From: a virus
Length of the DNA stretch: 40,964 nt
Direction: 5' to 3' (one strand)
IMG/VR virus record: IMGVR_UViG_3300034522_000037
Span: 1-40,964 of that record
In this document: positions 1 to 40,964 of the stretch, piece by piece
How the letters are laid out: the number at the start of each line of letters is the position of its first letter
Numbering within the stretch: the first letter of the stretch is position 1
The notes under the pieces: generated by a model
Told to the model about the DNA's origin: nothing
Database searches by the model: none
Seen by the model: the letters and a program-made list of their open reading frames with translations, nothing else
Translations under genes and position numbers: made by a program

Positions 1-127
1 CCGCCGGCGCAGCCGGCGCGGCGTGGCGAATTTCAAGGGCAAAGGTCACTGATAGGCCCTCCTGGCCAAGCAAGGGATGCCGGCGCAAACCGAGCAGCGG
101 CGCGCCGCGGCGTAGATCGCCAGGCGA
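1..127. repeat. Terminal self-overlap, copy 1 (identical to 40838..40964)
   Basis: Read directly: the first 127 nt (ccgccggcgcagccggcgcgg...gtagatcgccaggcga) recur exactly as the last 127 nt, and reading frames run through the junction. This is typical of a circular contig closed by an assembler. Unique length is about 40,837 bp. Confidence 0.95.
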
Positions 128-267
128 GCCTTGTCAATGTCACGACCGCAGCCCAGGCAGAACGGGCGGGGCCTCGAGGCCGAGCGCAGCTCGTCGTCGA
201 TCAGTTCAGCCAGCGCCACCGCATCGGCCTGGCTCAGCTCCAGGGGCGCAGCCTCAAGCGTCAGCAT
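46..267 (-). CDS. TraR/DksA-family C4 zinc-finger protein
   Basis: 73 aa. The C-terminal half CLGCGRDIDKARLAIYAAARRCSVC has CxxC-N17-CxxC spacing, typical of phage TraR/DksA-type zinc fingers. It is packed in the leftward early operon (14-nt overlap with the upstream ORF). Confidence 0.6.
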   Translation of the reverse strand: MLTLEAAPLELSQADAVALAELIDDELRSASRPRPFCLGCGRDIDKARLAIYAAARRCSVCAGIPCLARRAYQ

Positions 268-640
268 CGGCTACCACCTGGCGTGACGGCGGGGCGATCA
301 GCTGCGCGAATGCGTGACCGTCACGCGCCGCCAAAGCCGCGGCACCGTGCAACAGCAGGGTGATGGCCTCCTCGGCCGCCTGGGGGCCGTCGAAACCGCC
401 CGCGGCGATCACCTGGTTAAGCGCCTTCACCGTACCGGCGTACAGCTCGAGCGGCACCTTGACCGCCTCGGCTTTCAGCGCGGCCTGGGCCTCGGCCTGC
501 CGCTGCTTGCGCTTGCGCAGTCGAGCCAAGCGGCGGGCGCGGTCTTCTTTCGTCTCGCCAGCGGGCGGCATGTGGTCGAGCAGATCCTCGGCCGCGGGTA
601 ACGTGTCGCCGTTCTGAGTAGCCAGGCGCAGAGCGGCCAT
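254..640 (-). CDS. Hypothetical early protein
   Basis: 128 aa with high GC3. The ATG lies 1 nt after the stop of the upstream gene. It contains a basic coiled segment RRLARLRKRKQRQAEAQAA. No family recognised. Confidence 0.5.
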   Translation of the reverse strand: MAALRLATQNGDTLPAAEDLLDHMPPAGETKEDRARRLARLRKRKQRQAEAQAALKAEAVKVPLELYAGTVKALNQVIAAGGFDGPQAAEEAITLLLHGAAALAARDGHAFAQLIAPPSRQVVADADA

Positions 641-641
641 A

Positions 642-1232
642 TCAGCGGCCCCCGATCTTGCCGAGCACCAGCAGCGGCAGCGGGCGGCCGGTGCCAGTCG
701 ATACGGCGATCATTTCGTTAACCACCGCCGCGATTGCCTCGGCCCCCTCGCGTAGCATGCGGTCGACAGCCTCGGGGTCGTCGGTGCGGTCATAGCGGCC
801 GTTGTGCGCAGGCGTCGCGGAGGCGATGAAGTCGCCCAGCTCGCGGGTGACTTCGCCCAGGCGCGCCTGGGTGGCTGTCAGGGCCACACCGCTGACAAAC
901 TCAGGTAGACGCACGTCAAAGCAGCCGGCCATGGCCAGCAGCTCGTGACGGGCGGCGCGCTGGTAGTCTTCGGGCAGGCAGGCCAACCAGACCCACTTCC
1001 ATTCGAGCGGGAACGGCTGGGTGCCGTGGAAAATGCGAGAAACGCGGGTGCCCCAGGCTTTGCGGCCGCGCAGGTACTCGTTGACGTCGTCAGAGTCGGC
1101 GGCGAGATCTACCAAGCCAGCCGCAGAAAGGGCAGGAGCCAGGCGGTCATTAGCGAAACGCTCGACAGACCACTCCGAGTTGGTAAACCAGCGGCTAGTC
1201 TGATCAACAACGATGTCGCGCTCAGTTCGCAT
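642..1232 (-). CDS. First gene of the leftward early operon (cro/cII position), function unknown
   Basis: The ORF track gives 642..1286. I prefer the ATG at 1232 (MRTERDIVV...) because AGGA lies 7 nt upstream (aaggaacgtgct-ATG). It is divergent from the repressor gene. No HTH could be assigned with confidence. Confidence 0.5.
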   Translation of the reverse strand: MRTERDIVVDQTSRWFTNSEWSVERFANDRLAPALSAAGLVDLAADSDDVNEYLRGRKAWGTRVSRIFHGTQPFPLEWKWVWLACLPEDYQRAARHELLAMAGCFDVRLPEFVSGVALTATQARLGEVTRELGDFIASATPAHNGRYDRTDDPEAVDRMLREGAEAIAAVVNEMIAVSTGTGRPLPLLVLGKIGGR

Positions 1233-1379
1233 AGCACGTTCCTTCTCGAAAGTGGTCGCATGTGGGGTTATCCACATTCTCAACATTTAGAGAAAAAACG
1301 CAATTAGATTTCTATATCTAGAGTGCCAATGCGCGGCATATCGAAGGACAATAAACAACGGATTGAGGAGAGAGATTGA
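1233..1379. promoter_or_regulatory. Divergent promoter/operator region between the repressor and the leftward early operon
   Basis: 147-bp AT-richer spacer. It contains ttctc-N8-gagaa (1277..1294) and tagat-N6-atcta (1305..1320). The 14-mer caacatttagagaa (1281..1294) recurs as caatatttagagaa at 2064..2077. No promoter hexamers could be fixed. Confidence 0.5.
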
Positions 1380-2045
1380 ATGTCACGTGACTATCGGATA
1401 GGGGCCGCCATACGGAAACGGCGGCAAGCCCTTGGCTGGGGCCTCCAGCGACTGATCGAAACGGCAGGCGGGGAAATGTCCACCGGCTACCTTTCGACCC
1501 TAGAAACAACGGACGTGGCCCCGAGCGTTTATGTGGCCGACAGCCTGGCCAAAGCCCTGGGCACGACAGTCGACACGCTGCTGCGCGAGGCAAAGGATCC
1601 AGACGCCACCAGCGCGCCCGGCGAGCATGCCCAGCGGGTGCCGGTCATACCCTGGGAACTGGCCGCAGAATGGGCGCGAAACCCAGACGCCAAGCGCTTG
1701 CCGGGTGGTACCTGCTGGGTCATACCCAACGAAACACCACCCGGGCGAGTGTTCGGCCTGGTCGTGCGCGACGAGCTGATGCAGGCCCCGACGGGCGTCA
1801 GCTTCCCGCGCGGCTACACCATATTCGTCGACCCTATGCGCAAGGCGGTACCGGGCGATTTCATCATCGGCCACCTGGGCGACCCGACCGCGCCCGTGTT
1901 CAAAAAGCTGACCAAAGACGGCGCGCTGTTCTACCTGCGCGCGCTCAACCCACAGTTTCCGATGCAACAGGTTGGTGATACTTTCGAGGTTGTCGCGGTG
2001 GTCGTCGGCGTTCGGGCGACCTTCGACAAAGGGGATGTTCTATAA
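1380..2045 (+). CDS. Lambda-CI-like prophage repressor (XRE-type HTH plus S24/LexA-like C-terminal domain, nucleophile apparently lost)
   Basis: 221 aa with SD gaggag upstream. The N-terminus IGAAIRKRRQALGWGLQRLIETAG...YLSTLE looks like an HTH. The C-terminus FGLVVRDELMQAPTGVSFPRGYTIFVDPMRKAVPGDFIIGHLGDPTAPVFKKLTKDGALFYLRALNPQFPM aligns with lambda CI VEGNSMTAPTG...[22 protein letters not shown]. Leu occupies the position of the catalytic Ser; the Lys of FKKL is retained. Confidence 0.8.
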   Translation: MSRDYRIGAAIRKRRQALGWGLQRLIETAGGEMSTGYLSTLETTDVAPSVYVADSLAKALGTTVDTLLREAKDPDATSAPGEHAQRVPVIPWELAAEWARNPDAKRLPGGTCWVIPNETPPGRVFGLVVRDELMQAPTGVSFPRGYTIFVDPMRKAVPGDFIIGHLGDPTAPVFKKLTKDGALFYLRALNPQFPMQQVGDTFEVVAVVVGVRATFDKGDVL

Positions 2046-2313
2046 AAAGAGTCTGCCGGGCTTCAATATTTAGAGAAGACGGCTTATAGTCGCGGGCACT
2101 TACCCGCTACTAACATTGATTTTGCAAGGGCCAGAAAAGGAAAAGGCCGGGGGGCTTTAGCAACCCACCGGCCTTCACGATTGACGGCACCAACAACACA
2201 GGCACCTAAACCGAGCACAAAGCGTTTGATCTGTTTTGCGGGCAGACAAACGAAAAACACCGAACTTGGCAGTTCAGTGCTCAGTTTAGACCCCGTTGGT
2301 GGTGCGTCAATCG

Positions 2314-2344
2314 TTTGTACCTTTTCGCCTTTGTACTTTTGGCC
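2314..2344 (+). promoter_or_regulatory. Tandem pair of the TTGTAC(N)TTTTsGCC motif in the repA leader
   Basis: tttgtaccttttcgcc (2314..2329) is followed directly by tttgtacttttggcc (2330..2344), 12 nt before the repA ATG. The same motif pair occurs at 8735..8766 upstream of parA, with related copies at 39296..39342. Confidence 0.6.
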
Positions 2345-2355
2345 AAAGGGACAAA

Positions 2356-5300
2356 ATGACAAACGCACCAAAGGGCACCGGGCTTGCTGGCTTCTATCAA
2401 GAGCGTTTCGGCTCTGACCCATACGCGCTAGTCGACTACTTCTACGACCAGATCTCCGACGCCGCGGCTGACGCCTACGTCGACTGGTCTTCAATCTGCA
2501 ACGCCATCCACTACAACGGCGAGCGGCTGAAGAAGTACTCGAAGGTCAAGATCAAGGCCACCGACGCCAAATATAACGGCAAGGTGATGGCCTGGGGCGA
2601 CATCAAGACCGCCCGCGGTACCGACAAGCTCGAGCCCTTCGACTACCCCTTCCTGACCTTCTCAAACAACGCCACCAACCCCAGCACCTGGTCGGGCTTT
2701 GCCGCCCTGGTCGAGCTGTACGAGCGCGAGGGCGGCAAGCTCTCCGACGCCCGCCACGATCAGTGGAAACAGCAGCAGGAGCAGCGCCGCGCAGAGCGCG
2801 AGGCGCGCAAGCTCGAGGACGAACGCCGAGCACGCGAAAAGGCCGAGCGGATCCACGGCGAGCGCATGGCCTACGAGCGCGCATGGTTGACCGGCGAGGC
2901 GGCCAGCTTCCACTACGAACACGGCGAGCAGATCCGCCAGGGCACGGTCGAGGTGCTCGGCGACGAAGACGGCACCGCGGCCTACTTCCAGGCAAAGCAG
3001 ATCAGCGACATCGCGTCACGCTTCAAAATGCTGCGTATGCGTGACCGTCACGGTGTATTTACAGCCGTTCCAATGCACGACATCGACGGCAACTTCCTGG
3101 GCCTGCAGCGCCTCTATGACGACAAGAAGCTCCAGGGCACCGGCGTTAAAATGGATGGCGCGCACTGCGTCTTCGGCGACCTCGAGACCGCCAAGCGCCG
3201 CTACTCGGCCGAGGGCTTCGCCACTGGCGCAAGCATCTACCTGGCCGAGATCGAGGCGGGCAAGGGCGACGAAGTCGCCGTCGTGGTCACCTTCAACGTC
3301 GACAACCTGGTCAAGGTGCTGCGCGCCTATGCCAAGCGCTACCCGGCCTGGCGTTTCCACAACGCCGCTGACAACGACCAGTGGAAAGACGGCAACGCCG
3401 GCCTGCTGGCCGCCCTCGAGATCCACCGCGAACTGAAACACCCGGCCACCGTGCCAAACTTCGAGGCGCAGGACGAGCTGTTCGGCTGCAGCGCCCAGCA
3501 AATGACCGAGCTCAGAGCACAAAACCGGGCACCCGTTGTCGGGTTCAGCGCCGAGGAGCTGGCCGCGTTCAAGGCCGCCCGCAAAGGGCCGACCGACTGG
3601 AACGACTACCACGTCGCCTTCGGCCTCAAAGCCACCGCCAAAGCCCTGCGCGCCAACGGCAACGCCTTCAAATCATCCAAGGATTGGTTCGAGTTCTGCC
3701 TCGAGCGCCTGCCCTACAGCGGCAAGCGCCTGGGCGAGAAGAACGCCATGGCCGCCATAGCGGCCGGCATGATGCTTTCGCCGATCAAATTCAGCTATGA
3801 CCAGGTCGTCGCCGCGGTCTTCTCCAGGTTGCCGGAGGGGCTCGACACTACCGCCCGCTTCAAGATCCGCAGCCGCGCCCACTGGCTGGCCAAGCAAAAG
3901 CTGCAGCAGGCCAAACAGCTGCGCGGCTTCTCCGCTGCAGCGCTGGCCCGCCCCAACGTCCAGCACCTCAAGATCGACGGCGTGCGCGCCGAGCACGGCG
4001 GCATCATCCTGCCGGAACACATGGCCGCCCTGGTCGAGTCGCTGCAGGGCGTCATCATCGTGCGCGCGCCGATGGGCTCGGGCAAAACCGAGAAGCTGAT
4101 CGCGCCGCTGATGAAGGCCTCGAGCAAGGCCGCCTACGTGGCCCACCGGATCTCGCTGCTCGATGACGCCGCCGCGCGCCTGGGCGTCGAGCACTACAAG
4201 CAAGTTTTCGCCTGGCAGATGCCGCACGTCTCGCACCTGGCCTGCTGCGTCAACAGCCTGACCAAGCCCATGTTCTACAACGCCGAGGAGCGCAGCTGGT
4301 TTACCACCCTCGAGACGCTGTGCATCGACGAAGCCAGCCAGGTACTGCGCCACACCACCACCGGCCCGGTCGAAGGCCGGGTCAAGGTCATGGATGCGCT
4401 GATCGACGCCGTCGGGGCCGCCGAGCGCGTGCTGCTCTGCGACGCCGACGCCAACGACAGCCTGATCGAGTTCTGCGAGCTCGCGCGTCCTGGTCAAACC
4501 ATCACCGTGCTCGAGGTCAGCGGATCCGCCGAGCACGTCCGCATCGACCACACCGACGACGAAAGCGCCTGGCAGCTGGCCATCGAGCAGGTCAAAGCAG
4601 GCAAGCGCATTCTGGTGGCCAACGACTCGGCCGAGTCCGCCAAGAAAATGGCCGCGCTGATCGAGGCCATGGTCGAGCAGGGCAAGATCGCACCCGTGCG
4701 CATGCTCCTGGTGCATGCCGACAGCAAGGCCGACCAGGATGTCGAGGCCTTCCTATGCAACCCCAACGCCGAGGCCACCAAGTACGACGTGCTGATCTAC
4801 AGCCCGGCGATCAGCTCGGGCGTATCCATGACCACGCCACACTTCGACGCCCACTTCGGCCTGTTCAGCGGTAACACCGTCGGCCCATCCGACGCCATCC
4901 AGATGCTGCGCCGCGACCGCACCGCCCGCCGCTATATCGTCGGCATCGGCCACGCCAGCGTGCAACGCGAAACAGACCGCGAGCGGATCTGGCGCGGCCA
5001 CATGAAAGCCGACGAGGTCGCCTGCGAGTTCGAGGAGACCAGCGACGAGATCATCCTGCGCCGCCGCAAGACAGCCTTTGACCACCTCTACTTGGCCACC
5101 GTCACCGCCGAGAACAAGGCGCGCAACAACTTCGCCAACAACCTGCTGCTGATGCTGTACGCCGAGGGCTACAACGTCCAGCGCCTCGATGTCGGCAGCA
5201 TGGGCTTCGACCAGGACGATCTGACCAAGGCCTCGCGCAGCAACCGCAAAGCGGCCGGCGTGATCGTCTTCGACAAGCGCATGGATCTGATCGACAGCGT

Positions 5301-6240
5301 CGAAACGCCAGACGAGGAGCAGTACCTCAAGCTCAGCCGTCAGGAGGTGCGCAGCGAATCGGAAAGCGCCCAGCTCGACCGCTACCACATGGAGCACCAG
5401 CTCGGCGTCGACGAGATCACCGCCGACGACGTCGCCTTCTACGATGACCGCGGTATCGCCAAGGTGGTGGCCATGGAGCTGCTGCAGGCTGACGAGGAGC
5501 ACGCCAGGGCCTACGACAAGGCCCAGCGCAAGGCTAGGGTCACCCTGACCCTGCACCGCTGGAAAACGCCCGCGCACGCGATCCTGTGCCGCGTCTTCGA
5601 GATCCTCGGCGTCGACCGTTTCACGGGCGAGGGCGAGTTCGGTTCAGACCAGGCCCGCAAGGTGCTCGAGTACCTCACCAGCAGCGACGACCAGGTCGAG
5701 CTGTACAACGCCCTCAAGCTCGGCCGCTACATTCCCAGCACCAGCGCGCGGCTGTGCCCCACCACAGTGGTCAAGTCGATTTTTGACCGCCTCGGCCTGG
5801 CCCTGCAGAAGCGTAAGACGAACGGTGCCCACCTGTTCAGCGTCAACGCTGATAATTGGCAGTTCATCATGGCTTATTGCCAGCGCCGTGCGGCCAAGAA
5901 CGTCCACTCGCTGACCACACACGACCACGAAGCCACCCACCAGCCCAAGCTCGCGCCAGAGCCCGAGGCTGCGCCACAGCCCGCGCCACACGCGGCCGCC
6001 AGCGGTAGGGATACTTTGCAGTGTGATGGTAAGAGCGACAGTGGAAACTATCCCTTGACCGTGCGCGAGAAGATCTTCGCCGTTGCTTCTCGCTTAGCCC
6101 CACCCCTCGGTATCTCGTTGTCGCGATTCGTCGGGGCGCTGACGCCGGAGGTGGCGCTGGGGCTGGCCAAGCCAGGCGCAGAGCAGAGCAGAAGCTTGCG
6201 GCACACGCTTGCATATGCCGCCAAACTGCTACGATCATAG
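2356..6240 (+). CDS. repA: RepA-like multifunctional replication protein (primase/Toprim plus helicase)
   Basis: 1294 aa from ATG 2356 (the ORF-track start 2296 lies upstream of and reads through the repeat motif; aaggga lies about 5 nt upstream of 2356). Toprim-like EGFATGASIY ... NAADNDQW in the N-terminal third. Walker A VRAPMGSGKTEKL and Walker B LCIDEASQVL mid-protein. Size and layout match the single large RepA of N15-type linear plasmid prophages. Confidence 0.8.
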   Translation: MTNAPKGTGLAGFYQERFGSDPYALVDYFYDQISDAAADAYVDWSSICNAIHYNGERLKKYSKVKIKATDAKYNGKVMAWGDIKTARGTDKLEPFDYPFLTFSNNATNPSTWSGFAALVELYEREGGKLSDARHDQWKQQQEQRRAEREARKLEDERRAREKAERIHGERMAYERAWLTGEAASFHYEHGEQIRQGTVEVLGDEDGTAAYFQAKQISDIASRFKMLRMRDRHGVFTAVPMHDIDGNFLGLQRLYDDKKLQGTGVKMDGAHCVFGDLETAKRRYSAEGFATGASIYLAEIEAGKGDEVAVVVTFNVDNLVKVLRAYAKRYPAWRFHNAADNDQWKDGNAGLLAALEIHRELKHPATVPNFEAQDELFGCSAQQMTELRAQNRAPVVGFSAEELAAFKAARKGPTDWNDYHVAFGLKATAKALRANGNAFKSSKDWFEFCLERLPYSGKRLGEKNAMAAIAAGMMLSPIKFSYDQVVAAVFSRLPEGLDTTARFKIRSRAHWLAKQKLQQAKQLRGFSAAALARPNVQHLKIDGVRAEHGGIILPEHMAALVESLQGVIIVRAPMGSGKTEKLIAPLMKASSKAAYVAHRISLLDDAAARLGVEHYKQVFAWQMPHVSHLACCVNSLTKPMFYNAEERSWFTTLETLCIDEASQVLRHTTTGPVEGRVKVMDALIDAVGAAERVLLCDADANDSLIEFCELARPGQTITVLEVSGSAEHVRIDHTDDESAWQLAIEQVKAGKRILVANDSAESAKKMAALIEAMVEQGKIAPVRMLLVHADSKADQDVEAFLCNPNAEATKYDVLIYSPAISSGVSMTTPHFDAHFGLFSGNTVGPSDAIQMLRRDRTARRYIVGIGHASVQRETDRERIWRGHMKADEVACEFEETSDEIILRRRKTAFDHLYLATVTAENKARNNFANNLLLMLYAEGYNVQRLDVGSMGFDQDDLTKASRSNRKAAGVIVFDKRMDLIDSVETPDEEQYLKLSRQEVRSESESAQLDRYHMEHQLGVDEITADDVAFYDDRGIAKVVAMELLQADEEHARAYDKAQRKARVTLTLHRWKTPAHAILCRVFEILGVDRFTGEGEFGSDQARKVLEYLTSSDDQVELYNALKLGRYIPSTSARLCPTTVVKSIFDRLGLALQKRKTNGAHLFSVNADNWQFIMAYCQRRAAKNVHSLTTHDHEATHQPKLAPEPEAAPQPAPHAAASGRDTLQCDGKSDSGNYPLTVREKIFAVASRLAPPLGISLSRFVGALTPEVALGLAKPGAEQSRSLRHTLAYAAKLLRS

Positions 6241-6248
6241 CGCTGTGA

Positions 6249-6268
6249 TACTGTACGTTTAACCAGTA
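6249..6268 (+). promoter_or_regulatory. LexA (SOS) box-like palindrome
   Basis: tactgtacgtttaaccagta = TACTGT-N8-CCAGTA, one mismatch from the gammaproteobacterial CTGT-N8-ACAG consensus. It lies in the low-GC gap after the repA stop, about 30 nt upstream of a strong SD (ggaggg) and a small ORF. No convincing -35/-10 identified. Confidence 0.35.
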
Positions 6269-6299
6269 GTTGGCTAAACAACAAGGGGAGGGAAGTACC

Positions 6300-6566
6300 T
6301 TGCAATGTCGTGAGAAAATGGACAGAGCGTCCGCCAAGCTGAGCCGCGCCAGGTCGGCGCTTATGTTGGCCTTGAAGGCCGGCCCGGAAGCATCAAAGGG
6401 CGAGCTGCTCGATGCGATCAGCGCCGCCCTTGATCATGTTGACGCCGCAGATGCGGCCCTGGGAGAGGATGAAATGCGAAGTGTGCGGCCGGGGCCTTTG
6501 GCCCCGGCTGTCGAGCAGGGTCACCCGCGGTTGGTGGTTGCCGCTGCAGCTTGTAACGCCTCGTAA
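6300..6566 (+). CDS. Hypothetical small helical protein (possible SOS-controlled gene)
   Basis: In-frame TTG at 6300 lies 7 nt after ggaggg (ORF-track start 6270; the internal ATG is at 6318). GC3 is high through the first ~55 codons. However, the ORF runs through the hairpin 6488..6508 and overlaps the protelomerase 3' end by 46 nt, so the extent and reality are uncertain. Confidence 0.3.
   Translation: MQCREKMDRASAKLSRARSALMLALKAGPEASKGELLDAISAALDHVDAADAALGEDEMRSVRPGPLAPAVEQGHPRLVVAAAACNAS
6488..6508 (-). terminator. GC hairpin just downstream of the protelomerase stop
   Basis: gccggggcc-ttt-ggccccggc is a 9-bp perfect stem, 13 nt after the minus-strand stop at 6521. There is no clear T-run, so terminator function is inferred only. 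Confidence 0.4.
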
Positions 6567-8203
6567 GCCTCCTCGCGGTTGCGCCCGGTACCGCTGGCCA
6601 CTACAACGCCATTGACCCGCGCCACCGCAACCCACCGCCCCTCGGCCTCCTCTGTCACCCTGACACGTGGTCGAGCTTTGGCAACCTCAACCGGAACCAC
6701 CGGCGCAATATCTTCGACAGGCCGGCCGGCCGTGGCCAAGGCCTCGGCGGCCAGGTCGAGATACTCCTTAATCACCGGCCGGTAACTGCCGACGTTGGTC
6801 GCGATAGCCTTCTGCGAGATCCTCGCGTCGGGCGCAGTCTTGACCGTATCCTTCACCCAGCGGTGGATCTTCTGCAGCGCCTCGCGCCCTGCGATCTGCT
6901 CGTGCTCGTCCAGCGCCTCGAGCGCCTCGAGGCGGCTAGCGTATTTGCTGGCGGTCGCCGCCGGCTTCGCCGGCGCGGTGTAGTCGATCTTGAAGGCCTT
7001 GTAGCTCTCCTGGGTGTCCATATCCTCGTGGCCCAGCATCTCGCGCCAGAAGACCGTCTCGTTGACCTTGGCCCAGCGCGGGTCGCGGGCGAAGTGCAGC
7101 TCGAACACGACCCGCGCCCACAGTGCCCGGCTGTCCTTGAATACGCGCTCCTGGTTGCCGAACACGCGCTTGGCCAGGGTGTTTAGGGTCTTGGCCACTC
7201 GCCGGTTCACCTCGGTATTGTCCAGGTGCTGCAGCTCGAGCACCTCGGGCATGGCCCGCAACTTGGCGAAGGCCTCGAGCACCAGGTCGGCTTTCAGCAG
7301 GGTGTAGATCCGGTAGCTCTCGCCATAGTCAACGCCCCCGCGGCGCTTGGCCTGGCCCGAGAACTCGAGCTCGAACTCGCCGACCTTCTCGAAGCGCCCC
7401 AGCTTGAGGATCTCGATTTCTCGCCGGCCGGTGGCCAGCGCCAGGCCCAGCGCTAGGTAGGAGAAAAACGGGGTCGCGTGGCCGTCGGCACGGATCTCGC
7501 TCGCGCTCAGCAGCTCGCTGATCTTGTCGACCAGCCAGTGGTAGTTGATCGAGACGGTGTTGGTGGCGCGCTGCTCGAGGGTCTCGACGGCATCCGTGGC
7601 CAGCTGCGCCTTGGTCGCCGCCGGCAGGGTCAGGTGGCGCATGATCTCGTGGTCGAGCTTCATACCCTTGACCGCCTCGAAGGCGTCGTCGTCGCGATCC
7701 TGGCGCGCCTGGGCCAGCAGGTCGCGGTGCGCCATGCGCAGCGCGGTGATGTCCTGCAGGTCGGCCATGGCCAGCAGCTGCTCGGCATAGCGCGGGTGGT
7801 GGCGCGCCAGGCGCTCGCAGGTCTCCTCGATGGCGTGGTGCCGCCAGTTCTGCTCGGTCACAGCCTTGCGAACGGTGGTCAAGTAGCGGCGGTAGCTCGA
7901 GGCCTTGAGCTTGTCCGTTTCCTTGCGGCGGCGATCCTCATACAGCTTATTTTTCAGCCGGTCGGCCAGGCGCGACAGGCGCTTGGTCTTGTCGCCGCGG
8001 CTCAGGCTGTCGTCGGCGTCGATGGCCTTGACGTCCTTTATCAGCTGATCGATCAGCGGCTGCAGCTCGACCTTCTGCCGCGTCGCGCCACCGTAATTGC
8101 CAAAGCTAACCCGCTCGCGCTGGTCGATAGCCTCGGCCGCATTGCCGGCCTCGTCACGCACCTGGTCAACCGCTGCGTCTTTTGTTGCTGCCTTCTTAGC
8201 CAT
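6521..8203 (-). CDS. telN: Protelomerase (telomere resolvase, TelN/TelK-like)
   Basis: 560 aa with SD aggagg 5-6 nt upstream. Tyrosine-recombinase-like signature blocks remembered from TelN/TelK are present: LALATGRREIEIL, FKDSRALWARVVF, MLGHEDMDTQESYKAFKIDY. It sits directly beside a large palindrome, as telN sits beside telRL in N15. Confidence 0.85.
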   Translation of the reverse strand: MAKKAATKDAAVDQVRDEAGNAAEAIDQRERVSFGNYGGATRQKVELQPLIDQLIKDVKAIDADDSLSRGDKTKRLSRLADRLKNKLYEDRRRKETDKLKASSYRRYLTTVRKAVTEQNWRHHAIEETCERLARHHPRYAEQLLAMADLQDITALRMAHRDLLAQARQDRDDDAFEAVKGMKLDHEIMRHLTLPAATKAQLATDAVETLEQRATNTVSINYHWLVDKISELLSASEIRADGHATPFFSYLALGLALATGRREIEILKLGRFEKVGEFELEFSGQAKRRGGVDYGESYRIYTLLKADLVLEAFAKLRAMPEVLELQHLDNTEVNRRVAKTLNTLAKRVFGNQERVFKDSRALWARVVFELHFARDPRWAKVNETVFWREMLGHEDMDTQESYKAFKIDYTAPAKPAATASKYASRLEALEALDEHEQIAGREALQKIHRWVKDTVKTAPDARISQKAIATNVGSYRPVIKEYLDLAAEALATAGRPVEDIAPVVPVEVAKARPRVRVTEEAEGRWVAVARVNGVVVASGTGRNREEAYEALQAAAATTNRG

Positions 8204-8261
8204 GGTTGCCTCCTATTTGGCATTCACCTTAAACCCTAGCGCACATTCTATACCTGTCAAC

Positions 8262-8278
8262 CATACACTGCAAGCCCT
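8262..8278. repeat. Inverted copy of the tel-flanking 17-mer
   Basis: catacactgcaagccct is the reverse complement (15/17) of agggcttggggtgtatg, found twice on the other side of the palindrome. Confidence 0.6.
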
Positions 8279-8332
8279 ATACCATAATCATATACACCTA
8301 TAGCCATAAGTCACGATGCTGGCAGCATGGGG

Positions 8333-8412
8333 ATAGGGCCAAGGGTGCATGCACCCTGGCCCCATTCTATACGTATAGAATGGGGCGCGGGTGCATGCAC
8401 CCTTGGCCCTAT
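8333..8412. repeat. telRL-like telomere resolution site (80-bp palindrome)
   Basis: The symmetry centre lies between 8372 and 8373. The core ccattctatac|gtatagaatgg is a perfect 22-bp palindrome. The 40-nt arms match at 38/40 positions. Each arm also carries the self-complementary 14-mer gggtgcatgcaccc (8343..8356, 8389..8402). As I recall it, the N15 telO core is CCATTATACGCGCGTATAATGG, which has the same length and the same CCATT...AATGG ends. Confidence 0.85.
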
Positions 8413-8420
8413 TATGTTCT

Positions 8421-8461
8421 AGGGCTTGGGGTGTATGCTGTCGCAGGGCTTGGGGTGTATG
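8421..8461. repeat. Two direct copies of a 17-mer flanking the tel palindrome
   Basis: agggcttggggtgtatg occurs at 8421..8437 and 8445..8461 (24-bp period), with an inverted relative at 8262..8278. In addition, tatacacctatagcc (8291..8305) and tatacacctttagcc (8474..8488) are direct repeats on either side, and the half-core cattctatac recurs at 8244..8253. Confidence 0.7.
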
Positions 8462-8734
8462 GATGCGCACACATATACACCTTTAGCCCTTAATGCTTTA
8501 GGGATAACAAGGCAGGAGAGCGGCGCGCGATTGCTGGCAATGGATAGCAGGAGGCAAGGGGCGACAAGTCGAAAAACTACACGACGGCGGCCATGCACCA
8601 TAAGGACGGCGCGTTGCGCCTGCTTGTTTATGGCGCGGGAAACCCGCGCCGGCTGGGGCTTCCAGATCCTGCAGAAAGGACGGGCCATTGCGGGCGGACA
8701 ATGTCGGCGCTATCGCGCCTGCTGTTTTTTCTCT

Positions 8735-8780
8735 TTTGTACTTTTGGCCCGTTGTACTTTTTCGCCAATGGCCCTATATT
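8735..8780 (+). promoter_or_regulatory. parA promoter with a tandem TTGTAC(N)TTTTsGCC motif pair (candidate centromere/operator)
   Basis: tttgtacttttggcc (8735..8749) and gttgtactttttcgcc (8751..8766). TTGTAC (8752..8757), a 17-nt spacer and TATATT (8775..8780) form a sigma70-like promoter 34 nt upstream of the parA ATG. Confidence 0.6.
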
Positions 8781-8813
8781 GTGACCACACCAACAACCGA
8801 GGAGGGCGCGGCA

Positions 8814-9467
8814 ATGGCTGCAAAGGTGATAGCGGTACTCAACCAGAAGGGCGGCACGTCGAAAACGACCACCGCCACCAACGTGGCCAGCTGCCTGGCC
8901 GTTAAGCATGGAAAGCGGGTGCTACTGGTCGACCTAGACCAGCAAGGCTCTGCAACCGACTGGGCGGCGTCCAGGCCAGAGGCCGAGGGCGACGCGGGCC
9001 TGATCCCTACCGTATCCATGGGCAAGGCCCTGGCGCGCGACCTGCCGCGCGTTGCGGGTGGCTATGACTACGTCGTCGTCGACGGCGTGCCGCAAATCAG
9101 CGAGCTGACTGCCGCGGCCATCCGGGCGGCCGACGCGGTACTGATCCCGGTGCAGCCGAGCCAGTACGACATATGGGCGTGCGGCGACCTGGTGCAGCTG
9201 GTGAAAGACCGCCAGGAGATCGCCGACGGCAAGCCGGTGGCGGCGATGATGATCGCGCGGGCAATCCCGGGCACCGTGCTCGAGCGCGACGTGCGCGGCA
9301 TCCTCGAGGCCTACGACCTGCCAATACTGAGCAGCCAGACCTGCCAGCGGCAGTCCTACGCTAGCGGCATCGAGAAGGGCCGCAGCGTCATGGATCTGCC
9401 AGACGACAACAAGGCGCGCCTCGAGATCGAAGCGCTGACCGCCGAACTATTGGAGCTGACCCAATGA
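8814..9467 (+). CDS. parA: ParA/Soj-family partition ATPase (small, type Ib-like)
   Basis: 217 aa from ATG 8814 (aggagg 8 nt upstream; the ORF-track start 8688 reads through the promoter). It has the deviant Walker A VLNQKGGTSKTTTATN, then LLVDLDQQGSAT and YDYVVVDG. Confidence 0.85.
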   Translation: MAAKVIAVLNQKGGTSKTTTATNVASCLAVKHGKRVLLVDLDQQGSATDWAASRPEAEGDAGLIPTVSMGKALARDLPRVAGGYDYVVVDGVPQISELTAAAIRAADAVLIPVQPSQYDIWACGDLVQLVKDRQEIADGKPVAAMMIARAIPGTVLERDVRGILEAYDLPILSSQTCQRQSYASGIEKGRSVMDLPDDNKARLEIEALTAELLELTQ

Positions 9468-9778
9468 GCACCACCGCAAGTAAGCCGACCATCGAGCGGC
9501 CCGGGCGAGCGCAGCCGCTGGCCGAGGAGCACGTCGAGAAGGCCCGCAAGGCCGTAGTGGCCGACAGCGACGAGAAACAGCTCAAGGTGCTGGCCGCGCC
9601 CAAGTACCACCGGGGCATGGCCGAGCTAAAGAACATGACCACCGACAGCGTGCCGGTTAAGCACCTGCTGCTCGAGGCCATCGAGGATCTGTTCGAGAAG
9701 TACGGGCGGGGCGAGGGGCGGTTCAAGGTTGACGACGTGCCAGAACTGCGCCGCCGGCTTGAATCGCTGATGAAGTGA
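9464..9778 (+). CDS. Small partition adaptor / centromere-binding protein (ParG-like, possible RHH)
   Basis: 104 aa. Its start overlaps the parA stop (ATGA). Size and position fit the small ParB/ParG partner of short ParA proteins. A basic N-terminal tail is followed by KQLKVLAAPKYHRGMAEL (possible beta-strand plus helix). Assignment is by context. Confidence 0.5.
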   Translation: MSTTASKPTIERPGRAQPLAEEHVEKARKAVVADSDEKQLKVLAAPKYHRGMAELKNMTTDSVPVKHLLLEAIEDLFEKYGRGEGRFKVDDVPELRRRLESLMK

Positions 9779-9846
9779 AGAAACAGCCCGGCAGCGGGGG
9801 CAACCGCTAACCGGGCCAGACACATAGACCTTAGAGGGTTCCGAAT

Positions 9847-9996
9847 ATGTCCGCACGCGACTATACCACCGCGGCAAGCCTGCCGCTGCACCTGGCGCGA
9901 GATCCGCGCTATCGCGACCTGGTGCGCCAATTCGCCGAGCAACAGTGCCTGACGGCCTGGCACGGCATCCTGCGCATGATCGGGGAGGCCGCCTGA
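9847..9996 (+). CDS. Hypothetical small protein (49 aa, below the ORF-track cutoff)
   Basis: ATG at 9847 lies 8 nt after gaggg. It reads MSARDYTTAASLPLHLARDPRYRDLVRQFAEQQCLTAWHGILRMIGEAA. Its TGA overlaps the next start (TGATG at 9994..9998), suggesting translational coupling. Confidence 0.45.
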   Translation: MSARDYTTAASLPLHLARDPRYRDLVRQFAEQQCLTAWHGILRMIGEAA

Positions 9997-10283
9997 TGAG
10001 CATCACAGAGAACGTATCCAGCGCCATCGAGCCCGAGGATCTGCACCGCGTCCGCGCCATCGCCGCGGCCATCCTCGAGCACCAAGGCTTCCAGGCGTGC
10101 GAGCTGCTCGACCTGGTGATCACCGAGGAGGCACCGGCCGACACAATCACCCCGCGCCGGGCGCGCGCCGAAAGCGCCGTGCAACTGGCCGCCGTGATCG
10201 TCAACTACCTTCGCCAGGAGTTCGAGATCCCAGGCGTCGACCACGAGCTCCTGCGCGCACTGCAGCGGGAGGCCAACCTATGA
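9996..10283 (+). CDS. Hypothetical acidic protein
   Basis: 95 aa from ATG 9996 (MSITENV...; gggagg upstream). The ORF-track start at 9945 is less likely. The stop overlaps the next start (ATGA). Confidence 0.5.
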   Translation: MSITENVSSAIEPEDLHRVRAIAAAILEHQGFQACELLDLVITEEAPADTITPRRARAESAVQLAAVIVNYLRQEFEIPGVDHELLRALQREANL

Positions 10284-10438
10284 GCCGCAACGCATCCAGC
10301 CCCGCCGAGCAGCTTTTCGGCCTGATTTTCGCCGGCCTGGCCGCCCTGGTAGCCGCCGCCGTATTTATCCGCCGCATCTACACCATGCGCCTCGAAGAGG
10401 CCGCCAACGATCACCAGCAAGGGAGCGATAACGAATGA
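10280..10438 (+). CDS. Small single-pass membrane protein
   Basis: 52 aa (MSRNASSPAEQLFGLIFAGLAALVAAAVFIRRIY...) with one hydrophobic helix. It has ATGA overlaps with both neighbours. The ORF-track start 10097 gives an Arg/Pro-rich, non-protein-like extension. Confidence 0.5.
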   Translation: MSRNASSPAEQLFGLIFAGLAALVAAAVFIRRIYTMRLEEAANDHQQGSDNE

Positions 10439-10989
10439 AAACCCCAGCAGCACGCGCCGCACAGTGGCTCGAGCACAACGCCCTGATCCTAGACACCGAA
10501 ACCACCGGCCTTGATGGCGATGCCGAGGTGATCGAGCTGGCCGTCATCGACTGCACAGGGCAGGCACTAATCGACACGCTGGTACGCCCGGCGCGCCCTA
10601 TTCCAGCTGACGCGACAGCTATTCACGGCATCACCGACCAGATGGTGGCCACAGCGCCAAGCTGGTCGGATGTTCGCGGCCAGCTGCTCGAGCTGATCGC
10701 CTCGGGGCGGCACCTGGTGATCTATAACGCCGGATACGACCTGCGCCTGATCCGCCAGAGCGACGCCATGCACGGCCTCGAGACCCCAGCCATGGCCGCG
10801 CACTGCGCCATGCTCACCTACGCCGAACACTGGGGCGAACTTGACCGACGCGGCACCGGATACCGCTGGCAGCGCCTTGGTAATGCCGCAGCACAGCAGG
10901 GCGTCGAGATCCAAGGCACCGCCCACCGCGCCCTAGCCGACTGCCTGACAACGCTCGGCATCCTGCGCGCGATGGCGAAAGCCGCGTAG
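10435..10989 (+). CDS. DnaQ-like DEDDh 3'-5' exonuclease
   Basis: 184 aa. Exo motifs are present: LILDTETTGL (I), LVIYNAGYDLRL (II), HRALADCLTT (III, His type). Confidence 0.75.
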   Translation: MKTPAARAAQWLEHNALILDTETTGLDGDAEVIELAVIDCTGQALIDTLVRPARPIPADATAIHGITDQMVATAPSWSDVRGQLLELIASGRHLVIYNAGYDLRLIRQSDAMHGLETPAMAAHCAMLTYAEHWGELDRRGTGYRWQRLGNAAAQQGVEIQGTAHRALADCLTTLGILRAMAKAA

Positions 10990-11007
10990 CCATGTAGCCC
11001 CATCCAC

Positions 11008-11034
11008 AAGCCCGCCCACTCGGCGGGCTTTTTG
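11008..11034 (+). terminator. Rho-independent terminator after the exonuclease gene
   Basis: aagcccgcc-cactc-ggcgggctt followed by tttg: a 9-bp stem plus T-run. Confidence 0.75.
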
Positions 11035-11073
11035 TTACCCTGCGCACCTGCCAACAAGGGAGAAGCGCACGGC

Positions 11074-11478
11074 ATGAAGAAAAGCACCAAGATCGTCCTG
11101 GCCATTGGAGCCGTAGGCCTGCTGTTAGCCGGCTATCAGGACGTAAAAAACCGAGAAACCAACGGGCTGCGCCGTGCGCACCTAACCGCCTGGCCAGACC
11201 GCACGGTAAGCTGTGAGCACATGAAGGACAACGGCGAGACCTGGGCGCTGTGCCGCTTCTGGCGCGCCGCCCCGAGCGTCTGGCTCAAGCGCGGCGACGC
11301 CTGGGCCGCCGCCGACGGCAATGCACAGATGGTAATCAGCCACCTCGAAAACACGGACACGACAGGGCGAGAACTGCCGCGACTGTACGTCGACCGAAAG
11401 ACGCCGGTTTATATGACAAAGCCCGTTATGGCCCGATTCGAGGCCGTGAAGGACGAGATCCGCGACGAAAGGCGCTAA
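11074..11478 (+). CDS. Secreted or membrane-anchored protein of unknown function (moron-like)
   Basis: 134 aa from ATG 11074. MKKSTKIVLAIGAVGLLLAGY is signal-peptide/anchor-like. The gene is bracketed by two hairpin terminators. Confidence 0.55.
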   Translation: MKKSTKIVLAIGAVGLLLAGYQDVKNRETNGLRRAHLTAWPDRTVSCEHMKDNGETWALCRFWRAAPSVWLKRGDAWAAADGNAQMVISHLENTDTTGRELPRLYVDRKTPVYMTKPVMARFEAVKDEIRDERR

Positions 11479-11522
11479 CAGCAGCACGGCGTAATTTTGC
11501 GCCCTGCGTCTCCAGAAACGAA

Positions 11523-11558
11523 GAAAGCCCCCACCGCCGCAAGGCAGTGGGGGCTTTC
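11523..11558. terminator. Bidirectional hairpin terminator between convergent genes
   Basis: gaaagcccccac-cgccgcaaggca-gtgggggctttc is a perfect 12-bp stem. It lies between the plus-strand gene ending at 11478 and the minus-strand gene ending at 11570. Confidence 0.7.
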
Positions 11559-11569
11559 TCGTTATGGCG

Positions 11570-12454
11570 TCAGTGCGTTTTGTTGGCGCGCGGCAGCATC
11601 GGGTGATGCTCCTCGACAGACATTGCCGCAAGGTAAATCGGCTCAGCAGCAGCCGCCACGGCGCTGACCAGCTCGTTACTGGCCGTCGCAATGCGCTGGA
11701 AGTGCTCGCCACCCTCCCGCGCCGTGCGCGCCAGGCGCAGATAGCGCTCGCGGTCTACCTCCATCATCTGAGGCGGCACGTAGTACTGCACCGCCGCCAG
11801 GCCGAGCTTTGACGCAAGCCGAACGGTTGACCGGCGGGCGATCGCCTCCCAGGCCAGCGGTGTGAACAGCGCGCGCTGCTCGCCTCGGTCGTCACGGAAA
11901 AGCCAGACGCTGCCGGCCGGAAACTCTCGCTCGTAGCGATGATAAAGACTCAGCGTCGAGTTGCGCAGGCGGTAGCCGACCAGCACGTCGATCTCCTGAT
12001 CGCTCAGCCACAGATTGCCGGCCGTATCCCACTCGGCACCCACCACGCCCTTGCCGAAGTCCAGTTCGACTACGCGCCCGGTGAACTCCGCGCCCACCTC
12101 GGCGTTGTATTGCTCGGACTGCTGGCGCAGCAACTCGGCCTCCATGCGGTTGAAGGCGGCGATGTAAGCCTCTTTCCAGCGCGCAGCCTCTTTGCCGGTG
12201 AAACCCATGCACAGAAAGGTGAAGCCGTCGCGCGTCATGCGAAAGAACGGCTCCGGCTTGTTGTTTGAGCCGCGCCGGGAACACTCCGCAAAATTGCGGA
12301 GTGTGAATTCTGGCGAGCAATCTAGGCTCCTGATGCGCTTTAGAACGTCATCGTGGCGCTTGCCAAATACCTCGGCGACAACCAATGAAGTTGTAGTCGG
12401 GCGACCATCCTCCATGGTTACGGCGGACGAGTCCAAGACGTGTTGGTCGGTCAT
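11570..12454 (-). CDS. Rha-family phage regulatory protein / putative antirepressor
   Basis: 294 aa. The N-terminal SLVVAEVFGKRHDDVLKRIRSL ... FFRMTRDGFTFLCMGFTGKEAARWKEAYIAAFNRME matches the remembered Phage_pRha (Ant/Rha) signature. The C-terminal half is unassigned. Confidence 0.7.
   Translation of the reverse strand: MTDQHVLDSSAVTMEDGRPTTTSLVVAEVFGKRHDDVLKRIRSLDCSPEFTLRNFAECSRRGSNNKPEPFFRMTRDGFTFLCMGFTGKEAARWKEAYIAAFNRMEAELLRQQSEQYNAEVGAEFTGRVVELDFGKGVVGAEWDTAGNLWLSDQEIDVLVGYRLRNSTLSLYHRYEREFPAGSVWLFRDDRGEQRALFTPLAWEAIARRSTVRLASKLGLAAVQYYVPPQMMEVDRERYLRLARTAREGGEHFQRIATASNELVSAVAAAAEPIYLAAMSVEEHHPMLPRANKTH
12281..12304. repeat. 24-bp palindrome inside the rha-like gene
   Basis: acactccgcaa-aa-ttgcggagtgt has perfect 11-bp arms. 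Its central 18-mer ctccgcaaaattgcggag recurs (17/18) at 12795..12812. Confidence 0.8.
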
Positions 12455-12651
12455 TCTTCTTGCTCCCTGGCTGCGATCAGCAGCCGATTAATTACCTTCG
12501 GCGCGGACTCTCCGCGCTGCTCAAAAAAAGCCAGGGCGGCGGCCGCCTCTGGCACAAGTCGGATAGCGGAAAGCTTTCTCCCCCCTTTTTCCAGCAGGCG
12601 CGCCTCGTACTCCTCGACACGCTGCGTCACGCTTTTCGGTTTCTTTTCCAT
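12451..12651 (-). CDS. Small regulator upstream of the antirepressor (Arc/Mnt-like RHH candidate)
   Basis: 66 aa with a strong SD (gagggagggg). It overlaps the rha-like start by 4 nt. KLSAIRLVPEAAAALAFFEQRGESAPKVINRLL is compatible with a ribbon-helix-helix fold. The assignment rests mainly on size and context. Confidence 0.45.
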   Translation of the reverse strand: MEKKPKSVTQRVEEYEARLLEKGGRKLSAIRLVPEAAAALAFFEQRGESAPKVINRLLIAAREQEE

Positions 12652-12725
12652 CCCCTCCCTCTCGCGTTGTGATGCAACGTCCGCAGATTATCGCGCGTTG
12701 TGTTACAACGCAACAAATTTCAGGC
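12652..12725 (-). promoter_or_regulatory. Promoter of the RHH/antirepressor operon with two palindromic operators
   Basis: Two palindromes: cgttgtgatgcaacg (12665..12679) and cgttgtgttacaacg (12696..12710), centres 31 bp apart. On the minus strand TTGTTG-18 nt-GATAAT brackets the second palindrome, and the first lies between the -10 and the SD. Confidence 0.55.
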
Positions 12726-12727
12726 AC

Positions 12728-12760
12728 AAAAAAGGCCCCACCGCCGCGAGGCGATGGGGC
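12728..12760 (-). terminator. Rho-independent terminator ending the late (tail) operon
   Basis: Minus strand: gccccatcgcc-tcgc-ggcggtggggc (11-bp stem, one mismatch) followed by cttttttg. Confidence 0.7.
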
Positions 12761-12788
12761 AGGAACATCTGCGCAATTTTGCGCGCAT

Positions 12789-12818
12789 GATCATCTCCCC
12801 AAAATTGCGGAGATGATC
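12789..12818. repeat. 30-nt hairpin directly after the gpD-like stop
   Basis: gatcatctcc-ccaaaattgc-ggagatgatc has perfect 10-bp arms. It contains ctccccaaaattgcggag, which is 17/18 identical to the core of the palindrome at 12281..12304. Confidence 0.8.
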
Positions 12819-12821
12819 GAA

Positions 12822-13841
12822 TCACTCTTGGCGTCCGTCTGGATAGGTCGCCTCGAGGGTGCAGCGGTAGCTTTGCTGGCGCGATCCGCTGGCGGTCACC
12901 TTGTCGATTGACCAGGTACCGCGCATGAAACTGGGCCAGCTGTCATCGAGCTCGAGCAGCCCCTCGGCGCTTAGCGCCGGATTCCCTGGGCAATCAATCC
13001 GCAGCTTTGCCGCCTCGCGCTGCGTCTTGCGCTGCTCGCCCTCGGCCGCGGCCTTCGCCTCGGCTTCGTTCTGGTAACGCTGGCGCACCGTCTTGAACGG
13101 CCCCTCGCCCACTTCCACCACGCATTCCTTGCCGGCGCTGCCGTCCCACCAGGTGGTCTTGCAGCCCTTGAAGCGCACGCGGCTGTCCTGGTCGATGCTC
13201 GCCGCAATAAAGGCGCGCTCGCCCGGGCGGTTGTCCTTGGTCACCGACAGCGTCACCGGCGGCAGGGTCTTGCCGCTCAGCGTCTTGACCTGGCCCCGAC
13301 GGGCCAACACGTAGAGGTCATTGACCGGCTTTGTCACCGCGTCATAGCGGCGCGCGAGCCGGGTCAGAAAGCCCATGTCCGTTTCGTTCGACTGGTCGAT
13401 GTGGGCGATTGGTATCGCGTCCAGCTCGGGGGCCACGCGCGGCGAGAAGCCGTGCTTGGTGGTCAGCTGGCGGAATACCTGGCCGAGCGTGGTCATGGCG
13501 TAGCTTGCCGAGCGCCGGGCCTTGAAGCCGGTCTCGTCCTTTACCTTGAAGGGGGCCGCGGTGGCCACGATCAGCAGCAGGGCCGGGAACAGTTGGGGCG
13601 TGGTGCGCGTGACGACAAACTCGCCCTTATCCACCAGCCCCGTTTCCTTGTAACCGACCCGCAGCCCCACCTTGCCGTCGACGCTGGGCAAGCCGTCGAG
13701 GCCCTCGATGTTCACCGTTAGCTTGAGGGTGTCCGATTCGACGCCCGCGGCGTCGACGTGCTCCCAGTCAACCAGGCGCGCATTGATCAGGGCGGCGTTG
13801 CTGCCGTAGATCTCAACCGCGGGCGTGTACCCTATCGACAT
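12822..13841 (-). CDS. P2 gpD-like tail protein (late control D / VgrG-Pvc8-related)
   Basis: 339 aa, the last gene of the tail module after the U and X homologues. The N-terminal YTPAVEIYGSNAALINARLVDWEHVDAAGVESDTLKLTV pattern is typical of the gpD family. Confidence 0.7.
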   Translation of the reverse strand: MSIGYTPAVEIYGSNAALINARLVDWEHVDAAGVESDTLKLTVNIEGLDGLPSVDGKVGLRVGYKETGLVDKGEFVVTRTTPQLFPALLLIVATAAPFKVKDETGFKARRSASYAMTTLGQVFRQLTTKHGFSPRVAPELDAIPIAHIDQSNETDMGFLTRLARRYDAVTKPVNDLYVLARRGQVKTLSGKTLPPVTLSVTKDNRPGERAFIAASIDQDSRVRFKGCKTTWWDGSAGKECVVEVGEGPFKTVRQRYQNEAEAKAAAEGEQRKTQREAAKLRIDCPGNPALSAEGLLELDDSWPSFMRGTWSIDKVTASGSRQQSYRCTLEATYPDGRQE

Positions 13842-14059
13842 AGCGCACCACCACAGCGGCAGCGGGGCACCTCCTGATAGCGCCCAGTCGAAAGCGCCAT
13901 TACCAGCCCCTCGACCAACTCCTCGGGCGACGCACTTGCCAGCGCCTGCCGCCAGAACTGGCGCGCACGCACGGCGTCAATGTCGCGACGGATCTGCATT
14001 CCGATGATGCTCTCGAGGTCAGCAGAGCTCAGCGGCGGGAATGACTTTTCTTCTGACAT
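13832..14059 (-). CDS. Hypothetical small protein
   Basis: 75 aa from ATG 14059 (MSEEKSFPPL...; ggggga upstream). It overlaps the gpD-like start by 10 nt. The ORF-track start 14188 would overlap the gpX-like gene. Confidence 0.4.
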   Translation of the reverse strand: MSEEKSFPPLSSADLESIIGMQIRRDIDAVRARQFWRQALASASPEELVEGLVMALSTGRYQEVPRCRCGGALCR

Positions 14060-14067
14060 AAATCCCC

Positions 14068-14280
14068 CTAATCCCACGCGGTAAGCGGTGCAGCCTGGGC
14101 CGGCTTGCTGGCCAGCTCGGGCAGGTTCACCCATAAGCCAGCCGGCAGGGCCGGGCCATACTCGGCCAGGCCAGGGTTGACCAACCACAAGGCCTCCTCG
14201 GCCTCGTCGTCAGATCGCCCCAGCTCGCGAAAGAGCAGCACGTTTGCCGTATCACCGGCGATGGTTCTAACCCGTCGCAT
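14068..14280 (-). CDS. P2 gpX-like tail protein
   Basis: 70 aa from ATG 14280 (aggag 7 nt upstream). MRRVRTIAGDTANVLLFRELGRSDDEAEEALWLVNPGLAEYGPALPAGLWVNLPE matches the remembered Phage_tail_X / LysM-like pattern. Confidence 0.65.
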   Translation of the reverse strand: MRRVRTIAGDTANVLLFRELGRSDDEAEEALWLVNPGLAEYGPALPAGLWVNLPELASKPAQAAPLTAWD

Positions 14281-14656
14281 TGACGAACTCCTGCAGCTCA
14301 AGCGTCCACGACAACAGCGTCGCGGTACCGTCGTCGATCACGCGCTCCTGGTCTTCGCTCACGGCGTCGATTCGCCAGCGCCCCCACACCCGGCCGACGC
14401 CGTCGACCAGGGTGTAGGGCTGGCGCGCGTCGGCCATGGCGCGCAGCTCGTCGAGCTTGGCCATGCCGGCCGCCAGCTGGGCCTTGCCGCTCAGCCGCAG
14501 CGACTCCAGGCCCTGGCCGGTGTTGTGCGACATCGGCTTGCTGCTGATGATGTCCAGGTCTACCCAGCCGCCCGTGGTCTTGCGCGCGAGGCGCTCATAC
14601 GGGAAGCCAGAGGCGAGGCCGAACACGAACTCGCCCAGGGCCATCTGCTGTCGCAT
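14267..14656 (-). CDS. P2 gpU-like tail protein
   Basis: 129 aa. MALGEFVFGL...YERLARKTTGGWVDLDII...LRLSGKAQLAAG...LDELRAMADARQPYTLVDG.GRVWGRWRI is the classic gpU pattern. It follows the tape measure gene. Confidence 0.75.
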   Translation of the reverse strand: MRQQMALGEFVFGLASGFPYERLARKTTGGWVDLDIISSKPMSHNTGQGLESLRLSGKAQLAAGMAKLDELRAMADARQPYTLVDGVGRVWGRWRIDAVSEDQERVIDDGTATLLSWTLELQEFVNATG

Positions 14657-17217
14657 CAGTCGCTCCCATCAGTCAGAGACGCGCCACGCCGAACGGCGAG
14701 CGGGTCGGCCATCATCAGCGGCACAAAGTCGCCGCGCATTTTCGCCATCACCTGGTTGGCCAGCGCTTCGCTGGTTGCATGGTCGGCCCCGTTGACTTGG
14801 ATCTGAGGCGCGAAAGTGATCTGCCGGTTGTCCGCGTTGGTCACCGCGGCCGCGACCTCGTCAGGGCTGCGCAGTCGGTCGACCGCCGAGCCGGCCATGC
14901 CGCCCAGCGCGCCGCCCGCTTCGCTGCCCAGCCACGCGCCAAGCGCACCGCCGAGCAGGCCACCGATGGCGGTGCCGATAATCGGCACCATCGAGCCCAC
15001 CGCAGCGCCTGCAGCAGCACCGGCCCACATGCCGCCCATGCCACCGGCCGTCGAGCCGATTGATCCGCCGAGGTCTTCACCGTTTGAGTCGGGATCAGCA
15101 ACCACCTGGCCAAGCTCTATAGCGCCGGCCGCCAGCATCAGCGCGCCGCCGCCTTTCATGCCCAGGCCCATGCCGCCACGGCCTGCCCGACCGCCAGCGC
15201 GCCCACCCTTGCCGGCGCGACCACCGCCGCCAGGGCCAACGCCACCAACGCCCAGGCGGGCCATGGCAGCGTTCAAGCGCATGACCGCAGCGTCGGCCGT
15301 CATCGCCGAGCGCGTGGTGGTGGCATCCAGCTTTACGCGCGCCAGGCCGGCCTTGTTGAACGCCTGACCGACCAGCAGCCCGGCAAACTTGAGGCCCAGC
15401 GCGCCGACCTTCATCGCGGCCAGGCCGCCACCAACTACCGCGATAGCGCCGGTTATCGACGGGAACTCGCGTGCGGCCCAGCTCAGCCCATCGACCAGCG
15501 CGCCCAAGGGGATCAAGACAACATTCAGCGCCGGCAGCATTGACTCGCCGACCAACGTCGACAACTCGACCAGCTTGGCCGTGAAGGCGTTCCAGTTGGC
15601 CCGCGAAGTGGCCGCCACACCTGACGCCTCGTCCATCATCGAGCTGCTATAGCTCGCCTTGTCGGACACGGTAGCGAACGCTTTCTCGACCGACTCGAGG
15701 TTTTGCAGCAGCGGCATGATCGCGCCAATCGACTCAGAGCCGAACAGCTGGGTGGCGAGCGCGGATTGCTCCTCCTCGGGCGCAGCTTTCAGCGCCTCGA
15801 GCACCGTCTTGATGGTGGCCGGGGCGTTCTGCTGCATGCCCAGGGCCAACTCCTCGGGATCGAAGCCGAGCTCCTCCCAGGTCTCGCGCTGGCCCTTGGT
15901 TGCTGCCTTGCCCTTGGTCAGCGCGCCGAGGAAGTTCTTAAACCCGGTACCGGCGATTTCCTTCTCGGTGCCAGGGTTGAGGAACGCCGCAGCAAGGGCC
16001 GCGCTCTGCTCAGGCGCAAGGCCAGAGGCCTGACCTATCGCGCCATAACGCTTCGTTACCGCCGCAATCTCGGGCGCTTTGGCGTTGAAGCCGCTATTGC
16101 TCAGATGGTTGGAAGCGTTGGCGAGGTTCATCGCGCCGGCCTGGTCCAACTTCATCGAGGCACGCCAGCCGGCCATGGTCTCGCCGGCTTCTTTGGCTTC
16201 CATGCCAAACGCCGAGGCCATGATCGCAGCGTCGCGCGTAAAGCTGATGATCTCGGCCTGCTTGCCAGCAGCGCTAAGCCCATCGCCCACACCAGACTGA
16301 CCAGCCGCTGCTTGGATCTGCGCCAAGTCGACAGCTGTCAGGCCACCGGCGGCGATCTCTCGCTCGCTGGCCATGCGCAGGTTGGCGTGCGCCATTTCCT
16401 TGCGCTGCTCGCCCTCGAAGTTCACCACCTTGGCCACATCGGCCATGGCTACTTCGAGATCCATCGCCTGGCTGACCGGCTTGGCCGCCAAGTAACCGAT
16501 AGCAGCGGTCTCCATGACCTGCCCGCGCAGATCCGCACGCGCGCCGCGGTTGGCGTCGATGCGGCCCTGGGCGGTGCGCACGGCATCGAGCCGCGCACGC
16601 TGCGACTGCAGGGCGGCGTTGGCTTGTTCCGTGGCGCTCTCTAGGCGCTTCTGCTCGGCTGCCAGCTGGCCAGTGTCCACACCAGCCTTGGTCAACTCGG
16701 CCTGCAGACCCTTGAGCTGGTTGCGCTCAGCCCGCTGCGCCGCTTCCAGGGTGCGCAGGCTGGCGGTGTTCTTGTCCTGCGCCCCGTCCAGGCGCTTGAC
16801 CTCGGTCGTGGCGCTGGCCAGCTCTCGCCCGAGCCGGTTCTGCTCGATGCGCGCCGCCTTCACCTGGGCCGTGGTGGCTTCGGTCGAGCCCTCCAGGGCC
16901 TTGGCCGAGGCCGCGGCCTGGGCATACTCCTGCTCGAGGCGCTGCACCTGGGCCGCAGCGGCCTGGTGCGCCTTGCCCAGGCTGACCTGCTCGACCTTGG
17001 CCGCCTGCAGGGCGGTCTTGGTCTTGTCTAGCTTCTCGGTCAGCTTGCTGTAGCCGTCGGCCGAGCGGGCCAGGCGGTTGAGTTTTTCCAACTCGGCGCG
17101 CTGGCCCTTGATCTCGTCCTGCAGCTTGTCGGCTTTCTTCGAGAAGTCGCCGAACGTCTTCGAGTAGGCGTCCACGGCGGCCAGCCGTAGCGAGTACTTC
17201 GACTTGGTGTCAGCCAT
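14656..17217 (-). CDS. Tail tape measure protein
   Basis: 853 aa with an N-terminal coiled coil, a central hydrophobic/Gly-rich region and a Gly-rich C-terminus. It lies immediately downstream of the frameshifted chaperone pair. Confidence 0.85.
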   Translation of the reverse strand: MADTKSKYSLRLAAVDAYSKTFGDFSKKADKLQDEIKGQRAELEKLNRLARSADGYSKLTEKLDKTKTALQAAKVEQVSLGKAHQAAAAQVQRLEQEYAQAAASAKALEGSTEATTAQVKAARIEQNRLGRELASATTEVKRLDGAQDKNTASLRTLEAAQRAERNQLKGLQAELTKAGVDTGQLAAEQKRLESATEQANAALQSQRARLDAVRTAQGRIDANRGARADLRGQVMETAAIGYLAAKPVSQAMDLEVAMADVAKVVNFEGEQRKEMAHANLRMASEREIAAGGLTAVDLAQIQAAAGQSGVGDGLSAAGKQAEIISFTRDAAIMASAFGMEAKEAGETMAGWRASMKLDQAGAMNLANASNHLSNSGFNAKAPEIAAVTKRYGAIGQASGLAPEQSAALAAAFLNPGTEKEIAGTGFKNFLGALTKGKAATKGQRETWEELGFDPEELALGMQQNAPATIKTVLEALKAAPEEEQSALATQLFGSESIGAIMPLLQNLESVEKAFATVSDKASYSSSMMDEASGVAATSRANWNAFTAKLVELSTLVGESMLPALNVVLIPLGALVDGLSWAAREFPSITGAIAVVGGGLAAMKVGALGLKFAGLLVGQAFNKAGLARVKLDATTTRSAMTADAAVMRLNAAMARLGVGGVGPGGGGRAGKGGRAGGRAGRGGMGLGMKGGGALMLAAGAIELGQVVADPDSNGEDLGGSIGSTAGGMGGMWAGAAAGAAVGSMVPIIGTAIGGLLGGALGAWLGSEAGGALGGMAGSAVDRLRSPDEVAAAVTNADNRQITFAPQIQVNGADHATSEALANQVMAKMRGDFVPLMMADPLAVRRGASLTDGSD

Positions 17218-17220
17218 GCC

Positions 17221-17424
17221 CTACCCCTTTTGCTTTACGCCCAGGCGCGCCATGGCCAGCTCGTAGCGGCGCAGCCCTTTTCCGGCGTCCCACTCCAGAA
17301 TCTCCGCTTCGCTTACGTGGTAAACGAGCGGCACGACATCGAGGATTACTTCGATGTCGCGCTCGGAAAGTAGGCCGCCGGCTTGTTCAAAAAAGCGTGC
17401 AGGCGCTCCTGCAGCTGCGTCCAA
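17221..17424 (-). CDS. E-prime-like extension, expressed only as a -1 frameshift fusion with 17346..17912
   Basis: From FFEQAGGLLSERDIEVILDVVPLVYHVSEAEILEWDAGKGLRRYELAMARL the frame resembles the P2 GpE family tail. It becomes contiguous with the upstream ORF after a -1 slip on TTTTTTG. Confidence 0.7.
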   Translation of the reverse strand: MDAAAGAPARFFEQAGGLLSERDIEVILDVVPLVYHVSEAEILEWDAGKGLRRYELAMARLGVKQKG

Positions 17425-17912
17425 TCGGGGATGCTCAGGCGCAGCACCTCAACCGTCGACAGGCCGGTGCAATGCGCGCTGATAAAGTCGGTGCGCTCGT
17501 TTTCGGTCTTGAGCTTGCGCATGACCTTGGTCGCCTTCATCGCCGGCACCTGCAGAGCCAGACGGTCAACCGTGCGGCCGATGGCCTTGATCGGCACCAG
17601 GAGCGGTGCGTCGTCAGGATCCTCGGGCTTGCGGCCCAGGAAGTAGCTGGCCGGCAGGTTCACGTACTCGTGCATGCGCGTGACCAGGGCCACGTAGTCG
17701 GGGCGCTTGATCTGCTCGAGCACGCCGACCGGCAAGCCGGTGGCCACCAGCAGCAGGGCCTCGAACTGTTCTTCTTCATCGGTGCCGACACTGGCCAGCG
17801 CGGCGCGGTGCTCCTCGACAGTGAAGGCGCGCAGCTCGATGGTGGTCAGGATCTCGCCGCCCTCGAGGGTGACGGGCCAGCGCAGGGGATGCGGTTCGGG
17901 TTTCCAGCTCAT
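17346..17912 (-). CDS. Tail assembly chaperone (P2 gpE / lambda gpG analogue)
   Basis: 188 aa, located between the tube and tape measure genes. The slippery heptamer lies near its 3' end (...HAFLNKPAAYF). Confidence 0.7.
   Translation of the reverse strand: MSWKPEPHPLRWPVTLEGGEILTTIELRAFTVEEHRAALASVGTDEEEQFEALLLVATGLPVGVLEQIKRPDYVALVTRMHEYVNLPASYFLGRKPEDPDDAPLLVPIKAIGRTVDRLALQVPAMKATKVMRKLKTENERTDFISAHCTGLSTVEVLRLSIPDWTQLQERLHAFLNKPAAYFPSATSK
17388..17394 (-). promoter_or_regulatory. Programmed -1 ribosomal frameshift site (TTTTTTG)
   Basis: The minus strand reads gct ttt ttg aac in frame 0. A -1 slip gives ttt ttt gaa caa gcc = FFEQA, which is the sequence of the overlapping 17221..17424 frame. 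Confidence 0.7.
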
Positions 17913-17935
17913 TGCGGGGATTCCTTACAGACACG

Positions 17936-17958
17936 AAAAAGCCGCCCGCAGGCGGCTT
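17936..17958 (-). terminator. Hairpin with T-run after the tail tube gene (attenuator)
   Basis: Minus strand: aagccgcc-tgcg-ggcggctt followed by tttcg. It lies between the tube stop (17976) and the chaperone start (17912). Confidence 0.6.
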
Positions 17959-17975
17959 GGTTCGAGGGTTGAGGG

Positions 17976-18482
17976 TTAAACCATCAGGGCCAGGCGGCGC
18001 GCGCCCTTGAGCAGATCCACGCCGTTGACGACGACCTTTTGGGTGCGCGTGTCGATGTCGATCACCGGCACGCCCATTTCCAGGCGGGTGTAGGTGCGCA
18101 GGGCGATTTCCAGCACGGTGACCGGCTTGTCGCCCATCTTGAGGGTCTTCTCCTCGAGCTTTTTCAGCTTGCCGCCTTGCACGTGGTAGGTGAACCACTC
18201 GTTGCCGTCCTGGTCTTCGCCGGCCTCCTGCACAGTCAGCAGGATTTCGTCGCCGCCGCTGACGCCCAGGGCCGCCATGATCGGCAGGCCGACGCCCTGC
18301 AGCGTCAGCTTGCCGGTCAGGGCTTTCATGCCGGTGGCCATCTCCTCGGGGATGTAGCGGCCCCCGCGCATCTCCTCCATATCGAACTCGATCGCCGGCG
18401 GATCGTAGTCTTCGATAGTGGCGTTAAGCGGCAGACCCTGCAGGGTCGCCGTGATGATCTGCCGCACTCGGTTGGTAAACAT
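17976..18482 (-). CDS. Contractile tail tube protein (P2 FII-like)
   Basis: 168 aa, directly after the sheath gene. The motif pattern ...EFDMEEMRGGRYIPEEMATGMKALTGKLTLQG... is typical of the FII tube family. Confidence 0.75.
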   Translation of the reverse strand: MFTNRVRQIITATLQGLPLNATIEDYDPPAIEFDMEEMRGGRYIPEEMATGMKALTGKLTLQGVGLPIMAALGVSGGDEILLTVQEAGEDQDGNEWFTYHVQGGKLKKLEEKTLKMGDKPVTVLEIALRTYTRLEMGVPVIDIDTRTQKVVVNGVDLLKGARRLALMV

Positions 18483-19648
18483 CAGAGGACGTCCTCCAGG
18501 AATTCTTCGATGATCGCGTCAGACGCATTGAGCTGGTAAATCATGTGCTCGTTCGGGGCATAGCGGCCGTAATCGATGCACAGGTACCAAGTGCCGTTTT
18601 TGTACTTCTCGACGCTGTTCAGCTCGGGGTGCAAGTACACCTTGCCGCCCGGGATGGTCTCGTCGGCGACCAGCGTCTGCAGCCAGTCGTCAATGCGCTT
18701 GACCTCCTGCTCCATGAACGACTTGGTCAGGTTCTTGGCCATGACCTTCTGCGCCGCCTTGACCAGCTTGCGGGTGATGGCGTCCTCGAGGCCCACGTAG
18801 CTGATGAACTTGCCGGTGATCGTGCGGTTACCGATCAGCGAGAAGCCGCCCAGGGTGGTGCGCGCGTAGTAGCTCACGCCGTAGCGGTTGAGCAGGTCGC
18901 CCTCGGTCGACTTGTCGAGGATGTTGTACTCGACCACGCGCGAGACGTCGGCCGCGTAGGTCACCTGGTTGCCCGGGCTTTCCCACTGCTTGACCGCTGC
19001 CAGCGCGGCGATCGCCAGGCTCGAGGGCGGCAGGAACACGTTGGCCTTGGCCGCCTTGGAGTAGACCGCCGGCATCTGGTGGACCATGTAGCCCCGGTCG
19101 TAACCCAGCTCGGCACCGCCGATCGACTCGGAGTTGGTCACCTGGCCGGAGACCGGCACGTCGAGCCCGTCGAAGACGAAGCGCGCGCGGATCCGCTTGC
19201 CCAGGCTGGCCAGCTCGCTGTGCACCGCCTGCGCGTCGGAGAAGCCCGGGGCGCCGATGATGGTCGGCAGCTCCTGGCAGGTGGTCAGCGCCTGCAGGCC
19301 GGTTTTCTGGCCCGACTCGAGGTCGATGCCGCCGATCACGTTGCTCAGCGTGTCGGCCTCGAGGGCGCCCTCCTCGACGACCACGACATAGATCGGCACC
19401 TTCACCACCTTGAGGATCTGGTGCACCACCTGGTAGAGCGTGCCCGCCTCGGCGCCGGTCGGATCCAGCAGCGCAGCCAGGGTGTAGCTGTTGATGCGAA
19501 ACGGCGCATTGCGCGGCACGCTCATATCCGCGTTCGGCGCGGTACCGACCAGGCCGACGACATTATCGCCAAGCCCGCCCATTGCCTCCGGCGACTCGGT
19601 CGTCTCGACCGAAACGCCGTTGTGCTCGAAATTGGTTACCTCGGCCAT
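18482..19648 (-). CDS. Contractile tail sheath protein (P2 FI-like)
   Basis: 388 aa with aaggag 6 nt upstream. Size, position upstream of the tube gene, and the N-terminal GVSVETTESPEAMGGLGDNVVGLVGTAP pattern fit sheath proteins. Confidence 0.8.
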   Translation of the reverse strand: MAEVTNFEHNGVSVETTESPEAMGGLGDNVVGLVGTAPNADMSVPRNAPFRINSYTLAALLDPTGAEAGTLYQVVHQILKVVKVPIYVVVVEEGALEADTLSNVIGGIDLESGQKTGLQALTTCQELPTIIGAPGFSDAQAVHSELASLGKRIRARFVFDGLDVPVSGQVTNSESIGGAELGYDRGYMVHQMPAVYSKAAKANVFLPPSSLAIAALAAVKQWESPGNQVTYAADVSRVVEYNILDKSTEGDLLNRYGVSYYARTTLGGFSLIGNRTITGKFISYVGLEDAITRKLVKAAQKVMAKNLTKSFMEQEVKRIDDWLQTLVADETIPGGKVYLHPELNSVEKYKNGTWYLCIDYGRYAPNEHMIYQLNASDAIIEEFLEDVL

Positions 19649-19650
19649 GG

Positions 19651-19857
19651 TTACTCCTTAGCGGCGGTTTTCTTGGTGGCAGCGGCGGCGGGCGCCTCGG
19701 CCTCGGTTTCGGTGGCGGTCAGCTTGATGCGGCCGGCGCGCAGCAGCTGCTGCGCCTCGACGTCCATCAGGTCGAGCTTTTCGCCCTTGTTCGCCCAATG
19801 GCCGCCCCCCTTGGGGAATGCGACGAGGACGGTGTAGCTCTTACGAAGTGCAGGCAT
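19651..19857 (-). CDS. Small protein preceding the sheath gene
   Basis: 68 aa (MPALRKSYTVLVAFPKGGGHWANKGEKLDLMDVEAQQLLRAGRIKL...). Only the last 68 codons of the 295-aa track ORF are used, because the rest overlaps the RT gene out of frame. Confidence 0.5.
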   Translation of the reverse strand: MPALRKSYTVLVAFPKGGGHWANKGEKLDLMDVEAQQLLRAGRIKLTATETEAEAPAAAATKKTAAKE

Positions 19858-19946
19858 GCGGAGTGCTCCAGGCGTAAAAAAACCGCTTTCGCGGCGGTGG
19901 GTTGCGGTAGGTGTGCAGCAGGCCCTGGTGGCCGGGTGGCCATCGG

Positions 19947-21053
19947 TCAGGCGGGAGCCGGTAGTGCGCTCGCTGCCAGCGGCGGCGAAGCGCGAGCATG
20001 AGGAACAGGAGCATCGAGACCTCCAGACGATCGCGTAAGAATCAGATCCGCCAGCACCCCCTCCACCGTCCTCTGCGCCTGGCAGTGCTTGCTGTAGGCC
20101 AGGAAGCTGTTCACGCGTTGGCGAACGTGCTCCTGATCGATCAGGCCGGCGCGGTATTGGGTGGCCAGCTGCCGGAACGATGCTTTGGCGCGTTTGATGT
20201 TGCGTTTGCGCGGCAGGATGTGGGTTGGCCAGATGCGGTAGCCACAGAAGTCGAGACCGCGCTGCCAGGGATGGATCGCGGTCTTGGGGTTCATCGCCAG
20301 GCATAGGCTGTTGGCCGTGGCGGATAGCGCGCGCATGGCCTCGGCGGCAGCAGCCTTGTTCGGCAGTACGGCGATGAAGTCGTCCATGTAGCGCACGTAA
20401 TACTTGATGCCCAGCTGATCCTTCGCAACGTGGTCGAGGTGGTTCAGCAGGACGTTGGCGCCGAGCTGGCTGGTCAGCGCACCGACCGGCAAGCCGATGC
20501 CAGCTTCGTGGCCGTAGCCTGCGATGATCTGGCGCCACAGCCAGAGGGCGTCGGGGTCGCGCACGGTGCGCTCGATCTCGCGCAGCAGCGAGGCGTGGCG
20601 GATGCTGGAAAAGAAGCGGCTGATGTCGGCCTTGAGTACGTAGCAGCCGTCGCCGTGGTTGCGCTTGGCCACCCGCAGGAAGTGCTGCGCCCTGGCGACA
20701 GCCGCTTGGGTGCCTTTGCCGACGCGACAGGCGTAGGAGTCATGGATGAATTTGCGCTCGAACAGCGGCTCGACCACGCGAACAAGGGCGTGATGAATGA
20801 CGCGATCGGCGAAGGGCGGCGCCTGAATCAGCCGCAGCTTAGGCTCCTTTACAACGAATTCGCGCTGTTTGCCGGGTCGCCAGCTCTTCCACAGCAGGTG
20901 ATTCTGCAGGTTGACCAGATTCTCCTCAACGTTGGCAGAGAAGCGCAGCACCGAGCCGCGCTCGCGCTTGCCGCGCCGGGCTTCCAGGTAGGCGGCGTAA
21001 AGATTCTCGAAACTGGTGATCTGGCCCCATAGGCCAGCGGTTGTAACAGGCAC
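19947..21053 (-). CDS. DGR-type reverse transcriptase
   Basis: 368 aa with a GTG start. RT motifs are present: KLRLIQAPPFADRVIHHAL, YVLKADISRFFSSI, IGLPVGALTSQLGANVLLNHLDH (LGxxxSQ, DGR hallmark), YVRYMDDFIAV (YMDD box), LDFCGYRI. It lies immediately 3' of a template repeat and an Avd-like gene. Confidence 0.9.
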   Translation of the reverse strand: MPVTTAGLWGQITSFENLYAAYLEARRGKRERGSVLRFSANVEENLVNLQNHLLWKSWRPGKQREFVVKEPKLRLIQAPPFADRVIHHALVRVVEPLFERKFIHDSYACRVGKGTQAAVARAQHFLRVAKRNHGDGCYVLKADISRFFSSIRHASLLREIERTVRDPDALWLWRQIIAGYGHEAGIGLPVGALTSQLGANVLLNHLDHVAKDQLGIKYYVRYMDDFIAVLPNKAAAAEAMRALSATANSLCLAMNPKTAIHPWQRGLDFCGYRIWPTHILPRKRNIKRAKASFRQLATQYRAGLIDQEHVRQRVNSFLAYSKHCQAQRTVEGVLADLILTRSSGGLDAPVPHARASPPLAASALPAPA

Positions 21054-21219
21054 AGCAGAAACCTTACCTCATGCGAGGGATAGGGCAGGCGCCGCCGCAT
21101 TGGCCGAGGCTACTAGCCGCGACGCCCTGTAAATCTTCGACAACACGGTCTGGACAAAGGCCCCAAAGGAAACGCACTGGACGCCGGCCCGTGAGCCTGG
21201 CGCCTTCTGGCGGTAATCG
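21054..21219 (-). ncRNA. DGR spacer region between TR and the RT gene (part of the template RNA)
   Basis: 166-nt non-coding gap in the position of the Sp region of the Bordetella BPP-1 DGR RNA. The role is inferred from position only. The 87-aa track ORF across TR and spacer is not considered real. Confidence 0.5.
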
Positions 21220-21331
21220 TTTGCGAGGCGGCCGCCGATGTTCGTGTTCGCGTTCGACGCGGCGTTGTTGACGTTCAGATAGAACAGGCCGGCGTTCGAG
21301 CCGTTGCCGTAGTTGCCACCGTAATAAGCCA
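21220..21331 (-). repeat. DGR template repeat (TR)
   Basis: 21220..21322 aligns without gaps to 22648..22750: 91/103 identical, and all 12 differences fall at TR positions that are A on the minus strand. The conceptual translation is Asn(AAC)-rich: GGNYGNGSNAGLFYLNVNNAASNANTNIGGRLA. Nine further nt (to 21331) are homologous but carry two non-A mismatches. Confidence 0.9.
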
Positions 21332-21344
21332 TTGCCCAATGTTG

Positions 21345-21698
21345 CTATTTGCGTGTTGCGGCGCCCTCGTGCTTGATCCAGGCGCCGACGATGCGGCCGA
21401 TCTCGTTGACGTGGCGCATCCAAACATCGAGGCGCTTGGTGCTGATGTAGCTCAAGCGGTGCGCCTTGCGGATCAGCCCGCGACAGACCTCCAGCTCGAC
21501 GTCCAGGTCGAACAGCGCGGCGGTCTTCTGCTTGCGCTTCCAGGCGACCACCGTCAGCCGCAGCAGACGGTTGATGGTGGCGCGCAGGTCGGCGCAGAGC
21601 AGATGCCGCTCCAGTTTCGGGAACTGGTGCAGCACGGTGTGCGTGTAGGCGTCCAGCTCCTCGAGCTTGGTCAGCAGGACCAGGTGCGCATCACTCAC
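21345..21698 (-). CDS. avd: Avd-like accessory variability determinant
   Basis: 117 aa from the GTG at 21698, which overlaps the upstream stop (GTGA). It is helical and basic. The C-terminus NEIGRIVGAWIKHEGAATRK parallels BPP-1 Avd ...EVGRILGSWIARVNRKG. It ends 13 nt before the TR homology. Confidence 0.75.
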   Translation of the reverse strand: MSDAHLVLLTKLEELDAYTHTVLHQFPKLERHLLCADLRATINRLLRLTVVAWKRKQKTAALFDLDVELEVCRGLIRKAHRLSYISTKRLDVWMRHVNEIGRIVGAWIKHEGAATRK

Positions 21699-22003
21699 GG
21701 CAGCGGCTTCCCCTCGTCGTGCTCGATGCTGCGTTCGCAGTGGCCAGGGTCGAGCTTGTCGAGCAGCTTGCAGAGCACGCAGCCCCACCGCTCGCCGCCT
21801 TTCGCGGCCTTGGCGGCGCGCGAGCTGATGGTCTCGTCCTCGTCGCCGCCGAACGCGGCGTTCGCCAGCTGGTCGTGCGCGATGGCGAGTTTCCAGGCGC
21901 GGTCGCTGCCGGCCAGTACGGCCAGCAGCATCCAGGCGCTGGCGACGATCCCGGCCAGGGCGCAGAGCAGCCACAGGCCGATCATGCGCAGGCGCTTCAC
22001 CAT
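21695..22003 (-). CDS. Small membrane protein of unknown function within the DGR/fibre cassette
   Basis: 102 aa. It has an N-terminal TM helix (MIGLWLLCALAGIVASAWMLLAVLAG) and a Cys-containing C-terminus (WGCVLCKLLDKLDPGHC). It is translationally coupled to both neighbours. Confidence 0.55.
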   Translation of the reverse strand: MVKRLRMIGLWLLCALAGIVASAWMLLAVLAGSDRAWKLAIAHDQLANAAFGGDEDETISSRAAKAAKGGERWGCVLCKLLDKLDPGHCERSIEHDEGKPLP

Positions 22004-22569
22004 GTGATGCCCTCCAGCTCGGCCGGGGTGGTGGCGGCCTCGATCTGATCTTCTGCGGCCTGGCGGCGGCCGATCAGTGCGCCGCTGTGCTCGGCGTAGG
22101 CCTGCATCTTGGCCGCGACGCGGCCAGCCAGGTCGATGACGGTCAGCCCACGGGCGGCGGCGATGGCATCGAGCAGCGGCACGGGGGTATCGGCATCGAG
22201 CGCCAGGGCTTCGGCTTCCTTGACTTGCTGCGGCCAGCTCTTGACCTCGCCCTCGGGGTACGGCGCCGCCAGGGCGGCGAGCGAGGCCTCGCAGTGCTGG
22301 TTGATCTCAGCGAGCTTGCGGGCCTTGGCGTCGCGCAGCGCTTCGGTCTCGGCGGCGGGGTAGTCCAGCGCGCCCAAGTATTCGGCCTGCTGCGGATCGC
22401 AGGCGGGGACCTCGCCGGGCTGGCCCGGCTGATCAATCGCAACGAACAGGCCGTTATCACGGTACTCGGAAGGCACACGCCAGGCGCGCACCACCGCATC
22501 GGTGCCCAGCAGCGGCAGGTTGACGCTGACAGCGCCCACGATCAGCACGGCGTTTTCGATCTTCATCAT
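21997..22569 (-). CDS. Tail-fibre accessory/assembly protein (DUF4376-like C-terminal domain)
   Basis: 190 aa. AKARKLAEINQHCEASLAALAAPYPEGEVKSWPQQVKEAEALALD...PLLDAIAAARGLTVIDLAGRVAAKMQAYAEHSGALIGRRQAAEDQIEAATTPAELEGITW resembles the domain I remember from phage fibre accessory proteins. It lies directly downstream of the fibre gene. Confidence 0.5.
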   Translation of the reverse strand: MMKIENAVLIVGAVSVNLPLLGTDAVVRAWRVPSEYRDNGLFVAIDQPGQPGEVPACDPQQAEYLGALDYPAAETEALRDAKARKLAEINQHCEASLAALAAPYPEGEVKSWPQQVKEAEALALDADTPVPLLDAIAAARGLTVIDLAGRVAAKMQAYAEHSGALIGRRQAAEDQIEAATTPAELEGITW

Positions 22570-22586
22570 TTTGCAAAACTCCTAAA

Positions 22587-22613
22587 GGGGCGCCCGCTCG
22601 GCGGGCTGGCCCC
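22587..22613 (-). other. GC hairpin downstream of VR (candidate DGR target-recognition hairpin and/or terminator)
   Basis: ggggcgcccgc-tcg-gcgggctggcccc: a 5-bp cccgc/gcggg core stem extended by ggggc/gcccc across an asymmetric internal loop. It lies 34 nt 3' of the end of TR/VR homology, between the fibre stop and the next start. Confidence 0.55.
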
Positions 22614-22640
22614 GTTACATGACTCAGGTGACAGGATTCA

Positions 22641-25208
22641 TCACACCTTTGCGAGGCGGCCGCCGATGTACGGGATCGCGTACGACGCGGCGGTGGAGAC
22701 GTACAGATAGAACAGGCCGGCGTACGAGCCGACGCCGTAGTGGCCACCGTGATACGCCACGCAGTTGGCGTTCGCGTAGCTCTGGTCGGCGGTGGTGCCG
22801 TTGGCTTCGGCGCTGTCGGTGGTGGCTGGCACGAACAACGGGCCGAGGTCGAAATCAGCGCCGGCGTTGGCCGACAGGCTCACGGTCCAGCCGTTGGCCG
22901 GGGCGGTGGCGCCGGTGTTGATGTAGCCCTTGTTGCCGTGCTTGTCCCAGATCTCGTAGCGTTTCGCCGCATCGGTGCGCAGGCCGTCGACCATCTGCCA
23001 GACGTTGCCCCACAGGCCGACGATGCCGCGCCAGGTGGCTTGCGCCACGGTGGGGTGGTCGACTACCTGTACGCCAGACGGCGAGTTGTCGACATGGCCG
23101 CGACCGATCAGGGCTTGGCTGTTGGCACCACCCATCTCGATCATGGCCAGCAGCTGAATGGCGCTGAGCTGGTAGTAGTCCCACAGCTGGAAGCCCGACA
23201 CGCCAGAGACGTTCCGCGCGGCGGCGCGACCCTGCATCGTCGGGAAGTCGATCGACACCAGCGGCGTGACGCCCGGCTTGGAGCCCAACTTGGTGCCGTC
23301 CGCCGTGCCCTGGTACTTGCCGACCCAGAACTGGCCGATGGGCGCGCCGGCGCGCATGAACGCCGGATGCAGGGTGAAGCCCGCGGCGGGCTGGTCGCTG
23401 ATCCACCAGGCGCGCTTGCCGGCGTTGGGGCCGGCAGCGATGGTGCCGGCCTTCACGTAAAACGCGGGGATCTTGACCATGGCCTGGCCGTCGATGGTGA
23501 CGTCCTGGATCTGGCCGTAGGTCTGGTGGCTGCTGAAGAATGCCGAGTCGGTCACCTTGGTGGCGCCGTTCTCGTCGATGCGCGCCCAGGTGCCGGAGCC
23601 GCCGCCGGTCGACAGCAGCGCGATGCCCACGATGGTGGCGAACGCGGCCTTGGTGGTGAACTTGCTCTCGCCGGACCATTCCGACCAGCCCTTGGTGACG
23701 CCCTGGTGGCGCACGCGCACGTAGTAGCCGGTTTCGCCCGCTTGCAGCACGCCCGCCGGGACCACCGCTGTCAGCAGGTTTACCGCATCGGTGCCGCTGT
23801 CCCAGACCGGGGCGCTGAAGGTGCCGCCGGCAGTGCGGATTTGCCACTGGCTGGCGGCGTGCGTGTCTTCGCCGCCGGAGACGGTGAACGAGGAGCTGGC
23901 CAGCGTTGGCTGCTCGGGTACGTCCAGCGCATTGCTGACCGGGCCGGTGACGGTCGGCGCGACCACGTAGATGAAATCGGCAGCGGTGGCGAAGCTGGTC
24001 ACGGCGGACCAGTCGGACCAGAGGCCGGCGACGTCCTGGACGCGACCGCGCAGGTAGTAGGTATTGCCGGCCTGCAGCACCTCAGCCGGGACGCGGTACG
24101 ACAGGCCGGAGCCCAGGGCACCGGAGTCGTGCAGCACGGTGGCGAACAGGGCGTCGGTCGAGATCTGGAACTGCACGGCCTGCTGGGCATTGCCGGCGGG
24201 GCTGGTGTAGTTGTCCAGGGCCAGCGTCGGGCGCTCCATGATGCCGACCGAGGCGTCCGCCGGCGAGGCGATGGCCGGTGTGCTTGGGGCCAGCTCCGGG
24301 TTGAGGAAGCCGCCGAGGCCGGTGGGCGTGCCCAGGGCGACGATGTGCGAGAGGGTCAGCGCCTCACCCTCAATGTCCAGCCGCAACCAGCCGTCGCCGC
24401 GCATCGGCAGGATGTATTCGTAGTCCGCCATGCCGGCCGGGATGCTGCCACCGCTGCGGCGCATGGACCAGCCGCACTCCTTCCATGTGCCCTGGTAGGC
24501 ATCGCGGTAGTAGAGCCGTGCCTCGGCAGCACTGAGCGAGCGGCGAATCACCACGGCGCCACCGTCGCTGTCGGTGCCGATGTTGATCGCCTTGGTCAGG
24601 TAGATATCGCCGACCTCGCCGCGGGCCAGCGCAGCGCCCTGTACTGCGAGGCTGGAGCGCGACAGCGTGGCGGTGGCGCTCCAGTCACGCGCCAGGTTGG
24701 CGGTCAGGCGCACGCGCTGGCCGGAGAGGATGTTGGCGATCTGCACCAGGGCGGATACCGGCGCCGGATTGCCCTCTTCGTCCAGGGCGGCGGGATCGGT
24801 CAGCACGTAGTAGTCGCCGGCGCGCAGCGCGCTGGTGTCGGCGACGTCGAGCGAGTCATCCCCATTTATGCCCTGCACCACGGCCACCGGATCGATATCG
24901 ATCAACGTATAACCGGGGGTGAACATCTCGAAGTTGATCGCGTTGCCGCGGTACAGCCAGTCGAGGCTGACGGCGCGCTGCACGGCCACTGAGCTGGTGG
25001 CCTCTACGCCGTCAAGACGCTGATCGAGGGTGGCGACCTGCTCGCCAAGCGTCGCGCCGGTTTCTTCGAGCACGCGCGCGAGGTAGGCGTCGTTATCCAG
25101 CAGCGCCTGGTGCACCGGGTTCCAGGTGTCCGGGTGCGCGACGCTGTTGGTGGTCAGCTGGGGGATGCTTTCGCTCAGCTGCGGGTTGGCGCTGGGGGTC
25201 AGGGGCAT
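22641..25208 (-). CDS. Tail fibre / receptor-binding protein, DGR target (C-type-lectin/FGE-like C-terminal domain)
   Basis: 855 aa with gaggag 7-8 nt upstream. Two tandem ~85-aa FN3-like repeats (23985..24233, 23652..23912). The C-terminal ~280 aa carries GIVGLWGNVWQMVDG (FGE/CLec-like) and ends in the variable repeat ...AYHGGHYGVGSYAGLFYLYVSTAASYAIPYIGGRLAKV. Confidence 0.85.
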   Translation of the reverse strand: MPLTPSANPQLSESIPQLTTNSVAHPDTWNPVHQALLDNDAYLARVLEETGATLGEQVATLDQRLDGVEATSSVAVQRAVSLDWLYRGNAINFEMFTPGYTLIDIDPVAVVQGINGDDSLDVADTSALRAGDYYVLTDPAALDEEGNPAPVSALVQIANILSGQRVRLTANLARDWSATATLSRSSLAVQGAALARGEVGDIYLTKAINIGTDSDGGAVVIRRSLSAAEARLYYRDAYQGTWKECGWSMRRSGGSIPAGMADYEYILPMRGDGWLRLDIEGEALTLSHIVALGTPTGLGGFLNPELAPSTPAIASPADASVGIMERPTLALDNYTSPAGNAQQAVQFQISTDALFATVLHDSGALGSGLSYRVPAEVLQAGNTYYLRGRVQDVAGLWSDWSAVTSFATAADFIYVVAPTVTGPVSNALDVPEQPTLASSSFTVSGGEDTHAASQWQIRTAGGTFSAPVWDSGTDAVNLLTAVVPAGVLQAGETGYYVRVRHQGVTKGWSEWSGESKFTTKAAFATIVGIALLSTGGGSGTWARIDENGATKVTDSAFFSSHQTYGQIQDVTIDGQAMVKIPAFYVKAGTIAAGPNAGKRAWWISDQPAAGFTLHPAFMRAGAPIGQFWVGKYQGTADGTKLGSKPGVTPLVSIDFPTMQGRAAARNVSGVSGFQLWDYYQLSAIQLLAMIEMGGANSQALIGRGHVDNSPSGVQVVDHPTVAQATWRGIVGLWGNVWQMVDGLRTDAAKRYEIWDKHGNKGYINTGATAPANGWTVSLSANAGADFDLGPLFVPATTDSAEANGTTADQSYANANCVAYHGGHYGVGSYAGLFYLYVSTAASYAIPYIGGRLAKV
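22648..22759 (-). repeat. DGR variable repeat (VR)
   Basis: Counterpart of the TR (offset 1428 nt). It occupies the last ~37 codons of the fibre ORF and ends 4 nt before the stop codon. It differs from TR at 12 template-adenine positions, mostly first/second bases of template AAC codons. Confidence 0.9.
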
Positions 25209-25219
25209 GGGGTTACTCC

Positions 25220-25579
25220 TCAGTATTCGAAGACGATGTCGAAGTCCATCTCGCCGTAGGGCTCGAGCTCGATGGGGGCGATTTTTTTACGGGCGACCAG
25301 CACGCCGGAGGCGGTGAAGGCGCCGACCTCGGTGATGGTCTTGCCGCTGACCGCGCTGCCCGGCAGCGTGGCCGAGGCGGTGACCTCCGGGCCGGCCGAG
25401 GTGGCAGTGGCCGGAAGGCGCAGCACCTCGGCCTCGAGGGCGGTGTCTTCGTCGGGCGAATAGGCGCGGGTGCCTTCGCCGAACGCGAGGTAGGCGATGG
25501 GCGACAGCGCCGAGCCGGTCGCGGCAGCGAGGGCGATGTGGCTGCGGTAGGCCGTGGTGGTAAGGATGGGTGACGTCAT
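25220..25579 (-). CDS. Separate tail-fibre N-terminal (baseplate-attachment) domain protein, P2 gpH N-terminus-like
   Basis: 119 aa. ILTTTAYRSHIALAAATGSALSPIAYLAFGEG ... ITEVGAFTASGVLVARKKIAPIELE parallels the P2 gpH N-terminus (ITTAGAAKLAAATAPG...MAVGDG...ELGLYDDAGTLIAV). Confidence 0.55.
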   Translation of the reverse strand: MTSPILTTTAYRSHIALAAATGSALSPIAYLAFGEGTRAYSPDEDTALEAEVLRLPATATSAGPEVTASATLPGSAVSGKTITEVGAFTASGVLVARKKIAPIELEPYGEMDFDIVFEY

Positions 25580-26685
25580 AGGGCTACCTGCTGAGTTGTG
25601 CCGTGCTGGCGGATGCGAGCGGTGATGCGGGCGCGCACGCGCGGCGCGGAAGGCCGGGCGCCGAGCTGCCAGGTGCCGTCGAGCTTGTGCAGGCCGAGGC
25701 GGTCGAGCGCGGCATCGCCGAGGGTGATGCCTTCGTCGAGCGGCCAGCCGCCGAGCGTGAGCGAGTCAAGCCGGGCGCTGCCGTCGAGCGGCAGGTAGCG
25801 CGGCGCGAGGTCCGCCGGCTGAGCCGGCGAGCCGGTACCGACGGTGGCGCGCAGCTGCAGGCGCAGGCGCTGACCCATGCGGGCGTGCCCCTCTGCCCAC
25901 GACCAGCTGCCGACCAGGCGCAGGCCGTCGAGCCGAGTGCTGCCGTCGAGCTGCTGCGTGCCGTCCAGGTGCCGCGGCGCGGTCTCGCCGCCCAGCGACC
26001 AGCAGCCGTCGAGCGTGCGGCGCTGAAGGGGTTGCACGCGCTGGCATTTGGCGAGGCGGATGCGGACTTGTTGAGCAAGGCGGGTGGCGCGGACGGGGCG
26101 GCCGAGGTGGGCGCGGATGGCCGCGACAATTGCCACCAGCTCGCTACGCAGCGGCCCATGCTCCTCGGCCAGCGCGCGGATCTTGCTCTGCTGCTCGCGT
26201 GACCAGGCGCCGTCGGCGGTGTTGATGTGAATGGCGTACTTCGACCAGTGGTCGAGCGGCGTCGCGCGCATCAGGGTCGCACTGCCGTCCGGCGGGGTGA
26301 GCGTCGGCGTGCCGTCCAGTTGCCAGCTGCCGTCAAGCGTCAGTCCGCCAAGCGCCTGCCAGGCGCGCTGGTAGGCGGTGCCGCCCTCGATCGACAGCAC
26401 GTCATAGCCTGCCGCTGCCAGTGCGCGCTTGATCGCGTGACGAGTTCCGGCGAGGCGCTTGACCTCCCACGCGCCCGCCACGGCGGCGCGCTTCTGCGCC
26501 TCCGGGGCCGTGGCGGGCCAGTGAGTGATGCCGCGGTCGGCGGCGAGATACGGCAGGAACTCGGCCGGCGTCTCGGCGGCATTCATCAGCGCCGGGAACG
26601 GCGGGGCGATGCGGTCGATCAGCTCGCCCGCGACCGTGTCGAGAGCGAGCTCGAGCAGCGAGCTGTTGGCCGGCAATAGAGTCAT
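25576..26685 (-). CDS. P2 gpI-like baseplate protein with a long repeat-containing C-terminal extension
   Basis: 369 aa. The N-terminal LLPANSSLLELALDTVAGELIDRIAPPFPALMNAAETPAEFLPYLAADRGITHW is the gpI signature. The C-terminal ~200 aa carries reiterated LDG(S/T)WxL / LDGxxxLDG units. Confidence 0.7.
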   Translation of the reverse strand: MTLLPANSSLLELALDTVAGELIDRIAPPFPALMNAAETPAEFLPYLAADRGITHWPATAPEAQKRAAVAGAWEVKRLAGTRHAIKRALAAAGYDVLSIEGGTAYQRAWQALGGLTLDGSWQLDGTPTLTPPDGSATLMRATPLDHWSKYAIHINTADGAWSREQQSKIRALAEEHGPLRSELVAIVAAIRAHLGRPVRATRLAQQVRIRLAKCQRVQPLQRRTLDGCWSLGGETAPRHLDGTQQLDGSTRLDGLRLVGSWSWAEGHARMGQRLRLQLRATVGTGSPAQPADLAPRYLPLDGSARLDSLTLGGWPLDEGITLGDAALDRLGLHKLDGTWQLGARPSAPRVRARITARIRQHGTTQQVAL

Positions 26686-27683
26686 GGGCTCAGCACCTTG
26701 ATATCAATCGCGATCGAGTCGCAGAAAGGGGCCTCGCCATCGCTGCAGGCGATGGGCGCCAAGGGCTCGAGCAGATCCAGGCGCACCGCGCCGGCGCCGA
26801 TCAGGCGGGCGCGAATGTGATCAGGGTCGACGTACCCTTTCAGGCGATGCTGCGCGGCGGCGTATTCAGCCAGGGCGCTGACAGCCGACCGCTGTGTGAT
26901 CTCGGCGTCAGGGCCGGGGTTGATGTAGGCGGTGGCGCGGATCTGGTACCCGACGATGACTGCCGGGCGAATGTCGACCGTGTCCGTCTCGGGCGAAACG
27001 TCCTCGCGCGCGAAGTGGGCGCGCTGGGCGTCGAGCAGGGCCTCGCTCGGCTCGCCGCGAGCGGCGCGGCTAAGCACCCACACCGTGACGACACCGGGTG
27101 CTGTGCGCACGGGGCGGACGTCCTTCACCTGTGCGGCGAGGGCGTCGGGCTGCAGGGTGTACGTAACCACCACGGTGCCGGGCTCGGGGGCAGTGATCGA
27201 TACGGCGGCGCGGTCGCCGAGGGTCAGCGCCTCGCGGCGGTAGTGCAGCCTCGAGCCAGCGGCCGGCGCGTGAGGCGCCAGGTAGTAGCGCAGGCGCAGA
27301 TCCTCGTCCAGCTCGACCTCAGCGGGTACCGGCGGGAAGGCGTCGGGGTCGCCGGGGGTGACGACGCGGCGCTCGAGGCCCATGTCGGCGGCGCGGGCGT
27401 CGAGGTTCGAGCCCTCTGCCCACCAGGCCAGCATTTGCTTGATTCGCGCGTTGTATTTTCGCTCGTGGCTCTGCAGGCGCAGCGTGAAGGCCTGCAGGAT
27501 CATGGCCAGCAGGTCGCTGTCGTTCTCCAGCGCCTCGGCCAGGCGTGCGGCCTTCTCGGGGTCGCGGGCCTGCACATAGGCCAGCACCTCGGCCTTGAAC
27601 TCGGCGAGCAGCGTCTCGAAGGTTTCGACCTTGACGATCTCGGGCTCGGCCAGCTGGTTGAGCCCCGGAATAAGCATGCTCAC
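26682..27683 (-). CDS. Baseplate J-like protein (P2 gpJ)
   Basis: 333 aa, positioned between the W-like and I-like genes. ATGA-type overlaps indicate operon coupling. Confidence 0.7.
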   Translation of the reverse strand: MSMLIPGLNQLAEPEIVKVETFETLLAEFKAEVLAYVQARDPEKAARLAEALENDSDLLAMILQAFTLRLQSHERKYNARIKQMLAWWAEGSNLDARAADMGLERRVVTPGDPDAFPPVPAEVELDEDLRLRYYLAPHAPAAGSRLHYRREALTLGDRAAVSITAPEPGTVVVTYTLQPDALAAQVKDVRPVRTAPGVVTVWVLSRAARGEPSEALLDAQRAHFAREDVSPETDTVDIRPAVIVGYQIRATAYINPGPDAEITQRSAVSALAEYAAAQHRLKGYVDPDHIRARLIGAGAVRLDLLEPLAPIACSDGEAPFCDSIAIDIKVLSP

Positions 27684-28012
27684 GTGACCACCTCAAACGT
27701 CATTTTTCGGTTGTGCCATGTACCGGCCAGGCGCAGCCGCAGGCCGGCGCCCTCGCGGGTGGCGACGATCGCCTCCGGCACGAACTCGCCGATGCCGTTC
27801 GCCTCGTTGTAAAAGGCCTCGGCCGCGTCGGCCTGCGCGAGGATCAGCAGGCGATCGCCGAGGTTCTTGCCCAGCCTGGTGGGCAGGCGGCAGCCGTACA
27901 GCGGGCGCTTCTGGCGGGTGCCGAGCGGGGTCGTCAGGGCGCGGGTCGCGCGCTGCACGAAGGCGGGCCAGTCGTCGACGGTGGCGCCGGTGTCGCGGTC
28001 GATGCCGATCAT
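27680..28012 (-). CDS. Baseplate wedge protein (P2 gpW / T4 gp25-like)
   Basis: 110 aa. IGIDRDTGATVDDWPAFVQRATRALTTPLGTRQKRPLYGCRL is the typical GPW_gp25 pattern. Confidence 0.75.
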   Translation of the reverse strand: MIGIDRDTGATVDDWPAFVQRATRALTTPLGTRQKRPLYGCRLPTRLGKNLGDRLLILAQADAAEAFYNEANGIGEFVPEAIVATREGAGLRLRLAGTWHNRKMTFEVVT

Positions 28013-28620
28013 GCTGGTACCCCGCCGATGCTCGGGCCGCCCGAGTTCAGGTGCTGGTGATCCTTGCCGATGTTCTTGCCGTCGTGATCGACGAGCGGCC
28101 CGACCAGGTGCACGCCGCTAGCGTCGATCCGGATGCCGGAGCCATTGCTCAGCAGCTCGATGCCGTCGCGGTCGTGCTTGATCGTGGTCGGACCGTTTTC
28201 CCAGGCCTGCGCGTGGGCGGCGTGGTCATAGGTGCTTTCGGCGCCGTCGGGATAGGTGCGCCGGTGCAGTTCGCCGCGATCGGAGACCGGCGGGAAGGCG
28301 CCCGAGGGGATGCCCGTCAGGGCCACGCTCTGCGCGCTGCCGTCACCGGCGCCGAAGTTGATCAGCAGGCATTGCTCGCCCGCGCTCGGGTGGCGCGTCT
28401 CGCTGACCTCGCCGGCGCTGGGGTTGAAGTAGCGGATCCACGGCGACAGCAGCTCGCCATGGCTCACCCGGCAGCGCCCGGCCGCCGGATCCACGGCGGC
28501 CACGGTGCCGATGCGGTTGTGATTCTCGGCGCGCCGGCGCAGGTCTTCGATTTCCGTCTCGAGTTCGGCCAGACGCTCGATCAGCGGCGCCAGGTGGACC
28601 CGCAGAATGGCGTCGAACAT
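28009..28620 (-). CDS. Baseplate spike/assembly protein V (P2 gpV-like)
   Basis: 203 aa. NRIGTVAAVDPAAGRCRVSHGELLSPWIRYFNPSAGEVSETRHPSAGEQCLLI is the gpV OB-fold signature. Confidence 0.75.
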   Translation of the reverse strand: MFDAILRVHLAPLIERLAELETEIEDLRRRAENHNRIGTVAAVDPAAGRCRVSHGELLSPWIRYFNPSAGEVSETRHPSAGEQCLLINFGAGDGSAQSVALTGIPSGAFPPVSDRGELHRRTYPDGAESTYDHAAHAQAWENGPTTIKHDRDGIELLSNGSGIRIDASGVHLVGPLVDHDGKNIGKDHQHLNSGGPSIGGVPA

Positions 28621-28622
28621 CG

Positions 28623-29150
28623 TTACACCTCGAGCGGTTGGTAGTTCGCCGGATCGTCAGGATCCACCCGCCAGGTGAAGGCCACGAGCGGGGCGGTGTT
28701 GAGGGTCGGCTCGGGCTCGACCTCGCCGATCGCCAGGCGCTGCCGGAAGGTGACGCCCCAGGCGTCGTATCCGTCGGCGCCGCGCTGGAATATCGAGGGG
28801 CCGCTGTGCAGATCCTCGGGGTAGTTGCACTGGCGCCCGTGGAAGCCCCAACGGTTGCAGTCGGCCAGGCGCTCGAGGGCGGTCGCGAGGTTGATCGCCT
28901 CGAGGTTGGCGTACTTGCGCCACCGGGCCACGACCGCGTGCAGGGTGACGGTGACGTCGTGCACGTAGCGCCCGTCGTTGTGCCGGGTGGCCGGGGTGGT
29001 GCGCTCGAGCTCGATCAGCACGGTGGCATCGCCGACCTTGCCGTCAAACTCGTCGTAATTGGCCACGCTGACGCCCAGCCCAGCAGCGTGGACGGCATCA
29101 CCGATGGCGAAGAACAGGTCTGACAGCTGATTAAGCGGCCTCGAGGACAT
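28623..29150 (-). CDS. Virion protein in the tail-terminator (lambda gpU) position
   Basis: 175 aa, following a gpZ-like gene. There is only loose pattern similarity to terminator proteins. The functional call is positional. Confidence 0.35.
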   Translation of the reverse strand: MSSRPLNQLSDLFFAIGDAVHAAGLGVSVANYDEFDGKVGDATVLIELERTTPATRHNDGRYVHDVTVTLHAVVARWRKYANLEAINLATALERLADCNRWGFHGRQCNYPEDLHSGPSIFQRGADGYDAWGVTFRQRLAIGEVEPEPTLNTAPLVAFTWRVDPDDPANYQPLEV

Positions 29151-29655
29151 AACGGGCCTCCTGCTCGAACAGCTCCATGAATCGATTGTTGGCGCGGCGC
29201 TCCCAGCGCTCGAGGGCGCCGAGGCCTTCGCCTTCCCAAGCCTCGGTCACCTTCTCGATCGGCAGGCGCTCGCGGCCCTTGCGCCGGAAAACCAGGCGCT
29301 GCGTCGATCGCATCGGTGATATGAAGGCGGCGTCGTATTGGCGATGACCGACCGCGACGCCGGTCGGGGTCTGCTTGGGCGTGCCCAGGTAATGCACGCT
29401 GATCGGTCGCAGACCGACCCACAGCTTCACCTCCTTGGCGGTGGATCGGCTGTGGATCTGGTAACGGTGGCGGATGGGGCTCTGCGTGATGCGCAGCTCG
29501 CGGGAGATCTCCCGCGAACTGTGCGTGCGCAGCCACAGCGCCGTTTTGCGCAAGGCGCGGGCGGCGGCCAGGTCGAGGCGGCGCGGCATATCGGCGATGG
29601 CCTTGTCGACCGACGCCCAGCCGTCCACCTCGAAGTTCAGCTCGAAGCCTGCCAT
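29131..29655 (-). CDS. Tail completion protein (lambda gpZ-like)
   Basis: 174 aa. AAARALRKTALWLRTHSSREISRELRITQSPIRHRY resembles the minor tail protein Z family. It lies directly after an FII-like gene, as in lambda. Confidence 0.45.
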   Translation of the reverse strand: MAGFELNFEVDGWASVDKAIADMPRRLDLAAARALRKTALWLRTHSSREISRELRITQSPIRHRYQIHSRSTAKEVKLWVGLRPISVHYLGTPKQTPTGVAVGHRQYDAAFISPMRSTQRLVFRRKGRERLPIEKVTEAWEGEGLGALERWERRANNRFMELFEQEARYVLEAA

Positions 29656-30014
29656 CTGCCCCGCTCCCCTGCAGGTGCTGCTCGGTTGCCATACGGCACG
29701 AGGGTTAACAGCGAGCGCAGGCGGCCGAGCGGCTCGACGTTGCCGACGGAATACTCGACCCCGTCGACGACGATCTTCGCCGTCCGGTCCTGCGGCACCG
29801 CCGGGGTGGCCATCTGCAGCAGCACCTGGTCGCCTTTCACGCGCAGGTTCGCCGCGTTCGGATCCACGCCCGAGCGGTACTGCCGACCCGAACGGGCCGG
29901 CGCTCCCAGCATGCCGTTGACCGTGCGCGCCTCCCGCCCCGGCTCGATCACCTGCACGGTGCAGCCGAACTCGTCGGGGTCGTAGAGCGCGTCGAGGTCG
30001 TCGGCGCCGATCAC
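29637..30014 (-). CDS. Head-tail joining protein (lambda gpFII-like)
   Basis: 125 aa. DLDALYDPDEFGCTVQVI...VNGMLGAP...ANLRVKGDQVLLQMATPAVPQDRTAKIVVDGVEYSVGNVEPLGRLRSLLTL parallels lambda FII (FDNLFDAAI...IRGVFDDP...TLTIGEENFWVDRVSPDDGG). Confidence 0.5.
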   Translation of the reverse strand: MIGADDLDALYDPDEFGCTVQVIEPGREARTVNGMLGAPARSGRQYRSGVDPNAANLRVKGDQVLLQMATPAVPQDRTAKIVVDGVEYSVGNVEPLGRLRSLLTLVPYGNRAAPAGERGRWQASS

Positions 30015-30448
30015 TTCTTGCCGGCCTTGGCGTCGGTGGCGGCCGGCTCAGCGGCTGCAGCCTTGGCCTTTTCCAGCGCGGCGACTTCGGCGGTCAGCTC
30101 CTTGACCTCCTCGGTCAGCTCGTCGCGTTGCTTGCCGAACTCCTCGAGGTCGCTTTCCAGCGCCTTGAGATCACCGGCCAGCTCGTTCTTGCGCGCCTGC
30201 AGGCGCTCGATTTCGGCCTCGAGGGTGGTGCGCTGCTCGTCCAGCCCGTCGAGGCCGTCGTCGCCCTGCTCGGCGCGATAGGCGGCGACCTCCTCGTCGG
30301 TGGCGTCGCGGGCCAGCTTCGAGCCGATCCAGTCGTTGCGCAGCGCGCGGTCGACCTTGAGCGTGGTTTCGGCGGGTACAAACTCGCCGTGCACGCTCAG
30401 GCCGAGCAGCGTCACCACGATGTAACTCGTGGGCAGTTGCTTGCTCAT
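30011..30448 (-). CDS. Coiled-coil protein between the capsid and connector genes
   Basis: 145 aa from ATG 30448 (the ORF-track start 30475 would lie inside the terminator hairpin). It contains a long heptad-like segment LEAEIERLQARKNELAGDLKALESDLEEFGKQRDELTEEVKELTAEVAALEK. Confidence 0.5.
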   Translation of the reverse strand: MSKQLPTSYIVVTLLGLSVHGEFVPAETTLKVDRALRNDWIGSKLARDATDEEVAAYRAEQGDDGLDGLDEQRTTLEAEIERLQARKNELAGDLKALESDLEEFGKQRDELTEEVKELTAEVAALEKAKAAAAEPAATDAKAGKK

Positions 30449-30473
30449 GGGGTTGGTTCCTTGTGATGCGGTC

Positions 30474-30495
30474 AAAAACGGGGGCCGGAGCCCCC
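30474..30495 (-). terminator. Hairpin plus T-run after the capsid gene (attenuator)
   Basis: Minus strand: gggggc-tccg-gccccc followed by gtttttg, 24 nt after the capsid stop. Confidence 0.6.
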
Positions 30496-30518
30496 TACCT
30501 GCCCGCTTTCAGGTTCGG

Positions 30519-32429
30519 TTAGCCTGCTGCCTTGTTGGCGATGCAGAAGGCCTCTTTGCGGCGGATGCCGGCGTCGACGTCTTGGAATACGCGCAGCATC
30601 AGGCCGTCGCTGCCAGCCAGGGCATACGGGTCGGGCTTGAGGTCCAGCACGCCCCACATGCCGAGGATCATCTGCGAGAAGTCGCCATAGACCCACTTGT
30701 CGGCCGGCATCTGGTTGGTGGCCTCGGCGTGGTAGCCGTTGACCTCGTTACCCTTGTCCCACAGGCGCTCGCCGGTACCGGCGAAGACTTCCTTCTTCTT
30801 GGCCTTGCCGCGCTGCGTGACGCTGGTCAGGTAGGCCAGCGAGCCGCTGTCGACGTTGAAAGTCGCCGCGTTGGTCTCCATGTCGACGACCGTATCCCAA
30901 TCAATCCCGGTGCTCGGGAAGTTGAGGGTCGGAACGCCGGCCATGTTCAGCAGGCCGAGGATCTGGTTATCGACGCCGGTGCCGGTCAGCAGCGCCAGGT
31001 CGATGGCCACGCCGATGCCGTCGACCAGGTCGCCGATGATCAGCGACTCGATCGAGCGGCTGGCCTGCTTGCGCAGCTTGCGGGTGACCGGGATCGCGCC
31101 GGCGATGGTCTTCGGCGACAGCGGGATGGTGGTCAGGTCGAAGTCGCTCGGGGTGACGTTCTCACCCTCGCCCAGCCAGTAGAAGTTGCTGCCGTTGAGC
31201 TTCTTCGGAATGTCCAGGTCGCCCACCAGGCCGCCCAGCATGCGCATGCCCAGCTTGGCCATCACGGTGCGGTTGCGCAGGATGTCGACGAACTGGTCGA
31301 GGCGCAGGTCAGTGGCCACCAGCTCGCCACCCTTGCCGGCTTCGGTCTTGTTCATGCCGCGTTTGTAGCCCTCGAGCAGCAGGTCGTGCGGCACGTAGAA
31401 ACCGCGCGCTTCCTTCTTGAGGTGGTCGCCCAGGGCGATGCTGACCTCGCGCTCGAGGCCCGCCTTGCTCCAGTCGTTCTCGGCGTAGGCGTTCATGGCG
31501 CGCATCAGCGAGTATTCGCCGACTTCCCGCTCGGTCAGGCCCATGGCGCGAGCCGATACGTCCTGCGTGAATTTCGGCAGCTCGCGGGCGCCTGGCTGCG
31601 CCGGCGGGGTGCTGGTCGCGACAGGCTTGTGGCGCTCGAGCAGCTGCGCGCGCAACTGGTCAACCGAGTGACCGGCGGTGATGGCTTCGGACGCCAGCGC
31701 GCGGTGCGCCGGGAACTGATCGCCGAGGGCCATCAGGTCGGCCACGCGCTGACGCTCGAGGGCTACCGGGTCGGTGCCGTTGGTGGTGGTGGTGGCGGTC
31801 GGATTGGTGCGCTGACCGTCGTTCGGATCGTTCGGCTGGGGCATTTCGATACCTCGAATGGTGATGGTGTGAGAGGGTGTTTCAGGGGCGGAACGCCCTA
31901 CCCCGACGGTCGGGTCGGCAGGGATGGAAACGCTGGAAACCTCGTAGGGCTCCCAGCGGGTGACGCGGTAGTGATCGAGGCCGTTTTCGCTGCGCTCGAG
32001 GACCATTTCGACGGGGATGTAGCCGACCGAGATATTCCGGCGGATGCCGTCGATCACGTCCTGCCAGATCTCCTCGGCGCGTTCGCTGCGCGAGAAGCGG
32101 ATCCGCGCGCGCAACTTGCGATCGCTGTCGAGCCAGGCCTCGTCGACGACGCCGATCTGCCCGTTCCAGCTGTTGTGCTGCAGCAGGAAGGGCGCGCCGG
32201 CGCGCAAGCGGGTCAGATCGACCGCCTCGTCGGAGTGGTCGAGCACTTCCATGCCGAACCACCGGCGCACCGGGTATTCGCTGGAAACCGCGACCTCGAC
32301 GGTGCGGGCCTCCTTGTCGATGGTCGACAGATCGACGGCGAGCGAGCGCTGCAGCTGCTTGCCCTCGATCTGCCGCAGAACGGGCGCCGGGGCGCCGCTA
32401 TTCGTCGTCGGTGCCGTCGGGTTTGGCAT
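30519..32429 (-). CDS. Prohead protease - major capsid protein fusion (HK97 type)
   Basis: 636 aa from ATG 32429 (ORF-track start 32534). The N-terminal third (EARTVEVAVSSEYPVRRWFGMEVLDHS...ISVGYIPVEMV...EPYEVSSVSIPADPTVG) looks like the HK97 S78/U35 protease. The C-terminal ~350 aa (LVATDLRLDQFVDILRNRTVMAKLG...TIAGAIPVTRKLRKQ...DLALLTGTG...) looks like an HK97-fold capsid protein. Confidence 0.75.
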   Translation of the reverse strand: MPNPTAPTTNSGAPAPVLRQIEGKQLQRSLAVDLSTIDKEARTVEVAVSSEYPVRRWFGMEVLDHSDEAVDLTRLRAGAPFLLQHNSWNGQIGVVDEAWLDSDRKLRARIRFSRSERAEEIWQDVIDGIRRNISVGYIPVEMVLERSENGLDHYRVTRWEPYEVSSVSIPADPTVGVGRSAPETPSHTITIRGIEMPQPNDPNDGQRTNPTATTTTNGTDPVALERQRVADLMALGDQFPAHRALASEAITAGHSVDQLRAQLLERHKPVATSTPPAQPGARELPKFTQDVSARAMGLTEREVGEYSLMRAMNAYAENDWSKAGLEREVSIALGDHLKKEARGFYVPHDLLLEGYKRGMNKTEAGKGGELVATDLRLDQFVDILRNRTVMAKLGMRMLGGLVGDLDIPKKLNGSNFYWLGEGENVTPSDFDLTTIPLSPKTIAGAIPVTRKLRKQASRSIESLIIGDLVDGIGVAIDLALLTGTGVDNQILGLLNMAGVPTLNFPSTGIDWDTVVDMETNAATFNVDSGSLAYLTSVTQRGKAKKKEVFAGTGERLWDKGNEVNGYHAEATNQMPADKWVYGDFSQMILGMWGVLDLKPDPYALAGSDGLMLRVFQDVDAGIRRKEAFCIANKAAG

Positions 32430-33918
32430 CGTCGGGTTCCTCGGTTGGTTGGGGTTCAGCGAGCAGACCCAGCTCGCGCAGGCGCTCGGCCTCGTCGGCC
32501 AGCTCGGCGAAAATCTCGTCGGGGTCGTCGCCATTGGCGCGGATGTACGAACTGCGCGACTTGGTGCGGTTGCCGATCGACTCGGTGGCCGATTTGCTGT
32601 CTTTCAGCGGGTCGACCCAATCCCAGCCACGTGGCTGCCAGGCCTGCTCGCTGCTGCGAGCCAGATCCCGGGGCGGGATCTGCAAGGCGCCCTTGAGCAG
32701 GGCGCACTCGAACCAGGTTTCGCCGAGGCGCTCGAGCAGCTCGCTGATAACCAGCTCCTGCACGCACTTGTAGAAGTCGCGCTCGTCGAGCGTGCCGTCG
32801 CGCAGGCTCGAGAAGCTCACGCCCTCGAGGTCGTTGGAAAGCCGGTTGTAGCTCGGCCCCAGGCCACCGGCGGCGCTGCGCAGGGTGTCTTTGACGAAGG
32901 GGGCGAAGTCGCTCCCGGGCGTGTTGTGGTTGAGCTCGCGGTACTTGTAGCCGTAGGGCAGCGCCCGGGCGGTACCGGCCTCGACTTCCTCGTAGATCGC
33001 ACCGACGTCGTCTTCGTCGTCGTTGGGCGGGTCGAGCCATTCGGCGTCGGGCTCATAGAAGCCGGTGATCTTGGCCGCATGCTCGGCCTTGATCCGCGTC
33101 GCCTGGCGAAACTCCTCGAGGTGGTGCAGATCCAGCGCGGCGGCATGGGTCCAGGTGAAGCCACGCACCTGGTGCGGGCGCCACGGGTCGAAGCTATGGA
33201 TCAGCTCGTCGGCCGGGATCCGCTCGTACTTCTCCTCGACCGGGCCGTGATAGACGTCGCCGGGGTGGTACTTGAGCAGCCAGTAGGCGACCGGGCGCTC
33301 CCAGGCGTCGAGCTCGACGCCCATGCGGATGCGGTTGCCGTTGTCGAGTTCCTGGTTAAGGTTGAGATCCAGCCGATCGGCCTCGAGGATCTGCACCGCG
33401 AAGCCCCAACGGTTCGGCCAGTTGCGCAGCAGGCGCACAAGCACCTCGCCGTCGCGGGCCAGGGTCTCGATCCAGAGCCAGGAAAACGAAACGAAGCTGT
33501 AGCGGCCGGTGACGTCGAAAACGCCCTTGCGGCAGAACTTGGCCCATTCCTTCTCGATCAGCCGGCGGGTGATGCGGTCGGGCTTGCCATCGGGCAGCAC
33601 GGCCTTTGACTGCAGGCGGATGCCGTAGGGGCCGATGACGTTCTGCCGCAGCAGGCGATAGAAGCGCTTGAGCGGCGAGGCGTTGATCGACTGCTCGCGG
33701 GCGCGCTGTCGCAGCGTCTCGTGGTCGCCGTAGATCAGCTGGTTGGCATCGGCGCCACTCGAGCGACGCGACCAGGCCTTCGTCAGCCCGCCAGCGCTGG
33801 CCATCTTGAAGCCTCGACGGCCGACGGTCGGCTCCCGCCGTGCGGTGCTGGCATCGGCGGCAGGCGTGCGCTCGCCACCCCAGCCCAGGCGCGCCATTAG
33901 GCGGCTTAGCGGGTTCAT
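32398..33918 (-). CDS. Portal protein (lambda gpB family)
   Basis: 506 aa, located between a gpW-like gene and the protease-capsid gene. It has an acidic C-terminus. The sequence pattern is consistent with lambda-type portals. Confidence 0.8.
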   Translation of the reverse strand: MNPLSRLMARLGWGGERTPAADASTARREPTVGRRGFKMASAGGLTKAWSRRSSGADANQLIYGDHETLRQRAREQSINASPLKRFYRLLRQNVIGPYGIRLQSKAVLPDGKPDRITRRLIEKEWAKFCRKGVFDVTGRYSFVSFSWLWIETLARDGEVLVRLLRNWPNRWGFAVQILEADRLDLNLNQELDNGNRIRMGVELDAWERPVAYWLLKYHPGDVYHGPVEEKYERIPADELIHSFDPWRPHQVRGFTWTHAAALDLHHLEEFRQATRIKAEHAAKITGFYEPDAEWLDPPNDDEDDVGAIYEEVEAGTARALPYGYKYRELNHNTPGSDFAPFVKDTLRSAAGGLGPSYNRLSNDLEGVSFSSLRDGTLDERDFYKCVQELVISELLERLGETWFECALLKGALQIPPRDLARSSEQAWQPRGWDWVDPLKDSKSATESIGNRTKSRSSYIRANGDDPDEIFAELADEAERLRELGLLAEPQPTEEPDDAKPDGTDDE

Positions 33919-33922
33919 AGGC

Positions 33923-34438
33923 TTACCTCAGAATGAAATGCACCGGGCGGCCGAGTGGCCATCGGCGGTTGCGCTCGCGCGCCGCCTCGCGGCGGTACTG
34001 CAGGCGCAGCTCGTTGAGTCGCTCGATCGGGATCCGGTCAAGGCGCTGGCCGTCGATCTCGTAGCTCTGCTGATCCTTGGGGATCCGCTTCTCGAGCGCG
34101 GCTTCGATCAGGGCGAGCATGCGCTGCGCGTGGCTGCGCACGTCGCTCGGTTCGGCCGTGGCGAGGTTCGGGTCGACCTGCAGCGTGCCCTTGGCCACCG
34201 TCAGGCGCTCGTCGCCCTTGGCGGCCAGCGCGACCCAGCGGTAGAGCCCGGGCGCCCACGTTGCCGTGGTACCGGCCGAGAGCTCGACGCGGTACGGGGC
34301 AGCGGCGATCGCCGCGACCTCGTGCCGCTCGGGGCCACTGAAGACGTACACCAGCGCCCAGCCGTCAGCAGACGGGCAGGCGGGCACGTCACGCGACCAG
34401 GCGACCGAGTCGCCGGCGTGTAGGGTGGTCGGTTCCAT
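33923..34438 (-). CDS. Head-tail connector protein with a gpW-like C-terminal domain
   Basis: 171 aa. The C-terminal QQSYEIDGQRLDRIPIERLNELRLQYRREAARER resembles lambda gpW (...[25 protein letters not shown]). It lies between TerL and portal, as W does in lambda. The ~100-aa N-terminal extension is unassigned. Confidence 0.5.
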   Translation of the reverse strand: MEPTTLHAGDSVAWSRDVPACPSADGWALVYVFSGPERHEVAAIAAAPYRVELSAGTTATWAPGLYRWVALAAKGDERLTVAKGTLQVDPNLATAEPSDVRSHAQRMLALIEAALEKRIPKDQQSYEIDGQRLDRIPIERLNELRLQYRREAARERNRRWPLGRPVHFILR

Positions 34439-34441
34439 GGG

Positions 34442-36562
34442 TCACCGGGGTGATTTGCGGATGATCTTCACGCGGGGACGGGCCTTGGCCCGTGGTTTCG
34501 GTGGCTCTGCAGGGGCTGGCGACCGGGGCGCAGGTGGCGGGGTGTCGTCGCCCTCCTCCTGGTCGGCATCCACCGGCGCGGGCTGCGGATCCGCAACGGG
34601 CTGGCCACCCTTGACCAGGGCGACGAGCTCGGCACGGGTCAGGGCGCCGACCTTGCGGCGCTGCAGCTTGTCGCGCAGGGCGAGGATGTACTGCATCGCC
34701 TCACAGTCGAGGTAATGGTTTTCGCCGACCTGGTGGAAACGGCCCTCGCTTTCGCGCCACTCCTCGCCGACCAGCTGCTTGCAGTAGTCGTCGGTGACTT
34801 GCTGATGCAGCAGCCACCAGCCGGGCCGGGTATCCGGCCGGCCGAAACGGCTATGCACCCAGCGCTTTGCGAGGGGCGAATCGAACGCCCAGCGGGCATC
34901 GCCGCGCTTGCGGGTTTTGCCCTTCTTGTCCTGCTCGACCAGCTCCTTGCGGAACGGTTTGTCGAGCTTCTCCCGGCCGCGCAGGGCGATGGCTCGCCCC
35001 TTGTGCTCGTTGATGAACTTGTAGACCTGGTCGTCGCGATAGCCGATATCGATGCCCGTCAGGCTGATGCCGTGACCGTCACCGTATTCGGTATCGATCA
35101 GCTCGGACAGCTGGTCCCATACGGCATCCTGATCGGTCTCGCCCCACAGCTCGCCGTGCTCGAGGAGCATCGAGCCGAGGCCGGCGAACCAGGCGCGCAC
35201 GACGTACACCAGGCGGTTTTTCTGCACGTCGATCGTGCAGTAGATCCGCAGGGGCTCGTGCAGCAGCTCGGCGGCGGCGTAGCCAAAGCATTGCGCGCGA
35301 ACCTCCTCCCAGCTTGGGGCGTCGCCCGCCTCGGCGTAGCACTCGCCGAAACCCGTGTTGTAGACGGCCAGCAACTTGGCCGGGTCGCCATCGATCAGGG
35401 CGGCCAGCAGCTTCTTGGCCAGGAAGCCATAGGACTTCTTGACGGCGAAGCTGCACAGGCCCGAGACCCATATCGAGTAGTGAGTAAACCCGGCCGTGTC
35501 AGCGGTGCCGAGGATCTGGCCCTTCTTGCTGATCGACTCGCCGGGGGCAACCGGCACGCCCCGAGCATTCATCCAGGGGCGCCACTTGTCCTCGATCATG
35601 CAGCCGTTGCAGGGACAGGTCAGCCGCGCATGCTTGAAGGCCTCGTCGGGCGTGCACTCCTCGGCCGAGCCCTTGCCGGGCCACCAGAGCAGGCCCGACC
35701 AGGGCACGAAGTATTCGCCGCACTCGGGGCACGGCACCGCCCACTCGTGGCGGGTGCCCGATTGCCAGAGCTGCCAGACCTTCGAGCCGACTTTTTTCGC
35801 CTCGGCAACGACCCAATGCCACAGGCCGGTGCGTTCGTCTGGCCGGCGCTCGATCTTGCCGTGCGTGGGCGTGGCGGTGTAACCGATTTTCGAGTCGGCG
35901 TAGGCATCGCCCCGCGCCTCGATGATTTCGGTCGTGTCACCTTCGCCCGTGTTTACGATGCGATCGACCTCGTCGACCATCACCAGGCCGGCAGAGTCGG
36001 CGGCGAGCTCGGTCGGCGAGCCGGCCCAGGCGAAACGGAACTTGGTACCGCCCAGCCACTTGACCGTTTTCGTGCTGCGCCCTTCGTACTTCGCCGCGAG
36101 CGACTCGCACTCGCCGAACATGGCCATGAATTTGGGCTCGACCGTGCCATCGATCAGCGGCTTGGTCGGGGCAACGTACAGGCAGGGCGTCGGATCCTCG
36201 TCGAGCCGGTGGCCGATGATGTTTTCCATCGTCACCGACTTGCCCATCTGCGTGCCCATGACGAAGGTTACGCGGGAAAAGCAGGGCTGCGCGAACGCCC
36301 AGGCGACCGGGCGCATATAGGGGTTGGTGTCAGGGTTGAACGGCCCGGGGATCGGCGCGCTCGGCGGCATGATGCGCTTGTCGGCCGCCCACTGGTCAGC
36401 CGTCCTCGGCGGCGGCGCCTGCACCATCTTCGCCGCGTAGCTGATCGAGGTGGTCAACGTCCGCAACGAGCTCGCGTGCGCGACGTTCGAGGCGGTCGGC
36501 AGTAGCTGCGCGGATACGCCGCGTTTCTTCAAATACTCGAGCTCGGATGGTGGCAGGGTCAT
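34442..36562 (-). CDS. Terminase large subunit (lambda GpA family)
   Basis: 706 aa. Walker A-like VMGTQMGKSVT, Walker B LVMVDEVD, and a GpA-like Cys cluster CPECGEYF...CPCNGC. An internal ATG at 36427 (MVQAPPP...) is an alternative start that would reduce the overlap with TerS. Confidence 0.85.
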   Translation of the reverse strand: MTLPPSELEYLKKRGVSAQLLPTASNVAHASSLRTLTTSISYAAKMVQAPPPRTADQWAADKRIMPPSAPIPGPFNPDTNPYMRPVAWAFAQPCFSRVTFVMGTQMGKSVTMENIIGHRLDEDPTPCLYVAPTKPLIDGTVEPKFMAMFGECESLAAKYEGRSTKTVKWLGGTKFRFAWAGSPTELAADSAGLVMVDEVDRIVNTGEGDTTEIIEARGDAYADSKIGYTATPTHGKIERRPDERTGLWHWVVAEAKKVGSKVWQLWQSGTRHEWAVPCPECGEYFVPWSGLLWWPGKGSAEECTPDEAFKHARLTCPCNGCMIEDKWRPWMNARGVPVAPGESISKKGQILGTADTAGFTHYSIWVSGLCSFAVKKSYGFLAKKLLAALIDGDPAKLLAVYNTGFGECYAEAGDAPSWEEVRAQCFGYAAAELLHEPLRIYCTIDVQKNRLVYVVRAWFAGLGSMLLEHGELWGETDQDAVWDQLSELIDTEYGDGHGISLTGIDIGYRDDQVYKFINEHKGRAIALRGREKLDKPFRKELVEQDKKGKTRKRGDARWAFDSPLAKRWVHSRFGRPDTRPGWWLLHQQVTDDYCKQLVGEEWRESEGRFHQVGENHYLDCEAMQYILALRDKLQRRKVGALTRAELVALVKGGQPVADPQPAPVDADQEEGDDTPPPAPRSPAPAEPPKPRAKARPRVKIIRKSPR

Positions 36563-36965
36563 CGATCACCGCCAGATCGGCAGCGCAGCGGCTAGGCAGC
36601 GCGTCGAGTTGAGTTGCATAAACGGCCGCGACGCTGACCAGGATCTGCGAGACGGTGTCGGCAGGCAGGAGCCGGCCGCGCGTCTGGTCGATCTCGAGCT
36701 GCAGCTTTTCGCGGCGCGCGCGCTTGAGCAGGCGATCCTCGGTCGAGGCAGAGGCGAGCCCCTCCTCGTCTTCGTCGTCGCCGAGCTCCTGGCGAACGGC
36801 GCGGGAGATCAGCCACTCGATCGCGGCCTCGCTGTCGATCTGCACCTCGACGCCACGACCACCGCCACCGGAAACCGGCAGGCCGTCGTCGATAAGTTTC
36901 GAGATCCAGCGCGGCGACTTGCCGATCAGCTCGCCGAGTTCCTTCTTGCTGACGATCTTGCCCAT
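36396..36965 (-). CDS. Terminase small subunit (Nu1-like, N-terminal HTH)
   Basis: 189 aa from ATG 36965. MGKIVSKKELGELIGKSPRWISKLIDDGLPV is a Nu1-type winged HTH. No SD precedes this ATG. The ORF-track start 37013 adds a hydrophobic, unlikely N-terminus, so the start is uncertain. Confidence 0.65.
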   Translation of the reverse strand: MGKIVSKKELGELIGKSPRWISKLIDDGLPVSGGGGRGVEVQIDSEAAIEWLISRAVRQELGDDEDEEGLASASTEDRLLKRARREKLQLEIDQTRGRLLPADTVSQILVSVAAVYATQLDALPSRCAADLAVIDDPATIRARVFEETRRIRAATADRLERRARELVADVDHLDQLRGEDGAGAAAEDG

Positions 36966-37003
36966 GGGGAGAAAGGACCAAAGGAACCAAGGAACAAAAG
37001 CGC

Positions 37004-37243
37004 AAAACCGCATAAGTCCTTTTGAACTGATGCGGTTTTGATCCTCTGCGGAATAGGGTCGAGGCCCCGCCGTGACTGGCTGCGGGGTCAGCCGAGCGAA
37101 GCAGGCCGGCAGGGCCTCGAGAAAGGAAGAACGGACCCGACTCGCGGATCCAAACCCGCGCGAAGCCCGCGAGTTTCACACCCGTGAAGGGGGAGGGGCC
37201 GGGGGAGTACCTAAAACCCGTGGCGCACCAACCTGGGGCGAGA
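37004..37243. other. Non-coding region upstream of the terminase genes; candidate cos region
   Basis: 230-bp gap with a 10-bp-stem hairpin aaaaccgcat...atgcggtttt (37004..37039), further inverted repeats (actcgcgg...ccgcgagt) and a G-rich tract gggggaggggccggggga. It is adjacent to reiterated aagga(a/c)c units at 36972..36996. The exact cosN cannot be determined from sequence alone. Confidence 0.3.
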
Positions 37244-37768
37244 TCAATAGACGACGCCTTCTGTATTGATCGCTTCATTGCAGCGAACGCCAATGGCGCA
37301 CGAGCACGCCCCCGGCTTTTCGCAGCGCACGCGCTGCAGCGCCACGGACGGAACAGCGACAGCCGGCCAATGCTCTGACATCTCAGCCGGCAGGGCTGCC
37401 GCCACAGTGAGGATCTGCTCGAGGCCGCCGATCTCCTGCAGATCCAGCAGGTTACGCTTCAAGCGATAGCCTTCGAGCTCCCACAACTGCGCGCGGGCCA
37501 CATCCTTCGCCCGGGAGATCGCGCGATTGCGACCGACCATCTCGTCGAAGTTCTCAGCACTTGCAGCGCCGGCCTTGCCAATCGCCACCACGAAGTTGCC
37601 CGGGGCGATGGCGGCCGCCACGGTCACGGTGGTGCCGGGTATCACATAGGTGTGGAAGCTCAGCTGGCTGACCAGGTCGTCGATCTGCTCGGGCAGCACG
37701 CGCGGGGCCGTCAGGCCTTTGGCCAGGATCTGTGCCTCGAGGGCCTTGTCTTGTTCGCTTGGTGTCAT
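37244..37768 (-). CDS. Hypothetical protein (possible Gp49/Sf6-gp66-like N-terminal domain)
   Basis: 174 aa. HTYVIPGTTVTVAAAIAPGNFVVAIGKAGAASAENFDEMVGRNRAISRAKDVARAQLWELEGYRLK resembles that small phage family from memory. Confidence 0.4.
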   Translation of the reverse strand: MTPSEQDKALEAQILAKGLTAPRVLPEQIDDLVSQLSFHTYVIPGTTVTVAAAIAPGNFVVAIGKAGAASAENFDEMVGRNRAISRAKDVARAQLWELEGYRLKRNLLDLQEIGGLEQILTVAAALPAEMSEHWPAVAVPSVALQRVRCEKPGACSCAIGVRCNEAINTEGVVY

Positions 37769-37776
37769 GGGCGGGC

Positions 37777-38283
37777 CTATTGCGGTGACTGGTTGGTGAT
37801 CGCCTGGTGCTCGAGCAGGTACGCCTGCAGCTGCTTTAGCTGCTCGGCGTTTGCGTGGCAGGCGGTGTAGTTGCCGGCGACGGTGCCTGTGACGGCAGAG
37901 AGTGCAACGCCCGAGGGGGCTTCATCAGCAGCGCCGGCAGATCCAGGGGCTGGCAGGCCTGCCGCGACTGCGTCGTGCAACCGGACAAAGCCAACAGGGA
38001 CAGGGCAAGCGCGATCAGCAGCTTCTGAGACATAGACAGGCACCTCTTTAATGATGGTCTGGCCGCGCTTCTCGATCACTTGCACGCGGTCGACGTATTC
38101 AGTGACAACGCGGTCGCGCACGGTACCGAGCGCGCGGCCCTGATCGAAGGCCTGGCGCAGCTGCTCGTGCTCGAGCGCCTTCGCCTGCGCCTGCTCGTTG
38201 CTTGCGCCTTGAGTCCAGCCCAGGGCGTAGACCAGGCCAGCGATCACCAGGAGGGCGGCGAGGGCGATGATTCTCGACTTCAT
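37777..38283 (-). CDS. i-spanin (Rz-like)
   Basis: 168 aa with an N-terminal TM anchor (IIALAALLVIAGLVYAL) and a coiled periplasmic domain. It follows the endolysin gene and contains a nested lipoprotein ORF. Confidence 0.7.
   Translation of the reverse strand: MKSRIIALAALLVIAGLVYALGWTQGASNEQAQAKALEHEQLRQAFDQGRALGTVRDRVVTEYVDRVQVIEKRGQTIIKEVPVYVSEAADRACPVPVGFVRLHDAVAAGLPAPGSAGAADEAPSGVALSAVTGTVAGNYTACHANAEQLKQLQAYLLEHQAITNQSPQ
37836..38033 (-). CDS. o-spanin (Rz1-like lipoprotein) embedded in the i-spanin gene
   Basis: 65 aa in an alternative frame entirely inside 37777..38283. Its signal peptide ends in the lipobox LALSGC, and the mature part is Pro-rich. Confidence 0.65.
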   Translation of the reverse strand: MSQKLLIALALSLLALSGCTTQSRQACQPLDLPALLMKPPRALHSLPSQAPSPATTPPATQTPSS

Positions 38284-38828
38284 AGGCGCACCAGATAGAC
38301 AGAGCGTTGCAGTTCGCGGCGTATGGGGATGCCGCGGCAGTTGTTTTTCGGTTCTCGACAGTCGCGGCCGGCAACGAACATCCAGCGGCCGAACTGCTGC
38401 GCGGCGAGCTCGTGCATGCCGGCCTTAGCCAGCTGCAGCAGCGTCGAGCGGGCCAGCGCGCCGATGCCCACGTTGTAGGAAAAGTCGGCCATGGCGATCT
38501 TGGAGAACAACGGCGCGTCAGGCGCGGCGCGCATGACGTAGTCGACCGCCTGGCCCAGGTCGGCCTGCAGATAGGCCTCGCATTGCTCAGGCGTGGCCAC
38601 GTCGCCGGGCCTGACGCCTTTCGTGTGGCCGGTGCAGATCGTCCAGACGCCGCCGGTGTCGGGGTAGGCCTCGTAGACCGTGCCCTCCATTTCCGGCGTC
38701 ATCACCACCAGGGCGGCCATGATCGCGGCGCGCTCAACAGGACGCGGCAGGCCGGTCTCGTTGACCGTGAAGCCGGCAGCGGCGAGCGTCAGCGTCACCG
38801 CGGCAATAATTCGCTTAATTAGGGTCAC
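38280..38828 (-). CDS. SAR endolysin (GH24 lysozyme, P21 R-like)
   Basis: 182 aa. The N-terminal weakly hydrophobic IIAAVTLTLAAAGFTV is SAR-like. The catalytic region EMEGTVYEAYPDTGGVWTICTGHT matches the E-x8-D-x5-T lysozyme triad. Confidence 0.8.
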   Translation of the reverse strand: MTLIKRIIAAVTLTLAAAGFTVNETGLPRPVERAAIMAALVVMTPEMEGTVYEAYPDTGGVWTICTGHTKGVRPGDVATPEQCEAYLQADLGQAVDYVMRAAPDAPLFSKIAMADFSYNVGIGALARSTLLQLAKAGMHELAAQQFGRWMFVAGRDCREPKNNCRGIPIRRELQRSVYLVRL

Positions 38829-39060
38829 GGCTCACCTCGCAAGCCTCGCCAGCACGCCGAGCGCGCACATGGCGCACCAACGGGATCAGCCAGCGGCGCA
38901 CCACCAGGTCGAGGAACAGGCCGGCCGCATAAAGGCAACCAAAGACCAGCGTCCACTCCTGCAGGGTCAGCCCCCACAGCACCAGGGAGGCACCGAACGG
39001 GGCGGCCTTTACCGCCTCGAGCTTGAGCGCCCCAGCGAGCGCGACGTCGTCAGCTGCCAT
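38815..39060 (-). CDS. Holin/pinholin candidate
   Basis: 81 aa from ATG 39060 (ggagg 7 nt upstream). It has two hydrophobic helices (FGASLVLWGLTL, LVFGCLYAAGLFLDLVV) and a basic C-terminus. It overlaps the endolysin start. The rest of the 176-aa track ORF is rejected. Confidence 0.6.
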   Translation of the reverse strand: MAADDVALAGALKLEAVKAAPFGASLVLWGLTLQEWTLVFGCLYAAGLFLDLVVRRWLIPLVRHVRARRAGEACEVSRDPN

Positions 39061-39076
39061 CAGGCGGCCTCCAGAA

Positions 39077-39101
39077 ATAGAAAACCCCGCACGGGGCGGG
39101 G
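39077..39101 (-). terminator. Rho-independent terminator just upstream of the lysis genes
   Basis: Minus strand: ccccgc-cccgt-gcgggg followed by ttttctattt. Confidence 0.65.
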
Positions 39102-39205
39102 CTGGTGAATTGCAGGCCGAGGCCTGCACGAGGAGAGAAGGGGCCACCCGCAGGCGGCCAAGTAGAGGGCTTACATACAGGCCTCCGGGGTCAGCGAGTA
39201 ACGGA

Positions 39206-39235
39206 AACGAAAAAGCCCGCCAAGAGGCGGGCTTT
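39206..39235 (-). terminator. Rho-independent terminator (candidate tR-prime-like site downstream of the late promoter)
   Basis: Minus strand: aaagcccgcc-tctt-ggcgggcttt followed by ttcgtttcc. The stem is a perfect 10 bp. Confidence 0.7.
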
Positions 39236-39276
39236 AGTCGTTTGTATCGCAGAGTGGTTAAAGTACCCTGCGCGCC

Positions 39277-39343
39277 CTTACTTTTGCAAGTGGTCATTTG
39301 CACATTTTCGCAAAAGGCCGCTTTGGCAAATGCACTTTTGCCC
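39277..39343. promoter_or_regulatory. Third cluster of TTGyAC(N)TTTTsGC-like motifs; candidate late-promoter/centromere region
   Basis: Low-GC stretch containing tttgcacattttcgc (39296..39310), aatgcacttttgccc (39328..39342) and cttacttttgcaa. On the minus strand TTGCAA-18 nt-TACTTT is a possible promoter upstream of the first terminator. The region overlaps the 3' end of ORF 39278..39511. Confidence 0.4.
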
Positions 39344-39511
39344 ATTGGTACAATTGACCTCGATCAGTTCGGCGTCTGCCTTGCGCACGATGTTGACGTA
39401 TCCGGCAGGCTCGCGTGACCAGTAACAGTCCGGCTCCTCGCGAACCAACGCCACCACCTGACCGACCAGGCCGGCGTACCACATATGCGGATCGCTACAG
39501 CTGATGATCAT
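39278..39511 (-). CDS. Hypothetical small protein
   Basis: 77 aa from ATG 39511 (MIISCSDPHMWYAGLVGQVVALVREEPDCYW...). The ORF-track start 39619 would overlap the upstream gene by 94 nt. The low-GC C-terminal codons coincide with the motif cluster. Confidence 0.4.
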   Translation of the reverse strand: MIISCSDPHMWYAGLVGQVVALVREEPDCYWSREPAGYVNIVRKADAELIEVNCTNGQKCICQSGLLRKCANDHLQK

Positions 39512-39525
39512 CAGCGCCCTGGCAT

Positions 39526-39837
39526 TCACCGCGTCGCCCTCGCCCAGCCAGCCCGCGCGCCCTCGATGGTCGCATAGCCATGGTCGACGAAGTCGCAGCC
39601 CGCACAGCGCGAGCCCCACTTGGCGGCGCTGATGAAGAAGCGCGGCTGCGCCTTGGCCCTGCAGGTATGCAGCGGCATATCCGCGTCGTTGACAAGCTGC
39701 CAGCTGGAAAGGGCGCGCGCCTCGCTTGGCGTCGCCTCGCCGCGGTTATTGCAGACCGGACAGATCCACATCACCAGGTCACCACCGGGCTGACGACGAA
39801 GCTCAGGCGGCACCTGGCAATGGATGCAGAGACTCAA
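39526..39837 (-). CDS. Zinc-ribbon protein (Lar-like restriction-alleviation family candidate)
   Basis: 103 aa with a TTG start overlapping the upstream stop (TTGA). CIHC...WICPVCNNRGEATPSEARALSSWQ resembles the Lar-family CxxC...CxxC...A..WN pattern. A degenerate second unit carries CAGC. Confidence 0.35.
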   Translation of the reverse strand: MSLCIHCQVPPELRRQPGGDLVMWICPVCNNRGEATPSEARALSSWQLVNDADMPLHTCRAKAQPRFFISAAKWGSRCAGCDFVDHGYATIEGARAGWARATR

Positions 39838-40058
39838 AGCGCCCTTACCGTTGCGACCAGCTCGGCGCGACGACCAGAGAGCGCGCGCTGCCGACCGACC
39901 AGCGCATCATGAATATCGCCGGCCGTGATGAATACGCCGCCAGACCCAAAAACATTGACCTCCATGTCGGGCTTAGCCAGCATTTGATCAACGGCGCGGG
40001 CTTCCTTGTCGCACTTCCGCAGCTCCTCGAGCAGCTCTTCCAGCCTTTCCACGTTCAT
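39834..40058 (-). CDS. Hypothetical small protein
   Basis: 74 aa (MNVERLEELLEELRKCDKEARAVDQMLAK...), coding-like and operon-packed. Confidence 0.45.
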   Translation of the reverse strand: MNVERLEELLEELRKCDKEARAVDQMLAKPDMEVNVFGSGGVFITAGDIHDALVGRQRALSGRRAELVATVRAL

Positions 40059-40067
40059 CGTTTGCCC

Positions 40068-40886
40068 TCATTGGTTGTCGTATTCAGCCAGCACAGCCCG
40101 CAAGGCCTCCTCGTCGAGCGCCTGTAGGCCGCTGACCAGGACCTGCCAACGTGGCCGCCAGTGCTGGTCGTAGTTGCTCGTTTTCACGCCCAGGAGCTCG
40201 GCCAGGCGCGCAGCCTGGTACAGCTCCTGGCCGTTGTTCGCGTAGCGCTTGCCGTGCTGCACCGCCAGGTGCGCCAGGCCCTTGAGCTTCTGCAGGGTCT
40301 TGCCCTGCAGCTTGCCGAATGCAGGCGCTACCCGCGCCCACAGCTCGACCACCGCGCCGGCCTCGTCGGCCCAATCTCGAGAGTCGGCGTAGGCATAGCG
40401 CAGCCAGTGGCGGTAGGCCGGGGCCTGGGCGGCGACGATCCGCACCAGACGCGCGTCGTCGAAGGCGGACGGCGGCAACGGGTCAGAGCTGGCCTTTTTC
40501 TTGCGGGTCTCGCTGACAGTCACGCGGGTGGTATCCCTGGCCAGGCTGGCCACGTAATCCAGAGGGAGACGCCGAGCTGGGCCGCCCTCGGCTGGGCACT
40601 CGGCCAGCTCGGCAGCACGCCAGCGCGGGAAGGCGTCACGGGTGCAGCTGGTATCGAAGGCCCCGAGCAGCTTCTGCTCGGGCCTGTCGTCGCGGTAATC
40701 GCCCGGGGCCAGATAGGCGAACATCAGGCGCTCGCGCAGCCACTGCAGATCCTGCAGGGTGACGGCAGGCTTGCGCGGCCGAACCTTGAGCGCGCGCGCG
40801 GCGCTGGGCACCTCCTCGAACGCAACCCAGCAATCAACCGCCGGCGCAGCCGGCGCGGCGTGGCGAATTTCAAGGGCAAAGGTCAC
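40068..40886 (-). CDS. Early-operon protein in the Q (late antiterminator) position; function unproven
   Basis: 272 aa from the GTG at 40886. This GTG overlaps the TraR-like stop (GTGA) and has aggagg 8 nt upstream. The ORF-track ATG at 40925 is less likely. It is the last sizeable early gene before two terminators and the lysis/structural genes. Confidence 0.55.
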   Translation of the reverse strand: MTFALEIRHAAPAAPAVDCWVAFEEVPSAARALKVRPRKPAVTLQDLQWLRERLMFAYLAPGDYRDDRPEQKLLGAFDTSCTRDAFPRWRAAELAECPAEGGPARRLPLDYVASLARDTTRVTVSETRKKKASSDPLPPSAFDDARLVRIVAAQAPAYRHWLRYAYADSRDWADEAGAVVELWARVAPAFGKLQGKTLQKLKGLAHLAVQHGKRYANNGQELYQAARLAELLGVKTSNYDQHWRPRWQVLVSGLQALDEEALRAVLAEYDNQ

Positions 40887-40964
40887 TGATAGGCCCTCCT
40901 GGCCAAGCAAGGGATGCCGGCGCAAACCGAGCAGCGGCGCGCCGCGGCGTAGATCGCCAGGCGA
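40838..40964. repeat. Terminal self-overlap, copy 2 (identical to 1..127)
   Basis: Same 127-nt string as 1..127, compared base by base. Confidence 0.95.

Follow-up and report, generated by a model that had tools for sequence, protein, structure and literature searches.

A Pseudomonas-lineage relative of phages phiHAP-1 and VP882 with a protelomerase and a homologous telomere resolution site, very likely maintained as a hairpin-ended linear plasmid prophage

The window, by which we mean the whole stretch of 40,964 nucleotides analyzed here, is the complete genome of a temperate P2-like myovirus, kin of Halomonas phage phiHAP-1 and Vibrio phage VP882. Its prophage is very likely a linear plasmid with hairpin ends, generated by a phage-encoded protelomerase at an 80-bp palindrome located at positions 8333 to 8412. 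This reading is carried by what the enzyme is, by a site that is homologous to known ones and unique in the window, by the failure to find an integrase, and by the molecule ends of close relatives, which fall at the center of the dyad. The host is most likely Pseudomonas; the GC content of the window is ~65%. Telomere-phage biology is known mainly from N15, phiKO2, PY54, phiHAP-1, and VP882, and the window adds to this small family a complete and well-delimited phage of the Pseudomonas lineage, with the resolution site pinned to the base. The system is of a known kind, and Pseudomonas telomere phages of the same clade were reported in 2025 (PMC12042878); the understanding of the telomere resolution mechanism is unchanged by it.

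The assembly is circular, with a unit length of 40,837 bp, because positions 40838 to 40964 repeat bases 1 to 127 exactly, a 127-nt assembly overlap. The virion and lysis modules are complete (terminase, portal, capsid, sheath, tube, tape measure, baseplate, lysozyme, and Q); therefore, the window is a phage and not a plasmid alone. A large replication protein is encoded by repA (2296 to 6240, plus strand; 1314 aa as listed and 1294 aa as called elsewhere). It shares 51% identity over 1276 aa with the phiHAP-1 “replication” protein gp36, and P. aeruginosa records carry its homologues under the name “plasmid replication protein, CyRepA1 family.” A prophage repressor gene (1380 to 2045, plus strand), with HTH and S24 peptidase domains (Pfam HTH_31 and Peptidase_S24, 2.9e-10), corresponds to the repressor region of phiHAP-1. 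The partition ATPase gene parA (8814 to 9467, plus strand; Pfam AAA_31, 5e-28, CbiA, and VirC1) probably starts at the ATG at 8814, the mechanical ORF beginning with a TTG at 8688, and its product is 55% identical to phiHAP-1 ParA. A small ORF follows (9464 to 9778, plus strand), in the same position as phiHAP-1 gp32 and VP882 gp52; it possibly encodes a ribbon-helix-helix ParB/ParG-like partner, its match to Antitox_RHH (2.5e-4) being weak and under the gathering score. No integrase or recombinase was found among the window ORFs of at least 150 aa, as judged by Pfam scan or by a match to phiHAP-1 or PGAP-annotated genes. The ORF scans thus bear out the original prediction on this point, and the window combines what is expected of a linear plasmid prophage: its own RepA and ParA, without an integrase.

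The ORF at 6521 to 8203 (minus strand, ATG start) encodes 560 aa and is, by sequence homology, a protelomerase, or telomere resolvase, gene (tel). With Pfam PF16684 (TelN, TelK, ResT) as the protelomerase family model, all three protelomerase domains score above their gathering thresholds: ResT-TelK_cat (E value of 7.5e-29, 101 bits against a cut-off of 27, profile positions 2 to 180 of 181), TelK_N (3.5e-9, 37.3 bits against 28), and TelK_stirrup (1.4e-7, 32 bits against 27). The TelK structure 2v6e also matches, with an E value of 1.9e-57 and an alignment covering query residues 39 to 490. The active-site set is intact, since R261, K286, R359, H392, and Y401 (in the contexts GRR261, GQAK286, KDSR359, LGH392, and ESY401) align with the active-site residues of TelK, which we take to be R275, K300, R383, H416, and Y425 (numbering after Aihara et al. 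2007; chain numbering is offset by 20 in the structure alignment). The TelN/TelK-like peptide blocks from which the enzyme had been recognized are indeed present in this ORF, and the profile test returned protelomerase families, not ordinary integrases. The closest characterized protelomerase is that of phiHAP-1 (58% identity), followed by that of VP882 (52%); the N15 (TelN) and phiKO2 (TelK) enzymes, of the same family and with the same active site, are ~33% identical. NCBI uses the name “protelomerase family protein” for P. aeruginosa and P. alcaligenes proteins of the same 90%-identity cluster. The C-terminal 50 aa gave only weak dsRBD-like matches in a profile search against the PDB, and the only sigma-70-like match for tel in a promoter scan lies at 8314 to 8287.

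The telRL-type telomere resolution site starts 130 bp from the tel start at 8203, and its dyad axis falls at 8372/8373, exactly where the original prediction had put it. The arms (8333 to 8372 and 8373 to 8412) have no spacer and are complementary at 38 of 40 positions, the mismatched pairs being 8357/8388 and 8358/8387. This palindrome has no rival in the window, as the runner-up with 40-nt arms reaches 24/40. Twenty shuffles gave best palindromes of 22 to 25 out of 40, and a palindrome of 38/40 or better would be expected ~4e-15 times by chance. The 22-mer earlier described as the perfect core is present at 8362 to 8383, but the perfect core is longer than had been stated: it spans 28 bp (8359 to 8386), reads GCCCCATTCTATAC/GTATAGAATGGGGC directly from the sequence, and is the telO equivalent. 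The central hexamer is TACGTA (8370 to 8375), and, by analogy with TelK and TelN biochemistry, staggered cuts would flank it.

In both position and sequence, the palindrome is homologous to the sites that phiHAP-1, VP882, and N15 carry between parA and tel. Homologous cores occur in these three phages and in more than 20 relatives, in which they lie 160 to 240 bp upstream of tel. The gene order of the window (repA, small ORF, tel, palindrome, parA, small ORF) is the same in phiHAP-1, whose core, CCCATACTATAC/GTATAGTATGGG, is in register with that of the window and identical to it except for one symmetric substitution (CATACTATAC versus CATTCTATAC). In both, the distances of GGGCCA and ATGCAC from the axis are the same. 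The phiHAP-1 palindrome is longer, with 58-nt arms, and its arm element, TGTGCATACATA, is not symmetric, whereas that of the window is perfectly so. VP882 has the same synteny and the same central CCCATACTATACGTATAGTATGGG, yet its arms are far less symmetric than those of the window outside the core, and it carries between tel and repA a LuxR-type regulator gene that the window does not have. As in the window, phiHAP-1, and VP882, parA and tel of N15 are transcribed divergently around the palindrome. The annotated telRL of N15 (NC_001901, 24775 to 24830) reads ...CCCATTATACGC/GCGTATAATGG..., with the cut at 24802/3, and agrees with the telO core given in the original prediction. This 22-bp core has the same length and the same CCATT...AATGG ends as that of the window, and 8 of 11 bases are identical in register from the center; its central hexamer, however, is CGCGCG rather than TACGTA, and the N15 arm motif, TTGTGTGCTGATA, lacks the dyad symmetry of the window element. 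Closer to the window, CCCATTCTATAC/GTATAGAATGGG is common to most relatives of the Pseudomonas clade. The TATACGTATA core is absent from CP075795.1, from P. frederiksbergensis 36C6, and from IMG/VR contigs L014 to L016, L019, L023, and L027, which either use a different site or have their ends missing.

The window itself contains only the uncut RL junction, and the evidence on molecule ends comes from its relatives. The record NZ_CP096940.1 (pNY5520-NR, P. aeruginosa NY5520) is a perfect inverted dimer of 77,056 bp (2 x 38,528 bp); it is perfectly palindromic about the core center over at least 11,429 nt per arm and terminates exactly at ...CCCCATTCTATAC. Positions 1 to 8372 of the window align to 8364 to 1 of the pNY5520-NR monomer, and positions 8373 to 10353 align to 38528 to 36550. 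Both unit ends thus align to 8372/8373, a pattern characteristic of covalently closed hairpins or replicated telomere junctions. A further inverted junction about the core is found in pF010_1 (NZ_CP115281.1), in which the junction on the tel side is misassembled inside the tel gene, so that only the axis on the parA side is usable. The core is likewise the center of inverted junctions in two IMG/VR contigs from one isolate, whose perfect arms measure at least 2,765 and at least 1,877 nt. In principle, inverted-dimer records could be circular head-to-head replication intermediates rather than the result of hairpin read-through; both belong to one telomere-resolution cycle. Taken with the enzyme, the homologous site, and the RepA and ParA genes without an integrase, these ends support the extrachromosomal linear prophage that the original prediction had proposed.

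Contigs ending 1 to 19 nt from the axis (L004, L005, L029 to L031, L033, and L035) were considered as proof of hairpins and downgraded because L043 and L045 cross the axis, enter the true other arm, and even so end close by. An uncut palindrome is thus also a place where assemblers break, and contig ends in its vicinity are ambiguous. The same phage is seen in another contig, which matches the window at 100% identity over 4,865 nt and begins 13 nt past the axis, possibly at an assembler break.

Each arm contains a copy of the 14-mer GGGTGCATGCACCC, at 8343 to 8356 on the tel side and at 8389 to 8402 on the parA side, and these are its only occurrences in the window. The 12-mer consensus, GGTGYATRCACC, lies 18 to 29 positions from the axis, a distance fixed in all arms of the Pseudomonas clade; allowing up to two mismatches, just two further, weak matches were found in the window. 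Outside the palindrome, a pattern search identified 18-bp units of the form TAGGGC-N4-GGTGYATG, three on the tel side (8221 to 8238, 8262 to 8279, and 8291 to 8308, all on the minus strand) and three on the parA side (8420 to 8437 and 8444 to 8461 on the plus strand and 8474 to 8491 on the minus strand). The tel-side units overlap the tel promoter match. Ten of the 13 matches to this unit in the window, for which ~6 would be expected overall, fall within 8221 to 8491: the six flanking units and four inside the palindrome arms. Units akin to TAGGGC...GTATGTATG flank the phiHAP-1 and VP882 sites, those of phiHAP-1 being of the TAGGGC...GTATG type. A separate repeat pair (8602 to 8618 and 8676 to 8692) lies nearer parA. 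The N15 target spans 310 bp with L1-L3/R1-R3, and TelN stays bound to it and protects the hairpins (PMC12624138). The core, arm motif, and degenerate flanking copies of the window match N15 telO, L3/R3, and L1, L2/R1, R2, respectively (PMC12624138). By this analogy, the conserved and nearly symmetric GGTGYATRCACC element is a probable counterpart of L3/R3, and together with the six flanking units it resembles the N15 L1-L3/R1-R3 layout.

These features suggest a life cycle of the telomere phage type (PMC10612081). By homology with TelK and TelN, the genome would circularize after infection, and a dimer of the 560-aa protelomerase would bind the palindrome. Tyr401 would then make staggered cuts ~6 bp apart about 8372/8373 through 3'-phosphotyrosyl intermediates, and each cut strand would be rejoined to its own complement. 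This is predicted to give a linear duplex closed covalently by a hairpin at either end, with tel and repA toward one end and parA and the virion genes toward the other; the duplex would be replicated by RepA and partitioned by ParA as a linear plasmid prophage. Replication through the hairpins would yield LL and RR palindromic junctions, to be resolved by the same protelomerase. As with L3/R3 and L1, L2/R1, R2 of N15, the GGTGYATRCACC elements and the six 18-bp units are most likely extra protelomerase contacts. They would remain on each telomere after resolution, where they could help to keep the enzyme in place, shield the hairpin, and control the divergent promoters of tel and parA.

Alternatively, the palindrome would have a regulatory or structural role, such as that of an operator acting in both directions, a terminator, or a cruciform at an origin, and the phage, its tel gene being vestigial, would be maintained either on a circular plasmid or by integration. 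The location of the palindrome between divergent promoters and the circular assembly with an intact palindrome agree with this possibility, yet the virion and prophage forms are circular permutations of each other; if both are sequenced together, a circular assembly is therefore expected anyway. Moreover, Tel retains its catalytic residues and all three domains, the core shows conservation with the cut site annotated in N15, related molecules end at the axis to the base, and no integrase was found among the ORFs of at least 150 aa, all of which make a role other than resolution extremely improbable.

If the palindrome is a resolution site, its repeats may still be read differently. The 18-bp units and the symmetric arm elements could be the centromere or operator of the parA/small-ParB system instead of protelomerase sites, in which case telomere resolution would divide the centromere between the two telomeres, half to each. 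In type Ib partition systems, a ParA without an N-terminal DNA-binding domain, followed by a small partner gene, goes with repeat arrays upstream of parA. The window has such a ParA with a small RHH-like ORF after it, the units are concentrated in the intergenic region between tel and parA, and their GGTG..CACC dyad symmetry would suit a dimeric binder. Nevertheless, the units are distributed about equally to the two sides of the axis and form part of the arms, where their distance from the cut site is constant, which is the layout of N15 tos, attributed to TelN (PMC12624138); in addition, more than 320 bp separate the end of the last unit from the start of parA, and other repeats, the pair noted above, are closer to parA. 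We regard a partition role as unlikely, and protelomerase contacts as the preferred reading of these repeats. Much less likely still is a control of resolution by alternative small cruciforms or three-way structures formed by the 14-mers, which had been raised in the original prediction. The 14-mer is indeed perfectly self-complementary in both arms and is surrounded by a 28-bp secondary dyad (8336 to 8363, 12 of 14 arm positions matching), and symmetric variants occur among relatives, namely GGTGCATGCACC and GGTGTATACACC. However, a single strand of the palindrome folds into one continuous hairpin (-46.3 kcal/mol) without side hairpins, and a lone 14-mer gives a stem of 5 bp at most. The element is asymmetric (GGTGCATACACC or GGTGTATGCACC) in ~13 of the 38 distinct arms, about one third, making a required alternative cruciform unlikely, and the symmetry is missing in phiHAP-1 and in one sub-clade. 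All four Y/R combinations occur among the larger set of sites, and strict covariation, in which GGTGCATGCACC and GGTGTATACACC would differ by a compensatory change preserving the sub-palindrome, was accordingly rejected.

A more speculative extension of the telomere model, which we think doubtful, is that each telomere keeps a docking platform, made of GGTGYATRCACC and three 18-bp units, for a protective cap and that phages of the clade swap genome arms at the telomere. If so, the dyad-symmetric GGTGYATRCACC element of the platform would be centered 23.5 bp from the hairpin tip and would recruit more protelomerase dimers, or a second dimeric factor, as the cap. The 28-bp core is common across the clade; therefore, co-resident telomere phages would exchange whole arms exactly at the telomere. 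One contig fits such an exchange: its tel side matches the window at 100% identity and its parA side at 77%, and the changeover falls within 14 nt of the axis.

At the genome level, synteny with phiHAP-1 (Hapunavirus HAP1) extends over the whole length, the P2-like virion module included, with 35 to 68% aa identity; N15 and phiKO2, in contrast, are siphoviruses. A megablast search with the 3.5-kb tel region (6000 to 9500) found no match among phage records, and relatives were reached by protein and pattern searches only. In ICTV practice, the genus-level threshold is roughly 70% genome-wide nucleotide similarity. Given the lack of a megablast match for this region and the protein identities with phiHAP-1, the phage is related to the genus Hapunavirus (phiHAP-1 and VP882) but probably lies outside it. 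A phiHAP-1-like phage, HMP1, has been verified experimentally as a linear plasmid (PMC9170930).

The nearest relatives are telomere phage-plasmids of Pseudomonas and Stutzerimonas, such as pNY5520-NR, pF010_1, and those of Pseudomonas sp. HS-2 and S. kunmingensis 28M-8. Their Tel proteins are 85 to 86% identical to that of the window, and nucleotide identity is ~78 to 89% over most of the genome. All of them have the core of the window unchanged, and the P. aeruginosa records and HS-2 have its arm element unchanged as well. The window also has a Rha regulator gene and a diversity-generating retroelement, a difference from phiHAP-1; alignment to pNY5520-NR is weak or absent at 10.4 to 12.8 kb (Rha gene) and at 19.8 to 26.4 kb (retroelement and tail-fiber genes). 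The ~40 aligned natural arm variants show which positions of the site may vary, which is useful for the design of substrates and closed-linear DNA tools. At least two “circular 75-77 kb plasmids” of P. aeruginosa in RefSeq/PLSDB are very probably ~38-kb hairpin-ended linear molecules recorded as inverted dimers. The size of two more records (P. monteilii and P. corrugata) also looks suspiciously doubled.

A minus-strand ORF at 6521-8203, in which the TelN/TelK-like peptide blocks of the original prediction were all located, specifies a 560-aa protelomerase (Tel). Three Pfam domains, ResT-TelK_cat (E = 7.5e-29), TelK_N (3.5e-9), and TelK_stirrup (1.4e-7), all exceed their curated cut-offs, and integrase families are absent among its Pfam matches, which bears out the proposed identity. 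The top solved structure is TelK of phiKO2 (2v6e; E = 1.9e-57), whose active-site residues align opposite R261, K286, R359, H392, and Y401. Among phage proteins, Tel most resembles the protelomerase of Halomonas phage phiHAP-1 (58% identity), followed by that of Vibrio phage VP882 (52%), and identity to those of N15, phiKO2, and PY54 is about 33%. Tel also falls in one 90%-identity cluster with NCBI "protelomerase family protein" entries of P. aeruginosa and P. alcaligenes, encoded on contigs of 37-39 kb. A C-terminal module of ~50 aa (window 6521-6680, residues about 508-560; KPR..V.E..GRWVAVA.VNGVEVA.G.G....A..AL) is kept in all Hapunavirus-like protelomerases, phiHAP-1 and VP882 included, and gives two independent weak matches to the double-stranded-RNA-binding fold (Pfam dsrm, E = 0.031; RNase III dsRBD of 1o0w, E = 0.04).

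An inverted-repeat search recovered the predicted 80-bp palindrome; its arms, 8333-8372 and 8373-8412, abut directly and pair at 38 of 40 positions. Mismatches occur only at 8357/8388 and 8358/8387; therefore, the perfect core measures 28 bp (8359-8386) and not 22 bp, as originally stated. When every possible centre in the window was scanned, none apart from 8372 exceeded 24/40; the best palindromes in 20 shuffles of the window reached 22-25/40, and the chance expectation for one of at least 38/40 is about 4e-15. The palindrome ends 40 nt out from the axis (8372|8373), and thus the window represents the uncut RL junction, like virion DNA. Its gene order (repA, small ORF, tel, palindrome, parA, small ORF) follows the arrangement of phiHAP-1, VP882, and N15, in which tel and parA are divergent and the palindrome occupies the intergenic region between them. 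The centre of the phiHAP-1 site, CCCATACTATAC|GTATAGTATGGG, is identical in VP882 and differs from that of the window, CCCATTCTATAC|GTATAGAATGGG, by one substitution mirrored in both arms; the spacing of GGGCCA and ATGCAC from the axis is the same in the window as in phiHAP-1. Compared in register, the annotated telRL of N15 (cut at 24802/3) has the same base as the window at 8 of 11 positions and also the CCATT...AATGG ends; therefore, the likeness to the N15 telO core noted in the original prediction was correct.

Protein-guided and pattern searches reached 22 related loci in IMG/VR (Tel identity, 56-89%), further contigs from Pseudomonas sp. HS-2, P. frederiksbergensis, and Stutzerimonas kunmingensis, and, in PLSDB, P. 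aeruginosa "plasmids" at about 86% nucleotide identity to the window. One of the latter, pNY5520-NR (NZ_CP096940.1), was deposited as a 77,056-bp circle with two tel genes head-to-head. The record is perfectly palindromic around 38528/38529, at the centre of CCCCATTCTATAC|GTATAGAATGGGG, over arms of 11,429 nt or more, and terminates exactly at ...CCCCATTCTATAC, so that 77,056 = 2 x 38,528. Window 1-8372 aligns with monomer positions 8364-1 and window 8373-10353 with 38528-36550; therefore, the P. aeruginosa unit begins and ends exactly at 8372|8373. This inverted dimer may stem from reads rounding covalently closed hairpins or from a replicated intermediate carrying the inverted LL/RR junctions; either origin belongs to the telomere-resolution cycle. 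A second "plasmid", pF010_1, is likewise mirrored at the parA-side axis, and in two contigs of a single isolate the sequence is perfectly palindromic about the core (at least 2,765 and at least 1,877 nt per arm). A contig from SRR11566706, 100% identical to the window across 4,865 nt, starts 13 nt beyond the axis; contig ends near the axis are only weak evidence for hairpin ends because some contigs also break near the uncut junction.

Both 75-79 kb circular Pseudomonas plasmid records that we checked (pNY5520-NR, NZ_CP096940.1, L039; pF010_1, NZ_CP115281.1, L036, L037) consist of two inverted copies of a ~38-kb element, mirrored at the telomere core. Most likely, each is a linear molecule with hairpin ends whose sequence was read through and wrongly deposited as a circle. 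From size only, we suspect the same of NZ_AP022474.1 and NZ_CP102178.1 (79,236 and 75,476 bp). In the related locus L008 (IMGVR_UViG_3300016663_000068), a 90-bp palindrome at 170-260 lacks the core and fuses the tel-side flank to its own reverse complement within the GGTGTATACACC element, probably an assembly fold-back at the small palindrome.

The self-complementary 14-mer GGGTGCATGCACCC is present in each arm (8343-8356 and 8389-8402), as predicted, with no third copy across the window. Counted outward from the axis, about 38 distinct aligned arms have GGTGYATRCACC in common at positions 18-29; the arm element occurs as GGTGCATGCACC (about 12 arms), GGTGTATACACC (about 13), GGTGCATACACC (about 12), or GGTGTATGCACC (1), always with invariant GGTG and CACC flanks, and phiHAP-1 carries TGTGCATACATA at this position. 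Judging from these variants, perfect self-complementarity is not required. The single strand folds into one continuous hairpin (-46.3 kcal/mol; z = -12.9) in which side hairpins are absent; therefore, a required alternative cruciform is unlikely, and the suggestion that the 14-mers could form one was not upheld, self-complementarity being imperfect in part of the arms.

The 14-mer is a portion of an 18-bp unit, TAGGGC-N4-GGTGYATG, with 10 of its 13 window matches inside 8221-8491 (four in the arms and three in each flank); about 6 would be expected window-wide. Comparable units also border the phiHAP-1 and VP882 sites. The natural TelN target of N15 spans about 310 bp, comprising telO, L3/R3, and degenerate L1, L2/R1, R2 copies; assembly of several TelN molecules on this target has been proposed, and the protein remains bound, guarding the hairpins against SbcCD (PMC12624138). 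The arm element and flanking units mirror this layout, on which basis we assign the units, with moderate confidence, as putative protelomerase sites. Alternatively, they could be a centromere or operator of the adjoining ParA system. A second repeat set lies nearer parA (8600-8730), with AAGGACGG.C..TTGCG at 8602 and 8676 and GCGCCTGCT.GTTT at 8616 and 8715, each repeat paired with a GC-rich hairpin and then a T run; this set could be a parA operator or centromere, or a terminator pair.

Positions 1-300 of the related contig L034 (JGI 3300034523 Ga0310143_00956) were compared with window 8260-8480. The tel side matches the window at 100% across 1,500 nt, whereas on the parA side identity drops to 77% across the 109 nt present, with the switch at most 14 nt from the axis. 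Likewise, the tel sides of pF010_1 and pNY5520-NR agree (both about 87-88% identical to the window), whereas their parA sides show 78% and 84%, respectively. These patterns suggest that arms have been exchanged at the telomere core. On a more novel but less likely reading, the symmetric arm element could cap the telomere together with the array of units, and whole genome arms could be swapped at the shared core, as the mosaic contig L034 suggests.

Window 1-127 recurs exactly at 40838-40964, so that the assembly is circular with a unit of 40,837 bp; the repeat fits a sequenced mix of virion and prophage DNA, which are circularly permuted relative to one another. Synteny with phiHAP-1 extends over the modules for replication, immunity, lysis, and the P2-like virion (35-68% aa identity). 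Pfam scans of the remaining ORFs identified the partition protein ParA, a small RHH-like protein, an S24 repressor, a Rha-family regulator (11570-12454; Phage_pRha, 4.6e-28), a DnaQ-like exonuclease, a lysozyme, an antiterminator Q, portal and tail proteins, and a reverse transcriptase (19947-21053, minus strand; RVT_1, 5e-21). The Rha segment has little similarity to pNY5520-NR. No integrase or other recombinase was found among the window ORFs by these scans and the phiHAP-1 comparison, or in the PGAP annotations of close relatives, in agreement with the original prediction, as is the presence of parA and repA.

The protelomerase gene and its telRL-like palindrome are confirmed, and their reading as a linear-plasmid prophage is supported by the enzyme, the site, the lack of an integrase, and the ends of relatives at 8372|8373. 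The type of element was already known: the life cycle we infer is the textbook telomere-phage cycle (PMC10612081), HMP1, a phiHAP-1-like phage, is a linear plasmid by experiment (PMC9170930), and telomere phages of the Pseudomonas clade had already been reported (PMC12042878). The window is clearly the same kind of element as the Hapunavirus telomere phages; since the tel region gave no nucleotide-level match to phage records, it probably falls outside that genus.

A sister group of loci (L016; L027, P. frederiksbergensis 36C6; L038, CP075795.1 pPHPALO418; L014, L015, L019, and L023) has Tel proteins 62-68% identical to that of the window, a figure that excludes L038. The TATACGTATA core was not found upstream of tel in these loci; contigs end 47-208 bp short of tel or bear other repeats, such as GCCCAATATA...TATATTGGGC, and the group has either a different telomere sequence or missing ends.

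The window also carries a diversity-generating retroelement (19947-25208), a segment without counterpart in the pNY5520-NR monomer alignment. It includes the reverse transcriptase gene, and its template repeat (21220-21331) corresponds to a variable repeat (22648-22759) at the 3' end of a minus-strand tail-fibre gene (22641-25208), and 12 of the 14 differences between the two repeats fall at template adenines.

Follow-up and report, generated by a model that had tools for sequence, protein, structure and literature searches.

Organization of the tail-fibre locus

The window, meaning the whole 40,964-nucleotide stretch of viral record IMGVR_UViG_3300034522_000037 analyzed here, carries on its minus strand a tail-fibre gene followed by two small genes, a gene for the accessory variability determinant (Avd), a template repeat (TR), a spacer, and a reverse transcriptase (RT) gene (Table 1). 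Every ORF was found at the coordinates given in the original prediction, in the same order and on the same strand, and the predicted spacer length is exact. The fibre gene is preceded by the baseplate J/I genes and a 119-aa ORF resembling a fibre N-terminus, and its end holds the variable repeat (VR). A search for a second VR across the window found none.

Table 1 Coordinates of the features described in the text.
Feature	Positions	Strand	Basis or remark
Palindrome, 80 bp, adjoining the protelomerase gene	8333..8412		95% complementary, no spacer, flanking inverted repeats
DGR reverse transcriptase, 368 aa	19947..21053	minus	Pfam RVT_1 5e-21; PHROG 1423 4e-125
Spacer (Sp) RNA, TR-to-RT interval, 166 nt	21054..21219	minus	RNAalifold, 12 loci
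Template repeat (TR)	21220..21331	minus	Alignment with VR and comparison of loci
Avd, 117 aa	21345..21698	minus	Pfam bAvd 4e-25; PHROG 3206 1.6e-31
Small protein, 102 aa, hydrophobic N-terminus	21695..22003	minus	PHROG 34710, function unknown
190-aa gene, target-to-Avd interval	21997..22569	minus	PHROG 2618, function unknown
GC-rich hairpin past VR, GGGGC-CA-GCCCGC-CGA-GCGGGC-GCCCC	22587..22613	minus	DNA fold
34-nt segment after TR/VR homology, including stop codon	22614..22647	minus	Conserved in 14 loci
Target gene, 855-aa tail-fibre protein	22641..25208	minus	ORF; PHROG 5302
C-type-lectin/FGE-fold variable domain (residues 556–855), displays VR	22644..23543	minus	Predicted structure
Variable repeat (VR)	22648..22759	minus	Codons 817–853 of the fibre ORF (37 codons)
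gpI-like gene	25576..26685		Neighbour of fibre
gpJ-like gene	26682..27683		Neighbour of fibre

Three genes separate the fibre from the TR. The 190-aa gene is syntenic in every related cassette, and its homologues contain PF27318 HI1402_helical; it travels with the fibre, and it probably encodes a fibre assembly or accessory protein. The 102-aa gene is part of the tail module, with no specific link to diversity-generating retroelements (DGRs): a 62%-identical homologue precedes the sheath gene in a DGR-less relative (L091). The hydrophobic N-terminus is the sole ground for labeling its product a putative membrane protein. The Avd ORF starts with GTG, which overlaps the preceding stop as GTGA; its product scores 93.7 bits against NCBIfam DivGenRetAVD (curated cut-off 80), and its PHROG family is labeled 'Avd protein of DGR'.

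The RT has as its best PDB match bRT (8ub7), the Bordetella phage DGR RT, with an E-value of 2.4e-50 and 175 bits, versus 1.6e-23 and 87 bits for group II RTs. Both motifs named in the original prediction, YVRYMDDF and IGLPVGALTSQLGANVLL, are there; YMDD and VGALTSQ are intact, the latter fitting the [I/V/L]GxxxSQ definition of DGR RTs (PMC7826257), and the residue equivalent to bRT R74 is conserved. Disrupted catalytic motifs, which the prediction had listed, jointly with a lack of A-site heterogeneity in reads, as evidence against itself, were not found. PADLOC and NCBIfam return only generic or sub-threshold matches, and it is the motifs and the best solved-structure match that assign the RT to the DGR type.

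Template and variable repeats

Pairwise alignment of TR 21220..21322 with VR 22648..22750 is ungapped at an offset of 1428, with 91 of 103 positions identical. All 12 mismatches fall at template adenines, as originally predicted (hypergeometric P = 6.3e-9, given 26 adenines among the 103 nt of the TR core), and this core holds no mismatch of the non-adenine kind that would have spoken against a DGR. The TR and fibre peptides quoted in the prediction are exact, and the claim that diversified positions are mostly AAC codons holds, as the rewritten tract contains nine AAC codons and 9/9 differ in the VR. In total, the TR exposes 22 mutable adenines within 21239..21314, distributed over the nine AAC codons plus TAC, TAT, ACG, and ATC. 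The 3' 17 nt of the TR, GGCGGCCGCCTCGCAAA (21220..21236), are protected from change.

The same pattern is seen in 14 loci of the cassette family, where TR and VR differ at 145/306 adenine cells of the tract and at 3/870 non-adenine cells. Adenine variation is confined to relative positions -94 to -19, placing the rewritten VR tract at ~22667..22742; in the 3' 17 nt of the TR, for which pairing with the spacer is predicted, a single adenine cell out of 42 differs. At the 5' edge, TR/VR homology reaches 21331/22759 and includes two non-adenine mismatches, T>G at 21327 and T>C at 21323. The first site (rel -107) is unlike between TR and VR in 13/14 relatives; C is found in 14/14 VRs at the second (rel -103), where the TR has T in seven and A in the other seven. 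As the two neighbouring adenines (rel -105 and -102) are constant throughout, these sites lie outside the rewritten tract and do not refute the DGR reading.

Target fibre and its variable domain

The PHROG 5302 'tail protein' match covers residues 572–853 of the 855-aa fibre (6e-36), and Pfam recognizes two Ig/FN3-like repeats. Gene position and homology, the sole grounds for the assignment, suggest that the protein is a receptor-binding fibre. Neither Pfam nor NCBIfam matches residues 556–855. We predicted the structure of this region with AlphaFold2 from an 80-sequence alignment (pLDDT 96.6, pTM 0.94), and a Foldseek search of the PDB retrieved, as the best match, the DGR variable protein TaqVP (5vf4, 3e-16, TM 0.63), together with TvpA (2y3c), Mtd (1yu0–1yu4), PvdO, and FGE. 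The only PDB match to this domain at the sequence level is also 5vf4 (phmmer, 3e-4). In the predicted model, the VR is thus displayed on a C-type-lectin fold like that of the DGR variable proteins TaqVP, TvpA, and Mtd. With 22 mutable adenines (nine AAC and four other codons), a lectin scaffold that is constant elsewhere could present ~1e13 different peptides at the fibre tip, and host-range switching is therefore possible.

Spacer RNA and target flank

Covariation points to a structured RNA in the TR–RT spacer. RNAalifold on 12 loci predicts a long stem-loop (21087..21127) and, 17 nt past the TR, a bulged 9-bp stem capped by a YACG tetraloop (21180..21204) that agrees with the description in bioRxiv 10.1101/2023.10.23.563531. 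The spacer contains 11 compensatory pairs, versus 4.3 +/- 1.3 in shuffled alignments (0/500 reach 11) and 1–4 in slid controls. For an additional segment (21153..21170), pairing with the TR 3' end (21217..21236) is predicted; the sequence of this TR:Sp duplex is invariant, so that covariation speaks neither for nor against it. A 'cPRT stop' duplex of the BPP-1 type, joining sequences on the two sides of the TR, was sought and not found.

TR and VR have in common a CGGCGGCCGCCTCGC element, after which their flanks are unlike each other, each conserved in 14 loci, and diverge far more than IMH and IMH* of BPP-1. The 34-nt segment that follows the VR is mostly non-coding yet conserved, and we regard it as a candidate directional (IMH-like) target signal, modeled on BPP-1 (PMC3240598). 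The GC-rich hairpin beyond it occurs in 14/14 family loci; its stems covary (GCCCGC, GCGCGC, or CCCCGC), whereas its CRA loop is conserved. Phage DGR hairpins have a 7–10 bp stem and a 4-nt GRNA loop, 4–34 bp from the VR (PMC3240598); that of the window has a 3-nt CRA loop instead and, at 34 nt, stands at the top of the reported range. It may be the analogue of the BPP-1 hairpin/cruciform (PMC3240598).

Variation among relatives and proposed mechanism

Of five close relatives, four (L001, L002, L105, and L106) carry exactly the TR of the window; backbones are ~92–94% identical at the DNA level. Their VRs carry 10–15 differences per 115 nt, nearly all at TR adenine positions, and the combination of identical TR and unlike VRs recurs in independent samples. 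Across the 14 members of the fibre cluster (92–97% identical), the VR is distinct in every one, variation sits at AAC-coded positions, and all alignment columns with at least five residue types fall at 823–847. Among relatives, the TR shows 0 and the spacer 2–4 differences, versus a background of ~6%; conservation so far beyond that of the surrounding DNA indicates continued selection for function. On these comparative grounds, the DGR of the window is apparently working.

Its anatomy, family memberships, adenine-only divergence, RNA covariation, and population hypervariability are directly established. With the TR/VR pair, RT, Avd, lectin-fold target, structured spacer, and post-VR hairpin all present, the predicted DGR is well supported, and the window very probably carries a complete system in which the receptor-binding tip of the tail fibre is diversified through mutagenic retrohoming. 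In the proposed mechanism, a transcript spanning the TR together with the 166-nt spacer would be produced, the folded spacer would be bound by an RT–Avd complex, and the TR would base-pair with the spacer through its GC-rich 3' end; cDNA synthesis would therefore begin just 5' of the duplex and proceed back along the TR. Copying would be random at adenines and faithful at other bases, and the cDNA, guided by the GC-rich end common to TR and VR, by the 34-nt flank peculiar to the VR, and by the hairpin, would replace ~76 nt of the VR (22667..22742). The priming site, the contact between Avd and RNA, the function of the hairpin, and receptor binding by the fibre tip are inferred by analogy with BPP-1.

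The relatives compared are ~6% apart in DNA, so the VR divergence could be old, and the VR differences could be a frozen record of past homing by a DGR that is structurally intact but now inactive in this genome. We consider this unlikely: every one of RT, Avd, TR, spacer, and hairpin is intact, the near-absence of TR and spacer differences argues for continuing selection, and the VR is unlike in all 14 near-identical fibres. It is quite improbable that the DGR tunes something besides host range by diversifying another tail-associated or glycan-binding accessory protein. Some homologues are named 'glycoside hydrolase family 78 protein' (NCBI, UniRef), but this naming stems from Ig_Rha78A_N repeats, and the similarity to Rha78A is limited to these Ig-like repeats and includes no catalytic domain. 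Moreover, the gene, which follows gpJ, gpI, and the fibre N-terminal-like ORF, is in the P2-type fibre slot and belongs to a tail protein family, and its predicted fold resembles Mtd, the BPP-1 receptor-binding protein; the DGR-less L090 and L091 do not have this fibre and therefore carry different sequence in their slot.

That the RT comes from a different class of retroelement or defence system (group II intron, retron, DRT, or Abi) and the repeat is an ordinary duplication is hardly credible. Homologues are annotated in their sources as 'retron-type' or 'group II intron' RTs, and NCBIfam gives matches to group II maturase (129.9 bits, cut-off 300) and Drt3a; however, these all lie below curated cut-offs, bRT is the best solved relative by ~88 bits, and VGALTSQ stands where QGxxxSP would be, as in DGR RTs (PMC7826257). 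An adjacent Avd gene is present, an Rfam scan of the window found no group II intron or retron RNA, and duplication followed by drift does not yield adenine-only mismatches.

Host element and comparison with known systems

The DGR resides in a phiHAP-1-like telomere phage. The prediction of a protelomerase phage-plasmid is borne out by a protelomerase (Pfam ResT-TelK_cat 7.5e-29, plus TelK_N and TelK_stirrup) and the 80-bp palindrome, a putative telomere-resolution site; RepA-like (phrog_4913, 2.5e-295) and ParA genes are also present, and the phage may be maintained as a linear plasmid. A 127-nt overlap joins the ends of the assembly into a circle. The nearest backbones among those found, L091 of Stutzerimonas kunmingensis and L090 of Pseudomonas sp. 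HS-2, are without the DGR cassette and have other sequence, presumably other genes, in the fibre slot; a P2-like prophage has the cassette in common with the window. Among the closest known systems are Halomonas phage phiHAP-1 and Vibrio phage VP882 (Hapunavirus-like telomere phages). Gene order matches that of phiHAP-1, as does the placing of a palindrome beside the protelomerase gene, with terminase 68%, sheath 63%, protelomerase 58%, and RepA 51% identical, but RT, Avd, and a lectin-type fibre are all missing from phiHAP-1, and other genes fill its fibre slot.

The original prediction mentioned a DGR in Vibrio phage VHML, a remark that holds up, and allowed that the combination might not be unprecedented. 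Indeed, VP58.5 (Vhmlvirus), a VHML-like telomere phage, is a precedent and the combination is already known: this temperate myovirus-type marine phage has a protelomerase, ParA, a RepA-like gene, and a DGR in the same slot as in the window, with the tail-fibre genes on one side and the sheath gene on the other (PMC10612081, PMC3240598, PMC10612066). Its backbone, however, is that of a different genus (sheath 30% identical); its RT and Avd are 40% and 38% identical to ours, and tblastn at 1e-5 of the window protelomerase against VP58.5 gave no match. The VP58.5 target is a separate, Pfam-recognized 410-aa protein of FGE-sulfatase type instead of an 855-aa fibre, its DGR has no intervening genes, and its RT ORF, as annotated, adjoins or overlaps the TR.

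Parts and order are as in the BPP-1 DGR (mtd-avd-TR-brt), which likewise transfers sequence from TR to VR adenine-specifically into the last codons of a tail-fibre gene. Both TRs are AAC-rich with 22 mutable adenines (BPP-1: PMC7826257) and ~1e13 variants, and both systems have Avd, a GC-rich common 3' end, a post-VR hairpin, and a structured spacer RNA with a segment that pairs, in the window by prediction, with the TR 3' end. The RTs have in common the DGR motif and the residues at the R74 and I181 positions (V in the window), yet are only 39% identical. In the window, target and avd are separated by two further genes (190 aa and 102 aa), hence the VR–TR distance of 1428 nt, and the target is an 855-aa fusion of fibre shaft and lectin domain, whereas BPP-1 Mtd has 381 aa. 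The BPP-1 hairpin, with its GRNA loop, lies 4 nt from the VR, and BPP-1 is podovirus-like, unlike the myovirus-type telomere phage of the window. TaqVP of Thermus aquaticus also has its VR at the C-terminus of a C-type-lectin fold, but is ~20% identical, chromosomal, non-phage, and without a fibre shaft. The DGR of the window, borne by a phiHAP-1-like, putatively linear-plasmid phage of Pseudomonas/Stutzerimonas, is a textbook case of a system already known.

Repeat pair and rewritten tract

A diversity-generating retroelement (DGR) aimed at the tip of the tail fibre had been predicted in the window, and alignment of its template repeat (TR) with the variable repeat (VR) at the end of the 855-aa fibre ORF bears this out. 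The two align without gaps at an offset of 1428, with 91 of 103 bases identical between 21220..21322 and 22648..22750; as noted before, all 12 mismatches lie at an adenine of the TR coding strand, and no non-adenine mismatch occurs inside this 103-nt core, which contains 26 adenines (chance of 12/12, 6.3e-9). The peptides originally quoted for the TR and the fibre are exact, and every ORF named with them was recovered on the minus strand at the stated position. At the codon level, nine out of nine in-tract AAC codons and one ACG are altered in the fibre copy relative to the TR. A search with the adenine-masked TR, at full length and in halves on both strands, yielded no second VR in the window.

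The homology runs 9 nt beyond the core on the 5' side, to 21331/22759, and in this extension two mismatches, T>G and T>C, fall at non-adenines. Among DGR cassettes aligned from 14 related loci, TR and VR are unlike in 13 at the first position (-107 in the alignment numbering), and at the second (-103) the VR is C in all 14 and the TR is T in seven and A in seven. Since the two adenines beside these positions never vary in the 14 cassettes, and given the pattern at -107 and -103, the extension lies outside the rewritten tract, and its mismatches do not count against a DGR.

Coordinates of features in the window
Feature	Position	Strand	Description
Protelomerase	6521..8203	-	TelK catalytic, N-terminal and stirrup domains
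Palindrome, 80 bp	8333..8412		95% complementary, no spacer; flanking inverted repeats within 8262..8437
parA	8688..9467
68-aa ORF	19651..19857	-	between RT and sheath gene
RT	19947..21053	-	368 aa, full RVT_1 domain
6.3-kb block	20050..26353		gpI-like C-terminal end, 119-aa ORF, fibre, 190-aa and 102-aa genes, Avd, TR/spacer, RT
Spacer	21054..21219	-	between TR and RT
Stem-loop	21180..21204	-	predicted fold; 9-bp stem with bulged bases, YACG tetraloop; 17 nt after TR
TR	21220..21331	-
Avd	21345..21698	-	117 aa; exceeds NCBI curated Avd cut-off (93.7 vs 80 bits)
102-aa gene	21695..22003	-
190-aa gene	21997..22569	-
GC hairpin	22587..22613	-	behind the 34-nt conserved segment 3' of VR
Fibre	22641..25208	-	855 aa
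VR	22648..22759	-	end of fibre ORF

Reverse transcriptase, Avd and neighboring genes

The reverse transcriptase (RT) falls in the phage RT family phrog_1423 (4e-125). Its class was ranked by pairwise scores against solved structures, in which the closest is the BPP-1 DGR enzyme bRT (8ub7; 2.4e-50, 175 bits), followed by group II intron RTs at 1.6e-23. The alignment with bRT contains the catalytic YMDD and the DGR signature [I/V/L]GxxxSQ (as VGALTSQ), both of which had been singled out in the original prediction, and places an Arg at the position of bRT R74. In bRT, R74 and I181 are the two residues that have been shown to favour misincorporation at adenines (PMC7826257). A group II or defence enzyme fits less well: NCBIfam scores of the RT for a group II maturase model and for Drt3a fall far under the curated cut-offs, a PADLOC scan gives generic RT-level similarity only, and over the entire window neither Rfam nor a tRNA scan returned a match, RNAs of group II introns and retrons included. 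Homologues of the RT are plentiful, with 4181 proteins at E < 1e-20 across many beta- and gamma-proteobacterial genomes. GenBank already holds an identical RT (HAN51647.1) under the name 'alpha/beta hydrolase', which looks like a mis-annotation of a DGR component.

Avd also matches Pfam bAvd and the PHROG family 'Avd protein of DGR'. It begins at a GTG overlapping the stop codon of the upstream gene, a start for which a mechanically called 209-aa ORF (21345..21974) was dropped. Several public contigs annotate an 87-codon ORF across TR and spacer (21069..21332, minus strand) as a gene; it is probably not one, because its frame is closed in the related loci L013 and L014 and the region shows RNA-type covariation. 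The 102-aa gene has a homologue in a DGR-less relative (L091) and is thus part of the tail module and not of the DGR. The 68-aa ORF is conserved in two relatives, L103 and L105, and is named 'Ribonuclease G/E' by one source.

Spacer RNA and the hairpin after the VR

The 166-nt spacer adopts a common fold across 12 aligned cassettes, with 11 base pairs maintained by substitutions in both partners. The number of such pairs is 4.3 +/- 1.3 in column shuffles, none of 500 attaining 11, and 1-4 in slid controls; no curated Rfam family matches the spacer at the gathering threshold. The stem-loop that follows the TR fits the description of the Avd-binding stem-loops of Pseudomonadota DGRs (bioRxiv 10.1101/2023.10.23.563531). 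A duplex is also predicted in which the TR, at its GC-rich 3' end (21217..21236), pairs with a spacer segment, 21153..21170, whose invariance prevents a test of the pairing by covariation. The substitution pattern at the end of the TR agrees with this duplex independently: over the 14 loci, TR and VR disagree in 1 of 42 cells at the adenines of the terminal GCAAA (three per locus), whereas further upstream in the tract 145 of 306 cells disagree at adenines and 3 of 870 at other bases. Such a pattern would be expected from cDNA synthesis that begins immediately 5' of the duplex. No 'cPRT stop' duplex of the BPP-1 kind, between sequence upstream of the TR and the distal spacer, pairs consistently across loci.

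The sequence after the VR is unlike that after the TR, yet is itself conserved as a 34-nt segment followed by a GC hairpin. The inner stem of the hairpin shows compensatory substitutions among the 14 loci (GCCCGC, GCGCGC and CCCCGC) around a constant CRA loop. The target hairpins of phage DGRs have GC stems of 7-10 bp, conserved loops and a spacing of 4-34 bp (PMC3240598); the 3-nt loop in the window is a minor departure from their 4-nt GRNA. An ordinary terminator is less likely, since just three Ts follow the hairpin and the ribosome-binding site and start of the next gene lie within about 20 nt.

Fold and diversity of the fibre tip

Pfam and NCBIfam searches with the last 300 fibre residues gave no profile match even at E = 1. 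An AlphaFold2 model of this region, built from an alignment of 80 homologues, reached a pLDDT of 96.6. In the PDB it is most similar to variable proteins of DGRs, namely TaqVP (3e-16), TvpA and Mtd, with FGE/PvdO-type enzymes next. The modelled domain thus corresponds to the C-type-lectin fold used by DGR targets, and the variable positions in the consensus of its homologues are the AAC-coded positions of the TR. Fibre homologues (WP_392520610.1 and WP_285586871.1) go under the public name 'glycoside hydrolase family 78 protein', which likewise looks like a mis-annotation of a DGR component.

Evidence of activity comes from comparison of related genomes. A 121-nt TR is identical in the window and the relatives L001 and L002, and a 115-nt TR is identical to that of the window in L105 and L106, even though L105 and L106 have only about 92-94% DNA identity to the window. 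In their VRs, these four relatives show 10-15 differences, nearly all of which fall on adenines of the TR. Clustering at 90% identity places the fibre in a group of 28 proteins, drawn from genomes and metagenomes of Pseudomonas/Stutzerimonas. The 14 members listed at full length share 92-97% overall identity, and each has a different VR. Columns with at least five residue types all fall within residues 823-847, at AAC-coded positions and one TAC, and the density of differences among cluster fibres is 24-36% in the VR versus 1.5-7% elsewhere. By computation, the 22 mutable adenines of the TR allow 4^22 variants at the DNA level and about 9.8e12 at the peptide level, a repertoire of the same order as that of BPP-1.

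The template itself has changed in a sister genome of about 94% nucleotide identity (L103; GCA_003456655.1, DMQC01000017.1), where the first AAC of the TR (near 9880) reads TCC, with both changes at adenines, and the VR (near 8452) carries the same TCC. Self-homing or VR-to-TR conversion would account for this change; if so, such occasional events reshape the set of positions that are still mutable.

Seven loci (L015, L018, L019, L020, L022, L023 and L024) encode RTs 69-73% identical to that of the window. Their strongest A-biased TR/VR pair involves a different, BPP-1-like repeat, which does not directly precede the RT but lies upstream of it by about 1.87 kb; they may have a different cassette layout or two templates.

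Phage backbone and mobility of the fibre-DGR block

The phage in the window is temperate and of myovirus type. It has a RepA-like replication gene, ParA, a protelomerase gene and a palindrome, and it fits the earlier description as a protelomerase phage-plasmid. The palindrome is located immediately upstream of the protelomerase gene, between it and parA, and is likely the telomere-resolution site, centred at 8372/8373. Nucleotides 1..127 are repeated exactly at 40838..40964, which indicates a circularly closed assembly with a unit of 40,837 bp. Such closure could arise if the linear plasmid prophage is a circular permutation of the cos-ended virion DNA, a relationship reported in other telomere phages.

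The Halomonas telomere phage phiHAP-1 shares the terminase (68% identity), sheath (63%), protelomerase (58%) and RepA (51%), and is without the RT, Avd and window-type fibre. These three are also missing from the closest backbones found, a 37.6-kb contig of Stutzerimonas kunmingensis (L091; NZ_JACXXG010000036.1; sheath 99%, capsid 96% and protelomerase 70% identical) and Pseudomonas sp. HS-2 (L090; no protelomerase match within its 10-kb flanks), both of which point to a Stutzerimonas/Pseudomonas host.

Megablast of the 5.3-kb region found no match in the phage collection and only 465 nt at 72% in the plasmid collection, and thus no close annotated relative in the collections searched. The contig L106 (JGI 3300027365, Ga0209300_1000192) is a P2-like prophage with gpR/S/V/W/J/I, GpE and holin. 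It aligns with the window at 92% nucleotide identity over the 6.3-kb block, in the order fibre-chaperone-Avd-TR-RT, between unalignable flanks. Because L106 shares the block only and the closest backbones are without it, the fibre-DGR block constitutes an accessory module exchanged among phage backbones. We propose tentatively, and consider rather doubtful, the broader reading that the block acts as a self-contained cassette for host range, passed among unrelated backbones of temperate phages, and that its template is itself rewritable.

Comparison with known systems

The original prediction is upheld in that every feature testable here assigns the element to the DGR family, and the established picture of how DGRs work is unchanged. 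The data correct the public names of both the RT and the fibre. Close homologues of both proteins occur in cultured S. stutzeri and Stutzerimonas sp. FeSN7, and these strains could provide a gamma-proteobacterial DGR model besides BPP-1.

The combination of a DGR with a phage-plasmid had been suspected to have a precedent, and it does. [quoted passage not shown] Telomere phages with a DGR are therefore already known, and the window adds a well-resolved DGR to the phiHAP-1-like telomere phages of Pseudomonas/Stutzerimonas. The DGR would work like the prototype of Bordetella phage BPP-1, from which it differs modestly in the two genes between target and avd, the fusion of the lectin domain to a long fibre shaft, and the 3-nt hairpin loop.
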